Shown: piece by piece, positions 1 to 64,000 of the stretch
Layout of the letters: the number at the start of each line of letters is the position of its first letter
How positions within the stretch are numbered: position 1 is the stretch's first letter
NCBI GenBank assembly: GCA_965223295.1
Contig: CBDCWC010000003.1
Location: 896,001 to 960,000, forward strand
Length of the DNA: 64,000 nucleotides
Reading direction: 5' to 3'
Origin: Nitrospirales bacterium
GTDB taxonomy: Bacteria; Nitrospirota; Nitrospiria; Nitrospirales; UBA8639
The notes under the pieces: model-generated
Database searches by the model: none
The model's input: only the letters and a program-made list of their open reading frames with translations
What the model was told of the DNA's origin: nothing
Program-made: the position numbers and the translations under genes

Positions 1-192
1 TGCCGGGTCTCGTCCCGGCAGCCGAGGCCCTTTTGTTCCGGCAAAAGGACCCAAAACCATGTTGGCCGTGGCGTGGCCCTTCGGGTGCCTTGCGCGGTTC
101 GCCGACACCGGCGGCGCGCAAACTCACTACGCTCAGACAATGCACGCTTTGTCTCCGGTATCGGCTGCACTGCTCAGCGTCGCCACAAGACC
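1..192 (+). repeat. Structured intergenic repeat, family A, copy 1 (may be truncated by the window edge)
   Basis: TGCCGGGtctcgtCCCGGCAgccgag..cttttgtt..ggcaaaaggacccaaaaccat..aactc.ct.cgctca.aca recurs in reverse orientation at about 41497-41641. Confidence 0.75.
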
Positions 193-205
193 AGATTCTC
201 TTGCA

Positions 206-244
206 ACCCTCGCCCCCTCGGGGGAGAGGGAAGGGTGACGGGTG
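206..244. repeat. Palindromic REP-like repeat (ccctc..gggagaggg..gggtg.ggg type)
   Basis: Similar element at about 8026-8066. Confidence 0.55.
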
Positions 245-327
245 AGACGGTCGATTGTGGATGAATCCAGGATAGAGGTGCAAAAGGTTTCAGCTGAGAA
301 ATAACCAGAATAATCGGGTAGAAAGAT

Positions 328-2139
328 TTGGGAGACTTTTTTAAGATGGCAATTGTGGTTCTGATCTTCGGTCTGTTGAGTGGTCCCTCGTTAGCGTGGG
401 GACAATCGGTGAAGGCCTATGTGGATCGGAATCCGGTGATGGTGGATGAGACGTTTCGGTTGGTGGTTGAAGGAGAAGGCGTGTCATCCAGTGGTGAACC
501 AGATTTGCGCATGTTGGAAGAGAACTTTGCGCTACTAGGTACCAGCCATAGTCAGCAGATGAGTATCATCAATGGTCGCACTTCTTCTGTAACGAGATGG
601 ACGACCACCTTAGCACCTAAGCGAACCGGGATGCTGACTATTCCTGCCATTCAAGTCGGGAATCATTCAACTCTTCCTCTGTCCATCACGGTGAAGGAAC
701 CGACTCAGGCAACTGGAAATGATACTCAGCGGGATATCTTTCTTGAAGCGGAAGTCGACACACATGTCCCCTACGTACAGGGACAAGTATTGCTAACACT
801 TCGCTTGGTGTCGGCGGTTTCCCTGCAAGAGGGAAAATTGGATGATCCTGAAATAGAATGGGGCATGGTAGAACGTGTGGGCAAAGATACCTCGTATGAA
901 ACGACCCGAAATAGTCGGCGTTACCAGGTGACAGAGCGTCGTTATGCCATCACGCCTCAAAAAGTTGGAGCTCAAGTTATTCCACCGGTCTTGTTGTCTG
1001 GATCGATTCCAGATGAACAATCCGGGGGCTCGACGCTCGATCAGTTTTTTGGCAACCGTCGGCGAAATCGTAGCAGTGGTCCTTTCACCTCGTTTTTTCA
1101 AACTTTGCGCCCCATTCATGTCTTAAGCCCAAAAGTTTCTCTGACCGTCAAGGATGTGCCTTCGAATGTACAGGGCAAGGTTTGGCTTCCCGCTAAGGAA
1201 TTCATGATTAGGGAATCCTGGTCTAAGGATACGGCAAAGATCCAAATGGGCGAGCCTCTCACCAGAACAGTCGTGATGGTTGCAAAGGGCGTGCGCGGAG
1301 AACAGTTGCCAGAATTGCCAACACCCAACTATGGATCAATCAAAAACTATCCTGATAAGCCTACAATCAAGACAGATTTTGATGGCTGGTGGGTAGTGGG
1401 AACTCGGGAAGAAAAATATGCCTTGGTTCCCACGCAACCCGGCTCGGTGACCATTCCAGGTATCAGTATTCCCTGGTGGAATATTGAACGTGCACAATGG
1501 GAAACTGCCCAACTACCATCCAGAACATTAACGGTGGTCGGAGATATGCCCCCGCAATCATCTAGAACCAGAGCGTCTGAACCTCTTCACTTAGCTGATT
1601 CCGTAGAACACGATCCAATAGAGATTTCGCTTGCTGGATCAGATCAATCCCCCATCATTCACAGATCGAATCAATGGGCATGGATTGCAAGCGGGTTCAT
1701 GGGAGTGTGGGTTCTTACTCTCTTGGGTTGGTGGTGGGATCGGCGTCGACGAAACCAGGGAAACAACGAAGAAGTGGCGACAAAGGTTGAGAAGATTGTG
1801 GAGTCCGAACGTAAAGCAATCCAAGCTGTACAGGCAGCATGTCTTGAACAATCAGCACCAAGAACACGGGAAGCTCTTATAAAATGGGCGTCGATTAAAC
1901 AACAAGGAAAACCATGTTTAAGTCTGGGAACGGCAGCTCGAATGTTGGCTGAGCCTGTTCCAGATAATACAGGTTTGGAAGAAGCCATTTGGAACTTAGA
2001 TCGAACCCTGTATACTACAACCGAACAGCAGACATGGGATGGCCAACATTTCTGGAAAATCATCCAACCAGCTATCACGGCAAAGCCCCAAAAAGTGAAG
2101 AGCACGGACGAATCATTGCCAGAATTATATTTGCACTAA
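328..2139 (+). CDS. batD: BatD-family (oxygen tolerance/aerotolerance) protein
   Basis: Signal peptide, 'AYVDRNPV..DETFRL' start, repeated 'G.LTIP.I.V' beta domains, C-terminal TM helix. Confidence 0.8.
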   Translation: MGDFFKMAIVVLIFGLLSGPSLAWGQSVKAYVDRNPVMVDETFRLVVEGEGVSSSGEPDLRMLEENFALLGTSHSQQMSIINGRTSSVTRWTTTLAPKRTGMLTIPAIQVGNHSTLPLSITVKEPTQATGNDTQRDIFLEAEVDTHVPYVQGQVLLTLRLVSAVSLQEGKLDDPEIEWGMVERVGKDTSYETTRNSRRYQVTERRYAITPQKVGAQVIPPVLLSGSIPDEQSGGSTLDQFFGNRRRNRSSGPFTSFFQTLRPIHVLSPKVSLTVKDVPSNVQGKVWLPAKEFMIRESWSKDTAKIQMGEPLTRTVVMVAKGVRGEQLPELPTPNYGSIKNYPDKPTIKTDFDGWWVVGTREEKYALVPTQPGSVTIPGISIPWWNIERAQWETAQLPSRTLTVVGDMPPQSSRTRASEPLHLADSVEHDPIEISLAGSDQSPIIHRSNQWAWIASGFMGVWVLTLLGWWWDRRRRNQGNNEEVATKVEKIVESERKAIQAVQAACLEQSAPRTREALIKWASIKQQGKPCLSLGTAARMLAEPVPDNTGLEEAIWNLDRTLYTTTEQQTWDGQHFWKIIQPAITAKPQKVKSTDESLPELYLH

Positions 2140-2154
2140 CACATTGATAGGATT

Positions 2155-2190
2155 CCCCTCCTTTGTAAGGAGGGGCTAGGGGAGGTAGAG
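2155..2190 (+). repeat. REP-like repeat, family B (CCCCTCCTTTGTAAGGAGGGG..GGAGGTAG)
   Basis: Palindromic core; further copies near 42313, 47109, 48805, 49666 and 49786. Confidence 0.8.
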
Positions 2191-2242
2191 ACTGCAAGAT
2201 ACTTTTAGCTTTGAGATACGTGTAGTGCTGTCTTGAGCATAA

Positions 2243-2313
2243 TTCTAGATTGAGATGAAGAGATAGATATGACAAGCATGGTTGAGATTGGCGGTTTACG
2301 GAAATTTTTCGGC
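2243..2313 (+). repeat. Decayed duplicate of the RBS and first codons of the ABC ATPase gene (direct repeat of about 3036-3107)
   Basis: ttctagattgagatgaagag(a/g)tagatatgacaag(c/t)atggttgagat is present at both sites. Confidence 0.9.
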
Positions 2314-2327
2314 TCTCTCATTTTGGA

Positions 2328-2639
2328 GTGAATATGTCGGATACCAGTCTTTCTCCGCAACGGTTACGTATATTGTTAGAACAGTTCAAAAAAGACCATG
2401 GAAAGTATTATCAGTTACGTGCCCTAGGCTATTTTGGTTCGTATGCCCGTGACGTGGCTTCGCCTGAAAGCGATGTTGATATTGTCTTCGATACGGATGC
2501 CCCAAACTTGTACATGACTGTCATGCTGAAACAAGACTTAGAAGAAACAATAGGTCGTCCCGTCGATGTGCTTCAACTACGCGGCTTGACAAACTCAAGA
2601 CTAAAAGCGCGTATCGAGAGGGAAGCAATCTATGTATGA
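2328..2639 (+). CDS. Minimal nucleotidyltransferase (MNT) antitoxin
   Basis: FGSYAR..SDVDI motif, about 100 aa, overlaps the HEPN gene. Confidence 0.9.
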   Translation: MNMSDTSLSPQRLRILLEQFKKDHGKYYQLRALGYFGSYARDVASPESDVDIVFDTDAPNLYMTVMLKQDLEETIGRPVDVLQLRGLTNSRLKARIEREAIYV

Positions 2640-3006
2640 CTCAGAGTTGCTTGTGGAAAAGCTGCAAACTCTGCTTGAGGCTTTAGAGCGCATCCCACGT
2701 CGCTTTTCTGTTATTGCCAGGCCTGAAGATTTTACTTCTAGTGATGAAGGAATCGACCGTATGGATGCTATTTGTATGATTCTTATTGCAGCAGGAGAAG
2801 AGATTAAGAATATTGATCAAAAAACTGAAGGACAATTATTAAGCCGATACCCTGATATTAAGTGGCGTGGTGTCATGGGAGTGCGTGATGTGTTAGCCCA
2901 CGGGTACTTTCAGGTGAATGCCGATCAACTATTTGATATTTGTCAAAACGATATTCCAGCATTGATCACAACGGTGAACAAAATGATTGATGAGATACAA
3001 AACTGA
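2632..3006 (+). CDS. HEPN/DUF86 ribonuclease toxin
   Basis: 'YPDIKWRGVMGVRDVLAHGYF' contains the Rx4H motif. Confidence 0.9.
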   Translation: MYDSELLVEKLQTLLEALERIPRRFSVIARPEDFTSSDEGIDRMDAICMILIAAGEEIKNIDQKTEGQLLSRYPDIKWRGVMGVRDVLAHGYFQVNADQLFDICQNDIPALITTVNKMIDEIQN

Positions 3007-3061
3007 TGGAAAACTTGGAAGGCTCATTGTGTTATTTCTAGATTGAGATGAAGAGGTAGAT

Positions 3062-4018
3062 ATGACAAGTATGGTTGAGATCAGCAATTTACAAAAAACC
3101 TTTGGGCCGATTGTTGCCGTCGATGGTGTCTCCTTCAATGTGAGTAAGGGAGAAGTCCTTGGGTTTTTAGGTCCGAATGGGGCAGGGAAATCCACAACGA
3201 TGAAAATGATTACAGGGTTTCTGACGCCGACTAGTGGTACGGTACGCATTTGCGGCCATGATGTGCAGGATGATGCTCTAGCTGCAAAAACGCGTATTGG
3301 CTATCTACCCGAAGGCGCTCCGGCCTACCAAGATATGACGCCTGCTTCGTTTTTGACTTTTGTAGGAGAGATGCGAGGCCATCGTGGGGAGGCTCTCAAG
3401 CGTACCGTGCATGAAACCGTGGAAAAGGTGAATCTGCAATCGGTTTTGGATCAGCCAATTGAAACACTCTCAAAAGGATTTAAACGCCGCGTTGGTTTGG
3501 CGCAAGCTATACTGCATGATCCGGATGTCCTAGTCTTGGACGAGCCCACCGATGGGTTAGACCCCAACCAAAAGCACGAAGTCCGTACCTTGATTCGCGC
3601 GATGGCTCAAGAGAAAGCCATTATTCTTTCCACGCATATTTTAGAAGAAGTGCATGCCGTTTGTTCTCGGGCCATGATCATAGCGAAAGGGAAAGTCGTG
3701 TCTGACGGCACGCCTGCTGAATTGGAAGGACAAGCACCCACGCATAATACGGTTCTGATTACGGTGAGTGGAGTGGAATCAGCAATAGCCCGCGAACGCT
3801 TCATGACGGTGAAGGGAGTAAAAAAAGTGGAAGATCAGGGCAAAGATGGTGATCTTGTACAGCTGAGAATTTACCCCGAGGATGGACAATGGATTCTACC
3901 CGACGTTGGCCAATATGCGCGGGAGCAAGGGTGGGACGTACGAGAACTCTATCATGATCGAGGACAATTAGATGATGTCTTTCGTCTTTTGACCACGACA
4001 AAACAAGCACTTTCTTAA
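3062..4018 (+). CDS. ABC transporter ATP-binding protein (GldA-like)
   Basis: Walker A GPNGAGKS, signature LSKGF, Walker B LVLDEP. Confidence 0.92.
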   Translation: MTSMVEISNLQKTFGPIVAVDGVSFNVSKGEVLGFLGPNGAGKSTTMKMITGFLTPTSGTVRICGHDVQDDALAAKTRIGYLPEGAPAYQDMTPASFLTFVGEMRGHRGEALKRTVHETVEKVNLQSVLDQPIETLSKGFKRRVGLAQAILHDPDVLVLDEPTDGLDPNQKHEVRTLIRAMAQEKAIILSTHILEEVHAVCSRAMIIAKGKVVSDGTPAELEGQAPTHNTVLITVSGVESAIARERFMTVKGVKKVEDQGKDGDLVQLRIYPEDGQWILPDVGQYAREQGWDVRELYHDRGQLDDVFRLLTTTKQALS

Positions 4019-4055
4019 AACGTGACAGGATAAATGAGACCAGCAAGGAGGTATT

Positions 4056-4790
4056 GTGGAACGCATTCGAGTGATATTTAAGCGGGAATTAGCGGGATAT
4101 TTCGCCACGCCCATTGCAGCAGTCTTTATTGTCATCTTTCTGATGCTCAGTGGGGCCTTTACGTTTTACTTGGGCAACTTCTTTATCCGGGGACAAGCCG
4201 ATTTAGTTCCGTTTTTTGATTTTCATCCATGGCTCTACCTCGTACTCATTCCGGCTCTGGCGATGCGCCTGTGGGCGGAGGAGCGACGATCAGGCACGAT
4301 TGAATTATTGCTCACGTTGCCGGTCACCATGTGGGAAGCGGTCATGGGAAAGTTCTTAGCCGCCTGGTGTTTCACAGGCATCGCGCTAGCATTGACTTTT
4401 CCAATGTGGATTACCGTGAACTTGCTAGGCGAACCTGATAATGGAGTTATCTTTGCCAGCTATATCGGCAGCCTGCTAATGGCTGGTGGATTTCTCGCCA
4501 TTGGTTCCTGCATTTCAGCTCTGACTAAAAATCAAGTGATCGCTTTTGTGGTGAGCGTCGTGATTTGCTTGGGATTTATTTTAAGTGGTTTCCCCCTCGT
4601 TCTAGAACTCTTTAGCGGGTGGGCACCACAATTTCTGCTCAGTGCCATTAGCTCATTTAGCTTCTTGACGCATTTCCAGTCTATCAGCAAAGGGGTTTTG
4701 GATTTGCGGGATATTGTCTACTTCCTCTCACTCATTGCGTTTTGGTTATTTGCAACAGCAACCGTCATTGATATGAAAAAGGCCGAGTAA
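4056..4790 (+). CDS. ABC-2 permease (GldF-like)
   Basis: Six TM helices, 'MRLWAEERRSGTIELLLTLP' motif. Confidence 0.9.
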   Translation: MERIRVIFKRELAGYFATPIAAVFIVIFLMLSGAFTFYLGNFFIRGQADLVPFFDFHPWLYLVLIPALAMRLWAEERRSGTIELLLTLPVTMWEAVMGKFLAAWCFTGIALALTFPMWITVNLLGEPDNGVIFASYIGSLLMAGGFLAIGSCISALTKNQVIAFVVSVVICLGFILSGFPLVLELFSGWAPQFLLSAISSFSFLTHFQSISKGVLDLRDIVYFLSLIAFWLFATATVIDMKKAE

Positions 4791-4843
4791 GGTGTAAGGC
4801 CGCCTATGGCCCAAGAAATGACTAATCAATTTATGAGGGATCT

Positions 4844-6772
4844 ATGAATAAACGATTGTTGACAGGTACCGGAATTGCCCTGGCCGCGGTGTTGTTTGGG
4901 GCATTCAATATGATTAGTAATGCGGCTTTACGTTCGGCCCGCTTTGATTTAACAGAACATCAACTTTATACCTTGTCGGAGGGCACAAAAAACGTGCTTG
5001 GAAATTTGGCCGAACCCATCACGTTGCGTTTTTATCTGTCGAAAAAGTTAGCGACCGGCCTTCCTGGGATTAAGGGATATGCCACGCGGGTTCAAGAAAT
5101 GTTGGAAGAATATGCCCAAGTCGCAGACGGCCAACTTGTGCTGCATGTGCAAGACCCCGAACCATTCTCTGAAGAAGAAGATCGCGCCGTGGCTTATGGT
5201 TTACAAGGGATCCCATTAGATAACGGCAGTACCCAATTTTACTTTGGCTTGGCCGGAAGCAGCTCAACCGATGAGTTAGAAGTCATTCCGTTTTTCCAAC
5301 CAGAACGGGAAGAGTTTTTAGAATATGATCTTACGAAAATGATTCATTCCCTAGCCAACCCCAAGAAAAAGTTTTTGGGGTTAATCAGCTCATTGCCCAT
5401 TGATGGAGCAGGGGCGATGCCTATGATGCAGCAACCTGGGGGCAGCCAGCCCTGGTTGATTGTGACTCATATCGAACAGATGTTTGAGATAAAAAAAATC
5501 GAACCGACTGTGAGCACCATACCGGAAGACGTGAGTGTTCTGATGGTGGTGCATCCTAAAACCCTCAGTGACCCCACGCTCTATGCCATTGATCAGTTTG
5601 TCCTCAATGGTGGACACGCCATGATTTTCGTGGATCCACTCGCCGAATCCGATAGAAGTGGTGGGAACCCCATGAATCCCATGGGCGGTGGAGGTCCTGG
5701 AAAATCGGATCTCCCGAAATTATTCGAGGCATGGGGTTTGGAAATGGTAAAGGGGAAAGTATTGGGCGATTTGCCGTTGGCTAAGAAAGTGCAAATCCCG
5801 CAACAGTCCAGAATGCAGGTCGTCGACTATCCCGTGTGGGTGGATTTTCGGCCCGAACATTTTAGCGCGGATGATATTGTGACCGCACAAGTGCCAACAA
5901 TTACCGTAGCCTCTGCTGGCATCCTGCAAAAAAAGGGAGACGTGGGGACAGAACTCTCGCCATTAATCCAATCTGATGAAGCCGCTATGAAAATTGATGC
6001 TTCACGCTTATCGTTCATGCCAGATCTTGGAGGCATTCTCAGCAGCTATCAACCCGAAGGTGAAAAAATGATCGTGGCAGCCCGGGTGACCGGAAAAGTG
6101 AAAACCGCCTTTCCTGATGGCAAGCCCAAAGAGCCTGAACAGGAAAAATCCCCGAACGCTGCCCCTTCTTCTGATTCAGATGACTCGTCGTTGCCCAAGC
6201 CTCATATGGCTGAATCGAAAGATGCCATTAACGTGATTGTGGTGGCTGATACGGATATTTTACAGGATAAGTTTTGGGCACAAGTACAAAATTTCTTTGG
6301 CCAACGGATCGGCATTCCCACCTCGGGAAATGGGACATTCGTGACGAATGCCCTCGATAATCTGACGGGAAGCAATGATTTGATCAGCGTCAGAAGCCGG
6401 GCCGGCTATTCTCGTCCGTTTACCCTATTGCGTGAATTACAGCAGGATGCTGAACAGCAATTCCGCCAAAAAGAACAAGCTCTGCAAGAACGCTTAAAAG
6501 CCACTGAAGGCAAAATTCAAGAATTGCAAAGTCAAAAGACCGAAGGCAGCGCGATGATCATGAGTGTGGAACAACAGAACGCCATGAACACGTTCAGGCA
6601 AGATTTAGTCCAGGTTCGAAAAGAATTGCGGAGCGTACAGCATGAATTAGGCAAAAATATTGAAAGCGTTGAAAGCTGGGTAAAATTTATCAACATCGGT
6701 CTTGTGCCGCTTGTCATTAGCATTGTCGGAGTATGGATGAGTTCGTCCCGCCTCCGGAAAAAATCTGGGTAG
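4844..6772 (+). CDS. GldG-like ABC transporter auxiliary component
   Basis: 'RFDLTE..LYTLS.GT' and 'EYDLT' motifs, N- and C-terminal TM helices. Confidence 0.88.
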   Translation: MNKRLLTGTGIALAAVLFGAFNMISNAALRSARFDLTEHQLYTLSEGTKNVLGNLAEPITLRFYLSKKLATGLPGIKGYATRVQEMLEEYAQVADGQLVLHVQDPEPFSEEEDRAVAYGLQGIPLDNGSTQFYFGLAGSSSTDELEVIPFFQPEREEFLEYDLTKMIHSLANPKKKFLGLISSLPIDGAGAMPMMQQPGGSQPWLIVTHIEQMFEIKKIEPTVSTIPEDVSVLMVVHPKTLSDPTLYAIDQFVLNGGHAMIFVDPLAESDRSGGNPMNPMGGGGPGKSDLPKLFEAWGLEMVKGKVLGDLPLAKKVQIPQQSRMQVVDYPVWVDFRPEHFSADDIVTAQVPTITVASAGILQKKGDVGTELSPLIQSDEAAMKIDASRLSFMPDLGGILSSYQPEGEKMIVAARVTGKVKTAFPDGKPKEPEQEKSPNAAPSSDSDDSSLPKPHMAESKDAINVIVVADTDILQDKFWAQVQNFFGQRIGIPTSGNGTFVTNALDNLTGSNDLISVRSRAGYSRPFTLLRELQQDAEQQFRQKEQALQERLKATEGKIQELQSQKTEGSAMIMSVEQQNAMNTFRQDLVQVRKELRSVQHELGKNIESVESWVKFINIGLVPLVISIVGVWMSSSRLRKKSG

Positions 6773-6854
6773 AACGATTCATTCATCAAGACATATCGAA
6801 TTGACGTAGCTATCTAACAGTCAAACAAATATTTAGAATGCTTAAAGGAACGCT

Positions 6855-8009
6855 ATGAAGTCGAAAACGATAGGCCTCTTGGCCGGCATCACCATCCTGG
6901 GAATACTCTTAGCGATTTTTCTAAACCGTGAGCCTTCGTCCACCATTTCTCAAAGTGGGCAGAAACTGTTTCCTGAACTAACAAACCTTGTGAACGATAT
7001 AGATGAAGTAGTGATTCAGACCAAAGAACAAACCGTCACATTAAAGCGCGACGGTCAGACCTGGGGCGTAAAAGAGAAAGCCCGTTATCGCGCCAATTTT
7101 GAAAAGGTAAAACACGTTATTGTTGGATTAGCAGAGTTACGCATTGTTGAACCCAAAACCAAAACCCCAGAATTATATGAACGACTGGGATTACAAGATA
7201 CGGATCAAGAAGGCTCATTATCTAAGATGGTCACGCTGAAGACTACTGACAATCCCGAAGCAGCCAGAATTGTCGTGGGGAACCAAAAGCCAGCGAAAAG
7301 TAATCCGCGTATGAGTGATATCTATATACGGAAACCAGATGATCCGCAAACATGGTTGGTAACAGGCAATCTGCCGCTAGAGACTGTTTCAGGTGAATGG
7401 CTGGACAAAGAAGTCACAGCATTGACGACCAAACGTGTTCATCAGGTGACCGTGACACACCCAAAAGGAGAAACCCTTCATCTGTCTAAAGCGAAGCCGG
7501 AGGATTTAGATTTTCACCTAGACTCAGTTCCTGACGGCTTTAAGGTTTCTTCGCAGTTTAATGTGAATAATGTCGTGGGTACATTGGTACAGTTGGAACT
7601 AGAAGATGTGAAGCCACAAGCAGAGGTAGATTTTTCTGCTAATCCAGGGGTATCAGCAGTCTTAGAAACCTTTGATGGGTTACGCCTGCATGTGGAGACA
7701 ACCAAGCAAGATGAGAAAGTGTTGGCTAAGGTTTCGGCTGAATTTGATAGCAACATCATTCAACCCACAGAGTCTGATCCCAAACCAGAAGCCAGCGAAA
7801 AAGCTGATGATGCAGAAACCGCGACAAATGAGAACGATACGGCGACGGAAGCTCCTAAGAAAGAATCACTCCTTAAAAAGCCAGAGGACGTGCAAAAAGA
7901 AATTGAATCAATCAATCAACGCGTCAAAAACTGGGCCTATGTGCTCCCCTCCTTCAAAGTCGAAAACTTCTCCAAATTGAAAAAAGACCTCATTTCAAAA
8001 GAAGAATAA
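6855..8009 (+). CDS. DUF4340-domain protein (GldAFG-like operon partner)
   Basis: N-terminal anchor and its typical position after a GldG-like gene. Confidence 0.7.
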   Translation: MKSKTIGLLAGITILGILLAIFLNREPSSTISQSGQKLFPELTNLVNDIDEVVIQTKEQTVTLKRDGQTWGVKEKARYRANFEKVKHVIVGLAELRIVEPKTKTPELYERLGLQDTDQEGSLSKMVTLKTTDNPEAARIVVGNQKPAKSNPRMSDIYIRKPDDPQTWLVTGNLPLETVSGEWLDKEVTALTTKRVHQVTVTHPKGETLHLSKAKPEDLDFHLDSVPDGFKVSSQFNVNNVVGTLVQLELEDVKPQAEVDFSANPGVSAVLETFDGLRLHVETTKQDEKVLAKVSAEFDSNIIQPTESDPKPEASEKADDAETATNENDTATEAPKKESLLKKPEDVQKEIESINQRVKNWAYVLPSFKVENFSKLKKDLISKEE

Positions 8010-8025
8010 CAGGCAAATTCTTAAA

Positions 8026-8066
8026 AACCCCCCTCGCCATTCTAGGGAGAGGGTTGGGGCGAGGGT
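8026..8066. repeat. Palindromic REP-like repeat / possible terminator between convergent genes
   Basis: ccccctcgcc..gggagagggttggggcgaggg; related to 206-244. Confidence 0.55.
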
Positions 8067-8113
8067 AAAAACGCAATTAGGATGTAAAACACCATAAAAC
8101 TATTGTGTGCCAA

Positions 8114-8743
8114 CTAACTATCTTGTTCAGACGAACCTGTTAAAGCGGTCTGCAATTCCTCATACACTTGCATCAAACGCGAATCTTCTAAGCGATAGGC
8201 GAAAGCCAGGAGGATAACGCCACCTACCAACACGAGTAAACCCAAGGCTATCATTCCCATCCCCCAAAATATCCCCCCGACTGTTCCAAATCCTCCATCA
8301 ATCGCATACATGGCTAGAAATCCCAGCGTGCCCCCAATCACAAAAAGAAGCCAAATGGACGTCAGAATTGCAGAAGACCACGGGATTCGTTTGGATAATT
8401 GAAGTTCAAGCTGATCGTCCTGGAAGCGATAGTCCAGCGTTCCTTTCAAGGGCCATGCCGTTCGAAATCGTAAAGAAAACATTTTGTAATAAGGGCGAAT
8501 GACGATGGCTTGCTGATCCGCCACCCATCGAGCCACGCCATGAGGAAGCGGAATGGTACTGCTTGTTTTAAATATTCGAGGAAAGGAATTGTTTGGCTTG
8601 GGAAGTAAATCTTTGCGTCGGGCCAGTGGACATCCATAACGACAGGCCCAGGGCTTCAGCGTGGTGAATTGAAACCAGTCACCAATGACAAGGGCCAAAC
8701 CCATAACCAGAGCAAAAATACTGGGAAGCAACATAGGATTCAA
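8114..8743 (-). CDS. Hypothetical membrane protein
   Basis: 209-aa ORF with three hydrophobic segments. Confidence 0.7.
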   Translation of the reverse strand: MNPMLLPSIFALVMGLALVIGDWFQFTTLKPWACRYGCPLARRKDLLPKPNNSFPRIFKTSSTIPLPHGVARWVADQQAIVIRPYYKMFSLRFRTAWPLKGTLDYRFQDDQLELQLSKRIPWSSAILTSIWLLFVIGGTLGFLAMYAIDGGFGTVGGIFWGMGMIALGLLVLVGGVILLAFAYRLEDSRLMQVYEELQTALTGSSEQDS

Positions 8744-8795
8744 AACATATCACACGAAACCTTGAGACCACACGCAAGAAATTCATGAACTTTGA

Positions 8796-8825
8796 TTGAC
8801 TTCCATGTGATGCCTCTACTAGTAT
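8796..8825 (+). promoter_or_regulatory. Putative sigma70 promoter of the tRNA-fMet gene
   Basis: TTGACT (8796-8801), 18-nt spacer, TAGTAT (8820-8825), 5 nt before the tRNA. Confidence 0.5.
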
Positions 8826-8864
8826 CGATCCGCGGGGTGGAGCAGTCTGGTAGCTCGTTGGGCT

Positions 8865-9521
8865 CATTCCGTAGGATAATCTTGAGCACAAAGCTCAAAG
8901 GGGACATCGCAGAACAAACAGCCGTACTTCACGCTCTGAAGCATGGCTGGGGCGTTCTAAAACCACTAGGAGACCGATTGCCTTATGATCTGGTCTCTGA
9001 TGTTGGTGGGACGTTGGTGAAGGTCCAAGTCAAAGGAGCATGGTTCGATGAAAGTCGCGGCAACTTTATTGTGGACACTCGTCGAACAAAAACAAACCGT
9101 AGGAACATGGTTCGTGAGCCATATCTTCCATCGGATTTTGATTTTGCCCTTGCCTACCTTCAAGACTTTGACCTGTTCTATATATTCCCCGTTGAAGTGT
9201 TCATCAGTTATGCCAGTGAAATTCACCTGGTAGAAACTGACAAGCGGCAAAGAAAGCCACGGTCCGCTAAATACCGTAACGCTTGGGATCTCATCCTACA
9301 TTGGGCTGTACAGAAGGAAACTTCTGTATGAACACCTGTCAAATTCGGGGAAGCCACTAGCGGGGTAATCCCGAGCCAAGCTCTCTTAGTGCAAACAGCT
9401 GAGAGAGAAGGTGTAGAGACTTGATGGCAGGCACCCTAACGGCAGCGATGGCTGGCCGAGGGTGAAGGGAAAGTCCAGACCACAAACTGATCACTCAGGC
9501 AGCGGAAGCTGTAGTGGTACG
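8865..9521 (+). ncRNA. Group I self-splicing intron (657 nt) in the tRNA-fMet anticodon loop
   Basis: Follows U33 and ends in G. P1 GGCU|CA pairs with UGGGCU (9302-9307) giving a U.G at the splice site. P2 tacagaag-GAAA-cttctgta; P3 cctgtca/tggcagg; core elements aaattcgggg, aatcccgagc, gtagagact and aagtcc. Confidence 0.93.
8882..9331 (+). CDS. PD-(D/E)XK homing endonuclease, I-Ssp6803I-like, intron-encoded
   Basis: TTG start after an AGGA SD gives 149 aa: MSTKLKGDIAEQ..YDL..KVQVK..RRTKTNRR..EIHLVETDKRQRKPRS, which closely resembles the Synechocystis I-Ssp6803I sequence as I recall it. Confidence 0.9.
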   Translation: MSTKLKGDIAEQTAVLHALKHGWGVLKPLGDRLPYDLVSDVGGTLVKVQVKGAWFDESRGNFIVDTRRTKTNRRNMVREPYLPSDFDFALAYLQDFDLFYIFPVEVFISYASEIHLVETDKRQRKPRSAKYRNAWDLILHWAVQKETSV

Positions 9522-9584
9522 CATAACCCAAAGGTCGAGGGTTCAAATCCCTCCCCCGCAACCAAGAACATAGAATTGACTCTC

Positions 9585-9622
9585 AAGCCCTTGTCGGGGT
9601 CACCGACAAGGGCTTTTTTTTT
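9585..9622 (+). terminator. Rho-independent terminator after the tRNA
   Basis: aagcccttgtcgg-ggtca-ccgacaagggctt followed by a T tract. Confidence 0.9.
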
Positions 9623-9917
9623 GAATAGATCAATACGATATTTCGTCCTCCGAGAAAAAAAGATCCAAGTTTTCGAGGTTCCCAAGGGCATTCATTATCA
9701 GCAGGACGAGATAAGGCTCATGATATAGTATTCTTATATTTTATGAACCGTTCAATCTTACACCAATTTTACATCCCTCTTCGAAGCAACGTTCCTATAA
9801 CGGCAAAGTAGCTCTAAACGGTCCTAAAAATTTATCACCACAATATTTGACGTTAGTCAGAAGCCGAAAATTGTTTAGAATCGGAAGGCTAATTATTCAA
9901 AGAAAGACAGAAGTCAC

Positions 9918-11234
9918 TTGAAACGGATCTTTCGTATTGCCTGTATCTATGTGCCAATCGTGGCAGTGCTTGTGGTTCTAGGAACTGTTTATTTCGGCAT
10001 GGAGAACCAACCGGCAGTCACCTCGGTGAAAACCGTGACCACAGACGATGCCACACGTGCTCGGGCTTTGGCTAAACGGATTATCAAAGAAGTTCTTCAT
10101 GCTACGACTACAACAACCCTCATGTTAAACGAGAAAGATGTGGATGGCATTTTTGCCCTGATGAACCGGGCCGTGCCGAGGTTGGTTGGTGATGCCACCA
10201 TTTCCAGCCAGGGCTTGGACGCGGCCGTGACGTTTCAGTTACCCAGGAATCCACTTCGCAACTATGTGAATCTTCGTTTTGGTCTCAAGCCCTCAGCGAC
10301 CGGCCTTGATCTCGAGACAACGTCTCTTGGCCAAATCCCAGTCCCTGGCCCCCTGATGACATTTCTAATCCAACAGGGCGTCAACCTTACACTCGGCGAC
10401 AGTACCGGGTCGAAACTCATCCAGTCTGTCACGGCAGTGGAGTTTGAACGAGATATGGTGAAGTTTCAGATTGAACCCATGCCAGATTTGCGTGGTCGGT
10501 TAAAAGCCCTCTCAAAGAGCTTGGCCAAGGTGCGCAATGAAGTGGCGCTTCTTGGAAACCAGGAAGTCATTGGCCTCTATTATGCCAAGCTCGTCGAACT
10601 GGACAACATTGGCAGGGAACCTGACACGGCCTCGTTGGCAGATGTGTTGGGACCGCTTTTCCTTTTGGTGAAAGACCGTTCCAAGCTCGACGATCCGGCA
10701 ACTGAAAATCAGGCTGCGCTGTTAGCCTTGGTGCTGTACTTTGGAGACGCGCGCTTCGAGCGGTTAACGGGTCCCGTTCGCCAGGGTGCATTAAGAGGCC
10801 ACATTCCTCGCAATCGAGGGATTCGTTTGGGTGGACGTCGTGACTTGTTATTACATTTCATCATTTCCGCCGGGTTAAAATTGGTTAGCGATCAAGGCGT
10901 TGCCATGGCCATCGGAGAATTCAAAGAGCTGCTTGATTCTGACAGAGGAGGCACGGGGTTTAGTTTTGTTGATCTCGCCGCCGACAGGGCTGGTCTCCGC
11001 TTTGCAGAAATTGCGACTGGTCCAAATAGCGGTGCGCTCCATCTCATAAATGTTCTTGCTGGCAAGACAGATGAAAAAACATTTTTTCCCCATTTTCTCG
11101 ATCTTCCAGAGGGTCTATCCGAGAGTGCTTTCAAAAGCCGTTACGGTGACGTGAATGATCTCCGCTATGCATCGATAGTCGAGGAGATCGACAAGCGCCT
11201 AGCAAGAGCAGAAGCATATGCTGTGAGTTACTGA
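9918..11234 (+). CDS. Conserved hypothetical membrane-anchored protein
   Basis: 438-aa ORF, N-terminal TM, C-terminal 'HF..SA..GEFKELLDS..GGTGFSFVDLAADRAG' block. Confidence 0.75.
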   Translation: MKRIFRIACIYVPIVAVLVVLGTVYFGMENQPAVTSVKTVTTDDATRARALAKRIIKEVLHATTTTTLMLNEKDVDGIFALMNRAVPRLVGDATISSQGLDAAVTFQLPRNPLRNYVNLRFGLKPSATGLDLETTSLGQIPVPGPLMTFLIQQGVNLTLGDSTGSKLIQSVTAVEFERDMVKFQIEPMPDLRGRLKALSKSLAKVRNEVALLGNQEVIGLYYAKLVELDNIGREPDTASLADVLGPLFLLVKDRSKLDDPATENQAALLALVLYFGDARFERLTGPVRQGALRGHIPRNRGIRLGGRRDLLLHFIISAGLKLVSDQGVAMAIGEFKELLDSDRGGTGFSFVDLAADRAGLRFAEIATGPNSGALHLINVLAGKTDEKTFFPHFLDLPEGLSESAFKSRYGDVNDLRYASIVEEIDKRLARAEAYAVSY

Positions 11235-11580
11235 ACTACGAATATTATTATGCCAAACCAACTTGACAGATTTCATTCACTCATATATCGAATCGGTAAC
11301 GCTGTTCCGCTGCCCACTAACAAACACTACCTACCCTCTTTTCGTGTCGATTATCCTGATCATCCAGTGGAAATGGCCAAATAAGGTCCGTGAAATTTTC
11401 CTCCTTTCACCTCAAGTTCTATTTGATAAATGTAGAGAAGATTTTTCCTTTTCTTTTGTATATAACCTCGTCCGCCCCGGTGAACCTTCCTCGTTAAAAA
11501 CTTTATTGCCTTCGCTTCGATCTGGACTGCCATTTATTACTACCATTTCAAATTGGGCTTTCTGGCAGATTTAGTAATTA

Positions 11581-12400
11581 AGACAAAATGTAACCAAAAT
11601 AGATCTTTACAAATCGTTTGAACAAATTCTCCGTTCGATGATTAAAGCGATATTCGATTTCTTTTAGGTAAATCGGAAAATGATATTTCGAGACGCCCCG
11701 ATAGTGATAGAGAGTGCGTTTAGCGTAACTCCAAGATCCTTCGATCCGGTTAATGTGGTTCTTGACCCGTCGGCGACTGACGAATGTCTTTGAATGGTTG
11801 ATCGTATGATGTTTTCCATAGCGTTTCAAGGATTGGTACCCTCGAAAGGCATCCGTGTAGTAGACCGCCCCCTTCTGTGTCTTGGCTTGAATATGCTGCA
11901 TCAGTTCATCCGCACTGATGGATTCGACGACTTTGGTGTAGACGAGGTTTTCCCGCTCCAGAAGCCCAAACACGACGCTTTTCCCGGCCACAGCTCATCC
12001 ACGTTTGCCCTTCCGTTTTCTTCTAAAGTACGCTTCGTCCAGTTCAATCTCACCTTTGAGCTTACCCCCCTCCAACTCGGTCAGATGAAACAGGGCTTCT
12101 CGCAGTCATTGGTAGACGCCTGTGACGACTTTGACATCCACGCCCAAATCCTGGGCCAACCAAAAGGTGGGTCAGAGTTGATAGAAGCCCTGCAAGATGG
12201 CAATCTCTCGACGCAGACGACTCAGGCTTTTGCTCTTCCCACACTATTGGCATTTCACATACCCGCAACTGGTGTGCAGGACCCTAGGAGCCACAAAAAA
12301 TGCACTTGCGGCCTCGCAAAAAGTTGGCCGCACAACTAAAAACCGTGTTTCGTCCAGTGCTCATGCGCCTGTTCTAGCACACACTGGTTACGAAACGCCC
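11581..12400 (-). mobile_element. IS1595-family (ISXO2-like transposase) element, frameshifted
   Basis: 'YYTDAFRGY', 'HINRIEGSWS' and 'YLKEIEYRFNHR' motifs; the N-terminal part is in another frame; imperfect ends (..gtaacc / ggttac..); TAATTA on both flanks. Confidence 0.8.
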
Positions 12401-12501
12401 TAATTACCTACTAATTTACAGGGTTGAATTTTTTAGTCCATTGTGGCCAAATAGGCTCATTCAACGGAACAGATCACCCCTAGCACTCTGTTCACTAAAA
12501 A

Positions 12502-15500
12502 ATGCCTACCATCTACATCTCCTCCACTTACGAAGACCTGAAAGACTATCGGCAGATCGTGTTCGAGACACTGAGAAAAAGCGGGTATGAAGTCAAGGCC
12601 ATGGAAGAGTACGTGGCCTCGGATCGGCGACCCCTGGATCAATGTCTCAGGGACGTCGAGGAAGCCGATCTCTACGTAGGCCTGTTTGCCTTTCGATATG
12701 GTTATGTGCCTCCTGAGGGGCATGGCAACGCGAACAATTTATCAATTACCGAACTGGAACTCCGGCGAGCCGAAGACCTCAACAAACCTTGCTTAACATT
12801 TGTGATGGACAACACCACACCTTGGGCTCGAACATTTGATGACGCACACACAGCTGAGGACAAGGGCGAACGCATTCAAGCCTTGCGCCAGAACTTGCTG
12901 AGAGAGAAGCTGTGTAGCACATTTTCATCACCCAATCAGCTAGCAACCCTTGTGCTGACCGCTGTGACGAATCACTTTAAAGATAGGGAAAAAACTGATC
13001 GTCCTATAGCCCCTTCCATTTCAAAATCTAAAGGATCAGAACTGGAAGACAAACCCGTCGCTCCGATAATAATCAATACCTTTCCAAATGAAGTGCCGAT
13101 TAAATTTTATGGCCGTACCAAGGAAATGGATGTTTTGCAAAGACATTTGGCAGATAATGTAAGCTGTTTGCTAACAGTCTATGGGAGAAAAGGTTGTGGT
13201 AAAACGACGACTGTTTGCAAGGTTTTACAAACGATGATTGAGGATAGCCAAAGTCATAGTAGCAAAGAGAGGACTTCTATAGACGGGATAGTGTTTGTTA
13301 AAAATCGAGAGTCTCAGCCTGTGAGTTGGTTGACGATTTTTTCAGAAATACAAAACCTTTTGCCAGATCAAGAGAAAAGCCAATGGGAAACACTTTTTCA
13401 GATACAGGAAATCCCTCTTCAAAAAAAAATAGAACAATTGTTAAAGATTATTTCGCAAAAACGAATTGTGGTATTTATAGATCCTTTTGGTCCAATGGTC
13501 GATCAGGTTAATGGAAGTATTCGGGATCCCGATTTGTCTGAGGCCCTTCAAACTCTTCTGGAGACCCATGGGCACAGAATTAAAATTATCCTAACTTTGG
13601 AAAGTCCGTTGACGAAACTGTCCATGGTTAAGCCCTCACGGCAAGCATTTATTAATCTAAAAGATGGCCTTGGTGAGATTGAGTCGGAAACCATGCTCAG
13701 AGACTCTGATCACGATGGCTCTATCGGGCTCCAGAAGGCAGATCCACAAGTCATTGGAGAAATCTGCACAAGATTAAGAGGAAATCCAAGAGCTTTGATC
13801 AAATTAACGACTCTACTTCGGGTGAATCAAAGTATGAGGTTGAGTGATGTTAGTAACCACACAAAAGATCTACTTCCTCAAGAAATACTGGATGACTTAG
13901 TTGGGCAGGTATTTAGAAGCTTAGATACGCATAGTCGTATGGTGCTCCAAAGCATAGCAATTTTTGGACAACCTATCCCCAGAGAGGCAGTTGAATGGGT
14001 TCTCCGCTCCCATATCTCCCAAGATGTATTACCCGACCTACTTAATTCTCTGGTGAATCGTCGTTTGGTTAAAATGACCACAAAATGTTTTTCCTTAGAC
14101 TATGATGATCGTCAGTATGTCCTTTCCACTATACCAAATGTTTTTGGACAAACTTCCAAAAATCAGAGCAGTCAGGATTTTACAAGGGAGGGTTTGGGTC
14201 GCCTTGCGCGCAAGTATTATAGGAGCAATCGGGTACCTCCAGAGCAATGGAAATTTTTTAGCGATTTAGACTGTTATTTAGCTGAATTTGAGCTATTGAT
14301 AGAAAGCCGTATCTTCGAAGATGCAGTACAAATCTTATTTGAAATTGAGAATTGGCTTTTAAAAAATGGGCGAGATGACACCGTTGCTAAACTCTATTCA
14401 CAGATAAATGAGGAATGCTTGGAAAGTGAATCCAAACTTCGATATGCCAATAAACTTGGTAACATATACCACCGGTTAGGTAAGTTGGAGAAAGCGATTG
14501 CTTATTATCAAAAGGGGTTGAACTATACGCAGCATTTGAAAGAAAGAGAGAGGAAACGAAATGCTGAATTTAGATATTTAAGTAATTTGGGCATTTGCCA
14601 TAAAGAAAGTGGTGATCTGGATCTTGCAATTGCCTATTGCCGACAGTCTTTACATCTTGCCCAAGAGTTGAAAGATACCTCAAAGCAGGCTCATGTATTA
14701 AATACACTAAGTGACTGCAGAGGAAATATAGGTGAGATTTCTCAGGCTATAGAGGCATGTGAAAAAACTTTAAGTCTGGCACAATCTTGTGGATCGGAGT
14801 GGCAAGCGGCCTTAGCTCTGACAAACCTTGGTTTATATCATGGAGAACTCTGTGCTTTTGAGAAAGCCGTAGGATACTCTCAAGAAGCACTTTCATTATC
14901 ACATCTTATAGAATATCGGTTGGGTGAGGGGGCTGCGTTAATCAATCTAGGAGAAATGAATCTTGTTCAAAAAAAGTTTTCTGAAGCAATGACTTACTTC
15001 AACAAAGCCACTCAACTTTCTGACACGATAAAGAGAGCTGAACTCCAACAGAAATCCAGGGTGGGATTGGCTCTAACGCATCTATACAATGGAACTATCA
15101 AGATAGCCAGTGATTATTTACGGGAAGCCTGTGTGTATGAAATAAGAGGGTTTGATTTTTATGCCCTGAGCATCCAAGGAATTGTTGCGTTTGTTCATGG
15201 GGAAAATGACCTGGCAAAAGACTCATTTCATAAAGCTATTACTTGTGGAGAACAGATGTTGAGACGAGAACCGCGTTTTTATCTTGCATGGCTTGGAAAA
15301 GGAATTGCCCATTCTGGATTGTCTATAATAGAAAGGGATGAGTCTCATGCCGATTTCGCCAAAAAAGCCTTTCAGAAAGGAAAATACATTAACCCCAATA
15401 TTGGGATAATGAAAAAAACACAAATGGTGCTTGGGAAACTTGAAGAAGCTACTCCTATCCAGTTTCGACATGACATACAAGAAATAACCGGAATGGCCAG

Positions 15501-15504
15501 CTAA
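12502..15504 (+). CDS. DUF4062 (TIR/NDT-like) - STAND-type P-loop NTPase - TPR protein
   Basis: 'IYISSTYEDLKDYR..RYGYVP..SITELE' N-domain; 'FYGR..E', Walker A GRKGCGKT and 'GNPRAL' motifs; C-terminal TPRs (SNLGICH, TNLGLYH, INLGEMN). Confidence 0.85.
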   Translation: MPTIYISSTYEDLKDYRQIVFETLRKSGYEVKAMEEYVASDRRPLDQCLRDVEEADLYVGLFAFRYGYVPPEGHGNANNLSITELELRRAEDLNKPCLTFVMDNTTPWARTFDDAHTAEDKGERIQALRQNLLREKLCSTFSSPNQLATLVLTAVTNHFKDREKTDRPIAPSISKSKGSELEDKPVAPIIINTFPNEVPIKFYGRTKEMDVLQRHLADNVSCLLTVYGRKGCGKTTTVCKVLQTMIEDSQSHSSKERTSIDGIVFVKNRESQPVSWLTIFSEIQNLLPDQEKSQWETLFQIQEIPLQKKIEQLLKIISQKRIVVFIDPFGPMVDQVNGSIRDPDLSEALQTLLETHGHRIKIILTLESPLTKLSMVKPSRQAFINLKDGLGEIESETMLRDSDHDGSIGLQKADPQVIGEICTRLRGNPRALIKLTTLLRVNQSMRLSDVSNHTKDLLPQEILDDLVGQVFRSLDTHSRMVLQSIAIFGQPIPREAVEWVLRSHISQDVLPDLLNSLVNRRLVKMTTKCFSLDYDDRQYVLSTIPNVFGQTSKNQSSQDFTREGLGRLARKYYRSNRVPPEQWKFFSDLDCYLAEFELLIESRIFEDAVQILFEIENWLLKNGRDDTVAKLYSQINEECLESESKLRYANKLGNIYHRLGKLEKAIAYYQKGLNYTQHLKERERKRNAEFRYLSNLGICHKESGDLDLAIAYCRQSLHLAQELKDTSKQAHVLNTLSDCRGNIGEISQAIEACEKTLSLAQSCGSEWQAALALTNLGLYHGELCAFEKAVGYSQEALSLSHLIEYRLGEGAALINLGEMNLVQKKFSEAMTYFNKATQLSDTIKRAELQQKSRVGLALTHLYNGTIKIASDYLREACVYEIRGFDFYALSIQGIVAFVHGENDLAKDSFHKAITCGEQMLRREPRFYLAWLGKGIAHSGLSIIERDESHADFAKKAFQKGKYINPNIGIMKKTQMVLGKLEEATPIQFRHDIQEITGMAS

Positions 15505-16385
15505 AACCCTAAATAAGCAGTCTTTGGAAAGTGCCCTGTAATCCTGTATTTTTGGATTCTGACATCATCCCAGGTATCGCTAATTTGAATAGCTCGATTT
15601 ACCTCTACTTGGGTGGATGGGATCTTATGATCAGCAAGTGATAATGCTCTAGAATTACGAAAGCTTGATGTGAATTGGACAAGAGAAGGCTTGTTCCACC
15701 CTCCTGATTCATTTAGTGGATTACTCACCCGATCAACAAAATCCAACACCCATTCATAGGCTATCTGAGTATTTTCGTTCGGTAGGTCCGAAAGATCTTG
15801 AACAAGAATGGGTGAAGTATCAGTACGAGTACTGGAGACAGGGGAAAGGGTTGAAATTATATAGGGTCCTCTTCCAGGATTTTTCTTAATTTTAGCTAGA
15901 ATAGCTTGGGCCCGATTATAATTATAATGATCCAGAACCCACTGACTCCACCACCTCAAGTTTTCTTTTGTTGTTCGCTTCGAAGGCGCTTGAGGAATTT
16001 CCTCTGCTATAGGTATATACGTAACATTCAAACTCTCACGAGGGCTCCCCAGCTTCTCCAACCTTTCTACATTGGGAATTTCTCGAAGGCATGCTGCTAA
16101 GACCGACTGAAAGAGTCTAAAATTCTCTTGTGTTGGTGGAGCTTCTAAGAGTAGGTAACTATAAAGTCCGTATCCCTGCCCCTCCGGCTCATTACCCACC
16201 AAGAGGGCCTGACCCGTTTGCAATCCCTTTTCCCCCACCGCCTGTGTCGTGAAAGCCTTTCCAGTACAACCCCATGTTCCTGGCAATGCAAGAATGAGGA
16301 TTAAAGAAGAAAAAATGTATAAAAAGGCCCATCGATTCAAAGCGATAAAAAGAAAAGGGGTTGTTGCTTTATTAAAAGGTGGCAT
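15501..16385 (-). CDS. Hypothetical protein, possible lipoprotein
   Basis: Hydrophobic N-terminus ending TWGC; converges on the STAND gene with a 4-nt overlap. Confidence 0.65.
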   Translation of the reverse strand: MPPFNKATTPFLFIALNRWAFLYIFSSLILILALPGTWGCTGKAFTTQAVGEKGLQTGQALLVGNEPEGQGYGLYSYLLLEAPPTQENFRLFQSVLAACLREIPNVERLEKLGSPRESLNVTYIPIAEEIPQAPSKRTTKENLRWWSQWVLDHYNYNRAQAILAKIKKNPGRGPYIISTLSPVSSTRTDTSPILVQDLSDLPNENTQIAYEWVLDFVDRVSNPLNESGGWNKPSLVQFTSSFRNSRALSLADHKIPSTQVEVNRAIQISDTWDDVRIQKYRITGHFPKTAYLGF

Positions 16386-16623
16386 CGATATTAAGCACCT
16401 GATCTATACACAAGAAAAAGACACTCCCGTTCTGCGTGGGAGCAGAACTATCAGTACGTCTCTGGAGCTTCATATTTTTTACCAAGTCACTCTGATTGCT
16501 TCTCCCAGTCAACATACGGGGTTTAAACTCAGGTTTGATCCCTCCTCTTTTTATCCGTTCGAGAGAAAGCCCCCCTCTTTTTAAGAACAGGGCTTTACTC
16601 TCGGAGAAACTAGAATGGGCAAA

Positions 16624-17565
16624 TCAAACTGGACTTTCTTGCCCGGGCAGAGGTCGACTTGCACTCTGGCGCTCAGACTGTTCTAAGTTAAGGTAAATGT
16701 CTTTCGCATTGGATAGACAAACGTCATTAAGATTTTTTAGTCGATCTTCATTAATGGGATGTTCATCCAAAAAGTCAATTTCTTTATTGTTCTTATCAGG
16801 ATCTTTCTGCATACGGCGCCAGATACCTAAGGCTTTTTCAGGGTCATACCCTGCCTCAGCCGCCAGCTCTAACCCAATACAATCTGCATCCAATTCATCC
16901 TGTTTGTCCCAAACCATACGTGATCCCACCACATACCCTACCCCCAATGATCCGGCTAGGGGTAACATGATCTTAGGATCCATTTTTTTAGGGTTGAGGG
17001 CAGACCCAGCCATGATCCCACCTGCTCCCAGAGCTGCGACCGTATCTTTACTAATTCGCTTAAGTTCGTGTCTTTCCAAGGTGTGGGCAATTTCGTGCCC
17101 AAGAATCGCCGCTAGAGCTCCCTCGTTTTCGGCAGTCCTAAATACACCTTCGTAAACAGCAATCCCGCCACCTGAAAAGGCCTTGGCGAGTTTCTTGTTA
17201 TCATCTTTAATAATATTGAGTCGCCAATCAAAATCTTTGGCAACCTTTGCATACTTCGAATTGCGCTTAGCAACCTTTTTCAGCTGATCAAAAATGTTCT
17301 TGATCTGCTCCACAATCTTCTTATCCTCTTCAATTTGTTTCGCCTTTTTGCGATCAGAAATTTCCATATCATAGAAAGCATTTCCCAATTTGTACAATAA
17401 AGACGGAGGCATCTGGCTACCAGCTTTCCCCAATAGTTCTGATCCCAACTCAGAGGAACTGGATGTTCCTCCAACTGGAAGTCCAGGAAGATTTTCGCAT
17501 CCAAGAAAAAAAGAGGAAAAGAATAAGACTGCAGAAAAACCTAGCAGAAAGAAAAGATTTCGCAT
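16624..17565 (-). CDS. M48-family zinc metallopeptidase, lipoprotein
   Basis: HEIAH zinc motif, 'ELDAD.IG..AGYDP', lipobox FFLGC; likely start MRNLFF after a GGAGG SD. Confidence 0.88.
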   Translation of the reverse strand: MRNLFFLLGFSAVLFFSSFFLGCENLPGLPVGGTSSSSELGSELLGKAGSQMPPSLLYKLGNAFYDMEISDRKKAKQIEEDKKIVEQIKNIFDQLKKVAKRNSKYAKVAKDFDWRLNIIKDDNKKLAKAFSGGGIAVYEGVFRTAENEGALAAILGHEIAHTLERHELKRISKDTVAALGAGGIMAGSALNPKKMDPKIMLPLAGSLGVGYVVGSRMVWDKQDELDADCIGLELAAEAGYDPEKALGIWRRMQKDPDKNNKEIDFLDEHPINEDRLKNLNDVCLSNAKDIYLNLEQSERQSASRPLPGQESPV

Positions 17566-17903
17566 GGGATGACCTCCGTGTCTTGAGGGTGAAGAAACTT
17601 CTTGAAGTAGAATCACTTCATTATCATTTCTATGGAGAAATCTTAGGAAAGTCGGCGAATAATAGCAATGTTGCTTTTATTCTGTTAGTTCAAGAAGAAA
17701 ATCCGTTGATTTGAGAAAAGCAAGGAGTTCATAAATTGGGAAATTCGACCGCCGCTCCCTTTCTTGTCTATATTTAAACAAAATGCTACCATTTTTCTCG
17801 TTTAGTTCATTTTTAAGGTATGCAACTCACCTCAATGATAACTCTGTGGCCTTAAATATCCCGATATACTTTGTAGTAGAAACCCCGTTGAGGAGTTCTG
17901 CCA

Positions 17904-18512
17904 ATGAAAAATCCTACTTCATCTTTTCAATCAGGCTCGCAGTCTAGAAGTGCCAATTCCCCCGATTCGAAAGACGCCTCAAAAGGAATTAATGTGCAGT
18001 ATGAACAAGTTGAAAGTCTAGATAAGGTCAGAGAGATCCTTTTTGGAACTCAGGCCAAGAATTTCGAAAACCAATTCCAACGGTTAGAAGACAGAATAAA
18101 TCGTGAAGCAGAAGAAATTAAAGATGATCTGAAGGTTCGTCTTGATGCATTGGAGAGTTTTGTGAAGAAGGAATTGGAAATGGTCTCACAACAGGCGAAG
18201 GCGGAACAAGCACAGCGATTAAACTTAGAGACTAAATTCTCGAAGGAAATAAAGGAATTGCAGAAACTTGTAGGAAGTAAATTTACCTATGTTGAGGAAC
18301 AGTCATTGAAAGGACACAAGGAACTTCGGCAACAAATCCTTGATCAAAATAAAACATTGTCCAACGAAATTCAAAGCAGAAACAATTCCTTGAAGGAGTC
18401 GCTTGCTCAGGACAATCAGGAGCTAAAAGACGTCAAAGTAAGTCGAGTATTGTTGGCTGAATTGCTCATGAATTTGGCGGCAGACTTAAATGACAAGGTT
18501 AAAGTTTCTTAA
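17904..18512 (+). CDS. Coiled-coil protein (first gene of the small-GTPase module)
   Basis: 'LDKVREILFG' followed by long heptad-rich helices; GAGGAG SD. Confidence 0.8.
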   Translation: MKNPTSSFQSGSQSRSANSPDSKDASKGINVQYEQVESLDKVREILFGTQAKNFENQFQRLEDRINREAEEIKDDLKVRLDALESFVKKELEMVSQQAKAEQAQRLNLETKFSKEIKELQKLVGSKFTYVEEQSLKGHKELRQQILDQNKTLSNEIQSRNNSLKESLAQDNQELKDVKVSRVLLAELLMNLAADLNDKVKVS

Positions 18513-18624
18513 AGCATACCCATGCCTCCTTGATATGGCTGAGTTGGGATTCTCTTTGCTTTCCTAAAACCTGAATCTTTTTAATTTGGCCAATGTTGCC
18601 CCCTCCTGAAAATAGATAGGGCGT

Positions 18625-20619
18625 TTGTTCATGGCCAAGACCCCAGAAAAAGAAATAGGCCAAGATAGGGCTTCTGCCAGAATTTCTCCTTCCGCCATGG
18701 CCCTCGAAGAACTTCGGCAGCTGCTTCTGGCTCCGGAGCAAGCACAACTTGGAAAGATGAAAGAGCGGCTTGATGCGCTCAACATAGGGCCTACCGAAGT
18801 TGGTGATGTCTTATCAGAGGCTATCCGCTACCAGTCTCAAAAGAATAATGACCTAAAAGACTCTCTGACGCCTATCATACAAGATGAGTTTAGCGAAACA
18901 TTTCCCGGAGCCTTTAAGCGCTCTGTTAGAGAAACGCCTGGCATCATATCGGACGCTGTCTCCCCAATACTCGTACCCACTCTGAATAAAGAATTTCAAA
19001 GAGAATTTCCTCAAACATTCCTGCGGGCAGTAAAAGAGAATCCAAACGCTTTGGCTGAAGCTGTCAGCCCCATCATCATGTCAGCATTGGGAAAATGGAT
19101 ACAGAAACAAATCGAAGAAAAGGTTCAAGTAGTGTCCCAATCGAAAATTGGTGAACTGGTCCAAACCGTGAACCAAGCCCTGGAAAAGGAGTCCCCTATT
19201 CAACGGTTGAAATGGCGATGGCAAGCTTTCTGCACAGGAATGCCTTATGAGGATATTCGTCAGGCCTACTTATTTGCACATTTCAAAGTGATGCATGTGT
19301 TCCTCATCCATGCAAAAACTGGGATTTTATTAAATAGAATATCAGGGCGTGATGAGACAGATCTACGTGAAGACATTGTTGCAAGCATGTTAGGGGCCGT
19401 AAAAAAAGTCCTTGAAGACATTGGAGAGAAAACAGATCCAAATGAGAATGATCGACTCCAAGTGTTAGAATTCCAAAAGAAAAGATTTTATATCGAAATG
19501 GGGCAAGATGCTCTTATAGCTGTGGTGATCAAACAAGATCCTCCTCCAAAATGGAGAGAAACAATACGGGAGACCCTTAGAGTTATTCACCAGAAATTTG
19601 GTTCTAAGCTTGAAAAGTTTAACGGAAACATGGATGGGTATGAACAAACTACTCCTTTCCTCGAACAAATATTAGATAGTCCACGAAACTCTGAAAATGA
19701 AACTTTCAAGAATAAGAAAATTTCAAAAAGCTGGCTAGCTGTGGCAGGAGTCATTCTACTGTTGGGGTATTGGATTGGAGTAGGAATTTATAACAACTAT
19801 ATTTGGAACAAGTTCGTAGGACTTGTCCAGGATTTTGATGAAAATGAGGTAGGTTTATTTATTACCACCGTGGGAAAAGATGCAGAAGACAAACTCTCAA
19901 TCAAAGGATTTTTGGCTCCATCATTTGAAAGAGAAGAATTGGAAACAGGTATTAGAAAAATTGGGGAATCCGTCGGAATAAATCCCCATTCCCTTGATTT
20001 TAATTTCACACCATTTTTCCCTCTTTCACCTGAATATGTTCTGCGATTGGCTAAAGCACTTCTTGCCCCACCTGATTCCGTCAAACTTTTGGTGATAAAC
20101 GATGGGGTTTTACAAGCATCTGGAGTGGCAAGTGTGGCTTGGATAAACGATTTTCGCACCCGGGCAAAGTACTTGCCTGGAATTTCCACGATAAAAGAAG
20201 AAAAGCTCCATTATCGAGGGCAAAGAAAAATGCTTGAACTTAAGAAGACTATTGAGAGTTTTGAATTATATTTTCCTCGGGGAGAGAGCATTGTCAATCG
20301 AGATTCAGACCAACAGATTGAAACCTTATCAAAAAATATCGTGCACCTTGATAGGATCGCTGATGAGATTAAGGGGAAAATAGTATTAGAGATTCATGGG
20401 CATGCGAGCCAAGATGGCTCCTCAGAACTTAACGAGCGAATCAGTTTGCAAAGAGCCAAGAATTTGAAGAATGCGCTCAACCTTTTTGAACTACAAAATA
20501 TTGAAATTCGGACAAAAGCAAAAGGTACTCAATTCCTAGAAAAGTTTAGGGAGAAAGGTGAGGAAAAGAATTTTATGACAAACCGAAGAATTTCACTTCA
20601 CGTTCTCACTCAAGAATGA
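18625..20619 (+). CDS. Inner-membrane protein: helical repeats, roadblock/longin-like domain, TM helix, C-terminal OmpA-like peptidoglycan-binding domain
   Basis: 'HVFLIHAKTGILL..DIVASMLGAV' segment; TM 'WLAVAGVILLLGYWIG'; 'IHGHAS.DGS.ELN.RIS.QRA' and 'NRRI' OmpA motifs. Confidence 0.8.
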   Translation: MFMAKTPEKEIGQDRASARISPSAMALEELRQLLLAPEQAQLGKMKERLDALNIGPTEVGDVLSEAIRYQSQKNNDLKDSLTPIIQDEFSETFPGAFKRSVRETPGIISDAVSPILVPTLNKEFQREFPQTFLRAVKENPNALAEAVSPIIMSALGKWIQKQIEEKVQVVSQSKIGELVQTVNQALEKESPIQRLKWRWQAFCTGMPYEDIRQAYLFAHFKVMHVFLIHAKTGILLNRISGRDETDLREDIVASMLGAVKKVLEDIGEKTDPNENDRLQVLEFQKKRFYIEMGQDALIAVVIKQDPPPKWRETIRETLRVIHQKFGSKLEKFNGNMDGYEQTTPFLEQILDSPRNSENETFKNKKISKSWLAVAGVILLLGYWIGVGIYNNYIWNKFVGLVQDFDENEVGLFITTVGKDAEDKLSIKGFLAPSFEREELETGIRKIGESVGINPHSLDFNFTPFFPLSPEYVLRLAKALLAPPDSVKLLVINDGVLQASGVASVAWINDFRTRAKYLPGISTIKEEKLHYRGQRKMLELKKTIESFELYFPRGESIVNRDSDQQIETLSKNIVHLDRIADEIKGKIVLEIHGHASQDGSSELNERISLQRAKNLKNALNLFELQNIEIRTKAKGTQFLEKFREKGEEKNFMTNRRISLHVLTQE

Positions 20620-20644
20620 GAACAGAATTAGGGTACTTACTTCT

Positions 20645-21226
20645 ATGATTAAATATAGGGTATGCCTTATTGGTGCAACTGCGGTAGGAAAAACAGCTAT
20701 TTTTCATAGGCTATTAACAGGATACTTTGATCCGAATTATGTTACGACTATTGGAGTAGCTACAGATGAGTACATCTATAAAGATGAGGAAACGGAAGTC
20801 CATTTAAATTTAATTGATACAGAAGGTCACGATGGTTTTCAGGCGCTTAGGTTAGACCACCTTAAAGATTCACATGGGTATTTTTTAGTTATCGATGGAA
20901 CTCGTATTGAGACGCTCGAGATTGCAACCCTACTCCTCGAAAAGGCAAAAAACTTACTTGGAAATGCAGTGCCTTTTGTGTGTTTGATGAATAAGTATGA
21001 TCTAAGAAATCTTTGGAAGATAGATGAAAAGACGGTGAATATCCTGAAGAAAGAAGGATGGGATATATTTGAAACCAGTGCGAAATCTGGGGAAGGATTA
21101 GTAAAAGCCATGAGAGCTTTGGTGAAAGAAATTATACACAGCATGGCATTGGCAAAAAACCATGGTGAGGTGGTGGACCCTGTCAAGGCTTCAATGGAAA
21201 AAATGATTAGAGAGCTGGATTCATAA
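20645..21226 (+). CDS. Rab/Ras-like small GTPase (prokaryotic Rup-type)
   Basis: G1 GATAVGKT, G2 YVTTIG, G3 DTEG, G4 NKYD, G5 TSAK; standalone, 193 aa. Confidence 0.92.
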   Translation: MIKYRVCLIGATAVGKTAIFHRLLTGYFDPNYVTTIGVATDEYIYKDEETEVHLNLIDTEGHDGFQALRLDHLKDSHGYFLVIDGTRIETLEIATLLLEKAKNLLGNAVPFVCLMNKYDLRNLWKIDEKTVNILKKEGWDIFETSAKSGEGLVKAMRALVKEIIHSMALAKNHGEVVDPVKASMEKMIRELDS

Positions 21227-21445
21227 ACTACAAGACAGTACTAGCTTTTCAAAGCAAGTGGGGTGGGAACTTCGGGAAAGCACAGAAGTGGAACACAAAA
21301 AAGCAATGCAGCGCGTTTTCTCCCTTATATGAAAATTTCCAATATTCTAAAGAACGTCGCATGTTCGAGAAAGGACAGAGTAGCCTGTCGGATAAAATTG
21401 AAAACAGAAGATTTCGAACACCAATAGTCACTTTCTTGGTAAAGA

Positions 21446-22687
21446 GTGATTCACTGTATGGAAGAATCTGATACAAAATCTCACATCATATTTAATCTGT
21501 CAGACGACATCTTCCCAGACTTAGACCTTCTCTCCCTCAAGTGGGTTGATCCCCCCGGCATTCTGCAGGTTGTTGGGAAAGTTCCTCAATGGCTATCTTC
21601 GTTTCAAATAGATCCTCATCATAATTTTTCACCCCTACAATTTATACAGCAATCGCATCTCCTTAAACATGCTTTCGCGAGGGCGCAAGAGTTCTGGAAT
21701 CGGCAAGAAGATGGCCAATGGAGGTCCGGTCCGCTGCAGGAACCCAAATTCATGGGAAGTAATATGCGCCTAGAAGCTACTGCCTTTCTCATTGGGCAAG
21801 AAAAATTTCTCCATATCAAAAAGTTGGGTTGGGAGTTTGACGAACTTCGGCGTGGAAGACAACAGCAGAGGGAAGCACTTCTCTTAAAGAGAAGTGAACC
21901 CGAGAAAGTTGAATTAAAATATTACGATGGACCTGATTTAATCGGGAAAAGTCCATCGATGCAAAATATCTATTCTCAAATCAAGGAAATTGCTTTTGGA
22001 GGGAAAACGATTTTGATTGAGGGTGAGCCTGGCACTGAGAAAGAATTGGTAGCGCGGGCCATTCATTCCGCAGGTCCTCGCAAAAAAGCTCCCTTTATCC
22101 TGTCAAAACCTGAAGATTTTTTAAAGAGAGGCTTAAAAGCCAGACAGTCAGACTCTACAGAAATGTTACAAGAGAAGTGGTCGCTTCACGATTTAATATG
22201 CGTCAAAAAAGCTAAAGAAGGGACTCTTTTCGTAAAATCCTTTGAAAAAATTTTGGAGAATGATGATAAAATTTTTTCTCGAGAAATTTTTCCGGGGATG
22301 AAAGCAAAACGATCAGAGAGTATTGCCGAAACTCCACATGTTCTGCAATGGGTTTTGGCGGTCAACTGCCCTCTCAAAAAGTTAGTGGCTAAAAACTTTC
22401 TTGATCTCGATATTCTCTGTCAAACAAGTATTAACTGGCTCCAAATCCCCGCCCTAAGATACCGGAAGGAAGATATCCCTCTCCTCTGTACACAATTTTT
22501 AGCCCACCGTCGTGTCAGGACCGGAAAGTGGAGGATTCAAGAAATAGAAGAAAATGCTTTAGATCGACTCTGTGCCTACGAATGGCCTGGCAATGTGGAT
22601 GAACTGAAACAAGCGCTTTACCAAGCATTCGATCAATGTAGAGGGGAGAAAATTCAAGTAGACGATCTTCCCTCCACTGTCATCTGA
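21446..22687 (+). CDS. Degenerate sigma54-interaction (bEBP-like) protein with an N-terminal sensory domain
   Basis: 'LIGKSPSM', 'GEPGTEKELVARAIH', 'PALRYRKEDIP' and 'WPGNVDEL' present; no GAFTGA, Walker B altered, no HTH. Confidence 0.8.
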   Translation: MIHCMEESDTKSHIIFNLSDDIFPDLDLLSLKWVDPPGILQVVGKVPQWLSSFQIDPHHNFSPLQFIQQSHLLKHAFARAQEFWNRQEDGQWRSGPLQEPKFMGSNMRLEATAFLIGQEKFLHIKKLGWEFDELRRGRQQQREALLLKRSEPEKVELKYYDGPDLIGKSPSMQNIYSQIKEIAFGGKTILIEGEPGTEKELVARAIHSAGPRKKAPFILSKPEDFLKRGLKARQSDSTEMLQEKWSLHDLICVKKAKEGTLFVKSFEKILENDDKIFSREIFPGMKAKRSESIAETPHVLQWVLAVNCPLKKLVAKNFLDLDILCQTSINWLQIPALRYRKEDIPLLCTQFLAHRRVRTGKWRIQEIEENALDRLCAYEWPGNVDELKQALYQAFDQCRGEKIQVDDLPSTVI

Positions 22688-22722
22688 ACCGGTTCAACGA
22701 ACGCTAAAAATATTTCGAAATT

Positions 22723-22758
22723 AAAAAAGTGCGAGGCCCCAAAAACCTCGCCCTTTTA
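22723..22758. terminator. Probable bidirectional terminator
   Basis: A tract, gcgagg-loop-cctcgc stem, T tract; lies between convergent genes. Confidence 0.55.
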
Positions 22759-22779
22759 ATACAAACCTTGGCGCTTTGG

Positions 22780-23091
22780 TTAGAACCGGTTGCCCCGGCC
22801 ACCTCTATCTCCACCACCATAGCCACCACCGCCTGTCCGGGGAGCTTGGGGCCTGGCTTCATTCACCGTTAATGTTCGGCCACCAAACTCCGTTGAGTTG
22901 AGGGCGGAAATGGCCGCTTGCGCTTCTTCGTTAGACGACATTTCGACAAATCCAAATCCGCGTGATTGGCCTGTGAATTTGTCACTAATGACGTTGGCCG
23001 ATTGGACCGTTCCGTGTGACGAAAACAGATCCGTTAATTCAACTTGTGTTGCCGAGTATGGCAATCCACCGACATACAATTTTGAACCCAT
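22780..23091 (-). CDS. RRM RNA-binding protein with a Gly-rich tail
   Basis: RNP2 LYVGGL, RNP1 RGFGFVEM. Confidence 0.95.
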   Translation of the reverse strand: MGSKLYVGGLPYSATQVELTDLFSSHGTVQSANVISDKFTGQSRGFGFVEMSSNEEAQAAISALNSTEFGGRTLTVNEARPQAPRTGGGGYGGGDRGGRGNRF

Positions 23092-23450
23092 GGGGCTCCT
23101 CCTTGTGAAAAAATGATAGTGTCTAAGGCTCGAGAAGAGTAAACCATTAGGAAGGAGTAGTCCGCGGAAGCAAGATTCAGGCGACTGAGGTTAAATACTT
23201 CCGAGTATTTTCTCGGGCAAAACAACACCGATGATGGGCTTTGAACAGTTCATGGCGTATCACCAAAGCCCCATATGATAAGCTGGGTGAGCCTAGCATA
23301 CGAAAAGAATAATAGATAGCAGATTTCACGAGAAGCCAAAGAATTCATTCACCCGGTCAATATCCTTGCCCTCGATATAGAGACCTTGAATAGCGGGACC
23401 AACCAGTACGCAAATCTATGTTCTTGATGGTATAAATGAAAGAATGAGGA

Positions 23451-25094
23451 TTAGCTGTGATTGTGCCACTTTCGCCCATCTTTGGCTAACAAGGCATCGG
23501 CTTCAGATGGGCCCCAAGACCCTGCGGCGTAATTATGGATGGCATGAGTTCCCAAGCTATCCCAGACTTTGAGAATGGGATCCACGACGCTCCAGCCTAA
23601 CTCGACATTATCGCTGCGTTGAAAGAGCGTGGCATCTCCTGCCATCACATCGTGCAACAGTGTTTCATAGCCAGTACTCGGAGCATCACCAAAGTATTTG
23701 GCATATTGAAAATCCATGTCCACATTTCCCACTTGCACTTGCGGACCAGGAATCTTCGCACCGAAACTTAATGAAATGCCTTCATCGGGTTGGACACGAA
23801 TGACTAGAACATTCGGCGTCAACCGATCGACTGGGGTATTGCGAAACAACATGAGTGGGGCTGACTTGAATTGAATGACAATTTCTGTGACCCGTTTATT
23901 CATTCGTTTTCCTGTCCTGAGATAAAACGGGACCCCTTCCCAGCGCCAACTTTCGATAAATAACGTCATGGCGGTGTAGGTTTCTCTAAGAGAATTTGGG
24001 GAGACATTCTCTTCAGACCGATATGGAGGAACGTGGTGCCCATTGCACAAGCCTTCCACGTATTGGCCAGCGACCGTAGAATGTAAGACATTCACAGGAT
24101 TCATGGGTTGAATGGCACGAAGCAGTTTGGCCTTTTCATTACGCACCGCTTCAGCATCAAACTCATTCGGAGGTTCCATTGCCACGTAAGCCAAAAGCTG
24201 CAGTAAATGATTGGGCACCATGTCCCGCAAGGCACCTGATTTATCGTAATAAGCCCCACGATGTTCAACCCCTAACGTTTCAGCCACGGTAATTTGCACA
24301 TGGTCAATATATTGTCGATTCCAGATTGGCTCAAAAATACCGTTGGCAAATCGAAAGACCAAGATATTCTGGACGGTCTCTTTTCCTAAATAGTGATCGA
24401 TGCGATAAATCTGACTTTCGTCTAAGACGGCTCGTAACGTCTGGTTCAAGGATTGAGACGACGCCAAATCATGTCCAAAAGGTTTTTCGATCACAATGCG
24501 TCGAGAATATTCTTTCTCATGCTTGACTAATCCTTTAGCGCTCAGTTGTTCGGAAATTTCTCCAAAAAATGCGGGAGCGGTGGCCAGATAGTAGAGAAAA
24601 TTCCCACAGGTACCATATCGCCCGTTTAACTCTGTGAGCGTGTCATGTAGCAGCTGGTAAGTTTGGGGGTCCCGAAAATCTCCCGATAGGTAATACAACC
24701 GGTCAAGCAGCCATTCTTTGATTGTGGGATCAATAGACCGAATTGAAAGCTCCTGAATATCGCGACTTATTTTTATCCGAAAGTCTTCGGTATTCATCGC
24801 AATACCATCGACTCCCAAAACAGCAAATTCTTGTGGAAGATGCCCGCTAGCGGCCAAATTATAAAGGGCCGGAATCAACTTACGTTTCGTCAAGTCTCCT
24901 TGCGCACCAAAAATAACAAACAACGTGGGCGGTCTTGTCTTCCCGTTGTTATGTTGTTGAAAAAGGAAGTTGTGCTTTTGATGAATGTCTGACCCTGTAT
25001 CTCCAAAGAACTCGTCTGCCGATGAAGGAAGCTCCATAGAAAACCCAGGTTGATTTGATGATTCTAAGGAAATTTTTTTTTGCGGTATATCCAT
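23451..25094 (-). CDS. zwf: Glucose-6-phosphate 1-dehydrogenase
   Basis: GAQGDL, EKPFG and RIDHYLGKE motifs. Confidence 0.96.
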
Positions 25095-25179
25095 CAGCTC
25101 CCCAATTTTTCTTAGTTAGAAATGAAGAGGGCCTCAGCCGGGAACCTGAGGCCCAACACAGCAAACCAGCTTGAAGGTA

Positions 25180-25629
25180 TTATACCACTTGCATCACTAA
25201 ATTGTTTAAATGTTCCATTCCAATACAGTCGAGAATGCAATAAGCACGATATTGAGAACCTTCTTTACCAATTTGAAAGGCGATGCTGGTTTTTTGACTA
25301 AACATCCAGATCTTTTCTGACTCCTTGGTCCATCCATCTCCCGTTATGGCCACTTGATGAGTATCGCCATAAGCCAGGCTAGCCATTTTTTCATCAAACA
25401 CAAAATTGATGCGGACAACTTTGCCTTGAGGTAACTGAAGCACATGTTTTGGACCATAAACTTTGCCGTTTTTATCCAGGAATCCCTGCTGATTGACTCG
25501 AACAGTTAATTCGAGATCAATTTGTTGAGATGTTGATGATGAGGCTAACGCCATTGGAAGCGAGACAAGACTCGTTGAAAATGTCAGGACCGTAGCCAAT
25601 GCGAAGATCTTACAGAAGTCTTTAATCAT
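25180..25629 (-). CDS. Secreted cupredoxin-like protein
   Basis: Signal peptide; 'DTHQV' His and a C-terminal 'YCILDCIGMEH' Cys-x3-Cys-x4-His motif; start MIKDF after an AAGGAG SD. Confidence 0.6.
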   Translation of the reverse strand: MIKDFCKIFALATVLTFSTSLVSLPMALASSSTSQQIDLELTVRVNQQGFLDKNGKVYGPKHVLQLPQGKVVRINFVFDEKMASLAYGDTHQVAITGDGWTKESEKIWMFSQKTSIAFQIGKEGSQYRAYCILDCIGMEHLNNLVMQVV

Positions 25630-25699
25630 GTGAAATTCTCCTTTAGAAAAGTGTCTAATGTTTATTCGTGATTGATAGACCTGTTCTCCTAGGATGGTC

Positions 25700-25972
25700 T
25701 TACCCAATCACATTTGGGCCGATGGCGCTGAGTTCATCTTGATGCTGACGAATGGTTTGCTTGTGAATCTGCTGTGCCTCTTGCGTATGAATACATTTTT
25801 GTTCGCAGGTTTCAACAGGAGTGTTTGGGGAGCAGTCGGAGCACCTCGTTGCTTCAAGGCCGCCATGCTCGGCGCCACGAAATACGTTAACTTCAAAAGT
25901 GACCTCACAGTTTTTCTGTGACACTGGACATTCCAGTAAGGTCTTGCTCTGTGGAACATGCTGTTTCATCAT
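25700..25972 (-). CDS. Small Cys-rich protein (possible metal binding)
   Basis: CP..C, CSDC and CEQKC motifs; AGGA SD. Confidence 0.6.
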   Translation of the reverse strand: MMKQHVPQSKTLLECPVSQKNCEVTFEVNVFRGAEHGGLEATRCSDCSPNTPVETCEQKCIHTQEAQQIHKQTIRQHQDELSAIGPNVIG

Positions 25973-26004
25973 TGTTTCCTTTCTTTTATGATTAATGGGA
26001 GATA

Positions 26005-26021
26005 AGCAATGTTCGTGCCTA
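26005..26021 (-). promoter_or_regulatory. Sigma54 (-24/-12) promoter
   Basis: Minus strand taGGCACGaacaTTGCt, exact GG-N10-GC spacing, about 33 nt upstream of the start at 25972. Confidence 0.7.
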
Positions 26022-26166
26022 TGACATTCACTATTTCGTCACCGCAAGATCTAAAAACCTTATAAAAAGATCAGGAAGCGAGCAGAAGGGCGGCGAAGAA
26101 GGTCCTCAGAGGATAGTAGGGATTTTCATTTCGAAAAACCCTATTGAAATAGGAGCTTCATCTCTC

Positions 26167-26252
26167 CTTCGGCAACCCGGCTGTCAGGAATTATTCAGGC
26201 CTGATCCGTGGTTTTGCGTCCCGTCTTTCAACGGTTAGCCTTTTCGGGAAAG
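26167..26252 (-). ncRNA. c-di-GMP-I (GEMM) riboswitch
   Basis: Minus strand aaaGGCTAACCgttGAAAgacGGGACGCAAAaccacggatc..gacAGCCGGGTTGCCg fits the GEMM-I consensus (GNRA-capped P2, GACGCAAA junction, closing GGGTTGCC). Confidence 0.85.
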
Positions 26253-26715
26253 AAGGTTCGTTGTCGGTGTTAGACTAAACGAATATCGTATAGAGACAGG
26301 GATATATCGGAAATTACCCGAAAAACTTGATACACCTGTAAAAAAGAACAAGTCGAAGGAATTGAGCATTTCTAGTATTGTCATTCATTTCTATATAGAC
26401 ATTGCTATTCATGCCTTTCCCATAACGTGGAGTACTGTACTTTTAAAGGCCAACTACCGATCAAGTCAGCATTGTTCCAAGAGAAAGCCTACATACTGAA
26501 AGCTCACAAAACCTTCCTGATTTTCTCTTCAAGGGCTAAAGCTTCTATCAAATACATTCCCACAAGAACTACCTTCAATCTTTCGAACATACTCTCCTGC
26601 CCTCATTTTACCCAAGACAGAAATCTGCCCTAAGGCATACCCTAGATTTCCTTTAAGGTTTAGTCGCAATCCCGTACAATACTTTGGCTAGAGATTCTTT
26701 AAGAGAACCACAATC

Positions 26716-27636
26716 ATGAAGAAATTAGTGAGTTTATCTAAACGAACTAGGGTCCTTGTCCATGGTGGGGCTGGAGGAAGGCAGTCAACTACCGCTCAAA
26801 GAAAATGTATCTCTGACACACTCACGTTAGGGATGAAATTATTGCAAAAGGGGCAGTCGGCTTTAGATGCTGTAGAGATGATGATTCAGTACCTTGAAGT
26901 GTCTGGGCGCTTTAACGCCGGGATCGGTTCAAAGCAACAACTTGACGGATGCCAAAGAATGGATGCAGCCTTGATGGAAGGAGCCCTTCTACAAGCTGGC
27001 GCTGTTGCTGGATTGGAAGGTATCTGTCATCCAATTTCAGCGGCGCGCGTGGTATTGGAAAAAACCGACCATGTACTAGTCATCAGCTCACATGCTTCGA
27101 TGCTTGCCCAACACTTCGGTCTTGAACGAGTAGAAAATTCAAGAAAACCCCAAAGGCAACATCGAGCAAGTGTCATTCAAACGAAAAATGCTAAAACACT
27201 CGCCCTCTATAGAAGAATGGCTACATATGATACCGTTGGCGCTGTCGCACTTGATGAATGCGGAACACTCGCAGCAGGCGCATCGACAGGTGGAGTGTCG
27301 ATAATGCTACCGGGACGAGTCGGAGATTCCCCATTAATTGGGGCGGGAGTGTACGCAGATAATGAAGCCGGGGCTGTTTCCATGACTGGACTAGGTGAAG
27401 GCATCATACGACTAGCCATGGCCAAGCATATAGTGTTGGAGATGAAGAATGGTCAGACACCTTTAGTAGCCTCACGCAATGCGTTGAAATCGTTGGTGAA
27501 AAGAGTCCAAGGAGAAGCAGGTTGCCTCGTGCTTGGACCTAATGGACAGTTTGCCATACGTCATGTCACGCCCTATATGATCGCAGGACATTGGAATGGA
27601 AGAGGGAACCCATTTGTCGCAGACCGATTCGGATAA
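26716..27636 (+). CDS. iaaA: Isoaspartyl peptidase / L-asparaginase (Ntn hydrolase)
   Basis: HGGAG, FNAG, DTVGAVA and GRVGDSP motifs. Confidence 0.92.
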   Translation: MKKLVSLSKRTRVLVHGGAGGRQSTTAQRKCISDTLTLGMKLLQKGQSALDAVEMMIQYLEVSGRFNAGIGSKQQLDGCQRMDAALMEGALLQAGAVAGLEGICHPISAARVVLEKTDHVLVISSHASMLAQHFGLERVENSRKPQRQHRASVIQTKNAKTLALYRRMATYDTVGAVALDECGTLAAGASTGGVSIMLPGRVGDSPLIGAGVYADNEAGAVSMTGLGEGIIRLAMAKHIVLEMKNGQTPLVASRNALKSLVKRVQGEAGCLVLGPNGQFAIRHVTPYMIAGHWNGRGNPFVADRFG

Positions 27637-27751
27637 GGACAGCCTTATAAAGAAAGAGGGCCCAAGATACATGATGCAAAACGCTTAAAAAACTTAGTAC
27701 AGTGCTTTTACCCTCGATTTCTGAGTTATTCAGGATTTATCATTAGATACG

Positions 27752-29215
27752 ATGGAATCGTATCCCGCTTTTATCATTCTGATCTGCGGACTTCTTCCTC
27801 TCTTTATGGGAGGGTTCGTTATCGTTGGGTGGTATATCCGTAATCCTTATTTAGTTCAGCTGCATCCGAAATTCGTTCCCATGCAATTTAACACTGCCCT
27901 GGGATTTCTGGTCTGCGGAATTGGGCTGTTGCTCTTGAGTTTCTCGGAGATCCAGGGGGTCAAAATCGCCAGTGCCTTTATTCTGATCGTCGGAGGGCTG
28001 ACCCTTTTTCAATATTTAACGCAGTTCGATTGTGGAATAGACCAGTTATTCATAAAACACCACATCACGGTTGGCACATCTCATCCAGGACGAATGGCTC
28101 CCAATACGGCGTTATGTTTTATCTTAACGGCCATGGCCTTTCTGGTGAGTGCCAGCCCACAACATTCAATCCACCAAATTCTGACTTCTGGAATATTAGG
28201 AGCGAGCATCTTTGCCTTCGGTGCTATTGCTTTAATGGGATACCTTTTACAGCTTCAACCAGCCTACGGATGGGGCTATCTCACCAAAATGGCCATTCCT
28301 ACGGCTCTTGGGTTTGGATGTGTCGGCATCGGCCTGCTGGTCTTCTCTTGTTGTGTTTGGCCACTCGATACCACGGTACAAGCAGAGATCACAGCGGTGG
28401 TGTTCTCCGTTGGGATTATGTTGGCTTCTCTTTTGACCTTAGCTGTCTACTACCTTCAACGAGACCGGCAACTGATGACGCAACTTGAGACCTCTCATCA
28501 ACGCCTTCAACAAGAAGTCACTGATCGACGAGAAGCCGAACAAACAGCCCAACGCTCCCGAGAAGAACTACGGAATTTGAGCAATCGGCTCCAATCAGTA
28601 CGAGAGGAAGAAAAAACCCATATTGCCCGTGAACTTCATGATGAGTTGGGACAAGCCCTCACTGTCCTCAAAATGGATCTCACATTCCTTGAAAAAGAAT
28701 TGGAAAACGATTCGAAGAAATGTCATGAGAAAATTCAAACTATGTCACATTTAGTCGATCAGACAGTTCACTCAGTACAGAGGATTTGTTTTCAACTACG
28801 CCCAAAAATCCTGGACCTTTTAGGACTCCAGGAGGCCATGGAGTGGCAGGCACAAGATTTTGAAAAACGCACAGGTATTCATTGTGCGAGGTCTTTTGAT
28901 CTTCAGCCGATCAAATTAGGGCTATCTCAAACAGTTGCCATTTTTCGCGTCTTTCAAGAAATCCTCTCTAACGTTGCACGGCATGCAAAAGCGACAGCTA
29001 TCCAAATACGGTTAGCTCATGAGCAAGCATTCATCGACTTAGTCGTGAAGGATAATGGAATCGGTATCACACCTCATCAGATTGAAGATTCTCAATCACT
29101 AGGACTGATTGGAATGCGAGAGCGGATCCTTAATTTGAGTGGCACCATGACCATCAAAGGTTGGACGAACCAGGGAACGGAAATTCACGTCAGAATACCT
29201 CGAAGAAACTCATGA
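27752..29215 (+). CDS. Membrane sensor histidine kinase (HisKA_3, NarX/UhpB type)
   Basis: Multiple TM helices; 'IARELHDELGQ', 'NVARHA' and 'DNGIG' motifs. Confidence 0.92.
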   Translation: MESYPAFIILICGLLPLFMGGFVIVGWYIRNPYLVQLHPKFVPMQFNTALGFLVCGIGLLLLSFSEIQGVKIASAFILIVGGLTLFQYLTQFDCGIDQLFIKHHITVGTSHPGRMAPNTALCFILTAMAFLVSASPQHSIHQILTSGILGASIFAFGAIALMGYLLQLQPAYGWGYLTKMAIPTALGFGCVGIGLLVFSCCVWPLDTTVQAEITAVVFSVGIMLASLLTLAVYYLQRDRQLMTQLETSHQRLQQEVTDRREAEQTAQRSREELRNLSNRLQSVREEEKTHIARELHDELGQALTVLKMDLTFLEKELENDSKKCHEKIQTMSHLVDQTVHSVQRICFQLRPKILDLLGLQEAMEWQAQDFEKRTGIHCARSFDLQPIKLGLSQTVAIFRVFQEILSNVARHAKATAIQIRLAHEQAFIDLVVKDNGIGITPHQIEDSQSLGLIGMRERILNLSGTMTIKGWTNQGTEIHVRIPRRNS

Positions 29216-29865
29216 ATACCATTGCTCGACAATCGATTCGAATTCTCATCGGCGATGACCATGCTGTCGTTCGCCAAGGGCTTAACGAAATCGTTTCTAA
29301 AACGTAGGACATAGTTGTTGCAGAAGAAGCAGCGACAGGGAAAGAAGTCCTAAGGAAATTGCGTACGACTGCCGTTGATGTTCTGGTGATGGATATGGAA
29401 ATGCCACAAAAAACCGGATGGGATGTCTTGCTTGAGCTCAAATGCACACATCCCAAATTGCCAGTTGTTATATTGAGCATTTATCCAGAGGAGCAGTTCG
29501 GCCTGCGATTTTTAAAAGCCGGCGCTTCAGGATATCTGTCAAAAACGAGCGCTCCTGAACAGATCGTAGAGACCATCCGCACGGTCGCACAGGGAGGGAA
29601 ATACGTCAGCCCTAGCCTAGCCAAACAGCTGATCATGAATTTAGATAACGATCCTTGCCCACTCGTCCATGAACGGCTTTCAGATCGAGAATTTCAAGTG
29701 TTTCGCATGATCGCTTCTGGCAAACCCACAAAAAATATCGCCGATGAGCTCTGTATAAGCGTCACTACCGTGAGTACTCACCGATCCCGCATTCTCGAAA
29801 AAATGCAAGTCCAAACGAATGCTGACTTAACACTCTATGCCAGCAAGCATGGGTTAATCAGCTAA
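29212..29865 (+). pseudogene. NarL/UvrY-type response regulator with an in-frame TAG at 29305-29307
   Basis: MNTIARQSIRILIGDDHAVVRQGLNEIVSKT*DIVVAEEA continues in frame to a LuxR HTH (LSDREFQV). Confidence 0.85.
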
Positions 29866-30108
29866 GTCATTTTTCCACAGTTTTCAAAGCCAAAAAATCC
29901 TTGATACTCCTTCCAGTATCACATACTTAATCTTTTTGGTCTCTATTTGTCGAAGATATTCGACTCCCGATTCAACATGATTCTATAGGTAAGTTCCAAG
30001 TTCCATTAATATAAATTCCAGCCCAATACCTGTAATTTGAGTAATCGTGAGCAAGGGTAGTTTGTCATGCGATTATGACTCATGCCATTCATCAACACGG
30101 AGGACATC

Positions 30109-30612
30109 ATGAAACAACATCGATTTTCTACAAAAATGCTGTTGGGAATAGTTGGCGTAGGAATGTTTATTCAAGGATTACCATTATTAGCCTTCGCGGA
30201 CCCCTCTGATGCGGATATCAAAGAACAGTTTGGACCGGTCTTACGGTTAGAGGGAAAAGCTCGAAAAGAAATCAACGCCATCGCCAACATCCTTGGCCCT
30301 GGTTCGAAGATGATTCCGGTGGACGCAACCAAGGCCAGCGGTGAAATGTGCATGTTGGAGACTGTAAGTAAGCACAATATGGTCCATTTTTCACAGAATC
30401 CCCAACAAACTAAGGAAGACGTGGTATATTTCCTGAATCCTGCGACTTTTATCGAAAACGGACTTGATGTCACCAAGATGCCTCGCCATCCCCAGGAATT
30501 GGGAAAAATGGAGCCGTTGCAATGGTATTACTATGATGGAACTTATTATGAACCTCATCAAGGCAGCCAGTTAAACAAGGAATTTGTCATCATGGCTGTG
30601 GATGTCAAATAG
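30109..30612 (+). CDS. Hypothetical secreted protein
   Basis: Signal peptide (..LLAFA|D); GGAGG SD before MKQHR. Confidence 0.7.
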   Translation: MKQHRFSTKMLLGIVGVGMFIQGLPLLAFADPSDADIKEQFGPVLRLEGKARKEINAIANILGPGSKMIPVDATKASGEMCMLETVSKHNMVHFSQNPQQTKEDVVYFLNPATFIENGLDVTKMPRHPQELGKMEPLQWYYYDGTYYEPHQGSQLNKEFVIMAVDVK

Positions 30613-30678
30613 GCCGTGAGCAAAGAGGGTCTGGGGAATTACAATGCGGATAGGTTAACTAATAATAAAGGAGAACGA

Positions 30679-31155
30679 ATGAAAACACATCGCATTATAC
30701 ATTTCTTCAAGGCCCTACCTTTGATGATGTTTTTTGTTCTTATTAGCACGACTTCCAATTTGAGTCAGGCAGAAACTGAGCGTTCATTATATGAACGTCT
30801 CGGTGGATATGATGCGATCTCAGCCGTTGTCGACGTCTTTCTCACGAAGGTATGGGAGGACCCAATCGTCGGTCGTTTTTTTGTGGGCATGGGCACAGAT
30901 ACCCGCAACCAATTGCGGCAAAAGAATAAGAACTTGATATGCGCGAATACCGGAGGCCCTTGCAAAAAAATTAATCGCCCATTAGAAATCACACATGCAG
31001 GCTTGGGTATTACTGATAAAGAATTTGATATCGTCGTAGGCTATATAGGTGAGACGTTAAAAGAATTCAAAGTTCCTCACAAGGAATACGATGAACTCAT
31101 GACCAAAGTCGGCAACCTTCGCAACTATGTGGTAGAAGCAAGAATTAAAAAATAA
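30679..31155 (+). CDS. Group 1 truncated hemoglobin with a signal peptide
   Basis: 'SLYERLGG.DAI.AVVD', 'TGGP' and 'H.GLGIT..EFD' motifs; AAGGAG SD before MKTHR. Confidence 0.88.
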   Translation: MKTHRIIHFFKALPLMMFFVLISTTSNLSQAETERSLYERLGGYDAISAVVDVFLTKVWEDPIVGRFFVGMGTDTRNQLRQKNKNLICANTGGPCKKINRPLEITHAGLGITDKEFDIVVGYIGETLKEFKVPHKEYDELMTKVGNLRNYVVEARIKK

Positions 31156-31164
31156 GCTGATAAC

Positions 31165-32082
31165 CTATTTTCGGCGAATAGCCACCAGACGGCCAATCAT
31201 TTCTTGGGGAAGATTAGGGGGAGGCGCACTCAGGTCAATGCGAGGACCCACGCCTTGCACAAGCTTGAGACCTTCGGATGTATTGATGATACCTTTGATA
31301 CGAAGAGCCTGAAGAGGTTGAAGCTCTTCAAGCAGCAGTTCTGGTGTGATACTAGAGGGGAAGGAGAGTTCTTGTGCTTCAAAGGCTTCATGCGTATGAG
31401 GAACATGTTCAGGTTTACGCGTACGCTTTGAAGCATTCAATGATAGAGGAGTTGGTGGAAAAACCACGGCTGTATCAATCTTTCCCTGAATGCTTCGAAT
31501 GAACGGAGCATCAGGAGCCATACCTTGAAGCAGACCTTCTACTTGTCCCAAAGAATTTTCTGCGACTAAATCGACTTTATTCAGCACCAGAATATCTGCT
31601 GAAGACACCTGCTGTTCGAATGTCCCTTCCAGATCCCGGTCTTCTGCGACTTGTTCAGCATTCGCCACTACCACCGCCAGACTTTCGCCAACCCATTCTG
31701 TAATTGGCTCTCTCCAAAACGTCATCAGCGTTTCGAAAGGCAATGCGACACCCGAGGTTTCGACGACGACCCGGTCTGGACGAACCGTCTCCCATAAGTT
31801 CTGGAGTGTCTCTAGTAACTCATTAGATAGCTGACAACAGACACAACCGCCCTCAAGCTCCACATATCCCGGACCGCCTTCTTCCTGAAGCAGCGCCCGA
31901 TCAATACCTAGTTCACCAAATTCATTGGAAACGACGGCGAGTTTGAGTCCCTGTTGTTGGGCATCCATGATGAGATGTTTGACGAGTGTGGTCTTCCCAG
32001 CGCCTAAAAATCCTGAGACAACCAGAGCAGGCACGCCAAGTCCTAAGTTTGACCGGCCAGGAGAAACTGTGGCGCTTGTCAT
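31165..32082 (-). CDS. CobW/COG0523-family metallochaperone GTPase
   Basis: GFLGAGKT, NEFGE, GCVCC, ETSG and NKVD motifs. Confidence 0.92.
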   Translation of the reverse strand: MTSATVSPGRSNLGLGVPALVVSGFLGAGKTTLVKHLIMDAQQQGLKLAVVSNEFGELGIDRALLQEEGGPGYVELEGGCVCCQLSNELLETLQNLWETVRPDRVVVETSGVALPFETLMTFWREPITEWVGESLAVVVANAEQVAEDRDLEGTFEQQVSSADILVLNKVDLVAENSLGQVEGLLQGMAPDAPFIRSIQGKIDTAVVFPPTPLSLNASKRTRKPEHVPHTHEAFEAQELSFPSSITPELLLEELQPLQALRIKGIINTSEGLKLVQGVGPRIDLSAPPPNLPQEMIGRLVAIRRK

Positions 32083-32840
32083 TGTGAACCTATTTCATAG
32101 ACTAATGTAACGGTGCCGCGCACGGAGATTTCACCCGCCGAGACAGAGGAGCCGCCTCCATCACTCTCCATGGACATTGCTCTCGCCATTCGATACCTTG
32201 GGGCTGGGGCGACAACCGACACTCCACCCTCCATCACTTTCATGATTCGCACGAGCCTCAGCTTCAATGACCGCGCTAATGTTTCTGCTTTGGTCTTGGC
32301 TTTGGTGGCAGCACGTTGTAAGACTTGAAGTTCGGTGGGTTGCTCGTCTTGTAGGCCCCAGGAAATCCCAGAAAAACGGTTGGCTCCTACTTTCAAGGCA
32401 CGATCCACTACTTTACCAACGATATCTAAATTTCGAACTTCTACATTGATTTGATGGACAACCCGATAACCGATAATTCGGGGAATCCTCTGCTCCAAGG
32501 ATCCACCAGATGACCGTCGTGGAGGAGGCGGATATTCAGGAATGACATTGAAGGATGTTGTTTGTATGAATTTCGACGCAATTTCTAACTTTTGACATTC
32601 TTCAAGCACCCTAGCCATTCGCTCTTGGTTTTCTTTCTGAACCTTCGCCAATTCTTTTCCAACTGTTTCCACAGCGAAACTTAATACAGCCTTATCAGGA
32701 GGGACATTCATTTTCCCTTCTGCAGAGACCGTTAAGCGTGGCTGTTCCTGTTCATCTCCGCCAGCCCATCCAAGGCTTGGCATCACCAGCAAGAGCCCAA
32801 CAAGAATCCCACACAACCTTATTGGTGATTTATTATTCAT
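32079..32840 (-). CDS. SIMPL/DUF541 periplasmic protein
   Basis: Signal peptide from MNNKS; 'VSAEG..VPPD.A' and 'AGEISV' motifs; the upstream ORF extension is repeat-derived. Confidence 0.85.
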   Translation of the reverse strand: MNNKSPIRLCGILVGLLLVMPSLGWAGGDEQEQPRLTVSAEGKMNVPPDKAVLSFAVETVGKELAKVQKENQERMARVLEECQKLEIASKFIQTTSFNVIPEYPPPPRRSSGGSLEQRIPRIIGYRVVHQINVEVRNLDIVGKVVDRALKVGANRFSGISWGLQDEQPTELQVLQRAATKAKTKAETLARSLKLRLVRIMKVMEGGVSVVAPAPRYRMARAMSMESDGGGSSVSAGEISVRGTVTLVYEIGSQ

Positions 32841-32841
32841 A

Positions 32842-32961
32842 GATCTGTTGAAAAAAGCCGCCAGCGGCGTTCTCGCCATTTTTCCGTGCTCACGTATTGC
32901 CAATACGCTCCGCGCGCAAAAATGGCTGCAGCCTTTCTGGACAGACTTTTTTGAACAGATC
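32842..32961. mobile_element. MITE-like element, family C, copy 1
   Basis: Terminal inverted repeats gatctgttgaaaaaag / cttttttgaacagatc; inverted copy at 37429-37550. Confidence 0.8.
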
Positions 32962-33081
32962 CGACATTGTTGTTCGCCAAGAACTTCTGGGCGAAATATG
33001 GCGTTTGCTATCTTCATTATTCAACACTCCCATTCATGCACATTGACAAACCCCTCAGATGTTTTTGAAAATGTCTTCCAC

Positions 33082-33268
33082 AATGAGTCCATCAAATTCT
33101 ACCTCGGCTCAAACCGCATCTTCCTCAGAAATTCCTGATCGTCTCTGCACATGGTGTCAAACCACCATGATGAAACGGCTGGTGGGAGAAGGCCGCTTTA
33201 TTCATTATACGTGCCCCAAATGCATTTTCCAGCATACGTCTAAAGCGCAGGTCGGAACCTCGTCCTAG
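33082..33268 (+). CDS. Small zinc-ribbon protein
   Basis: CTWC..CPKC motif; start codon uncertain. Confidence 0.5.
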
Positions 33269-33384
33269 TCTCTCTTGTTGCATTTGAGATCTTTACTGGT
33301 TAGTGGATCACTCCACCCCTCGAATGTTCCTTCTTCGGAAACATTCCCCGTCCATACAAAGCAGGGAAACATCCTAGAGGTCAC

Positions 33385-34620
33385 TTAAAAGAGATTGGAG
33401 ACGATGCGGGTGCCGCCGACCCACGTTCCGATAATACTTCCTATGGTGGGAAGGAGAAACGCGAGAAAGACCCGAAGCAATCGGCTCTTCCACCATCGTC
33501 TTGGGATCGCGATATCTTCGGCCACTGTTTGAAAGTCCTTGACGAGCGGGGGCTGCAAATAGGCTTGCACAAAGGCCGTGACATAGCCTACACCAATGAC
33601 TGGCGTGAGACTTGTAAATGGCGCCGAGACAAACGCGGTCAGGATCGTCAACGGATGAGCCATCGCCAGAATACCTCCAATACCACTGGGTATGCCATTC
33701 GCCAAAATCCAAAATAACGCATTTTCTCCCGCCGCTTCCGCCCCTTTTTGCCAACCAATCCAGGCGATTGATCCGACGATGAGCAAAGGAATACTCCAAC
33801 CAACCATTTTCCAGACTGGAGAGACGGGCGGGACATAATCCAGGGCTTCCAAATCAACTGACTTTTGCTGTTCGATAGTATGACAAATGCCGGCGACATG
33901 GCCAGCTCCGACAACAGCCACCGTCCTTTTCCCTGGAGCCTCCACCATTTTTTTCGCGAGGTAACGATCTCGTTCGTCAATGAGCACCACTTTTAACGTG
34001 GGGACTTCTTTACCCAGCTCTTTCATCATCTCTGATAGCACATCTTGCTTCTTGAGGTTACGAATTTCATCTTCAGAAACCTCTGTGGTATCAAATATGC
34101 CAAGCATCAATGAAGAGACGAGCAAACTTTTTCGCCAAAAGGGCGTGTTACGCCAAGCGCGGCGCATGGTCACCCGCACATCACGGTCACCTAAGGTCAC
34201 GGGCACATTGTGTTTCTCAGCCATTCGAATAGCTTCGAGCATTTCCGTTCCCGGCAAGACACCTAGCTTGTCGCCCAACCGTTTTTGAAACGAAGCTAAC
34301 ACCAAATTGACGATAAGCGTGCTGAGTTGCTGCTGCCGAATAATTTGTTTAAGGTCTAGTGATTCCCAGCGGTTCGGATGAGAGATCGCCTCAAAACGCT
34401 TGGCATCCAATTCCACACAGACGCCGTCAGGCTGCTCTTGCTCAATCACCAATTTGACTAATTCGACAGACTCTTGGGACACATGCGCAGTGCCAACCAA
34501 AATAATCGTCTTGTCGCCCGCAGTCAAAACGGTGACATCGGATTCATACTGCCCAAGAAGATCTGCAGGAGATTTTCGTGCGGAATCGGGTGAGGAATCA
34601 TCCATATCTGACATAAACAC
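33385..34620 (-). CDS. TraB/GumN (pheromone shutdown) family protein
   Basis: 'GTAHVS..S', 'VCVELD..R', 'LIDERD' and 'VVGAGHV' motifs; C-terminal TM helices. Confidence 0.9.
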   Translation of the reverse strand: MFMSDMDDSSPDSARKSPADLLGQYESDVTVLTAGDKTIILVGTAHVSQESVELVKLVIEQEQPDGVCVELDAKRFEAISHPNRWESLDLKQIIRQQQLSTLIVNLVLASFQKRLGDKLGVLPGTEMLEAIRMAEKHNVPVTLGDRDVRVTMRRAWRNTPFWRKSLLVSSLMLGIFDTTEVSEDEIRNLKKQDVLSEMMKELGKEVPTLKVVLIDERDRYLAKKMVEAPGKRTVAVVGAGHVAGICHTIEQQKSVDLEALDYVPPVSPVWKMVGWSIPLLIVGSIAWIGWQKGAEAAGENALFWILANGIPSGIGGILAMAHPLTILTAFVSAPFTSLTPVIGVGYVTAFVQAYLQPPLVKDFQTVAEDIAIPRRWWKSRLLRVFLAFLLPTIGSIIGTWVGGTRIVSNLF

Positions 34621-34650
34621 ACCTTGGCATATTAGACAATAAACTTGTCA

Positions 34651-34793
34651 AGGGCAGCTCTAGAAACTGAAGATTTTTTCTGAGGGCAAGAAAGCGGCGC
34701 GCGGAAAACCGCAGTGTATGGGCCGATACATGAGGATTTGAGCACGCGGCTGACGCCGCCATCGGGAAAAAGAACAGTTTGTAGAGGTGCCCT
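34651..34793. mobile_element. MITE-like element, family D, copy 1
   Basis: TIRs agggcagctcta / tagaggtgccct; homologous copy at 62279-62418. Confidence 0.8.
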
Positions 34794-35123
34794 CAAGTTT
34801 GATGCAGGAAGTTCGCTTCATCCACGTTTCCAACATTCAAATCTTCTCTTTAGTTGGCTATGAATGTTAAAATTCCCCCTTTTCATGGTCAAAAATATAT
34901 GGAACGAGAAAAAGAAGAAGCCCCGCGACGGTCTTCGACGTGGATTTGGTTAAGTTCCGATGGAGCTCGATGGCGAATCAATCATGCTTCAAATGGCATC
35001 TGGTCCTGTCCCATTGGCATGGGCGGTAAGCGAGTGGGCTCCTGGAAGCCTGGGCTCCCATCAAGCTTGGGCTCTTGGCCTGGTTTGAAAAAGAAAGAAT
35101 AGAAACGTGGGTGAGCTTCTTCT

Positions 35124-35429
35124 TTACAGATCAAAGAGAAAATTCACATTTCCTCCACCCCAAGGCTTGATCGTTCCTTCAATCCCTTTCCTATTTTCTG
35201 AATAAACCCACACCGCCACATCCTCTAATCCCGTCAGCTCCTTCATTTTTTCTAACAGCACCAGTACAATTTTTCGTCCACGTTCCCGATCAGCGGAGAG
35301 CCGATTGAAATAGGCTTCCGTGACATGTAGTTGCAGGAGTTTGCCTTTGACTTGAAGTCCCGTAACATCAGGATTCTCTCCCATCTGCGCTTTGATTTTT
35401 TCCGCAATTTCTTCATCCGTCTTCGGCAT
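35124..35429 (-). CDS. Hypothetical protein
   Basis: 101-aa ORF with protein-like composition, downstream of pepP. Confidence 0.65.
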   Translation of the reverse strand: MPKTDEEIAEKIKAQMGENPDVTGLQVKGKLLQLHVTEAYFNRLSADRERGRKIVLVLLEKMKELTGLEDVAVWVYSENRKGIEGTIKPWGGGNVNFLFDL

Positions 35430-35498
35430 GTACGACCTAGACCTTTCTTCGTCTCTTTAAGATATGAGCGTGTTTTTCCGGTTTCGTTGGAGACCATG

Positions 35499-37283
35499 CT
35501 AGGCGAGAGGCTGAGTCGCCTCTTCCAGCCACGCCTGTGTTTCTTCTTCAACTTTGGATTTTAAACATTTCCACACACGAGCATGATAGGCATTCACCCA
35601 ATCCCGTTCAGACGTAGACAGAAGGTCCACATCAATGAGCTTTCGATCAAATGGCACGACTGTCAAGGTGTCGAACCCGAAAAACTCACGGGTGGATTCC
35701 TGGATCGTCTTTTCCCGGTTGACCACTACTAAATTTTCGAGTCGAATTCCATACGCCCCGGTTTTATAATAGCCCGGCTCATTCGACACAATCATGCCGG
35801 GCTTCAGGGCCACATCATTCGCAGCCTTCGAAATGCGTTGCGGGCCTTCATGGACACCCAGAAAACTTCCCACGCCATGCCCGGTTCCATGATCATAGTC
35901 CAGCCCCACAATCCAAAGAGGTGCGCGGGCCAAGACATCAAGTTGACTGCCGGTTGTGCCTTCGGGAAATTTGGCTGTCGCCAGGGCAATATGGCCTTGT
36001 AAGACACGCGTATAACGATCACGATGCTCGTCTATCGGTTCTCCTATCGCCACCGTGCGTGTAATGTCCGTTGTCCCATCAAGGTACTGCCCACCTGAGT
36101 CCACAAGATACAACGTTCCGGGCTCTAGCAACCGATTGGTCTTCGGCGTTGAATGATAATGCACAATGGCTCCATTCGAACCCGCACCTGAGATGGTAGG
36201 GAAACTCGCATCTTCCCACATTGCCTGTTTCTGACGACATTCATCTAAATAGGCGGCGGCTTGTAACTCTGTCACCTGTCCACTTGGTGATTCACGAGAC
36301 AGCCAGGCTAAGAACTGACAGACGGCCACACCATCCCGTTCATGAGCCGCATAGGCTCCTTGTATCTCAACCGCGTTTTTACAGGCCTTGGGGAGGGCGC
36401 AGGGGTCATCCCCTTTCGTCATATGAGCTCCATGTTCAGTCAGCGTCGAAAAAATCCAGACATTCGTTTTCATCGGGTCACACAGCACCTGCTGACTCTG
36501 CTGTCCAAGTTGCTGCAATGCATCTTCAAAGACCTCGGGCGATTCTAGCGAAACGTCAGAACCGAGATGAGAAGTCAGGCCAGGACTGATTTTTCGTAAA
36601 TCGACAAACAGAGCGACTCGTCCGGTAGCATAGATAATCGCCTGACAGAGGGGCAGCGGCGTATGCGAGACATCGCTCCCACGAATATTTAATAACCAGG
36701 CAATAGAATCAGGCGCACTAATAATCGCGGCATCAATGCCATCTTGTCGCAAGTTTTGAGCTAATTCTTCACGCTTGACTAGGGAACTCTTGCCGGAATA
36801 CTCAATGAGATGTGGCTGGATCACTCCCATAGGAACCGAAGGCCGATCGCTCCATATCTGATCGATGGGATTAGGAGAACAGGGGATCAACTGAATCCTG
36901 GCTTGGTCACATGCCTTCTCATAACGTTTAAGGTCACGCGGCGTATGCAGCAAGGGATCATACCCAATACGATCCGATGCGACACCATGCTGCCCCAGCC
37001 AGGTCGAAGGAGAACAGTCCCCACTATTGTTGATGTCAAAATGTTGTTGATTAACCTGATCGGCAACTTGAAGAGTATAACGCCCATCCACAAAGATCGC
37101 GGCTTCTTTGGTAAGCACAATTGCCGTACCCGCTGACCCCGTAAACCCCGTTAGCCATGCTAGCCGTTCAGCGCATGGGGGCACGTATTCATTTTGGTAT
37201 TCATCTGCATGAGGCACGATGAATCCAGTAAGATGTTGACGCTGGAGTTCTAGTCTGAGCGCTTCAAGTGGTGCTTGAGTCAT
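35499..37283 (-). CDS. pepP: Aminopeptidase P (M24B)
   Basis: 'GFTGSAG', 'DSGGQY.DGTTD', 'HGTGHGVG..L.VHEGP' and 'EPGYY' motifs. Confidence 0.95.
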   Translation of the reverse strand: MTQAPLEALRLELQRQHLTGFIVPHADEYQNEYVPPCAERLAWLTGFTGSAGTAIVLTKEAAIFVDGRYTLQVADQVNQQHFDINNSGDCSPSTWLGQHGVASDRIGYDPLLHTPRDLKRYEKACDQARIQLIPCSPNPIDQIWSDRPSVPMGVIQPHLIEYSGKSSLVKREELAQNLRQDGIDAAIISAPDSIAWLLNIRGSDVSHTPLPLCQAIIYATGRVALFVDLRKISPGLTSHLGSDVSLESPEVFEDALQQLGQQSQQVLCDPMKTNVWIFSTLTEHGAHMTKGDDPCALPKACKNAVEIQGAYAAHERDGVAVCQFLAWLSRESPSGQVTELQAAAYLDECRQKQAMWEDASFPTISGAGSNGAIVHYHSTPKTNRLLEPGTLYLVDSGGQYLDGTTDITRTVAIGEPIDEHRDRYTRVLQGHIALATAKFPEGTTGSQLDVLARAPLWIVGLDYDHGTGHGVGSFLGVHEGPQRISKAANDVALKPGMIVSNEPGYYKTGAYGIRLENLVVVNREKTIQESTREFFGFDTLTVVPFDRKLIDVDLLSTSERDWVNAYHARVWKCLKSKVEEETQAWLEEATQPLA

Positions 37284-37428
37284 GCGATCTGCGGATGAGT
37301 CATGTTTCTAGGGTTGCTGAACATAAACTTTGGGTTGTCAGGCAGACAAATTCAGACATGGGGTTGTTGAATAATGATGATATCAACAGCCACATTTCGT
37401 GTCTGCGACGTCACATATCAGAGACCTT

Positions 37429-37550
37429 GGGTCTGTTCAAAAAAGTCCGTTTAGCAAGGCCGCAGCCATTTTTGCGCGCGGAGCGTACTGGTCCTACGTG
37501 AGCACGGAAAAATGGCGAGAACGCCGCTGGCGGCTTTTTTCAACAGACCC
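37429..37550. mobile_element. MITE-like element, family C, copy 2 (inverted)
   Basis: gggtctgttcaaaaaag..cttttttcaacagaccc; the interior is the reverse complement of 32842-32961. Confidence 0.8.
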
Positions 37551-37622
37551 GACATGAGAATAGCATATTCTCTAATGATCTTTCCGACTGAACCGGCAAA
37601 ATATTTGAGAAAGGCTGAGAAA

Positions 37623-37958
37623 CTAATGAATCGACTGAAACGCAGATTCCTCAGACGAAAATGTCGGAATCAAGGCAGGAAAATTTGCTTGATCGAGGAT
37701 AGTTTTGATTGGTTGTTGCGGACCCACGAGGCTCATCACTAAGTCATTTTCTCTCAAATTCAAATAGGCCAATGCCAACCCTCCTAAGGCTGTACTGTCC
37801 ATGAAAGTAACTCCTTGGATATTGAACATAATATGCTTCGCCCCTGATTGCCGAGCATTATTGACAATTGCTTGGAAAACTTTTCGGGAGTAAAACGTGA
37901 CTCGCCCTGAAATGGTCAGGACCAGCGTTTCATCTTGTATTCTTTCTTCCACATGCAT
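37623..37958 (-). CDS. STAS-domain anti-sigma factor antagonist
   Basis: 'VTFMDSTALGGL' with the phosphorylatable Ser. Confidence 0.9.
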   Translation of the reverse strand: MHVEERIQDETLVLTISGRVTFYSRKVFQAIVNNARQSGAKHIMFNIQGVTFMDSTALGGLALAYLNLRENDLVMSLVGPQQPIKTILDQANFPALIPTFSSEESAFQSIH

Positions 37959-37982
37959 ACAGATATCCTCATTCGTGTTTCT

Positions 37983-38008
37983 TTATCGGCACATCTACGC
38001 ATTTCTTG
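37983..38008 (-). promoter_or_regulatory. Putative sigma28 (FliA) promoter
   Basis: Minus strand CAAG-N14-GCCGATAA, 24 nt upstream of the STAS start. Confidence 0.45.
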
Positions 38009-38459
38009 CTAAATAATCATCTTGTATCCGGATCGAGGAAGTTTAAGGCAATATGCCATGCCAAGATAGTAGGATACGAAACTACGTATAAGGAGAAATA
38101 TCTGGACTATTTTTTCAATAACACGCATAACCATCCAACAAACTTGGTGAGGAATGCACTAAGCGGCAATTGAACTTTTCTCGCGATAGGCTCATGGAGG
38201 CACGAGAAACCTCTCCACCTCAGAACGCAATGAGAAAAGTCAAAAAGCCAGCCAGCAAAGCGTAGCCCATTTGCGCACAGAGCGTATACCCACTACCGAT
38301 CTGTTATCAGATAGAACGGACAGATGATCAGTTGATAGAGACGGTTCTTCTAATGCAGAATGTGACCCCAAGGATACGGCACGAATTCACATCCATTCAC
38401 CAGCAAGTCATCGTCACAATTTATTTGTAACGACATCACACCCCAATTGTAGTCCTCTC

Positions 38460-40664
38460 ATGCCTTCAACATCTGCCACCAACGCAGAACAGCCCACGTT
38501 ACTTTCGCTACTTAAAGAACACTTTGGCTTTACCTCCTTTCGGCCACTGCAAGAAGAAATCATGCGCGATGTCTTAGCGGGCAAGGATGTCGTCGCCTTG
38601 TTACCGACTGGCGGGGGCAAGTCTCTCTGCTATCAATTGCCAGCGCTTGCCAGATCTGGCCTCACCCTCGTCGTCTCACCCCTCATTGCGCTCATGAAGG
38701 ATCAAGTCGATGCTCTTCACTCCAATGGTATTGCCGCAACCTTTCTCAACTCTTCGCTCAACGTCCAAGAAATCCAGGCCCGATTACGAGCTGTGCACCG
38801 CGGGCATTACCAACTACTCTACATGGCACCAGAGAGGCTCATGCTACCCGAAAGTCTGAACGACATGCAGAGATGGCAGGTCAATCTTCTAGCTATTGAT
38901 GAAGCTCACTGCATCAGTGAATGGGGCCATGATTTCCGGCCGGAATATCGCAGGCTGGTAGAATTACGAGAGCGATTTCCTCAGCTACCAATCATGGCGT
39001 TAACCGCTACGGCCACAGCTCGAGTACGGGACGACATCAATACACTCCTGAAGCTGAACAACCCTGCCTCTTACGTCGCCAGCTTTAACCGTCCGAACCT
39101 CACCTATCGGGTATTAGCCAAAGCCAGTCCCGTTAACCAAATCTTAGCATTGCTGCGAGCCCACCCCCATGATAGCGGCATTGTGTATTGCCAAAGCCGT
39201 AAAACCACTGAACTCCTTGCAGAACGATTGCAGGCACATCGCATCAACGCCCTCCCCTATCATGCCGGCTTGTCGCAAGACGAACGATCACGCCATCAAG
39301 AGTTATTTTTACGGGATGAGGTTCAGATTATCTGCGCAACGATCGCATTCGGCATGGGCATCAACAAATCCAATGTTCGATTTGTCATTCACCATGATCT
39401 TCCCAAAAATTTGGAAAGTTATTATCAGGAAACTGGCCGTGCCGGTCGTGACGGCTTATCTAGTGAATGCGTCTTGCTCTTCAGCGCTGGAGACACGATC
39501 AAACAGCAGCGTTTCATCAATGATAAGCCGAGCCAGCAGGAACAAGAGATTGCACGAGCACAACTCCAGCAAATGGTCCAATATGCGGAATGCTCAACCT
39601 GTCGGCGAGTCGAGTTACTCCAATATTTTGGAGAGGAATTTACGTCAGAAAACTGTGAGGCATGCGACAACTGTTTGTCACCCAATGATACTTTCGATGG
39701 CACAGAAATCGCCGAGACCTTGCTCTCATGCATCGAAACCATCTACGACCACAGCGGGTTTGGCGTAGGTCTGAATCATGTTATTGCCGTATTAACCGGC
39801 GCCAATACCGAGAAAATTCGCCGATGGCACCACAACCAACTACCCATGTACGGCCAAGGAAAAGCCTACAGCCGACCTGCATGGGCATCCATGGCCCGTG
39901 AACTCATTCGTCTCGGCTATCTTCGACAGAACACCGAAAATTTTTCGGTGTTGGAAATTACCGAACAGGGCTGGGATTTTATCAAAGAGCGCTACACCAT
40001 TATGCTCACCAAACCCATGCCCACACCAGAACGACAAATGGCTCAGGTTGTTGATGTAGCCTATGATGAACAACTTTTCAACAAATTACGGCTACTGCGG
40101 AAAACCTTGGCGGATGAACGAGATGTCCCGGCCTATGTCATTTTCTCAGATGTGGCACTGCGGCAAATGGCACGGGACTACCCTAGGAACAAGCAAGAAT
40201 TCTTGCGAATCAGCGGCGTGGGAAATCGAAAATTAGAAAAATTTGGAGCAGCCTTTATTGCAGCCATTACTGAATATCTTGAGAGCAACCCCCAACAAAA
40301 CTTCTCAAACGCAGATATGTCTCCTCGATCACAGCTACTCACTTCAAAAAAGGCAAAACCGCTCAGCGACACCGTCAAAAAAACACTGCGCTTATTTCAA
40401 CGCGGGTTTTCTGTCGAACATATCGCCACTCAACGTGGCTTAGTCAGCAGCACGATTTATGGGCACCTCGAACAAGCCATCCAAGCTGATGAACCCGTAG
40501 AGATCAATCAGCTTCTCACGCCTGAACAACACACACAGATTGCCGCAGCCTTTGCCAAAATCGGATTCGGAAATCTCACCGGCGCCAAAGAACTCCTTGG
40601 CGACGTCTATGATTACGGTCAACTCCGCCTTCTCCGCGCCCTTCATAAAAAAACAAAGCAATGA
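38460..40664 (+). CDS. recQ: ATP-dependent DNA helicase RecQ (RQC, HRDC and C-terminal HTH domains)
   Basis: PTGGGKS, DEAHC, 'SEWGHDFRP' and QETGRAGRDG motifs. Confidence 0.96.
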   Translation: MPSTSATNAEQPTLLSLLKEHFGFTSFRPLQEEIMRDVLAGKDVVALLPTGGGKSLCYQLPALARSGLTLVVSPLIALMKDQVDALHSNGIAATFLNSSLNVQEIQARLRAVHRGHYQLLYMAPERLMLPESLNDMQRWQVNLLAIDEAHCISEWGHDFRPEYRRLVELRERFPQLPIMALTATATARVRDDINTLLKLNNPASYVASFNRPNLTYRVLAKASPVNQILALLRAHPHDSGIVYCQSRKTTELLAERLQAHRINALPYHAGLSQDERSRHQELFLRDEVQIICATIAFGMGINKSNVRFVIHHDLPKNLESYYQETGRAGRDGLSSECVLLFSAGDTIKQQRFINDKPSQQEQEIARAQLQQMVQYAECSTCRRVELLQYFGEEFTSENCEACDNCLSPNDTFDGTEIAETLLSCIETIYDHSGFGVGLNHVIAVLTGANTEKIRRWHHNQLPMYGQGKAYSRPAWASMARELIRLGYLRQNTENFSVLEITEQGWDFIKERYTIMLTKPMPTPERQMAQVVDVAYDEQLFNKLRLLRKTLADERDVPAYVIFSDVALRQMARDYPRNKQEFLRISGVGNRKLEKFGAAFIAAITEYLESNPQQNFSNADMSPRSQLLTSKKAKPLSDTVKKTLRLFQRGFSVEHIATQRGLVSSTIYGHLEQAIQADEPVEINQLLTPEQHTQIAAAFAKIGFGNLTGAKELLGDVYDYGQLRLLRALHKKTKQ

Positions 40665-40775
40665 ATGCTTTCGATATATTTTCAGATATCCATCACTTCA
40701 AGGTTGACCAGCATTCTTCAGATTTTCAACCTTTCTTAAAATGGGTCTGAAATTACTGATATTTGATTTAAGTGC

Positions 40776-41147
40776 CTACATAGCACAAAAAACGCCGATG
40801 AGGTCCCCACGAACACCTGAAGTGCGCGAGATGCGATCAGAAACAGGTGGCTCAGCTAGTCCGAAATCATTGGCACTTGGATCATAGAATTCGCAATACA
40901 ATTCGGCCTCTGCCACAACCCAGTACTCCACTACTTGCTTTTCAACTGCAGTCATTTGCTCATATGTATCATCTAATACAAACTTATGAAGGTACGGCTT
41001 AACTAAAGCCTTACGGAGTTTTTCCACGTACGCGGTGACTTTGTCTAAAGACCAAGGTTTACCCAAAGTCGAGCCAGAGGGAGGAGCCTTGTAATGGTAC
41101 TCCTCGAGTTCAACAGCAATGAGACTAGCTATATCGTCAGAAGTCAT
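40776..41147 (-). CDS. Hypothetical protein
   Basis: 123-aa ORF. Confidence 0.6.
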   Translation of the reverse strand: MTSDDIASLIAVELEEYHYKAPPSGSTLGKPWSLDKVTAYVEKLRKALVKPYLHKFVLDDTYEQMTAVEKQVVEYWVVAEAELYCEFYDPSANDFGLAEPPVSDRISRTSGVRGDLIGVFCAM

Positions 41148-41334
41148 ATTCTTTAACTCAAAAGTTATTTGATCTATTCATATCTTGGATTCAATTCGCT
41201 AGCACAACAGGAGTGCAACCAATTCACCCTTGATTGTCCCAAGCCCTGCTAGGCTTCATATTTGCCAAGCGGTACATGGCGCCTTTCCCCAAAACATGAT
41301 CCCGACTTCTGAAATGTTGAGTGACCGTTTGATC

Positions 41335-41421
41335 AGCGTTTTTTAGAGGGCATGTACCCACATAGCACTGATCCTCTTCTGACCATTCCACAATCTTGAG
41401 GTATTGATCGCTTACCTTCAT
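41335..41421 (-). pseudogene. Truncated HicB-like antitoxin fragment
   Basis: 'YLKIVEWSEEDQCYVGTCP' HicB-type N-terminus, then similarity is lost. Confidence 0.6.
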
Positions 41422-41496
41422 GACGTCATCTCTAACTCAATTCCCGAGAGTTCGACGCCTGCCGTTTGGCCCAAAGGAGTAAACCTCCTAGCACTT

Positions 41497-41641
41497 GGCG
41501 GACCTTGTTTGAGCGCAGCGAGTTGGTCCGCTCTCCTCAAGTCCACACTCTCTCCCTCCGATCTTGCCAAACGGGGCGTCAATGGTTTTGGGTCCTTTTG
41601 CCAAAACAAAAGGAGCTCGGCTGCCGGGCCGAAACCCGGCA
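41497..41641 (-). repeat. Structured repeat, family A, copy 2
   Basis: Reverse complement begins tgccgggtttcggcccggcagccgag..ggcaaaaggacccaaaaccat, as at 1-60. Confidence 0.75.
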
Positions 41642-41723
41642 TCTATCAAATAATTAAAAATTTCTGGAAGAAGCTTGAGACAGATCTTTGATTACCTAAC
41701 CACCATTCTACGGCTACAACGAC

Positions 41724-42215
41724 TTAATGACTATGCCCATCACCTTCATGCGTATGCCCATGCTCCAGTTCTTCTTTGGTCGCTTCCCGTACATTCACAA
41801 TTTTGACATCAAAATTCAGCGCGACACCGGCGAGAGGATGATTGATGTCAATGGTGACGTTATCGCCTTCCACTTTCGTTACCACTATGTGCTGAGTAGA
41901 GCCGTCCGGCGCCTGCGCTTGGAAGGCCATTCCTACTTCCACAACATCGACCCCCTCAAATGCCGCGCGTTCGATCGTCTTCACACCGTTCGGGATAACC
42001 TCTCCATAGGCCTCTGCTGGCTCAACTCTGACTTTCAGAGAGTCCCCTTCTGCTTTCCCAACTAGGGCCTTTTCCAATCCAGGAACAATATTTCCTGCAC
42101 CATGTAGATACTTTAAAGGCTTAGATGCTTCAGAACGATCCAACACCTTTCCAGCATCGTCGGTGAGCGTATAGTTCATACTGACAACTGAATTCTTACC
42201 AATCAATAACGGCAT
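41724..42215 (-). CDS. slyD: FKBP-type peptidyl-prolyl isomerase SlyD
   Basis: 'YLHG..NIVPGLE.AL', 'NHPLAG' and a His-rich tail. Confidence 0.93.
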   Translation of the reverse strand: MPLLIGKNSVVSMNYTLTDDAGKVLDRSEASKPLKYLHGAGNIVPGLEKALVGKAEGDSLKVRVEPAEAYGEVIPNGVKTIERAAFEGVDVVEVGMAFQAQAPDGSTQHIVVTKVEGDNVTIDINHPLAGVALNFDVKIVNVREATKEELEHGHTHEGDGHSH

Positions 42216-42312
42216 GATTTCTGTTTCCTTTCAAGAAAAGTATGAAATTAGTCGTTCAAAAATTTTTTCGTATTAGTCATAACCGCTTTAGTTGTTGAAA
42301 AGTCTAAAGACG

Positions 42313-42350
42313 CTACCTCCCCTCTACCCCTCCTTACAAAGGAGGAGAAT
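42313..42350 (-). repeat. REP-like repeat, family B
   Basis: ctacctcccct..cccctccttacaaaggagg. Confidence 0.8.
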
Positions 42351-42387
42351 GAATCATCAGTTATGCCCAAAGATTCCCCTGGCCTAC

Positions 42388-43089
42388 TCACCACCATTCC
42401 GTAAATTTTGATCGCGGCCAAGGCTTGTCCATCCAAGACGTATCAGGTAACGGCAACAGGTAAGCTTGTTCAACCGTCAACCATCCGTTGGGCAGATCAA
42501 AATGAGAAACTGATCCGCGTCCGGTTATCCAACTAATTTTTTTGGCTTGTTCGCTTGCCAGGGCCACATCTAATGTCAATCGGCAATCCTGCGCCACATA
42601 ATCTAGTACAGTTTGATATTTCCCCTCTTTCCATAACTTCGGCGCAACGGATCCATCGACATTTTCGGGCTTACTTATGCCGATGGCTTTCGCGGCAGCA
42701 TTGAGTTTAATGGGGAACCCTTTCCCGCAAAAAAAATGATACATCATATCCACATGAGTCATTGCCAAGTCACGGCACTCATTCCTTCTCCCTGATTCTT
42801 CCGCCACAATCACGAAATCGAATCCGAGGCCATTATGAGTGATGATGGTATAGCCCTCTTGTACTTTGGTATTGAGATGCTCGACGAAAGCCGCAACATC
42901 TGCTTTAGTCATTTGTGGCGCAGGATTCCCATCTTGGTCTTTAGAGTAAAACGTTCTGGCCGAAGGTTCATCGCTGCACCATGTGGCCATACAGGTAATC
43001 CCCAGCGGGCGATGATCATGCAAGTCACCAAAATTTTCTGGCAAAATTTTGGCCGTTTCGATATCAAACGCCAAATATTTTCGGAACAT
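42388..43089 (-). CDS. RNase H-like / DEDD 3'-5' exonuclease-domain protein
   Basis: ExoI 'AFDIET', ExoII 'HNG..FD', ExoIII 'YVAQD'. Confidence 0.8.
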   Translation of the reverse strand: MFRKYLAFDIETAKILPENFGDLHDHRPLGITCMATWCSDEPSARTFYSKDQDGNPAPQMTKADVAAFVEHLNTKVQEGYTIITHNGLGFDFVIVAEESGRRNECRDLAMTHVDMMYHFFCGKGFPIKLNAAAKAIGISKPENVDGSVAPKLWKEGKYQTVLDYVAQDCRLTLDVALASEQAKKISWITGRGSVSHFDLPNGWLTVEQAYLLPLPDTSWMDKPWPRSKFTEWW

Positions 43090-43295
43090 GCCTTATAAAC
43101 CTTCCTCCCAATTAAATGACCGGGAAGATTTCTTAGGATAATTTAGGAGCAGTGTCTTCCAGACGCAGCCACTATTTAGCTTTATCACAACTATATGCCT
43201 CACATGAGTAGAAATCTTGTCCTGCTACCACTGCGAGAGACAGGTTTTGAGAAATTCTCACCCCTGAAGTGCTCTCCCTCTGTCATTTGTTTTTT

Positions 43296-43919
43296 CTACG
43301 ACAAGACCTTATTCGATCTCTTACACGTTCCTGAAACCTCAATGGAGCTGATAATTTGGTTCATATGCTCCCAGTGTTTTTCATAGTTTTCTTTGTTATT
43401 GCCCGTAAATGAAAAATTCCAGGTGTCCCGACCACAGAGAATCGTAAAATTGCTCCCGTACCCCTGCGCTCCCTTATCAATATCCTTAAACTCAATGGTT
43501 GGGTGTCCGTTTCGTTTCTTCTCTTGTATCTTTCCATAGGATTTAATTACACCCCGCCTTTTTGCGTCGGCAAAAAAGTATTCTTTTTCCTGAACTAAAT
43601 AGTTGGGCGTTGGTTCTGCAACAAAACGTTCTTTCGATATCAGCACTCGAAATGCAGGGAGATCCAACAACACATCAAGAGCGATGACCGATGATTGAGA
43701 ATTCCCCATACCTTTTATTTGGGCATTGAGCATACTTCGAATTTTTTCGGCACTCGAAGGACTCATAATTTTCAATTCTGATGAGTATTGGAAAGACAAC
43801 CCGCTGCTTTCATGTTTCCGAAACCCAGTTTCGCCTAAACCGGTCTTTACGGTCGGAAATGCAAAATCCATACAGACAGCAACAAACCACACCATCACAA
43901 TCAACCGACTCATTTTCAT
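43296..43919 (-). CDS. Hypothetical exported protein
   Basis: Hydrophobic N-terminus, 207 aa. Confidence 0.6.
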   Translation of the reverse strand: MKMSRLIVMVWFVAVCMDFAFPTVKTGLGETGFRKHESSGLSFQYSSELKIMSPSSAEKIRSMLNAQIKGMGNSQSSVIALDVLLDLPAFRVLISKERFVAEPTPNYLVQEKEYFFADAKRRGVIKSYGKIQEKKRNGHPTIEFKDIDKGAQGYGSNFTILCGRDTWNFSFTGNNKENYEKHWEHMNQIISSIEVSGTCKRSNKVLS

Positions 43920-44063
43920 CTTTCCTTATCTCCTAAAATTACACCATGCATATACTACTCAAAACAGCTTGAAAGGAACGAGGCAATCTACAAGAAAAAA
44001 ATCTCTCGATTCTTAGGCACACGTGAACGACTCTTCTTTCTTTGCATGCAAAAAACTACATAT

Positions 44064-44633
44064 TTACTTTTGGCCATATTTTTCGAAATAAGTACATCCC
44101 GGATCAAATCCCTTTTCGCATGCTTGCTGAAAATACGATTGCGCACGCCCTTCATCTTTAGGCACCCCATAACCATTGCCATACATGGCCCCCAGATTCA
44201 CACACGCGCCACCATACCCTCCATCACATCCCTTTTGAAAGAACTTTATCGAAGTTAAAGAATCTTGTTTCACACCATCGCCAATCGCATACATAGTGCC
44301 CAGATTACTACATCCAACATTACTCTCTAACGCACAGGCTTTCTCGTAAAACCGTACAGCTTTCACTAGATTTTTGGACACTTCTTTACCCTCATGGTAC
44401 ATAATACCCATCTCGTTGCACTTGGCAGCCTCTCCCTTTTCACATTTTTTCTGTACATGCTGCACTTTTGGTGGAAGATTTAAGCCATGAGTATTTTCCT
44501 CATGTTCTGGGCTTTTCGCTATGGATACCTCAAGGAAAATGGCCAATGAAATATGAGATGTAAAAATGATGCTAAGAAGAGCCCTCCATAATTCTCGTTT
44601 CATCAATTTTGTCCTCCACATGACATGAATCAT
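44064..44633 (-). CDS. Sel1-like (Hcp-type) repeat protein
   Basis: Repeated 'C.NLG.MY..G.GV' units; start may be downstream of 44633. Confidence 0.88.
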   Translation of the reverse strand: MIHVMWRTKLMKRELWRALLSIIFTSHISLAIFLEVSIAKSPEHEENTHGLNLPPKVQHVQKKCEKGEAAKCNEMGIMYHEGKEVSKNLVKAVRFYEKACALESNVGCSNLGTMYAIGDGVKQDSLTSIKFFQKGCDGGYGGACVNLGAMYGNGYGVPKDEGRAQSYFQQACEKGFDPGCTYFEKYGQK

Positions 44634-44963
44634 TCCTTTGCGCGTCCCAACCGTATAGACACGGGCATGGTTTCAATTGTGCTGAATTGAACAACTTCGG
44701 AAATCAGAAAAATGTTACCCCATTATCAATATAAACAGTCAATGAGCTTCAAATCACAGGTGAAATGGAGGGCTACCAACCCAACATCATGACAAAACCG
44801 GACTCCTGACGATTTTCACACAACCAAAATTGTTTTAGTTTTTCTGGAAAAGATAGCTGAAGGAAATCTTGCTGTTCTTTGAGCCAGGTATCGGAAAAAA
44901 TTTCCGCTCAAAGGACAAGGAAACGGGCACACATAAGAGAGTGCCCAGGAAAGACGGAATTAA

Positions 44964-45833
44964 TCAACTCAAGACTGTCTGTACCGCCACGCCGATTTCG
45001 GCAGGGTTTTTTACGACAGTGACGCCTGCATCTTCCAGCGCGGCCATCTTATCGGCAGCCGTTCCTTTGCCACCGGTGATAATAGCTCCGGCGTGGCCCA
45101 TGCGACGGCCGGGAGGTGCGGTGATTCCTGCAATAAAGCTCACAACAGGCTTCGACATTTCTTGTTGGATGAATGCTGCCGCTTTTTCCTCAGCATCTCC
45201 ACCAATTTCTCCGATCATCACTACAGCTTCGGTTTCGTCATCTTCCTCAAACATGTGTAATAGATCAATATAGCCAGTGCCAATGATAGGATCGCCACCT
45301 ATTCCCACACAAGTGGTTTCACCAAGTCCTAAGTTCGTGAGCTGATTGACCGCTTCATAGGTCAACGTTCCGCTGCGTGAGATAACGCCCACGCGACCCT
45401 TTTTATGAATAAAGCCTGGCATGATGCCAATCTTGCATTCGTCTGCTGTGATAATCCCAGGGCAATTGGGACCAATAAGACGAGTGGCTCGCCCATGGAG
45501 AGCACGTTTCACCTTTACCATATCATTGACCGGAATACCTTCCGAGATACAGATGATGAGCCACACTCCAGCTTCAGCCGCTTCCAAAATCGCGTCGGCT
45601 GCAAATGGGGGAGGGACAAAGATCAACGACGTAGTCGCCTCCGTTTGCTTGACCGCATCACGCACTGAGTTAAAAACAGGGATCCCTTCGACTTCCTGCC
45701 CAGCCTTTCCGGGTGTCACTCCCGCGACAACCTGAGTACCATAGGCTTTACACTGCGTCGCATGAAACGATCCTTCTTTGCCCGTAATCCCCTGCACAAC
45801 CACTCGTGTATTTTTATTGACCAGAATACTCAT
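44964..45833 (-). CDS. sucD: Succinyl-CoA synthetase alpha subunit
   Basis: QGITG, GPNCPG and MGHAGA motifs. Confidence 0.97.
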
Positions 45834-45885
45834 ACGACGTCACCTTTCACCGATCAGAGATATAATTCCAATAAGAATAGAGATG

Positions 45886-47064
45886 TTATTTTTTCTTTTT
45901 TCGCAGCGCCACAATGCGTTGGGCGGCTTCCCACAGGTCAGCCACACCTTCAACTTTTAAGCCTGACTCAGCCAGCAGTTTTCGCCCCTCTTCGGCATTG
46001 GTCCCTTGAAGCCGAACCACCACGGGCAACTTGATGCCCACTTCCTTAGCCGCTTCGATCACACCATGAGCAATACGCTCACAACGCACGATCCCACCAA
46101 AAATATTAATGAAAATGCCTTTGACTTTTTTATCTTTCAGGAGGATACGAAATCCAGCCGCGACCGTTTCTTTAGTGGCGCCTCCACCAACATCCAGAAA
46201 GTTGGCTGGCTCTGAGCCAGCAAGCTTAATGACATCCATCGTCGCCATGGCTAACCCCGCACCATTGACCATACAACCAATGTCGCCATCCAATTTGACG
46301 TAATTCAGATTATGTTTGCCAGCCTCGATTTCCATGGGCTCTTCTTCATGGAGATCTCTGAATTTTTGCACATCTGGATGTTTATAGAGCGCATTATCAT
46401 CAAACGAAACTTTTCCATCCAACGCAATCAAACGCTTGTCGGTGGTAATCACCAAGGGGTTAATTTCGACCAACGCCGCATTTTTCTCCATGAACAAACG
46501 ATACAAATTATCCAACATTTGAAAGAAGGGCTTGACGACGGATGGCTCTAAATCGGGCAGACCCAACCCAAAGGCAAGGTTGCGCCCATTATAACTCTGA
46601 AACCCAATGGCTGGATCGATGGATTCTTTGAGAACTTTTTCTGGGGTCTGTTCGGCAACTTCTTCAATATCCATGCCGCCTTCTGTACTAGCAATAAACG
46701 TCGGGAATCCAGAATCCCGGTCAACCAACAAGCTAAGATATAGTTCTTTATCAATGCCGGCACCCTCTTCTATCAACAATCGTCTAACTTTTCGCCCTTT
46801 CGGACCAGTCTGATGGGTGACCAACGTCTTTCCAATAAGCTCGGTCACCAGCCCTGGAACCTCATCCCGATTTTTCGTGATCTTGACTCCACCGGCCTTT
46901 CCTCGTCCTCCAGCATGAATTTGTGCCTTCACAACATAGACAGGTGTCTCAAGTGCTGCCGCCCATTTTTCAGCAGCACGGACATTTTTTATCTCTTTAC
47001 CTTTGGGTACCGGAATGCCAAACTGCGCAAATACTTGCTTTGCCTGAAACTCATGAATATTCAT
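45886..47064 (-). CDS. sucC: Succinyl-CoA synthetase beta subunit
   Basis: 'MNIHEFQAK', '[14 protein letters not shown]' and 'NGAGLAM' motifs. Confidence 0.97.
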
Positions 47065-47108
47065 AATCGTCCTTTGTGTTTTTGGGAGTGTTGCAAGGCT
47101 TCGAGTTT

Positions 47109-47143
47109 CTACCTCCCTTTGTCCCTCCTTACAAAGGAGGGAA
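47109..47143 (-). repeat. REP-like repeat, family B
   Basis: ctacctccc..ccctccttacaaaggaggg. Confidence 0.8.
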
Positions 47144-47152
47144 ATATTATCT

Positions 47153-48733
47153 CTAAACTTGCCGCGTGTAGGCAGGCAACACCATCGGCGAGGTCAATCC
47201 ATTAGACGCATGATGACGTTTGGCTTCTGCCCGAAATTCCTTCACATGATCAAGAGTCAACGTACCTTGCGAAATTGACTTCGCTCGCTCAGCAGCCGTC
47301 TGACCAGCACGCTTACCATACACCATCAAATCCAAGAGGGAATTCCCCATCAGACGATTACGTCCATGCAGCCCACCGGATGCCTCACCAGCAACAAACA
47401 AATTGGGGGCTGGTGTTTCGCCTTTCACATCTATTTTGACCCCACCATTTTGATAGTGCAGTGTGGGATAAATTAAGACTGGATCTTTACGAATATCCAC
47501 CTGATACCGCTCATACTGCCGAACCATGGCAGGAAAATGCTTATCCAAGGTGCCGGGGCCATGTGCCACATCAAGCAAGGGCGTATCTAACCACACACCC
47601 ACACGTCCGGCCGCCGTTCGGACACCACGGCCTTCTTCACATTCTTTGATGATAGAGGATGAGACAACATCACGAGTATCCAACTCATTCACGAAACGAT
47701 CGCCTTGAGCATTCACCAAGTGCCCACCTTCGGAACGTATACCTTCCGTCACCAATGCGCCAACTAATTGCTCGGGATACACACCCCCTGATGGATGATA
47801 TTGAAACGTATCAATCTGCATCAGCGGCACTCCCATCCGATAAGCTAAGACCAAGGCATCTCCGGTGGCCCCATAATGGTTGCTCGTTGGAAATCCTTGA
47901 ATATGTAATCGCCCAATTCCACCCGTCGCAAGAATGACGGTTTTGGCCGCAACAACCACATACCGTTTATTATCTAAATCTTGTAAAACAGCTCCCGTAC
48001 AGGTACCCTTGCCATCACTCAACAGTTCTACCACTGCACCAAACTCTAAGAGCGGAATTTTCTGATTGATGACTTCGTCTTTTAGTACCCGCATGATTTC
48101 AAGTCCGGTATAATCCGAACAGGTCAACAAACGAGCCTTTGAACTACCGCCACCTTTTTTCACATGCAAATTGCCATCGGCTTGGCGGTCAAATAACACA
48201 CCTAACTCCAACAACCATTGTCCAATAGAAGGCCCTTCTTCAACCATCACCTTTAACAGGTCATGGTCGTTTTTCATATGACCACCTTTTAAGGTATCCA
48301 GAAAATGCTGAACGGGCGAATCATCTGGCGCAACCGCGATTTGCATGCCACCCTGGGCCATCACGGAATTGGAATCGCCTAACCGCAACTTTGTGGCCAA
48401 CAAGACATTTGAACCTGCAGCATGTGCATGGAGCGCTGCAGCACAACCTGCACCCCCGCCACCTACCACCAGCACATCTACTGAATATTTAGGTGTCAAA
48501 TCAAAATCGCTAGGAATAGGACTATCTCCTTCGAGAAGAGTCGCGACTTCCGTAACGGTTGACTGGCCAGCATTGGGACCAAATTTTATTGGCCGGTAGG
48601 CATGAGCCCGGTGATCAGGATGATATTTCTTGATGAGGGCATCTCGTTCAGATGGAGAGAGCTTCGGAAAGTCTATCGCGCGACGCGCCTCACGTGTCTG
48701 ATGAACGAGATCTTGTTGCGCGGTGATATCCAT
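47153..48733 (-). CDS. frdA: Fumarate reductase flavoprotein subunit
   Basis: GGGGAG, AQGG, QYHP, EGIR, HYQNGG and HGRNRL motifs; lies in the rTCA cluster. Confidence 0.85.
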   Translation of the reverse strand: MDITAQQDLVHQTREARRAIDFPKLSPSERDALIKKYHPDHRAHAYRPIKFGPNAGQSTVTEVATLLEGDSPIPSDFDLTPKYSVDVLVVGGGGAGCAAALHAHAAGSNVLLATKLRLGDSNSVMAQGGMQIAVAPDDSPVQHFLDTLKGGHMKNDHDLLKVMVEEGPSIGQWLLELGVLFDRQADGNLHVKKGGGSSKARLLTCSDYTGLEIMRVLKDEVINQKIPLLEFGAVVELLSDGKGTCTGAVLQDLDNKRYVVVAAKTVILATGGIGRLHIQGFPTSNHYGATGDALVLAYRMGVPLMQIDTFQYHPSGGVYPEQLVGALVTEGIRSEGGHLVNAQGDRFVNELDTRDVVSSSIIKECEEGRGVRTAAGRVGVWLDTPLLDVAHGPGTLDKHFPAMVRQYERYQVDIRKDPVLIYPTLHYQNGGVKIDVKGETPAPNLFVAGEASGGLHGRNRLMGNSLLDLMVYGKRAGQTAAERAKSISQGTLTLDHVKEFRAEAKRHHASNGLTSPMVLPAYTRQV

Positions 48734-48804
48734 TGGGCGAGATGGTAAACTTTTTACAATAACGTCTTGCGATACTCTTGATGACTCTCGTTATCCTGGG
48801 CTTT

Positions 48805-48862
48805 CTATCCCACCAAATTACTTGTCTCCTCTTCGGAGCCAAGCCCCTTACAAAGGGGAGGA
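48805..48862 (-). repeat. Long family-B repeat variant; inverted repeat of 49668-49726
   Basis: ccaccaaattacttgtctcctcttcggagccaagccccttacaaagg has its exact reverse complement on the other side of frdB. Confidence 0.85.
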
Positions 48863-48868
48863 GAGGAA

Positions 48869-49591
48869 TTAGGAATTGGTAGAAGCTGTAGTGTTTTGCA
48901 ATTCTTCATCTGAGAGTTGCAGAATCCGATCCCATTCTTCCTGATACTCCCCATCAGCGATTTTTTTGATCCGAGTCGCCAGGCCTTCGGGTTTCTCTGT
49001 AAAATGCACACCCTGAGCACGGCTAGCATAGACGGCTACAAGATTGGGAGCGATATCGGCAATACAGACCGGTGTGCACATCCCACACATCACACAATCC
49101 ATGAACATTTCTGAGACAGCTTTAAAATCCCCAAACACCGCTTTCCAAACACCTTCCCGCACATCTATTTTCTGAGGGCAGGCCTCTGTGCAGGCGTTAC
49201 AATTTCGACACAATGGAGCCTCAGGATACAGTTCGAACAAATCCTGTTTTGGATCTTTCAGTTCTTGCAAGTCATAGGTTGCCTTTCGTGCGGGAAAAGC
49301 TGGCATGAATGAAAACGACATGCCTTCTTCAACTGCCATTGAACAGGCTAAACAGGTTTTGACTTTAGGGTCATCTTTTGTTCGGTAATAGGTGGCACAA
49401 GCACCACAAAAGCCACCCAAACACCCTGCCCCTCGCAGCACTTCTTTTCCGGCATACCACATGGCTTTCATCAATGTGATGCCAGCCGGAACTTGAAAAG
49501 GCTTGCCTTCTATTTCAACTTTGACCATTTCCGGTTGAATTTCGCTGGCTTGCTCAGTGAATTGTTGAGGCTTATGAGAGTCATTCGCCAT
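48869..49591 (-). CDS. frdB: Fumarate reductase iron-sulfur subunit
   Basis: 2Fe-2S motif CLGGFCGAC..C and two CxxCxxCxxxC 4Fe-4S motifs. Confidence 0.82.
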   Translation of the reverse strand: MANDSHKPQQFTEQASEIQPEMVKVEIEGKPFQVPAGITLMKAMWYAGKEVLRGAGCLGGFCGACATYYRTKDDPKVKTCLACSMAVEEGMSFSFMPAFPARKATYDLQELKDPKQDLFELYPEAPLCRNCNACTEACPQKIDVREGVWKAVFGDFKAVSEMFMDCVMCGMCTPVCIADIAPNLVAVYASRAQGVHFTEKPEGLATRIKKIADGEYQEEWDRILQLSDEELQNTTASTNS

Positions 49592-49667
49592 AGTATGATT
49601 ACTTTAACAAAGTTTTTTGGATCGTTGCTTAGACAATGGAGCTATTTCCCGACGTTCGTAGTCCTTA

Positions 49668-49726
49668 GTTTCCTCACCTTTGTAAGGGGCTTGGCTCCGA
49701 AGAGGAGACAAGTAATTTGGTGGAGT
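49668..49726 (+). repeat. Long family-B repeat variant
   Basis: cctttgtaaggggcttggctccgaagaggagacaagtaatttggtgg. Confidence 0.85.
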
Positions 49727-49785
49727 AGAGTCATACAAATAAGCACAACGAGGCTAAGGAAGCGCTATGCGCCAAACTTACGCTT

Positions 49786-49820
49786 CTACCTCCCCTTGCC
49801 CCTCCTTACAAAGGAGGGAG
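49786..49820 (-). repeat. REP-like repeat, family B
   Basis: ctacctccccttgcccctccttacaaaggaggg; inverted relative to the copy at 49668. Confidence 0.8.
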
Positions 49821-49837
49821 CTCAGGTATATTCACGC

Positions 49838-52084
49838 TTAATTTAACGCGTTGAGCGCAGAGCCGGCTCTGAACCAGGCTATTTGGGCTTCGGTCATACT
49901 ATGATTCGCTTGAATTGTGACGTCTTGCCCATCTTTCTTATGAATTATCACCGACACGGGTTTTCCTGGAGCTAAATCCTTTAGACTTGTGACACTCACC
50001 TGATCTTCTTGCTCGATCTGATCGTAGTCTGCCGGATTCGCAAAGGTCATAGGAAGGATGCCCTGCTTCTTCAAATTCGTTTCATGGATCCGGGCAAAGC
50101 TTTTGGTAAGCACAGCCAGGACGCCAAGAAAACGAGGACTCATCGCGGCATGCTCTCGACTACTCCCTTCCCCGTAATTTTCATCCCCGACGACAAAAGA
50201 TCCAATGCCGTTAGCTTTATAATCACGCGCAATCGCTGCGGGCGCCAAGTTCTTTTCTCCGGTGCGCACATTATTGGCTTTTCCCGCTTCACCTGTGAAT
50301 GCATTATTCGCGCCCAAGAACATATTGTCGCTAATCTTGTCGAGATGCCCACGGAACTTGAGCCATGGACCTGCAGGAGAAATATGATCTGTGGTCGTCT
50401 TGCCTTTCGTTTTCAGCAAAATGGTGAGCTTCTCGAAATCATTCCCATTCCATCGTGGAAATGGTTGCAGTAACTGCAGCCGCTCACTGGTCGGAGGAAG
50501 ATCAACTTCCAAACCTTCACCATTTTCTGCCGGCGCCACAAATCCTTCTTCACCTTTGGCAAATCCTTTGCTGGGCAATTCGTCCCCTTGAGGCGCTTCT
50601 AATTTAATTTCTTTGCCGTCAGCCGTCTTGATCGTATCATTCACAGGATCAAAACCTAAGTCACCAGTCAAAGCATAGGCGGTCACCACTTCAGGGCTAG
50701 CAAGAAACGATAACGTGTCAGGGATGCCATCATTCCGTCCAGGGAAATTTCGGTTAAAGGTACTCACAATTGAATCAGCTTTGCCTTTGACCCCATCCGC
50801 CCGCTTCCATTGTCCAATACATGGTCCACAGGCATTCGCCAACACGGTCGCACCCATCTGCTCAAAGGTTTCCATGAACCCATCACGTTTCATAGTATGA
50901 AAAATACGTTCTGAGCCAGGCGAAACTAAGAACGCCGTCTTCGCTTTGAGTCCAGCCTTTAATCCTTGTTTGGCAATATGCGCCGAACGTCCAATATCTT
51001 CATAGGAAGAATTCGTGCAGCTTCCTAACAAGGTGGCTTTGAGTTCGACAGGATAACCTTTCTCTTTGGCTTCTGCCCGCAATTTCGAAATTGGGCGGGC
51101 AAGGTCTGGGGAATGCGGCCCTACGACATGTGGTTCCAGAGTCGAGAGATCAATCTCGACGATCTCATCATAATATTTTTCTGGTGATTGGTAGACTTCT
51201 GGGTCAGCCACTAATAGATCTTTATTGGCTTCTGCTAATTTCGCGATGTCCTCTCTCTCGGTGATATTCAAATACTCCACCATCTTTTGATCGAAAGGAA
51301 AGACGGAAGTCGTGGCACCCAATTCAGCACCCATATTTGTAATCGTGCCCTTCCCTGTAGCACTGATGGTTTCTGCGCCAGGACCAAAATATTCTACAAT
51401 CTTATTGGTCCCGCCTTTGACGGTCAGTTTTCCGCAAATATAGAGAATCACATCCTTGGGAGAAGCCCACCCATTGAGTTTTCCCGTAAGTTTCACACCG
51501 ATCAATTTGGGATGCAGCACTTCCCACGGCAAACCGGCCATCACTTCACCTGCATCGGCTCCACCGACACCAATCGCGAGCATGCCTAATCCGCCGCCAT
51601 TGGGTGTATGAGAATCAGTTCCGATAATGAGTCCGCCTGGGAACGCATAGTTTTCAAGCACCACTTGGTGAATAATCCCTGCTCCTGGCTTCCAAAATCC
51701 AATGCCATACTTCTTCGCTGCAGATTCCAAGAAATTGTAGACTTCGCGGTTTTCGTTATTGGCAACCATGAGATCTTTTTCGGAGCCCATTTCAGCCCGA
51801 ATGAGATGATCACAATGAATCGTGCTTGGGACGGCTGCTTTCTTCTTCCCAGCTTGAATAAACTGCAACATGGCCATCTGGGCAGTGGCATCTTGCATGG
51901 CCACTCGGTCAGGGCGAAGCGCCAACATAGCTTTTCCACGTTCCCAGGTTTGGGTATCAAAATTATCCGCATGGCTGACCAGAATTTTTTCCGCCAAGGT
52001 TAAAGGCCGCCCGAATTTTTTTCGGGCTTTTTCCACCGTTGGCCCCATTGAAGCATAGAGTTTTTTGACCATATCTACTGACAT
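49838..52084 (-). CDS. acn: Aconitate hydratase (mitochondrial-type)
   Basis: 'MQDATAQMA', HCDH, GSCTN, ACGPC and TTDHISPAG motifs. Confidence 0.95.
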   Translation of the reverse strand: MSVDMVKKLYASMGPTVEKARKKFGRPLTLAEKILVSHADNFDTQTWERGKAMLALRPDRVAMQDATAQMAMLQFIQAGKKKAAVPSTIHCDHLIRAEMGSEKDLMVANNENREVYNFLESAAKKYGIGFWKPGAGIIHQVVLENYAFPGGLIIGTDSHTPNGGGLGMLAIGVGGADAGEVMAGLPWEVLHPKLIGVKLTGKLNGWASPKDVILYICGKLTVKGGTNKIVEYFGPGAETISATGKGTITNMGAELGATTSVFPFDQKMVEYLNITEREDIAKLAEANKDLLVADPEVYQSPEKYYDEIVEIDLSTLEPHVVGPHSPDLARPISKLRAEAKEKGYPVELKATLLGSCTNSSYEDIGRSAHIAKQGLKAGLKAKTAFLVSPGSERIFHTMKRDGFMETFEQMGATVLANACGPCIGQWKRADGVKGKADSIVSTFNRNFPGRNDGIPDTLSFLASPEVVTAYALTGDLGFDPVNDTIKTADGKEIKLEAPQGDELPSKGFAKGEEGFVAPAENGEGLEVDLPPTSERLQLLQPFPRWNGNDFEKLTILLKTKGKTTTDHISPAGPWLKFRGHLDKISDNMFLGANNAFTGEAGKANNVRTGEKNLAPAAIARDYKANGIGSFVVGDENYGEGSSREHAAMSPRFLGVLAVLTKSFARIHETNLKKQGILPMTFANPADYDQIEQEDQVSVTSLKDLAPGKPVSVIIHKKDGQDVTIQANHSMTEAQIAWFRAGSALNALN

Positions 52085-52152
52085 AAGCGTTCTCCCGATT
52101 TGAGTTCAATGTTCAAGCCGAGGAATAAACACCATCGGCTTTACTGTCTCTC

Positions 52153-53979
52153 CTATTTCAGTTTTGGTACTTCTCGCCGCTTGGGTGAAGCATAATTGAC
52201 TAAATAATCGAACAGACGAATGAGCCGACTGCCTTGACGTTTTTGATCTGTCCAGTGACCAATCATCCCTATTGTTCGAGCCAAGATAAAGAAGCCGTTT
52301 AAACTGTCGACTGGGAACCCAATATCCACCAATACCGCAGCCATTGTGCCATCGACATTCAGGATCAAATTATCTTTTTTCGCGGCGGTGATTTTTTCAA
52401 CTTCCAGTGCAAAGTCTAGATGAGGAGTTTTGATTCCAAGACTTTTGACATGGCCAACCAGTTCTTTCACACGCTTATCCGGATTTTTCAAGCTTTTGAC
52501 CCTATGCCCAATACCTGGAACCGGACCAACATTCGCTTTCATATAAACAAGAAATTCATCAACCGCCATCTTGTTATCAATCGCATATTTAAACCACCGG
52601 CCTGCATCGGTGACCGCCCCGCCAAAACGTGGCCCAATCATGATCATTCCAGCCGCCACGGCTTGCGAGAGGCCTATGCCAGCACAGGCTGCTATGACGG
52701 TCGTTAACGCACCACTGACACAGGGTCCATGGTCAGCGGACAACATAATAATCCGCTTAATGATTTCGGCTTCTTGTTTGGAAACGAGTCGGTTGTCCCA
52801 CAATAATCCAATAATGTGCGGGATATCGTACCCAGCATTAATCAGTTCAGAAGCTGGATACCCTTGATAGAGAGGTTCATCCCCACGGTCATCACTGATC
52901 GTGGAGCGAATAAGAGGCGCCACTAAGACTTCACCGTCTTTTTTCGCTTCGGCGACCGTTTTCGGAAGCCGTGGCACATCGGCAGGCGCCAAATCCGGAA
53001 TGGGTTTGGCTGCTCCAGTCTTCAACAACTCTTCATGGGTGGCTTTAATAGCAGGGCCCAAGGCCCCAAAGGTCTCTGGAACAATCGCACCAGATTTTTT
53101 TAACGCCTCTGATTTTGCACGGGCCGACCCTTCGCCTTTTAACCCTTCTTTCGCACCGGCATGGCCAAATTTCATGCCTTTCGGCAGGCTTTCCTGACAA
53201 AAACCTGAGACCACCGCCAACAGTTTAATCCGGCGTTTCTTGGCGCCGTACCATTCAGCAGCACGCTCTTCTAAATCCCCGCCCATTTCTCCAACAATCA
53301 CGACGGCCTTCGTCTGCGGATCGTTTTCAAACATTTCTAAATAACTGACGTAATCAGTTCCTGGATAGGCGTCGCCACCGATTCCAATAGCCGTCGTAAT
53401 CCCATCCGCAAACTGAGAACAGATCCAGATAATTTCGTTAGATAGTCCGCCTGATTTTGTAATCACGCCAAAGGAGCCAGGACGATACAGCTTACAGGCT
53501 GTCAGATTATCAAATGCCCCACCAATCACACCTAAGCGACATTCTCCAGCAGACACCACACCGATAGAAGAGGGCCCATTAAAAACTTTTCCCAATTTCC
53601 TGGCATGTTTTCCAAGAAGTTTGGCATCTTTTTCAGGAACTCCTTCGGTAATCATAGAGACTGTGTGGATTTTGGGATCATTCAGCGCATCCATCGTGCC
53701 TTCGTAGGCTCGATTCGCACCGATATACACCAAGCTGGTATTAATTTCAGGATGATTAGCTGTGGCTTCAGCCACAGTTTTATAAATGGGAATAGCCACC
53801 AATTCTGTGCCGCACACAATTTCATTGGTTTTTCCAGCATCTGGCGGATACACAAAGGCAGAGACATTCAACGGTTGCTTAATCATATAGCGAAACTCCG
53901 CCATCCGACGGGCAGCATTGACACCAGCCACACCACCCTGAATAACGACATGCGTATCTTTCGTGGCAAGAATACTCAT
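52153..53979 (-). CDS. aclA: ATP-citrate lyase alpha subunit
   Basis: SCS-alpha-like domain (FGHAGA) fused to a citrate-synthase-like domain (DHGP, GIGHR, NVDG). Confidence 0.93.
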   Translation of the reverse strand: MSILATKDTHVVIQGGVAGVNAARRMAEFRYMIKQPLNVSAFVYPPDAGKTNEIVCGTELVAIPIYKTVAEATANHPEINTSLVYIGANRAYEGTMDALNDPKIHTVSMITEGVPEKDAKLLGKHARKLGKVFNGPSSIGVVSAGECRLGVIGGAFDNLTACKLYRPGSFGVITKSGGLSNEIIWICSQFADGITTAIGIGGDAYPGTDYVSYLEMFENDPQTKAVVIVGEMGGDLEERAAEWYGAKKRRIKLLAVVSGFCQESLPKGMKFGHAGAKEGLKGEGSARAKSEALKKSGAIVPETFGALGPAIKATHEELLKTGAAKPIPDLAPADVPRLPKTVAEAKKDGEVLVAPLIRSTISDDRGDEPLYQGYPASELINAGYDIPHIIGLLWDNRLVSKQEAEIIKRIIMLSADHGPCVSGALTTVIAACAGIGLSQAVAAGMIMIGPRFGGAVTDAGRWFKYAIDNKMAVDEFLVYMKANVGPVPGIGHRVKSLKNPDKRVKELVGHVKSLGIKTPHLDFALEVEKITAAKKDNLILNVDGTMAAVLVDIGFPVDSLNGFFILARTIGMIGHWTDQKRQGSRLIRLFDYLVNYASPKRREVPKLK

Positions 53980-54014
53980 TGATCCGATCTCCTAATTTCT
54001 CAAGTTCAAGTAGT

Positions 54015-55211
54015 TTATTTTGCCGCCATCGCCATATCGACAATGTCTGTCAATGGGGTCGTGCGGTCGTACACATGAATATCAAAGCCTTCATCTTGTA
54101 AGGCACGCATGGCCGCTAACCCCTGTAATTCATTAGGGCCTCCGCGCCGCACCCAGATTTTCACACCATTCAACTTACCTTCACCCTTGGCTTTCCGGAA
54201 GGCATTAATAATGCCGCCAAAGGTTTTTTTCACATCCGTAAAATTCGCAATGGCTCCACCAACGATAATATGTTTGATATTCGGCAAGGAACAGACTTTA
54301 TCGGTTAGGACTTCTACAGCCCAGTCGGGCGGATCACCAGAATATTCCGCGTAGTTGGCTAATTTGCCTCCACGCGCCACGACGGCGTCCGAGTAGTACA
54401 CGCTTGCCCCTCCACCGGCTGGGAGCATGGCAATATTACCTCCTGGAATTTCAATGAGCTTCACAGAACCTTTCACCTTGGCATCCACCGCCATCACTTC
54501 TTCTTCGTTGGTGGTATAGGCACGACCAAACTCTGCGGCAAAGGGGAATGTCCAATCTTTATGCCTGAACTTGGCATCGCCATCAAGCAGAGTGACAGCA
54601 TCAAGTGCGACTAAGTCGCCATTTGAGTTTTGTACAACTGGATTGATTTCTAGATATTGTGCATCTTCATTATCAAAACAGATATAAAGTTTCTTCAAGA
54701 ATTCAGCCATTTTTGTGGCAGTATTACCTGTGAACCCAGCGTCTTTCGACAATTTCGCTAATTGGGCATCTGTCGGCGATTCCCCAATCTCAACTGCCAA
54801 CTTTTGAACCTTTTCCCAGTTAGCTTCCACTTCCACACCGCCATAGGTCGTCACCATCACATCCACGCCTTCGCGGGTGGATTTGACGGAGGCATAATAT
54901 TCTTCCTTGTGATCGATGGCTTCTGAGACTATCACTTCTCGAATGGTCACGGACTCTACCTGCTTGCCAAGCATTTCCTTCACCGCTGATTTGGCTTCAG
55001 CCAAATCTAATCCGACCTTCACCAGTCCTAGTTTAAACCTCGAGCCTAAGGCTTCATGCGCTTTGACGACCAGTTTACTTTTTTGCAACCAATCATTGGC
55101 TTTAGAGAGCTCTTCAAACTCATCATTTGACGTCACAACAACATAGTTCGGGGTTGCTATTCCCCATTTTCGCAGCAAACCCATTCCTGGGCCTTCAAGG
55201 ACCTTTGCCAT
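54015..55211 (-). CDS. aclB: ATP-citrate lyase beta subunit
   Basis: ATP-grasp domain; 'AGGGASV', 'NYAEYSGDP', 'GGAIANFTDV' and 'RRGGPN' motifs. Confidence 0.93.
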   Translation of the reverse strand: MAKVLEGPGMGLLRKWGIATPNYVVVTSNDEFEELSKANDWLQKSKLVVKAHEALGSRFKLGLVKVGLDLAEAKSAVKEMLGKQVESVTIREVIVSEAIDHKEEYYASVKSTREGVDVMVTTYGGVEVEANWEKVQKLAVEIGESPTDAQLAKLSKDAGFTGNTATKMAEFLKKLYICFDNEDAQYLEINPVVQNSNGDLVALDAVTLLDGDAKFRHKDWTFPFAAEFGRAYTTNEEEVMAVDAKVKGSVKLIEIPGGNIAMLPAGGGASVYYSDAVVARGGKLANYAEYSGDPPDWAVEVLTDKVCSLPNIKHIIVGGAIANFTDVKKTFGGIINAFRKAKGEGKLNGVKIWVRRGGPNELQGLAAMRALQDEGFDIHVYDRTTPLTDIVDMAMAAK

Positions 55212-55471
55212 AATCCTACCCTTCCGTCAGGGACTAAAATGTGAAAGACACAATCAGACTATCCCACTTGTTCGTGAGAACGTGCATTGTACGAATGGCC
55301 CCTAAAGTCTGCAATCAATCAAAAGACCCATGACGCAGTTCACGAAAGTCCCAGAGCTAAGTTACAAAAAGACATCCTCGTCAAAGGGGTAAAGCCTATA
55401 CCTAGCTTTTGATATTTGAATGGTTGTGATATATTCACATTTATTAAATATGAATAACTGGAGGGCATGCC

Positions 55472-55720
55472 ATGGCCACAACGAGCCTTAGCCTTGGAGA
55501 GCATTGGGAAGTATTTATTAAAAACGAAATTGCAAGCGGGCGGTATGGTTCGGCAAGCGAAGTAGTGCGGGATGCCTTACGAGGCATGGAGGAACGCAAA
55601 AGTAAGCTTGAAGCCTTGCGCGCGCATCTTTCTGAAGGAGCAACCCAGGCGCGAAAGGGAGAATTTGTCGAAAATTATTCCTTAGAAAATGTCATGGCCA
55701 ATTTAGATCAGACTCAATGA
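55472..55720 (+). CDS. parD: ParD-family antitoxin
   Basis: 'SGRYGSASEVVRDALR' RHH motif. Confidence 0.9.
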   Translation: MATTSLSLGEHWEVFIKNEIASGRYGSASEVVRDALRGMEERKSKLEALRAHLSEGATQARKGEFVENYSLENVMANLDQTQ

Positions 55721-56019
55721 CGAAGCATTTTCGAATCACCCCTCGTTCGCACCGTGATGTAGAAAATATCGGCCGTTACACCCATGAATAAATGGGGAAA
55801 AGCACAACGGAACCACTATTTGCGTGCTCTGGATCAGCGGTTTGCATAGCTGGCAGAAAGACCAACGACCGGCAAACACCGTCCAGATATTGAACAGGGC
55901 TATTACAGCTTCCCTCAAGGGCGCATTTGATATTTTATCTCATCCATGACAGTGGAATTGACATCATCGGTATTCCACATAAGGAAATGGACATCGAGAA
56001 TTTTTTTGCGGAAGAATGA
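55717..56019 (+). pseudogene. parE: ParE toxin pseudogene
   Basis: ParE-like peptides (IGRYT..KWG.AQ..HY, G.HRPDI..GYYSF, I.H.EMD) broken by frameshifts and an in-frame TAG. Confidence 0.85.
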
Positions 56020-56164
56020 GGCTATTTAGGGGTCAGGCACGAAATAACCTTTCAGTTGGATTATAATCAGAGATTTTTCAGAATTTTTATTCGAGACTGC
56101 CTCTCTAAAGACATGGCCCAACATTGCTCATCCCCGACCGCTCCAATCTTCATTTTTGTTTCAG

Positions 56165-56208
56165 ACCGTGGGGGCCTGCACCACCGCTATACGCGACGAG
56201 CGGCATAA
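56165..56208 (+). pseudogene. C-terminal remnant of an integrase-core transposase
   Basis: Translates GGLHHRYTRRAA*, the typical tail of that family. Confidence 0.55.
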
Positions 56209-56257
56209 GAAGAAATGTATATTTAGCTGAGGGATGAATTAATAGAAGGGACAGCGC

Positions 56258-56531
56258 ACCCACCCGCGCCCCACCAACAGCCCCGGCCCGCCTCGACGCG
56301 TTCAGCCAGACCGCCTAAGCCCCCCGGGTTCCGATTCAGTTCCTGGAGCCGACCGATTCCTTTGCCATCATAAAGCAACAGGTGAGCCCAATCCAAGAAC
56401 AATGAGCCTGTCAGACCTCCTCGCAAAAGAAACGCTCGCCGGTCGGACCGTGAAGTCCGGAGATTGAGTCGTTCACGAGTTCTTGGGTACATTCCGGTTT
56501 CGGCAAAAAGGCCCTTTGAAAATCCTATTCC
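56258..56531 (+). mobile_element. IS91/ISCR-type 3' end (transposase tail plus oriIS), copy 1
   Basis: Encodes PTRAPPTAPARLDAFSQTA*; ends TTTGAAAATCCTATTCC, resembling the ISCR oriIS end; direct repeat of 59259-59545. Confidence 0.75.
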
Positions 56532-57576
56532 CCGAGTTACTTCCGAATTTCCCAATATTTTTGATTATCTGATGTAAAAACTGTCTCAGTTCTAGCTCGA
56601 CTTCCTGGGTCTATATCTGATTGGAGTAGTTGTTGCATGTCATATAAGACAGGTGCAGCCTCTGCAAAATAACTATGGCCCAGTATAGTGAGATCTATAC
56701 CAGTAACTTTTACCGTATCAATGTCAGGGAAAATTCCAATGGGAGGGAAAAACCCTACCCGTGGGTAGTCGTGCCAGAACTTTGAGAGCTTTAGGGCCCA
56801 GTCCTTGGATGAAATATATAAAGTAGTTCGCTTGGATATGTGGGAATAAGCGCTAGCTAATTCGTTAAAGGTATCCATATCCACGTCTGGGGCAGCTAGA
56901 ATTATTTGTCCAAACTGCGATGGGGGATCAAATGAGGGATCTTTGGCAAGTCTTTCCATTGCGCCAAGTAATCCACGGTTGCCCATACTATGGGCGATGA
57001 TATGCACTTCCTCTGCTCCAGATTCTAGAGCAAGTTTTCTAAGGAACTTTTCTATTCGAAACTCACTTATCTTTATAGTGGCCTCATCAGCAGAATACTT
57101 CCAGAAGCTTTCTTTGGATGGCCAGCTAAAAAAGGCAGTGATGCCCTCAACTTTCAGGTCAAACCCTATTTGGGCTGCCCTTACCGCCGCTTCCTCAAAA
57201 GACACGTGGTAGCCATGAATATAAACTAAGGCGGTTCTTTTGCCACTTGGCCTGGTCTTTAATTTATTATTCATGCTATTAAAAAAATTGTTCGCATCAT
57301 AAGGGTAAATACGGCGCAGTTTAAGGGGTTCGTCTGTCCGAGTAACTACGCGCACAATCCAAGAGGACCCTGTTGAACCGAAATTATGGGACTTAGGAAC
57401 CTCCACAATACACGTGCCATAGTGAATAATAGAATCTCGTTCGTTGGAAAATCCTAAAGATTCATCGTAGTCATCAATTGGTTTTCTGTTAGTTCCATAC
57501 CAAACTCTGTAGAGCGGTTTCTTCGTGTTGGAACTATATTCAGAATTTGGGGCAAGGATTTTTGTAAGCTTCCCCG

Positions 57577-58440
57577 TCAAGCGGACAGGTCATAACTAGA
57601 GTGTTCTGGTGTTGGTTGATAATAGGCACAGGGCGGTGTTCCCCGTAGCGCGTCATGTGGGCGGTGTTCATTGTAGATGGTCATCCACTCGGACGTGAGT
57701 TCCCGCACTTCCTCTAAACTCCGAAACAGATAGAGATTCAGCACTTCATTCCGATAGGTGCGATTGAATCGTTCAATAAATGCATTCTGTGTGGGACAAC
57801 CGGGTTGAATGTGATAGATCAACACGCGATTGGCTTTTCCCCAATCTTTTAGTGCCTGTGAGAGAAATTCTGGTCCGTTATCAACCCGAATCATGTGAGG
57901 TAACTCCCGCTCAGTCTTCAAGCGGTCCAACACGCGGATAATCCGTTCAGCTCTTAGAGAGGTATCAATCTCAATCGCCAAGACCTCCCGATTGAAGTCA
58001 TCGAGGATATTGAAGGTGCGAAACCGCGTGCCGTGATACAAGGTATCGCTCATGAAGTCGGCTGACCACACCTCATTGGGACCTTCTGGCACAAACACCG
58101 GCCAGGAAGGACGCTTGGGCAGCTGGCGTCTGGTGCGACGAGGCTGATTGTGTCCTAACTGCCGATAGACGCGGTACACCCGTTTGTGATTCCAGACATG
58201 TCCGAGGACTCGCAATCGCCGGATATATTTCCAGATGCCCCAGCGCGGGTACTGCTCCACTAACTGATTCAGGGCCTCAATAATTTCCTGATCACGGATC
58301 TGCCAATCAACGGGCGCTTGGTAATACGCCGACCGAGAAAATTTGAGAGCCACACACCCTCGTGTGATCGAGACGCCATGTGTCTCTTGTAGGGACTGAA
58401 TGGCCTCCCGTTTCTCCGCCGGCGTTAGAGCTTTTTTTCG
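57577..58440 (-). CDS. IS3 transposase OrfB (reached by -1 frameshift)
   Basis: WSADF, DNGPEF and 'QNAFIERFN' DDE motifs. Confidence 0.9.
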   Translation of the reverse strand, partial: RKKALTPAEKREAIQSLQETHGVSITRGCVALKFSRSAYYQAPVDWQIRDQEIIEALNQLVEQYPRWGIWKYIRRLRVLGHVWNHKRVYRVYRQLGHNQPRRTRRQLPKRPSWPVFVPEGPNEVWSADFMSDTLYHGTRFRTFNILDDFNREVLAIEIDTSLRAERIIRVLDRLKTERELPHMIRVDNGPEFLSQALKDWGKANRVLIYHIQPGCPTQNAFIERFNRTYRNEVLNLYLFRSLEEVRELTSEWMTIYNEHRPHDALRGTPPCAYYQPTPEHSSYDLSA

Positions 58441-58691
58441 ATCAAATCCTTCAGCGCCCGATTCTCTAAGGCCAGATCCGCATACATCCGTTTAAGCTTC
58501 GAGAGTTCGCCTTCTGTTTCTTTGAGGCGTTTCAGATCCGAGGCTTCTAAGCCCCCGTACTTCGCTTTCCAATTGTAATAGGTCGCATCACTGATGCCAT
58601 GCTCCCGGCACAAGTCTTTGATCTTGATGCCGGCGTCACCTTGTTTCAAGATGGCGACGATTTGGGTTTCGCTGAATCGACTCGTTTTCAT
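58425..58691 (-). CDS. IS3 transposase OrfA
   Basis: HTH 'LCREHGIS.ATYYNWK', ends IEKKL. Confidence 0.93.
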   Translation of the reverse strand: MKTSRFSETQIVAILKQGDAGIKIKDLCREHGISDATYYNWKAKYGGLEASDLKRLKETEGELSKLKRMYADLALENRALKDLIEKKL

Positions 58692-59205
58692 GAGAACCTC
58701 CTGGGATCATTCTGCCAGAACGCTCTACTTTTGGTCTGTTCGGATTTAGGGGAAGCTTACATTTTGATCTCAGGATCTTCACCTCCCCTACACGTGGGAC
58801 AAAAACAAGGATACGGACATTGAGCGGTTTCCGGAATATCCGGATCTGGGCTAGAGGGGTCAAATAAGGAGCATCCAAAACTAAATACTGTTGCTAATAG
58901 AAGAAACACTAAAGCTTTCATTGAGTTACCTCCACAGGGAACTTTGCTTATGGCTCTGAAGAGTTTCATGATATTTTCCCCTTTTGAATCTAATTGAAAG
59001 GGAACAAGAAAAATAAATAGTATTAATGGGCAAGCAGAAAAGTTTTTAGAGGCCAGTCAAGACCATTTAAGCAAAACTCTGGCAAAAACGGTGAAATAAA
59101 TCTAGGGGTGAAATATTGAGGGTAAAAGTTCTCTGGGAAGTAAAGAAAACAAACCTAAATTCATAGCGGTGGTCTTCTGATTAGAGGTGAGTATTAACCT
59201 TCCCA

Positions 59206-59545
59206 ATCGCGATCGAAGATCCCGTGGTGATCGTCAAGATTCTCAGCCACCTGTGGGTACCCACCCGCGCCCCACCAACAGCCTCGACGCGTTCAGCCAG
59301 ACCGCCTAAGCCCCCGGGTTCCGATTCAGTTCCTGGAGCCGACAGATCCTTTTTGCCCAGTGCCCACCCGCACACGCCACCATAAAACACCAGGTTGGCC
59401 CGATCCAAGAACAATGAGCCCGTCAGACCTCCTCGCAAGAGAAACGCTCGCCCGTCGGACCGTGAAGTCCGGAGATTGAGCCGTTCACGAGAGTTCTTTG
59501 GTACGTTCCGGTTTCGGCAAAACACCCTTTGAAAATCCTATTCCC
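59206..59545 (+). mobile_element. IS91/ISCR-type 3' end (transposase tail plus oriIS), copy 2
   Basis: Encodes IAIEDPVVIVKILSHLWVPTRAPP; same downstream sequence and TTTGAAAATCCTATTCC end as copy 1. Confidence 0.78.
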
Positions 59546-59806
59546 TCAGGAATCGCAGGCTTCAGGTCATCATATTGACCTGAGGGGGCAACCAATACGA
59601 GAATGGCAGTGTATAAACCAATATGTTAGGAAATGGACTTTGAAAATATGGAGCGAGGCGAAGTAACTTCAAAAGTTACAATATAGCATTGAGCCAATTG
59701 AGAAAGGATGAGAGGACAGTCAGGAAAGCTAAGTGATAAAGGAAAACTTCGATAGCAATTTTCTAAAATGCCTACGATTTAGGCAAACCTACCTTTTCAA
59801 ACAGTA

Positions 59807-60766
59807 TTACTGATTCATAATTGCCACCGTTCGTTCGACGACATCTTTGTTGCCAATGATGAGGGCTGTGCGCTGGTGCAATTTTTTAGGCTCTATATCC
59901 AAAATTCGTTCCTTACCTGAGGAGGCGGCACCACCGGCTTGTTCAGCAATAAAAGCTAGGGGGTTGGCTTCATACATGAGACGCAGTTTTCCTTCAGGAC
60001 TTTTCTTCGTGCTGGGGTACAAGAAAATCCCGCCTTTGAGCAAATTCCGGTGAAAATCGGCAACAAGAGATCCCACATATCGAAGAGAATAGGCACTGCG
60101 CAGCTCTTCCACCGCTTTTTGAGTGTCAGAATCCAGCCCCTTAAAATTCCCTTCATTAATGCTGTAACACGAGTTCTTCTCTGGAATACGAATATTGGAG
60201 TTGGTAAGCCGAAATATTCCATCAGCCGGATCAAGCGTAAAACCTTGAACGCCTTCCCGAGTGGCCACCACCATCATCGTACAGGACCCATAGACCGTAT
60301 ATACCGCTGCAACTTGTTCAGTCCCTTTTTTCAACAGCAATGAATCCGTAACTTTTTCATCGTCCTCCCGTTTCCAAATTCCCAAGATCGAGCCCACACT
60401 CACGGCCACATCGATATTCGAAGATCCGTCCAATGGGTCCATTTGCACCAAATATTGATGTGTGGAACTATCACCAACAATGACCGTCTCTTCAATTTCT
60501 TCAGAACCAATGGCTGCTACTCGGCCACATTGTTTCAAGGTGTCTACTAAAGCGTCAGAAGAGAAGGTGTCCAAAATCTGGACCACTTCGCCTTGTACAT
60601 TGGTCTCACCTGTGGTCCCGACTGCTTGAGCCAGTACAGCCGCACGGACTTTGGCTTGAATCTGGGAAGCCCCTTCGGCAATACCAGCCACAACAGCTTC
60701 CAGGCCATCGTATTCCTCAGATCCCTTCCAAGATGCTGCTGAATATTCTGCAAGTGTTTGAAACAT
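59807..60766 (-). CDS. fbp: Class 1 fructose-1,6-bisphosphatase
   Basis: SEE, DPLDGSSN, RYVGSLVAD and GKLRLMYE motifs; likely start MFQTL. Confidence 0.95.
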   Translation of the reverse strand: MFQTLAEYSAASWKGSEEYDGLEAVVAGIAEGASQIQAKVRAAVLAQAVGTTGETNVQGEVVQILDTFSSDALVDTLKQCGRVAAIGSEEIEETVIVGDSSTHQYLVQMDPLDGSSNIDVAVSVGSILGIWKREDDEKVTDSLLLKKGTEQVAAVYTVYGSCTMMVVATREGVQGFTLDPADGIFRLTNSNIRIPEKNSCYSINEGNFKGLDSDTQKAVEELRSAYSLRYVGSLVADFHRNLLKGGIFLYPSTKKSPEGKLRLMYEANPLAFIAEQAGGAASSGKERILDIEPKKLHQRTALIIGNKDVVERTVAIMNQ

Positions 60767-60966
60767 AGAGAAAATTGTACTTTGCCCTCTAGAACCCGTC
60801 AATTTTTTGGGAAAATCCAAGTAGATCGGTAGAGGGTAGTTACTGGATTTTTTCATGCTCCTACTTACTCGTATTTCATAGCTATTCAAGTAATCGCACG
60901 AAAGATAGCTGCCTCGATTTTAGATAGAATTAGGATTATCATCGATAACAGAGGGGAGTTATACTT

Positions 60967-61449
60967 ATGGGAAAAGAACTATTGCAATTTCATTGCTTTT
61001 GTATCTTCATTCTCTTCTCAGTCATTAATTTTCCTAAACACTTCGCATTTGGGGAGCTGAATCCCAATGAAATCTTGATGAGTGCCACAAAACTACATTG
61101 CACTTTTAAGGAGGGAGTGGCAACAAGATGGACAGCCCAAGGACCAATCACTGAAAAAGGTGAACTCGAAAAAGAATTTTATACATTTGATTTAATCGAC
61201 CATAAGTTAGGGAAAGCGCGATTAGGAGGAAGTACAGAATATGTGAAAATGAGCCGTTCTCCTTGGGAACTAACATTTTATTTTGTCAATGACAAAAACA
61301 GATTAATTCCAAATAATATTATTTCGGTCTTTGACGACTACCAGGCTGGAACCACAAACTTTTTTTCCGTGTTATCTAGACAAGGAACGATGCATCTCTT
61401 TGGGGGAAGCCATGCAGCTCAATTATATGGAACTTGCAAGGCTATTTAA
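60967..61449 (+). CDS. Hypothetical exported protein
   Basis: GGAG SD, hydrophobic N-terminus, AT-rich. Confidence 0.6.
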   Translation: MGKELLQFHCFCIFILFSVINFPKHFAFGELNPNEILMSATKLHCTFKEGVATRWTAQGPITEKGELEKEFYTFDLIDHKLGKARLGGSTEYVKMSRSPWELTFYFVNDKNRLIPNNIISVFDDYQAGTTNFFSVLSRQGTMHLFGGSHAAQLYGTCKAI

Positions 61450-61602
61450 GTCTATAGGGTTAGTGACAAACCAGAATTTGTCTTCTCTCATCCTGAGCAA
61501 AATCCATCGAGGTCGAAGAAAAGTCGAATCTGGATTCCCGCCTATGCGTAATCACTCTGTTCTTAGGGACAAACGTTAGCTATAGCTAGAAAAAATTGTT
61601 CT

Positions 61603-62277
61603 TTAAAAAAATTGTCTGGCCTTTCGGGTAAATTTATAACAGTATACAAGCTTTTCTTTTCCACCATTTTTTCCGGGGGGCCAGCTGAGTGGGATGGGCT
61701 CGACTGACAAATGAAATTTCTCTTGGAATGCGAGTTGTATGGTGTCTAATCCCAGTCTATTCGGATCACAAAAAATTCCTTTGCCTTCAGGAGCAAGTAC
61801 CTGCTCCAAGAGCCTAGCAATATGGGGCAAGATCTCTTCGTCATAAAAGACTTCACTACCCAAGACAATGTCATAGCAATCTTTCAACTCTATAGTTTCT
61901 GACCAATCCAACGTGCATGTAGAAAAATGAGTGATAGAATTTAAGAGACAGGTCTCCTTGACGGCTTCCAGTGTAATGGGCACCATGTCGGAGAATATGG
62001 TGAATGCTCCAAGCTGTGCCGCGACAACTCCAGGTAGCCCGGTGCCACAGCCAATTTCTAGAACCCTCAATCCTGTAAGCGCGCTTGGGAAATACTGTTG
62101 GATCAGATGTTCTGATAATGCCACGGAAGAAGGCCAAATACGATCCCAATATCCCCAACCAAGGGATTCATCATCGCGTTTATCCAAAGGGATTTCTCCA
62201 GAAATATCCCGCTTTGTCTTGCAGACAATCGAAACATCTCCAATTTGTGGAAGCGTCACGACTCGATGATGACTCAT
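61603..62277 (-). CDS. SAM-dependent methyltransferase (METTL21/family-16-like)
   Basis: 'YW..IWPS', 'VLEIGCGTG', 'LDW' and 'GSEVFY' motifs. Confidence 0.85.
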   Translation of the reverse strand: MSHHRVVTLPQIGDVSIVCKTKRDISGEIPLDKRDDESLGWGYWDRIWPSSVALSEHLIQQYFPSALTGLRVLEIGCGTGLPGVVAAQLGAFTIFSDMVPITLEAVKETCLLNSITHFSTCTLDWSETIELKDCYDIVLGSEVFYDEEILPHIARLLEQVLAPEGKGIFCDPNRLGLDTIQLAFQEKFHLSVEPIPLSWPPGKNGGKEKLVYCYKFTRKARQFF

Positions 62278-62278
62278 T

Positions 62279-62418
62279 GGGCACCTCTAAAACCAGGATT
62301 TTTGTGTGAGGGCAAGGAAGCCACGCCCGGAAAACCGCAGTGTATGGGCGAATACATGAGGAGTTGAGCACGTGGCTGACGCCGCGATCGCGGAAAAGGA
62401 CGGTTTTTAGAGGTGCCC
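62279..62418. mobile_element. MITE-like element, family D, copy 2
   Basis: TIRs gggcacctctaaaa / ttttagaggtgccc; interior matches 34651-34793. Confidence 0.8.
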
Positions 62419-62585
62419 TCATGAAACATCCGTCATGAATAATACATTGTTGTTCACTGATCGCTACCCTGAAAAAATCTTTCGCCGATATGTTCAGCCA
62501 CGATCTACATTGGCATTGTCACATGCCTTTAAGCTAGATTGTGATAGTGAAGTCTCTTTTGCCGCAACCAGGTTAACAGGAGGAC

Positions 62586-63488
62586 ATGAGCGCAATGACC
62601 ATGAACCCGAAACTCAAGGCCGTCCCTAAGCCAAAAACGCCTCAGCCGCTCACTCAGGAAGATCTCCGTTCCTTGTCGTCAAAGCGGGGACTCATGAAGC
62701 TCCTCAAGTCAAAAAGCATTAACCCCAAAAGTGCCTTAGCCACTCTGCGCTATGAAGCAGAGTTACGGCAACTCCAGATTGAGTTGGTAAAGTTACAACG
62801 AGATGTCCAACTCACAGGACGACGAGTGGCTATTATCTTTGAAGGTCGTGATGCGGCAGGTAAAGGGGGTGCGATTCGACGATTCACTGAACACCTGAAT
62901 CCGCGCTCGATGCGAGTAGTGGCCCTGCCCAAACCCACTGAGGTGGAGAAAGGCCAATGGTATTTTCAGCGCTATGTAAAGAATCTGCCCAACCCTGGGG
63001 AAATCGCCTTCTTTGATCGGAGCTGGTACAACCGCGCCGTCGTCGAACCTGTGATGAAATTTTGTAAAAAATCTCAGTACGAAGTGTTCATGCAACAGGT
63101 CCCAGAGTTCGAACATATGTTGTATGAAGACAATATTGAAATCATTAAATTTTGGTTCTCTATTTCAAAGAGTGAACAAGAACGCCGTTTTAAACGCCGC
63201 GTCACCAATCCCTTAAAACAGTGGAAAATTAGCCCTGTTGATAACCAGGCCCAAGAACATTGGGATCTCTATACCACGTATAAAGAAGAAATGTTTAGTA
63301 AGACGCATACCTCCTATGCGCCTTGGGCCATTGTGAAGGCCAACAGCAAAACAAAGGCCAGGCTTGAAGCCATTCGCCATGTGCTGAGCACCCTTCCCTA
63401 TGACGGCAAAGGCGAATCCAAGGTGAATCTCCATCCTGATCCTGGGATTGTCTTACGATTTCATCGACGCAGCAAGGTGGTTGATTAG
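62586..63488 (+). CDS. ppk2: Polyphosphate kinase 2
   Basis: EGRDAAGKGG, FDRSWYNR and LKQWKISP motifs. Confidence 0.95.
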   Translation: MSAMTMNPKLKAVPKPKTPQPLTQEDLRSLSSKRGLMKLLKSKSINPKSALATLRYEAELRQLQIELVKLQRDVQLTGRRVAIIFEGRDAAGKGGAIRRFTEHLNPRSMRVVALPKPTEVEKGQWYFQRYVKNLPNPGEIAFFDRSWYNRAVVEPVMKFCKKSQYEVFMQQVPEFEHMLYEDNIEIIKFWFSISKSEQERRFKRRVTNPLKQWKISPVDNQAQEHWDLYTTYKEEMFSKTHTSYAPWAIVKANSKTKARLEAIRHVLSTLPYDGKGESKVNLHPDPGIVLRFHRRSKVVD

Positions 63489-63597
63489 CCAATGCTTTAC
63501 CCTTACACTTATGACTAATTGACCACATTATCAGATTTTGGTAGAAATACTTAGAATCGTTGCTTGCTATCCCCGCAGGCTGCTTCGAGGAAAAGCC

Positions 63598-64000
63598 ATG
63601 GATACCAACCCATCAAGAAAGCAATGGTCGCGGCGTTCTTTTCTGAAGTTTTCCCTTGCAGGTGCTACCCTCCTTGGAAGCCGGATTCTTCTTCCTGATT
63701 TTGCCTTTTCCTCCTCTCTCCCTGAGGGGAAGCTTCACCTTTACAATACCCACACAGATGAACGACTCAACGTGCAATACCGGTCTCGTTCGGGTCGATA
63801 TGATCGAGAAGCACTGAAAGATATCAATTATCTGCTTCGATGCAATCATTCCAAGAACGTCCATAGGATGGATATCCGCCTGATAGAATTTATGAATGCC
63901 ATTGTAAAGAACGTAGGACGTGGCAAAAATGAAGTCCACATTCATTCTGGTTATCGTTCGCTCGCCTACAATAATTTATTGGTGCTTCATGAAAAAGGCG
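63598..64000 (+). CDS. YcbK/DUF882 (MepK-like, peptidase M15) protein, runs off the window end
   Basis: Not in the ORF track. Tat signal SRRSFLK, 'LYNTHTDE', 'MDIRL' and 'SGYRS' motifs. Confidence 0.85.
   Translation, partial: MDTNPSRKQWSRRSFLKFSLAGATLLGSRILLPDFAFSSSLPEGKLHLYNTHTDERLNVQYRSRSGRYDREALKDINYLLRCNHSKNVHRMDIRLIEFMNAIVKNVGRGKNEVHIHSGYRSLAYNNLLVLHEKG

Follow-up and report, generated by a model that had tools for sequence, protein, structure and literature searches.

The window, by which we mean the whole 64,000-nt stretch of DNA analyzed here, carries on its forward strand (8831-9564) a tRNA-fMet(CAU) gene of a Nitrospirales bacterium that is split after U33 by a group I intron with an intact endonuclease gene inside its P1 loop. 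We put the probability at about 0.85 that this is a homing intron with an I-Ssp6803I-type endonuclease, situated at U33|C34 of the sole initiator tRNA gene of its host, and that it is both spliced and capable of homing. The element is real and probably active, and its kind is already known.

Table 1. Features of the split tRNA-fMet locus (window coordinates)
Feature	Position	Strand	Basis or detail
179-aa mechanical ORF, running through exon 1	8792-9331	+	ORF list
Sigma-70-like promoter candidate (TTGACT, 18 nt, TAGTAT)	8796-8825	+	9/12 consensus matches; ends 5 nt 5' of the tRNA
tRNA-fMet exon 1 (positions 1-33, last base U33)	8831-8864	+	ARAGORN intron mode
P1 5' strand (partner: internal guide sequence, 9302-9306)	8862-8866	+	96.1% of cells paired
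657-nt group I intron, last base (9521) the terminal G (omega G)	8865-9521	+	RF00028, ARAGORN, homologue alignment
P1 extension (P1a) 5' strand (partner: 9293-9299)	8871-8877	+	84.9% of cells paired; closes the ORF-holding loop
I-Ssp6803I/PDDEXK_5 homing endonuclease gene	8882-9331	+	phmmer, PF11645; 149 codons + TGA, start TTG
Ribozyme core	9293-9521	+	hand-drawn structure and counts on the homologue alignment
P1a'	9293-9299	+	
Internal guide sequence (UGGGC)	9302-9306	+	
P2	9308-9329	+	
P3	9335-9340/9426-9431	+	
P4	9345-9350/9369-9374	+	
P5	9353-9355/9364-9366	+	
P6	9381-9386/9402-9407	+	
P7	9416,9418-9421/9472-9476	+	
P8	9432-9437/9459-9464	+	
P9	9479-9483/9514-9518	+	
P9a	9487-9498	+	
P9b	9500-9511	+	
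tRNA-fMet exon 2 (anticodon CAU through encoded CCA)	9522-9564	+	ARAGORN intron mode
Intrinsic-terminator-like hairpin, then T run	9585-9622	+	13 pairs (8 G-C), loop 5, TTTTTTT

The split initiator tRNA gene and its host

The host genome is 100% complete in three contigs, and the locus lies within a contig of 1.94 Mb. The flanks are syntenic with records titled Nitrospirales or Nitrospirae, an ATP-citrate-lyase rTCA cluster occupies 44967-55211 of the window, and Pfam Photo_RC has no match in the 100%-complete genome, whereas a Synechococcus control was matched. These observations identify the host as a non-cyanobacterial, probably nitrite-oxidizer-type member of Nitrospirales, in line with the rTCA-bearing, non-cyanobacterial host supposed by an earlier note made from the bare sequence.

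ARAGORN in intron mode calls a single tRNA-Met(cat) of 77 nt, spanning 8831-9564 around an intron of 657 nt, with the junction gggct-intron-cataa, which together with the covariance-model match given below bears out in every detail the split tRNA-fMet gene proposed in the earlier note. The same program in default mode calls no tRNA within the window, as that note had expected of standard annotation; this silence is a limitation of the tool and not an absence of the gene. Because both the intron and exon 2 begin with CAU, four cuts are possible from the sequence alone; U33|C34 is the sole cut with a U preceding the 5' site and a G preceding the 3' site, and both of these bases are invariant in 36 of 36 homologues, all of which carry the intron in the same alignment columns. 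The spliced product, as read from the sequence and the ARAGORN drawing, would have C1xA72, A11:U24 and three G:C pairs in the anticodon stem, which we take to be the identity features of an initiator tRNA.

Besides this gene the host has 48 tRNA genes, two of them with the anticodon CAT; by identity rules, we take one of these to resemble elongator Met and the other Ile2. Neither an uninterrupted anticodon arm nor any match to the exons is found elsewhere in the genome, and the split gene is its only initiator tRNA gene. Since the complete genome offers no other, we infer that splicing must work in this host. The candidate promoter of Table 1 lies in an intergenic stretch that is 95.4% identical to that of the congener G063; the match is weak on its own, because the scan found three such sites where 1.7 were expected.

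The ribozyme

Rfam RF00028 (Intron_gpI) covers 9282-9491 with 62.3 bits (gathering score 50; E 2.1e-13), and this is its only hit in the whole genome. We drew the structure by hand from the window sequence and then counted its pairs over 36 aligned homologues, in which 95.8% of cells are paired; shuffles give 83.9% and slid controls 33-43%. Changes on both sides are seen in 42 of the 66 pairs, a figure reached by none of 500 shuffles, with compensatory pairs in P3 (5/6), P6 (6/6), P8 (5/6), P9a (4/4) and P9b (4/4); P7 is invariant in all 36, so its covariation is uninformative. This strong covariation indicates that the ribozyme helices P1 to P9, including the P3/P7 pseudoknot, are under selection. 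The wobble at the splice site, U8864·G9304, is U·G in 36 of 36 sequences, and the terminal G9521 falls in an invariant alignment column (G691). The P1 extension shows both-sided changes in five of its seven pairs, and its 5' strand contains the Shine-Dalgarno sequence AGGA (8873-8876). A minimum-free-energy fold of the whole precursor did not reproduce the group I architecture and served only to spot local hairpins.

The endonuclease

The gene in the P1 loop is intact, and its final ~13 codons overlap the 3' strand of P1a, the internal guide sequence and P2. Its TTG start lies 5 nt beyond the AGGA motif, in a column that holds a start codon in all 36 homologues (21 ATG, 10 TTG and five GTG). 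The 179-aa ORF, which the earlier note had predicted would be called through exon 1, does exist; we reject it as a separate gene and regard it as the endonuclease frame over-extended at its N-terminus. The protein aligns over residues 2-148 with I-Ssp6803I (PDB 2OST chain A; phmmer E 1.5e-67), with 105 of 147 positions (~71%) identical as counted on the alignment, and matches positions 1-137 of the 138 of Pfam PF11645 (PDDEXK_5) at 174.2 bits (cut-off 26.1; E 1.8e-51), the only hit of this family in the genome. The 149-aa ORF is thus of the type the earlier note had named; NCBIfam returned no family for it at E up to 0.1. Among 30 sequences E11, D36, V50 and K51 do not vary and Q49 reaches at least 90% conservation, and all five are identical between the window protein and 2OST; E11, D36, Q49 and K51 are presumably the catalytic residues of the PD-(D/E)XK fold.

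Against the closest homologue, L008, dN/dS is 0.108 (15 synonymous and six non-synonymous differences over 137 codons), and it is 0.05-0.09 in the six of 13 deeper comparisons with computable dS. These ratios indicate purifying selection on the endonuclease. Its expression may be low, because the start is TTG and the ribosome-binding site is predicted to be paired.

Proposed mechanism

By analogy with characterized group I introns and with I-Ssp6803I, we propose that the gene's own promoter would yield a precursor transcript of ~740 nt, in which P1 would form by pairing of the guide UGGGC with the last bases of exon 1 and the opening bases of the intron, and the U8864·G9304 wobble would mark the splice site. 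A guanosine-initiated transesterification, followed by an attack after G9521, would then ligate the exons, giving a normal initiator tRNA of 77 nt. The P1 loop would encode the 149-codon PD-(D/E)XK endonuclease, with the ribosome-binding site in the P1 extension and the 3' end of the gene doubling as guide and P2. The enzyme would cleave tRNA-fMet genes that lack the intron, within their anticodon region, and repair templated by the intron-bearing copy would convert the recipient. I-Ssp6803I itself is described, in PMC3384342, as a tetramer with a 23-bp pseudo-palindromic target, which cuts the uninterrupted tRNA-fMet gene at the insertion site. Both splicing and cleavage are thus activities that the window copy would share with its characterized relatives.

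RNA-level observations

In sequencing run X3, whose label as RNA is a guess and whose intron is ~85% identical to the window copy, a 686-nt contig reads from 9271 to 9521 and on from 8867 to 9300, with a 30-nt terminal overlap. The overlap closes the contig into a circle in which G9521 is joined to intron base 3, an RNA-level hint for a relative of the window copy. Further contigs of the run join exon 1 straight to exon 2, and none of the listed pieces bridges an exon-intron border. The comparison was of contigs, which lose rare forms; bins of the stretch with no cover are uninformative, and the 17 runs recorded as RNA share, together with X3, only 5-9% of sampled words with the stretch. Contigs were compared for three of these 18 runs and for one run that does contain the stretch. 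Contigs with ligated exons from the metatranscriptomes X1 and X5 were rejected as proof of splicing, as they are indistinguishable from the uninterrupted genes of other organisms.

Occurrence and probable recent exchange within the genus

Among the 49 genomes of the genus surveyed besides that of the host, three carry the intron: G063, with a copy 96% identical in DNA to that of the host; G043, in which it is spread over two contigs; and G009, in which the endonuclease gene has an internal deletion of 306 nt and the ribozyme is still conserved, at 60.1 bits. An intron-minus allele, as the earlier note had suggested looking for among relatives, is found in 37 of the 49, which offer the candidate target in an uninterrupted anticodon arm and whose exons are 97-100% identical to those of the host; this range holds for the 5' half, and the 3' half is 100% identical in 35 of the 37 and 98% in G048 and G058. 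The nine genomes that lack a complete gene comprise eight that are less than 90% complete and one listed at 90, and G062 retains a decayed 3' fragment of the intron. Two further candidates, L069 (G024) and L072 (G012), were rejected as introns, being 46-nt 3' halves of tRNA genes that adjoin unrelated sequence in the manner of attachment-site repeats, and with them the 57-nt "intron" that ARAGORN reports in L069. Sporadic presence, empty target alleles and degenerate copies together match the pattern of a homing cycle of invasion, decay and loss.

The dS of the endonuclease gene against G063 is 0.178, based on 15 synonymous differences, whereas it is 1.23 for the gene adjoining the locus and 0.76-1.16 for five rTCA genes; the contrast thus covers eight other genes, six of which lie at 0.76-1.23. 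The remaining two, aclA (0.22) and aclB (0.43), are also little diverged, so low divergence is not unique to the intron. The tract from ~8700 to 9564 is 90-100% identical to G063, whereas the upstream flank falls to 75-80% and the downstream flank is unalignable. Some of the identity over this tract is what constraint on tRNA and ribozyme would produce in any case. In G043 the intron is 88-93% identical as against 75-81% for the rTCA cluster, and in G009 86-89% as against 74-79%. Since the endonuclease dS is 0.18 against 0.76-1.23 in six of the eight genes, the comparison suggests a recent spread of the intron within the genus, probably by homing between its species, rather than a direct import from a cyanobacterium.

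Occurrence in other bacteria

Close homologues occur in 56 representative genomes, 43 of which carry no cyanobacterial label, so that the exceptional status implied by the earlier note for a non-cyanobacterial case does not hold. The nearest relatives of the window copy are in its own genus and phylum (96% and 88-93% DNA identity), with protein identities of 96% for L008 and 77-84% for L010, L012, L014, L015, L017 and L018; the full-length matches from cyanobacterial loci are 70-74% identical and partial ones reach 76%. The endonuclease tree does not simply follow the host phyla, and records labeled Methylomirabilota and Patescibacteria nest within a Nitrospirota clade of endonucleases. The part of the transfer proposal that stands is this departure from host phylogeny; the event that can be read is the spread within the genus, as the tree, with no root and an unresolved backbone, does not allow a donor phylum to be named. 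A patchy distribution of PF11645 suggestive of horizontal transfer is also noted in PMC3424549. We found no published report of this intron in Nitrospira or in other non-cyanobacterial phyla, and the phylum counts of bioRxiv 10.1101/2020.01.27.920355 may already include some.

Degenerate copies are seen here too. In two of the 56 loci, L012 and L037, an in-frame stop interrupts the gene body, and in four more a stop occurs near the 3' end only; frame-shifts are suggested for L059 and L062 by shortened ORFs and split tblastn matches, and for L063 by a protein identity of 38% where the DNA is 77% identical. The endonuclease occurs in three arrangements: free-standing beside a phage tRNA-Met; in Nostocales and some Bacteroidota, shortly after an intron that has no ORF; and, in most other phyla, inside P1. 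It lies outside the intron in 10 of the 13 cyanobacterial loci.

Tblastn with the endonuclease gave no match in the plasmid collection; the phage collection returned 19 records, all below 60% identity (15 listed at 32-36%) and all aligned over less than 80% of the protein; a single-protein search of IMG/VR gave nothing, and one with an alignment gave four loci (L077-L080) at 52-57% identity, none of them in an intron. Hence, in these three collections no close copy of the endonuclease was found on a known vector. A wider and tentative reading, which we hold at well below even odds, is that the element is a parasite of initiator tRNA genes across bacteria, moving at present among Nitrospirales and between phyla that share habitats. 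The three arrangements could then be living stages of "collaborative homing", in which an endonuclease gene is proposed to capture an intron, with phages as the likely vehicle from one phylum to another.

Alternative explanations

The main rival to recent homing is vertical descent, in which the intron would be ancestral to the genus, lost many times and now immobile, with the endonuclease kept for some other role such as help with splicing. Synteny of the upstream gene extends to G063 and G009, which carry the intron, and to L060, so that the locus as such must be old; the purifying selection seen on the endonuclease would equally suit a domesticated function, and decay is visible in G009 and G062. 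However, descent of this kind would demand many independent and precise losses to account for the clean uninterrupted genes in 37 of 49 genomes, and it leaves unexplained both an endonuclease dS 4 to 7 times below that of the adjoining gene and the five rTCA genes and the sharp edges of the high-identity tract. Moreover, G009 retains a conserved ribozyme in the absence of the endonuclease, so the protein is dispensable for intron retention. We regard vertical descent as rather unlikely.

Direct acquisition of the window copy from a cyanobacterium, the strong form of the transfer inferred in the earlier note, is suggested by the fact that the type element is cyanobacterial (PMC1995217), yet we consider it very improbable: the nearest homologues are those of the genus and of Nitrospirota, the cyanobacterial gene mostly lies outside the intron rather than inside it as here, and the tree names no donor. 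Still harder to credit is an artifact, be it a chimeric assembly or an unspliced tRNA pseudogene. Most of the related records are indeed metagenome bins, where a short contig may be placed wrongly, but here the locus lies inside the long contig of a three-contig genome, the same locus carries the intron in three other genomes of the genus, the gene is the sole initiator tRNA gene, and both ribozyme and protein are under selection. Contigs of run X19 at least 99% identical also span all 30 bins of the stretch, with the proviso that X19 may be the source sample and hence is not independent. The reading of a spliced, homing-capable intron that spread recently within the genus is the one we prefer.

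Significance

Initiation of translation in this host would depend on a ribozyme excising 657 nt from the precursor of its sole initiator tRNA. As default finders miss the gene, such a genome would seem to lack an initiator tRNA, and the endonuclease can be annotated with as many as 30 spurious residues at its N-terminus. The labels of the 43 of 56 loci correct the textbook view of this endonuclease and its close homologues as essentially cyanobacterial; if the reading as a parasite across bacteria were true, the I-Ssp6803I-type intron would cease to be a cyanobacterial curiosity. The genus provides a natural series for the homing cycle in uncultured nitrifiers (full element, deleted endonuclease, remnant and empty site), the family supplies numerous natural variants of a small enzyme that has a long target, and the intron tract is usable as a marker of recent gene flow between species.

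Comparison with known systems

The introns of tRNA-Leu(UAA) in cyanobacteria and plastids, tRNA-Ile(CAU) in Azoarcus and tRNA-Arg(CCU) are likewise small self-splicing introns of the anticodon loop, and we take their J3/4-P4 and P7 motifs to resemble those of the window intron; in contrast to it, they sit in different tRNAs and at different loop positions, and the classical examples have no endonuclease gene. Placement in subgroup IC3 would follow bioRxiv 10.1101/2020.01.27.920355, where an intron database is cited for the four classical tRNA introns. The PDDEXK_5 genes of the viral contigs L077-L080 belong to the same family (52-57% over residues 1-138) and adjoin a tRNA-Met(cat), but are free-standing in the tRNA arrays of putative phage contigs, with no group I intron; the tRNA upstream has a stop-codon anticodon (tta or tca) in L077 and L078 and receives no anticodon call in L079 and L080. 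Closer are the ORF-less tRNA-fMet introns of Nostocales and other cyanobacteria (L030, L033, L036, L037, L053, L056 and six more), which share with the window copy the exons, the site and the ribozyme core (75-77% over ~250-270 nt) and score above the RF00028 cut-off in four of the five intron-bearing loci tested. These introns are 240-340 nt long, and their I-Ssp6803I-like gene lies ~80 nt 3' of exon 2 and not in P1.

The closest match is the tRNA-fMet intron of Synechocystis sp. PCC 6803, whose position and endonuclease type the earlier note had rightly named. The two share the host gene and the U33|C34 site between bases 2 and 3 of the anticodon loop, class "fMet.2Ug" of bioRxiv 10.1101/2020.01.27.920355, and are alike in size, with 657 nt and 149 codons here, while Table 1 of PMC1995217 gives 655 nt and 150 codons for Synechocystis; their endonucleases align from end to end. 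They differ in host phylum, which is Nitrospirota here and Cyanobacteriota there, and in the TTG start of the window gene. Within the family, an anticodon-stem pair that accounts for two presumed target positions is U-A here and C-G in, for example, L015, L019, L027 and L028.

A split initiator tRNA gene

With introns allowed, ARAGORN makes a single call in the window, a 77-nt tRNA-Met(cat) split on the plus strand at 8831-9564, in which the junction gggct-intron-cataa falls between U33 and C34. At default settings the same program calls zero tRNAs across the whole window, and mechanical ORF calling passes through exon 1 to give a 179-aa frame. The exons, the junction and the annotation errors that an earlier note had read or expected from the sequence alone are thereby confirmed. 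The spliced tRNA has a C1xA72 mismatch, an A11:U24 pair and three G:C pairs closing the anticodon stem, which we take to be bacterial initiator hallmarks marking it as an initiator. With a promoter-like site before it (by itself a non-significant match, three such sites being found versus 1.7 expected) and a strong terminator-like hairpin after it, the gene looks like a separate transcription unit.

Features of the locus, of the rest of the window and of related loci (window positions unless a locus is named)
Feature	Position	Strand	Remark
Promoter-like site	8796-8825	+	ends 5 nt 5' of tRNA
tRNA-fMet exon 1	8831-8864	+	ARAGORN intron mode
Group I intron, 657 nt	8865-9521	+	ARAGORN intron mode
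tRNA-fMet exon 2	9522-9564	+	ARAGORN intron mode
Terminator-like hairpin	9585-9615	+	3' of tRNA; T run follows
Mechanical ORF	8792-9331	+	179 aa
P1	G8862-A8866 / U9302-C9306	+	hand-drawn, alignment-scored
P1 extension	8871-8877 / 9293-9299	+	5/7 pairs vary on both sides
P2	9308-9329	+	GAAA loop
RF00028 match	9282-9491	+	62.3 bits, gathering score 50
HepT-like ribonuclease gene	2632-3003	+	
1000-aa protein	12502-15501	+	DUF4062, AAA ATPase domain, TPR repeats
c-di-GMP-I riboswitch aptamer	26168-26250	-	57 bits, gathering score 35
ORF downstream of aptamer	25183-25707	-	no Pfam match
rTCA-type cluster	44967-55211	-	
~35-nt repeat	about 49782-49820		between aconitase and Fe-S protein genes
rve-type integrase gene	57580-58353	-	
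Intron remnant (G062)	L068, 1500-1644		
tRNA-fMet 3'-half copies	L072 (G012), 1501-1546; L069 (G024), 1163-1208		46 nt each
Class-3 intron and gene	12 loci, about 1000-1950 in each		
Uninterrupted tRNA and gene	L061, 1346-1926		
Viral gene in tRNA array	L077-L080, 1370-2015

The ribozyme and its endonuclease

The group I core is borne out by the Rfam RF00028 match (E 2.1e-13). The helices, hand-drawn on the window sequence, were scored on an alignment of 36 homologous precursors, all of which have U·G at the position of U8864·G9304, the splice-site pair. The P1 extension holds the ribosome-binding site and closes the ORF-bearing loop; P2 is followed by P3, P4-P5, P6, P7 (a pseudoknot with P3), P8, P9, P9a and P9b. 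Over 66 pairs, standard pairs fill 95.8% of cells, versus 83.9% in shuffles and 33-43% with partners slid by 1-3 columns, the last being a contrast that favours a structure taken from one of the aligned sequences. Compensatory changes are free of that bias. Of the 66 pairs, 42 vary on both sides, and none of 500 shuffles attains any of the five measures scored.

The true start of the ORF is most likely TTG 8882, which gives 149 codons and has AGGA (8873-8876) 5 nt before it; a start codon occupies this column in all 36 precursors (21 ATG, 10 TTG, 5 GTG). That the ORF is intact and I-Ssp6803I-like, as first proposed, agrees with the match of its product to I-Ssp6803I (PDB 2OST chain A, E 1.5e-67, residues 2-148; 105/147 identical positions as counted on the printed alignment) and to Pfam PF11645 (PDDEXK_5, E 1.8e-51, profile positions 1-137 of 138); NCBIfam holds no model matching it. 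Across 30 homologues E11, D36, V50 and K51 are invariant and Q49 almost so—together, presumably, the PD-(D/E)XK site of I-Ssp6803I. The final ~13 codons share their sequence with the P1 extension, the guide sequence and P2, and the TGA stop (9329-9331) starts on the final base of P2; many homologues lack this stop, and their frame continues to about 177 codons. The 15 synonymous and 6 non-synonymous differences from the closest homologue over 137 codons (dN/dS 0.108), together with dN/dS of 0.05-0.09 in the 6 of 13 deeper comparisons with computable dS, provide evidence that the gene has evolved under purifying selection.

Host genome and dependence on splicing

The host belongs to the Nitrospirales; that it is not a cyanobacterium agrees with the earlier note. 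The upstream gene and the tRNA locus share synteny with records whose titles read Nitrospirales or Nitrospirae bacterium (identity 89.5% to locus L008 over 8150-9565, 73-79% to L060), and the rTCA-type cluster encodes succinyl-CoA synthetase, a fumarate-reductase-like flavoprotein and Fe-S subunit, aconitase and the two subunits of ATP-citrate lyase. No Photo_RC gene is present in the genome, a Synechococcus control being positive. The ~35-nt repeat within this cluster, with 17 copies at 86-97% identity in the congeneric genome G063 and several in G009 and G043, appears to belong to a family of small interspersed repeats in the genus.

The genome consists of three contigs (3.78 Mb, rated 100% complete), the window being part of one of 1.94 Mb, and it has single matches to RF00028 and PF11645. 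Two of its 48 other tRNA genes have the anticodon CAT, and by identity rules we take one to resemble elongator Met and the other Ile2. The genome has no uninterrupted form of the initiator anticodon arm and no second match to the tRNA-fMet exons. Hence the split gene must be the source of the initiator tRNA, and splicing is needed.

RNA-level data

Each RNA run contains at most 9% of the words sampled from the stretch, and contigs of four runs were compared with it. In X3, whose RNA label is a guess, there is an intron about 85% identical to that of the window. A 686-nt contig of this run reads 9271-9521 and then 8867-9300, with ends overlapping by 30 nt, making a closed cycle of about 655 nt in which the terminal G is joined to the third intron base; further contigs fuse exon 1 straight to exon 2, and none of the pieces listed crosses an exon-intron border. 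[quoted passage not shown] The metatranscriptome X1 yields contigs covering the ribozyme portion, together with a form skipping 383 nt of the ORF. X19, which may be the source sample, contains the window form, a deleted form of the G009 type (skipping 8889-9196) and uninterrupted alleles together.

Presence, decay and probable movement within the genus

The intron occurs at the same locus in 3 of the 49 other genus genomes: G063 (96% DNA identity across all 734 nt), G043 (88-93%, divided between two contig ends) and G009, where the intron is 344 nt long, 306 nt of the endonuclease gene being deleted, and the ribozyme scores 60.1 bits, still above the Rfam cut-off. The survey for intron-minus alleles that had been suggested finds an uninterrupted gene in 37 of the 49, with halves 97-100% identical to the window exons (5 of the 37 were checked with ARAGORN). 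No complete gene is found in the other nine, eight of which are 59-87% complete; the ninth, G024, is listed at 90%. G062 has an intact uninterrupted tRNA-fMet gene and, 1.7 kb away from it, what is left of an earlier copy with the intron: the ~100 nt of the intron 3' end, fused to a decayed exon 2 and directly following an unrelated gene. Such full, endonuclease-deleted, remnant and empty forms side by side are what a homing cycle of invasion, decay and loss would predict. Two of the genomes, G012 and G024, carry a copy of the tRNA-fMet 3' half, from anticodon loop to CCA end, adjoining unrelated sequence (in G012, at a distance of 7.3 kb from the intact gene). This copy has the appearance of a direct repeat remaining after an element had integrated into the tRNA gene.

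Between the window genome and G063, dS is 0.178 for the endonuclease gene (an estimate resting on few sites) versus 1.23 for the gene directly upstream, 0.76-1.16 for five rTCA genes, 0.43 for aclB and 0.22 for aclA, so that two of the eight comparison genes are themselves little diverged. As an observation on the rTCA cluster, aclA and aclB are far less diverged than their neighbours. Identity to G063 is 75-80% in the upstream gene, rises to 90-100% over about 8700-9564 and is lost right after the tRNA; the introns of G043 and G009 are about 10 points more similar to the window than the rTCA cluster is. The simplest reading, which these values suggest, is an exchange of the intron and a short flanking tract between species of the genus after their divergence, as homing with co-conversion would produce. 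We regard recent movement within the genus as fairly probable.

Distribution and probable transfer across phyla

One genome from each of 185,579 species was scanned with endonuclease-derived patterns, an approach limited to close relatives. It returned 56 homologous loci, most of them in metagenome bins, so that some phylum labels may be wrong. By record title they comprise 13 Cyanobacteriota, 12 Nitrospirota, 6 Bacteroidota, 6 Patescibacteria-group phyla, 5 Acidobacteriota, 4 Gammaproteobacteria, 3 Chloroflexota, 2 Methylomirabilota, 2 Actinomycetota, and one each of Bacillota, Deltaproteobacteria and unclassified. Because homologues are this common in public non-cyanobacterial genomes, the finding is less surprising than first held.

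ARAGORN places 33 loci in a class with tRNA-Met(cat) and an intron of 643-693 nt containing the endonuclease gene; 4 have the same layout with a miscalled isotype (L027 and L062 align as tRNA-fMet), and 6, whose sequence is below full length with BLAST matches ending at its edge, give no call. Twelve class-3 loci (L022, L029, L030, L033, L034, L036, L037, L042, L045, L048, L053 and L056; 10 cyanobacterial, 2 Bacteroidota) have an ORF-less intron of 240-340 nt and a free-standing I-Ssp6803I-like gene about 80 nt 3' of exon 2; of the five intron-bearing loci tested, four score above the RF00028 cut-off. The remaining locus, L061 (an Anabaena record), has an uninterrupted tRNA-Met(cat) and then a diverged homologue, 50% identical and on a long tree branch. 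Four IMG/VR viral contigs carry a free-standing homologue (52-57% identical) in a tRNA array devoid of group I introns: tRNA-Met(cat) starts about 10 nt past the ORF, and another tRNA lies upstream. In L077 and L078 the anticodon of this upstream tRNA (tta or tca) reads a stop codon; in L079 and L080 only Rfam detected it, and no anticodon was called. In-frame stops lie within the gene body in L012 (codon 49) and L037 (codon 128), the ORFs of L059 and L062 are shortened to 136 and 115 aa, and the L063 protein is only 38% identical versus 77% for its DNA, which suggests frame-shifts in the last three; thus, decayed copies occur beside intact ones.

In an unrooted maximum-likelihood tree of 51 endonucleases (L025, L053, L056, L059, L060 and L062, partial or frame-shifted, were excluded), phylum labels are clustered, with 20 changes versus 35.3 in shuffles and a minimum possible of 14. 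The clustering is not clean. On starred branches the Nitrospirota labels require 4 changes or more. One starred clade nests two records from Methylomirabilota and one from Patescibacteria with Nitrospirota. A record labelled Heliobacteriaceae forms a pair (100/99) with a Blastocatellales one. Monophyly of the 10 Nitrospirota rows, a group set by record labels but tested after the tree was seen, is rejected in an AU test (p 0.026, log-likelihood difference 48.6). For individual cross-phylum cases the main alternative is bin contamination; taken over the whole tree, the mixed labels support transfer between phyla in general. The data do not support a direct cyanobacterial import into this genome. 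In the tree the window endonuclease pairs with that of L008 (100/100). Since the backbone lacks resolution and the tree is unrooted, donor and direction cannot be named. The cross-phylum transfer suggested in the earlier note stands for this mobile element at large, and the recent history of this copy appears to lie within its genus.

Comparison with known systems

The Synechocystis intron is 655 nt long with a 150-codon ORF for I-Ssp6803I, the first PD-(D/E)XK homing endonuclease (PMC1995217 Table 1), a tetramer with a 23-bp pseudo-palindromic target (PMC3384342); a patchy distribution of PF11645 that suggests horizontal transfer had already been noted (PMC3424549). The class-3 arrangement resembles the "collaborative homing" layout described for two phages (PMC3984707), and no report of such a layout for tRNA-fMet was found in the literature. 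fMet.2Ug is one of four classical tRNA intron classes, in a study counting 5,292 split bacterial tRNA genes (bioRxiv 10.1101/2020.01.27.920355). Full-text searches, covering the text but not the by-phylum table of that study, gave no report of the intron from Nitrospira or from any other non-cyanobacterial phylum; it is a known kind of element in a host lineage for which it does not seem to have been described before. The window element shows all testable defining features of this kind—a group I intron, of the fMet.2Ug class, with a PDDEXK_5 endonuclease—and we give this core description a probability of about 0.85.

What the first reader, a model, noticed from the sequence alone, without database searches (positions are those of the whole stretch)
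17904..22687. Four-gene bacterial Rab-like GTPase module: coiled-coil protein, roadblock/longin-TM-OmpA protein, small GTPase, pseudo-bEBP
Seen: co-oriented AT-rich genes. The GTPase has all five Ras-superfamily G motifs. Its upstream partner joins a cytoplasmic segment resembling roadblock/longin folds to one TM helix and a peptidoglycan-binding OmpA domain. Known: roadblock and longin domains act as GAPs/GEFs for small GTPases (MglB; eukaryotic Rab and Rag regulators), and prokaryotic Rup GTPases are functionally uncharacterised. Inference: a cell-wall-anchored trans-envelope GTPase switch with a coiled-coil scaffold and a downstream signalling output, possibly for polarity or envelope sensing. 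This is the best candidate here for an undescribed system.
Basis: partly seen in the sequence, partly recalled or inferred. Interest (0 to 1): 0.85.

Follow-up and report, generated by a model that had tools for sequence, protein, structure and literature searches.

The report
Diverged Rup GTPase envelope-signalling cassette copy
These four genes are a fast-evolving second copy of a bacterial signalling cassette catalogued by genome comparison in 2014, for which I found no experiments: a Ras/Rab-like GTPase sits beside a cell-wall-anchored membrane protein whose cytoplasmic domain is predicted to fold like eukaryotic longin GTPase platforms, and its fourth gene is a conserved sigma-54 activator that is likely catalytically dead.

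Summary
Four co-oriented ORFs lie at the stated coordinates. The GTPase has all five G motifs. The 664-aa partner has one TM helix and an OmpA domain.

An AlphaFold model of its residues 221-355 matches longin domains best (Sec22b, Z 13.1) and roadblock/MglB less well (Z 10.2).

The system is not undescribed. It is the "Group 1 Rup" neighbourhood of Wuichet & Søgaard-Andersen 2014 (DUFY, DUFX:OmpA, Rup, output), and their Table S2 lists a Nitrospira example. I found no experimental study. This scan met the same cassette before on other DNA (11 earlier findings in at least 10 genomes).

What is specific to this window:
- It is a diverged paralogue of an intact cassette about 290 kb away in the same genome, whose fourth gene is a full sigma-54 activator.
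- Both trees place it inside the Nitrospirota clade.
- It lies in a ~10 kb stretch with no listed DNA match in 30 same-genus genomes.
- Its fourth protein keeps the family's PAS-like N-domain, including the invariant Gln. It has lost Walker B, GAFTGA, the arginine finger, the PAS domain and the HTH.
- That protein is nevertheless 86% identical to its one known orthologue, so it is constrained.

GTPase binding could not be tested because the complex predictor was unavailable.

The parts
17904..18512 (+). g1: 202-aa cytoplasmic helical (coiled-coil-type) protein, the 'DUFY' of Group 1 Rup systems
   Evidence: ORF. Pfam gave only sub-threshold matches to helical families (Apolipoprotein, SF-assemblin). 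It is 29% identical to the paralogue p1. My own HMM found a homologue just upstream of the membrane protein in 77 of 80 loci. The conserved motif K-x-R-[DE]-I-L-F-G-x-Q sits at residues 41-50.
18625..20619 (+). g2: 664-aa inner-membrane protein ('DUFX:OmpA'): helical N-region, longin-like domain, one TM helix, periplasmic region, OmpA-like domain. Its probable start is 18631.
   Evidence: It is 28% identical to the paralogue p2. A profile search found 2476 representative clusters at E<=1e-30. No Pfam family covers the N-terminal ~450 residues in 13 members scanned.
19246..19710 (+). Longin-like domain of g2 (residues 208-362: a leading helix, then beta-beta-alpha-beta-beta-beta-alpha-alpha)
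   Evidence: AlphaFold2 model m59e6c60bbd68. Foldseek PDB gave 25 matches at E<=1e-3. VIA-align gave Sec22b longin Z 13.1 (rmsd 2.7, 125 aligned), Fuzzy 12.6, VAMP7 12.4, MglB 10.2.
19726..19803 (+). Single transmembrane helix of g2 (residues ~368-393), N-terminus predicted inside the cell
   Evidence: Hydrophobic stretch WLAVAGVILLLGYWIGVGIY preceded by KNKKISKS. The model shows helix 368-393. Topology is inferred from the positive-inside rule.
20338..20532 (+). OmpA-like peptidoglycan-binding domain of g2 (Pfam match at residues 572-636)
   Evidence: PF00691, 32.6 bits against a cut-off of 27.2. G592, G598, N603, R610 and R654 are each conserved in >=94 of 101 relatives.
20645..21226 (+). 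g3: 193-aa Rup1-type Ras/Rab-like GTPase. G1-G5 are intact. His stands at the position of Ras Gln61 and Thr at that of Ras Gly12.
   Evidence: It is 42% identical to the paralogue p3.
21446..22687 (+). g4: 413-aa output protein (probable start 21458): a PAS-like N-domain plus a degenerate sigma-54-activator AAA+ module, with no DNA-binding domain
21446..21895 (+). N-domain of g4 (residues 1-150), the domain shared by the outputs of Rup1 systems. Q139 and R142 lie in its C-terminal helix.
   Evidence: Model m61a873958de7, pLDDT 85.8. Its best structural matches are PAS/LOV domains, at middling scores. Q139 is invariant in 47 of 47 and in 65 of 66 sequences, the 66th being a gap.
21938..22678 (+). 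Degenerate AAA+ core and lid of g4 (residues 165-411)
   Evidence: Aligned with six intact orthologue-type bEBPs. Walker A is GEPGTEKE (others GETGTGKE). The GAFTGA stretch is absent. Walker B DE is replaced by KS. FRADLLYR is replaced by FLDLDILCQ. AAA_lid_14 scores 66.8 bits.

Best explanation
The four genes are a diverged paralogous copy of a Group 1 Rup (Rup1) small-GTPase cassette, which likely works as a trans-envelope signalling switch.

Shown:
- All four proteins are homologous to those of an intact cassette elsewhere in the same genome and to cassettes in several phyla.
- The membrane protein carries a domain predicted to have a longin-type fold, one TM helix and an OmpA-like domain.
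- The GTPase has complete nucleotide-binding motifs but no catalytic Gln.
- The output proteins of the family share one N-terminal domain, predicted to be PAS-like, fused to many different effector domains.
- In two relatives the GTPase is fused to that N-domain.

Inferred:
- The periplasmic, wall-bound part of the membrane protein would sense an envelope state.
- Its cytoplasmic longin-like domain, probably as a dimer, would dock the GTPase and set its nucleotide state.
- The GTP-bound GTPase would bind the PAS-like N-domain and switch the attached effector.

In the primary copy the effector is a sigma-54 transcription activator. In the window's copy the AAA+ module has lost its Walker B, its sigma-54-contact loop, its arginine finger and its DNA-binding domain, but remains under constraint. 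This copy would therefore act not as an activator but as a GTPase-binding regulator. It might act as a sink or GAP-like partner for its own GTPase, or as a modulator of the primary activator.
For: Identity as a Rup1 cassette:
- The 2014 paper's description matches gene for gene. Its Table S2 lists Ca. Nitrospira defluvii NIDE0273 as '<Rup<DUFX:OmpA<DUFY'.

Paralogy:
- g1-g4 against L025 p1-p4 are 29, 28, 42 and 35/31% identical, in the same order.

Synteny:
- 19 of 19 close loci.
- 7 of 9 loci from the second family, picked's best matches, have a full bEBP.
- Of 80 loci from Nitrospirota, Acidobacteriota, Gemmatimonadota, Cyanobacteriota, Thermodesulfobacteriota and others, 77 have the coiled-coil gene, 74 the GTPase, 54 the N-domain gene and 52 all four. 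Four of the six loci without a GTPase hit have about 1.1 kb or less of contig beyond the membrane-protein gene.

Folds:
- Longin fold.
- PAS-like N-domain.

Modular outputs on the same N-domain:
- hybrid histidine kinases, SpoIIE, HD-GYP, and sigma-54 activators.

Fourth genes in which my N-domain HMM found no match:
- PP2C, a nucleotide cyclase, a HATPase_c protein, and PAS-only proteins.

Other points:
- GTPase-N-domain fusions of 337 and 365 aa occur in L028 and L026.
- No Gln follows the G3 glycine: His in the window, and E/D/A/R in 77 of 90 relatives.
- Dead AAA+ motifs.
- Constraint: the orthologue P0155 is 353/409 identical with no gaps, whereas the membrane protein's orthologue P0002 is only 60% identical. 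Both are reported with a longest contig of 18375 bases.
- Trees of the membrane protein and of the GTPase both put the window's genes with the other 'second copies' inside the Nitrospirota clade.
Against:
- No expression data exist for this locus.
- Both folds rest on AlphaFold models. The PAS-like assignment has only middling scores: best Z 8.5, and no Foldseek match at E<=1e-3.
- The window's proteins have lost many residues that are >=90% conserved in the family. g2 has lost 15 or more, such as E223M, Q224H and F262V. g3 has W57I. g4 has W97L and F76A, and a Walker A G->E change not shared by its orthologue. This could mean decay rather than a new role.
- Q139 and R142 lie in a long helix of the model, not in a loop, which fits a signalling helix better than a catalytic finger.
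- I found no sigma-54 promoter that would define a regulon.
Confidence: 0.6

Rival explanations
1. The window's copy is a decaying, functionless duplicate in a variable genomic island. On this view the dead AAA+ domain and the lost invariant residues are early pseudogenisation.
For: - Many family-invariant residues are replaced in g2, g3 and g4.
- Walker A G->E occurs in this genome only.
- Both trees give the window's genes long branches.
- GC is low, 0.40-0.41.
- None of the 150 listed DNA matches from 30 same-genus genomes falls in window ~12.97-22.7 kb, while the right flank (from the RRM gene onward) matches well. A further 111 weaker matches were not listed.
Against: - All four ORFs are intact.
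- G1-G5 of the GTPase are all kept.
- g4 is 86% identical to its orthologue over 409 residues without a gap. The lost Walker B, GAFTGA and HTH are shared by both, so the loss is old and the protein has been kept since.
- Most substitutions at invariant sites of g2 are shared with P0002 and P0003.
- The N-domain keeps Q139, R142, P47, W49 and E110.
Confidence: 0.15
2. The output N-domain, not the longin-like domain, is the GTPase-activating partner. It would supply the missing catalytic glutamine (Q139), perhaps together with R142, in trans, as Wuichet & Søgaard-Andersen speculated. The longin-like domain would be only a membrane docking platform or an exchange factor.
For: - The GTPases lack the G3 Gln (paper section 17).
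- Q139 is invariant in 47 of 47 and R142 is present in 63 of 66.
- Stand-alone N-domain proteins (L029, L030) and GTPase-N-domain fusions (L026, L028) show that the domain is kept even without any effector.
Against: - In the model, Q139 and R142 lie about ten residues into helix 129-150, which continues into the downstream domain. That position is typical of a signalling linker.
- No complex model or assay is available.
Confidence: 0.2
3. The module is an MglA/MglB-type cell-polarity or motility switch.
For: - The fold is related to MglB (Z 10.2).
- A small GTPase is encoded next to it.
Against: - Pfam's best match for the GTPase is Ras, and its closest solved relatives are Ran/Rab/Ras.
- The 2014 classification separates Rup from MglA.
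- The partner is an integral membrane protein anchored to the cell wall, not a soluble MglB dimer.
- The fourth genes of the family encode transcription, phosphorelay, phosphatase and nucleotide-signalling domains.
Confidence: 0.05

Closest known systems
Group 1 Rup (Rup1) GTPase gene neighbourhood (Wuichet & Søgaard-Andersen 2014, Genome Biol Evol 7:57, PMC4316618; sections 16-18 and Table S2 read)
   Same: The four gene types occur in the same order: coiled-coil DUFY, DUFX-TM-OmpA, a Rup GTPase without the G3 glutamine, and an output protein whose N-terminal region holds an invariant Gln. A Nitrospira example is listed.
   Different: - The paper names diguanylate cyclase/phosphodiesterase proteins or histidine kinases as the typical outputs. 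Here the family's output is a sigma-54 activator, and in the window a dead one.
- The paper left DUFX and the N-region without a fold. Here they model as longin-like and PAS-like.
- The window holds a second, fast-evolving paralogue.
MglA/MglB of Myxococcus xanthus and Thermus thermophilus (PDB 3t12, 1j3w, 6hjm)
   Same: A small Ras-superfamily GTPase is encoded beside a protein of the roadblock/longin structural superfamily that regulates it (MglB is a GAP according to the abstracts). Structural match Z 10.2 over 108 residues.
   Different: - MglB is a small soluble roadblock dimer with no TM helix or OmpA domain.
- MglA belongs to a separate GTPase family.
- The g2 domain matches longin domains better (Z 12-13).
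- The MglA/MglB output is polarity and motility, not a fused signalling enzyme.
Eukaryotic longin-domain GTPase platforms: Mon1-Ccz1 (Ypt7/Rab7 GEF; 5ldd, 9rs7), Fuzzy-Inturned/CPLANE with Rab23 (9rs9, 7q3d), TRAPP subunits, and the SRX domain of SR-alpha
   Same: The beta-beta-alpha-beta-beta-beta-alpha-alpha fold is the same (Z 10-12.6), and it is partnered with a Rab/Ras-like GTPase.
   Different: There is no detectable sequence similarity (3-18% identity in the structural alignments). The bacterial domain is part of a wall-anchored inner-membrane protein. Whether it exchanges, activates or merely docks is unknown.
Actinobacterial conservon (CvnA-D; Mfp)
   Same: It is a four-gene signalling unit built around a small GTPase and a roadblock-fold protein with a membrane sensor. 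The 2014 authors draw the same analogy.
   Different: Its GTPase is MglA-type. Its sensor is a histidine kinase, and the roadblock protein is a separate soluble protein. It has no OmpA anchor, no coiled-coil DUFY and no shared PAS-like output domain.
Sigma-54 enhancer-binding proteins (NtrC/NifA class)
   Same: g4's AAA+ core and lid align over 246 residues at 35% identity with the paralogous activator. The AAA_lid_14 match is strong.
   Different: Walker B, GAFTGA, the arginine finger and the HTH_8 domain are missing. It cannot be filed as a working activator.

Membership tests
Group 1 Rup (Rup1) system | Single-domain Ras-superfamily GTPase with eukaryote-like G1-G5 motifs | tested here: met
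   Pfam Ras 85.3 bits. G10, G15, K16, D58, G61, N116, K117, D119, S145 and A146 are each invariant in 90 of 90 relatives and present in g3.
Group 1 Rup (Rup1) system | No catalytic glutamine after the G3 DxxG glycine | tested here: met
   g3 reads DTEGH. Among 90 relatives the commonest residues at that position are E 52, D 15, A 5 and R 5; the other 13 were not printed. The paper's statement is in section 17.
Group 1 Rup (Rup1) system | Adjacent gene for a protein with a conserved unknown domain, an inner-membrane helix and a C-terminal OmpA domain (DUFX:OmpA) | tested here: met
   g2. It is immediately upstream of the GTPase in 74 of 80 surveyed loci.
Group 1 Rup (Rup1) system | Adjacent gene for a cytoplasmic coiled-coil protein (DUFY) | tested here: met
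   g1 homologues were found in 77 of 80 loci. The coiled-coil character itself rests only on sub-threshold Pfam matches to helical families and on the paper; no coiled-coil predictor was run.
Group 1 Rup (Rup1) system | Fourth gene: an output protein whose N-terminal region holds an invariant glutamine | tested here: met
   Q139 of g4 is invariant in 12 of 12 and 47 of 47, and present in 65 of 66 with one gap. I could not see the paper's logo figure, so identity with their glutamine is inferred.
Longin domain | beta-beta-alpha-beta-beta-beta-alpha-alpha topology and close structural match to solved longin domains | tested here: met
   Model elements are E222-229, E235-240, H249-267, E279-283, E286-292, E296-302, H308-330 and H339-362. 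Sec22b gives Z 13.1, rmsd 2.7, 125 of 127 residues aligned. This is a predicted structure, not a solved one.
Longin domain | Binds a small GTPase, as a platform, GEF or GAP | not testable with these tools
Roadblock/LC7 (MglB-like) | alpha-beta-beta-alpha-beta-beta-beta fold and a sequence match to Robl_LC7 | tested here: inconclusive
   There are structural matches: Z 10.4 (9jue), 10.2 (3t12_B) and 9.9 (3kye). A helix (208-219) precedes the first strand, as in roadblock. Pfam returned no Robl_LC7 match at E<=0.1.
OmpA-like peptidoglycan-binding domain | Pfam OmpA above the gathering score, with the conserved Asn/Arg positions | tested here: met
   32.6 bits against 27.2. N603, R610 and R654 are conserved in 97, 98 and 94 of 101 relatives. 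Peptidoglycan binding itself was not tested.
Sigma-54 enhancer-binding protein | Walker A and B, the GAFTGA sigma-54-contact loop and an arginine finger in the AAA+ core | tested here: not met
   Walker A reads GEPGTEKE, there is no GAFTGA, DE is replaced by KS, and FRADLLYR by FLDLDILCQ. Pfam Sigma54_activat matches only positions 1-55 of 168.
Sigma-54 enhancer-binding protein | C-terminal HTH_8 (Fis-type) DNA-binding domain | tested here: not met
   The protein ends right after the AAA lid (DDLPSTVI). It has no HTH_8 match, whereas the relatives L042 and L117 have one.
PAS domain (for the output N-domain) | Five-stranded antiparallel sheet with flanking helices, and a sequence match to PAS families | tested here: inconclusive
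   In the wide VIA search the listed matches are mostly PAS/LOV domains, but at Z 8.5-5.4. The best Foldseek match is E 3.8e-3. Pfam gave no PAS match in residues 1-160.

The most novel reading that the evidence does not exclude
Longin-fold platforms paired with Rab/Ras-like GTPases are not an archaeal and eukaryotic speciality. They form an ancient, widespread bacterial trans-envelope switch, with thousands of protein clusters across many phyla. In Nitrospirota this switch has been duplicated, and the second copy has turned its sigma-54 activator into a conserved pseudo-ATPase. Under control of its own GTPase, that pseudo-ATPase tunes or poisons the primary activator.
Probability: 0.15. Interest if true: 0.75.

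Novelty: new variant of a known kind. Interest (0 to 1): 0.42.

Why it matters
Rup1 GTPases are the bacterial group that clusters with eukaryotic Rab/Ras/Rho/Ran and Asgard RasL proteins (bioRxiv 10.1101/2024.02.28.582541, passages read). I found no experimental study of one.

A 2024 paper states that roadblock/longin proteins are sporadic in bacteria and are thought to be of archaeal origin (PMC10933270, passage read). If the unnamed domain of the membrane partner really is a longin-type GTPase platform, that view needs revising. The family has 2476 representative clusters at E<=1e-30. It would also give a simple bacterial system in which to study how a longin platform controls a Ras-like switch.

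The window adds a natural experiment: two paralogous cassettes in one genome, one with a working sigma-54 activator and one with a conserved dead one. This bears on how duplicated signalling pathways are insulated or cross-regulated.

As a discovery of a new system it does not stand, because the cassette has been in print since 2014.

Tried and rejected
- **Complex prediction** (two copies of g2 residues 178-365 with g3). The tool's queue was full throughout the session and no complex was folded. Nothing can be said on binding from this.
- **Word-index homologue search for g2**. It returned only 6 proteins, which I first read as rarity. The exhaustive profile search showed this was a limit of the word index.
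- **First related-loci call with alignment A1**. It failed for lack of a conserved stretch. It worked with A2.
- **Sigma-54 promoter search, TGGCAC-N5-TTGC with up to 2 mismatches.** The window gave 64 matches against 57.4 expected. L025 gave 14 against 14.8 expected. I found no conserved GG-N10-GC element upstream of the DUF481 gene in 18 loci, nor upstream of the coiled-coil gene in 23 loci. No regulon was identified.
- **Sigma-70 promoter and terminator scan**. Nothing rose above the shuffled controls. Operon structure is inferred from orientation and short gaps only.
- **Expression.** No RNA holder is listed for this stretch. Four DNA holders come from one study.
- **Fusions among the 150 best representative proteins.** None carried the coiled-coil, GTPase or N-domain.
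- **Atlas look-up of g1**. It gave only unnamed clusters or clusters auto-named 'OmpH', with no Pfam family.
- **Cross-phylum transfer of the window's copy.** Rejected: both trees place it inside the Nitrospirota clade. These are FastTree and quick IQ-TREE trees with long branches, so the exact sister group is unsure.
- **Literature.** Searches for later work on Rup systems or on a bacterial longin-OmpA protein found no experimental study and no fold assignment. The library lacks most subscription journals.

Full report
**1. The observation**

One search lists four co-oriented ORFs at exactly the stated coordinates. I call them g1 to g4:
- g1, 17904-18512, 202 aa
- g2, 18625-20619, 664 aa
- g3, 20645-21226, 193 aa
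- g4, 21446-22687, 413 aa

The region is AT-richer than its surroundings: GC is 0.40-0.41, against 0.45-0.51 elsewhere.

Pfam gives:
- Ras, 85.3 bits, for g3
- OmpA, 32.6 bits against a cut-off of 27.2, at residues 572-636 of g2
- only the first 55 of 168 positions of Sigma54_activat, plus AAA_lid_14, for g4
- nothing above threshold for g1

The five G motifs of g3 can be read directly: GATAVGKT, T35, DTEG, NKYD and SAK. All sit at columns that are invariant or nearly so in 90 relatives.

**2. A second cassette in the same genome**

A Pfam Ras search of the whole assembly found another small GTPase about 290 kb away. A profile of g2 found a second homologue right beside it. Reading that locus (L025) shows the same four genes in the same order:
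- a 208-aa helical protein
- a 588-aa membrane protein
- a 166-aa GTPase
- a 588-aa sigma-54 activator with an N-domain, a PAS domain, an AAA+ core and an HTH

Identities between the window's genes and this paralogue are 29, 28 and 42% for the first three. For the fourth they are 35% over the AAA+ module and 31% over the N-domain. The whole unit was therefore duplicated.

**3. Distribution and synteny**

In the order, 69 of 201 sampled genomes have a homologue of the membrane protein. All 19 of the 19 close loci fetched show the four genes colinear, and all are closer to the paralogue than to the window's genes.

Of 9 loci from the second family picked's best matches, 7 have a full-length activator and 2 have none within 5 kb.

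An exhaustive profile search found 7600 representative proteins at E<=1e-3 and 2476 at E<=1e-30. The weaker tail may be OmpA-only matches. The 150 best all match the N-terminal part of the profile. The six hits of the word-index search were thus a limit of that tool, not rarity.

It returned 80 loci from Nitrospirota, Acidobacteriota, Gemmatimonadota, Cyanobacteriota, Thermodesulfobacteriota, a Mariprofundus and others. I searched these with HMMs built from the Nitrospirales cassettes:
- 77 of 80 loci have the helical protein.
- 74 have the GTPase.
- 54 have the N-domain gene.
- 52 have all four.

Four of the six loci without a GTPase hit have about 1.1 kb or less of contig beyond the membrane-protein gene; the other two have more room.

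**4. It is already in print**

Wuichet & Søgaard-Andersen (Genome Biol Evol 2014/2015, PMC4316618) describe the 'Group 1 Rup' neighbourhood. I read sections 16-18 and searched the supplements. The neighbourhood they describe has four parts:
- a coiled-coil cytoplasmic protein
- a protein with a conserved unknown domain, an inner-membrane helix and an OmpA domain
- a Rup GTPase that lacks the G3 glutamine
- an output protein, typically a diguanylate cyclase/phosphodiesterase or a histidine kinase, whose N-terminal region holds an invariant glutamine

They speculate that this glutamine is supplied in trans, and they propose a complex signalling system. Their Table S2 lists Candidatus Nitrospira defluvii NIDE0273 as '<Rup<DUFX:OmpA<DUFY'. 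They state that no Rup protein had been characterised.

My searches for later work found no experimental study and no fold assignment for DUFX. The library lacks most subscription journals.

This scan's own notes show the same cassette was met before on other DNA: 11 earlier findings in at least 10 genomes, with the same reading. I read them only after reaching mine.

**5. Fold of the unknown domain**

An AlphaFold2 model of g2 residues 1-394, built with 71 aligned relatives, has mean pLDDT 75.4. Over most of residues 190-350 the pLDDT is 86-97.

Residues 222-362 form beta-beta-alpha-beta-beta-beta-alpha-alpha, preceded by a helix at 208-219. Foldseek against the PDB gave 25 matches at E<=1e-3. 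Those I read are adaptor sigma/mu subunits, Sec22b, Rag C-terminal domains, MglB, Mon1-Ccz1 and LC7.

VIA-align ranks longin domains first:
- Sec22b, Z 13.1, rmsd 2.7, 125 of 127 residues aligned
- Fuzzy, Z 12.6
- VAMP7, Z 12.4
- a Lokiarchaeal longin domain, Z 12.4

Roadblock proteins come lower: Z 10.4 for an Asgard roadblock, 10.2 for MglB and 9.9 for a Streptomyces roadblock.

The domain looks more longin than roadblock. No Pfam family covers it in 13 members scanned.

**6. The output protein**

Aligned with six intact activators, g4 shows the following differences:
- It lacks the PAS domain.
- Walker A reads GEPGTEKE in place of GETGTGKE.
- There is no GAFTGA.
- Walker B DE is replaced by KS.
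- FRADLLYR is replaced by FLDLDILCQ.
- The protein ends right after the AAA lid, with no HTH.

It is not decaying freely, however. Its one known orthologue (P0155) is 353/409 identical without a gap, ends at the same residue, and shares the lost Walker B, GAFTGA and HTH, though it keeps GEPGTGKE. That both come from one contig is my inference.

The N-terminal 150 residues are the domain shared by the family's outputs. Q139 is invariant in 47 of 47 and R142 is present in 63 of 66.

The model of this domain (pLDDT 85.8) is helix, two strands, helices, three long strands, then a long helix that carries Q139 and R142. In the wide VIA search the listed matches are mostly PAS/LOV domains, but at middling scores: best Z 8.5, best Foldseek E 3.8e-3. 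I call it PAS-like, not PAS.

**7. Modularity and fusions**

The same N-domain precedes hybrid histidine kinases, a SpoIIE phosphatase, an HD-GYP domain and sigma-54 activators in different lineages. In loci where my N-domain HMM found no match, the gene after the GTPase carries PP2C, a nucleotide cyclase, a HATPase_c domain, or PAS domains only.

Among the 'second copies' in the order, the fourth gene takes reduced forms:
- It is the N-domain alone, 164-165 aa, in L029 and L030.
- It is the N-domain plus PAS in L027.
- The N-domain is fused to the C-terminus of the GTPase in L028 (337 aa) and L026 (365 aa).

The fusions are the best evidence I have that the GTPase and the N-domain work together physically.

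**8. Origin of the window's copy**

A FastTree tree of 101 membrane proteins puts all Nitrospirota rows in one clade (support 100). The window's protein groups with P0002, P0003 and L027, next to the other second copies. A quick IQ-TREE tree of 90 GTPases agrees. Branches are long, so the exact sister group is unsure. Transfer from another phylum is not indicated.

At DNA level, none of the 150 listed matches from 30 same-genus genomes falls between about window 12.97 and 22.7 kb. Genes from the RRM gene (22.7 kb) onward match at 70-85%. A further 111 weaker matches were not listed. The cassette therefore sits at the edge of a variable stretch.

The window's proteins have replaced many residues that are >=90% conserved in the family:
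- g2: E223M, Q224H, F262V, F267G, R475L and others
- g3: W57I
- g4: W97L, F76A

Most of the g2 changes are shared with P0002 and P0003. Concerted change in all partners fits a paralogous pathway insulated from the primary one, but this is inference.

**9. Mechanism**

Shown: the anatomy, the conservation, the modular outputs and the fusions.

Inferred:
- The wall-bound periplasmic part senses an envelope state.
- The longin-like domain docks the GTPase and sets its nucleotide state.
- The GTP form engages the PAS-like N-domain and switches the effector.
- In the window, the effector is a constrained pseudo-ATPase that would act as a regulator rather than an activator.

The main rival for the catalytic step is that the N-domain supplies Gln139 in trans. 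The position of Q139 inside a long helix makes me rate that lower, but I could not test it.

**10. Verdict**

It is a known kind (Group 1 Rup), not an undescribed system.

New here, as far as my searches reach:
- the longin-type and PAS-like fold assignments
- sigma-54 activators as the Nitrospirota output
- a second paralogous lineage with reduced or dead outputs
- the GTPase-N-domain fusions

Noticed in passing
L025 (G000:C3:617000-634000), genes at 10598-11224, 8693-10459, 8181-8681 and 6239-8005, all on the minus strand: This is the intact primary Rup1 cassette of the same genome. Its fourth gene is a full sigma-54 activator with N-domain, PAS, AAA+ and HTH. It is the copy shared with most relatives.
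   Followed up: yes
L025 4920-5978 (-), and the same position in 18 other Nitrospirales loci (for example L042 9465-10520): A DUF481 protein (Pfam 164.9 bits), which I recall as an outer-membrane family, is conserved just downstream of the primary activator in 18 loci across both families of the order. It may be a fifth member or a target of the cassette. I found no conserved sigma-54 promoter in front of it.
   Followed up: partly
L025 11848-12210 (-), and 12 other loci: A 120-aa cysteine-rich protein with no Pfam match is conserved (67-92% identity) upstream of the coiled-coil gene of the primary cassette in 12 loci; the record titles I saw name them Nitrospira, Nitrospirales or Nitrospirota.
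   Followed up: no
L028 3955-4968 (-) and L026 3877-4974 (-): Natural fusions of the Rup GTPase to the output N-domain (337 and 365 aa) occur in second-copy cassettes of two genomes of the same order.
   Followed up: partly
window ~12970-22700: A stretch of roughly 10 kb holds the STAND NTPase, an unknown ORF, an M48 peptidase and the four-gene cassette. It has no listed DNA match in 30 same-genus genomes, while the right flank (RRM protein, glucose-6-phosphate dehydrogenase and onward) is conserved. The right boundary falls just after g4's stop codon.
   Followed up: partly
window 12502-15504 (+): A 1000-aa protein combines DUF4062, a STAND/NB-ARC-type NTPase and TPR repeats. I recall this architecture from conflict or defence systems. 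It is not part of the conserved cassette.
   Followed up: no
window 18545-18559 (+): TGGGATTCTCTTTGC lies in the gap between g1 and g2 and has the GG-N10-GC spacing of a sigma-54 promoter, with two mismatches to the consensus. Matches of this quality are no more frequent in the window than in shuffled sequence.
   Followed up: partly
g2 residues ~94-165 (window ~18904-19119): The window-type membrane proteins (g2, P0002, P0003) carry an extra copy of a ~40-residue helical repeat (EF..FP..F...V.E.P....DAVSPI) that the primary type lacks. This is why the profile matched g2 in two overlapping pieces.
   Followed up: no
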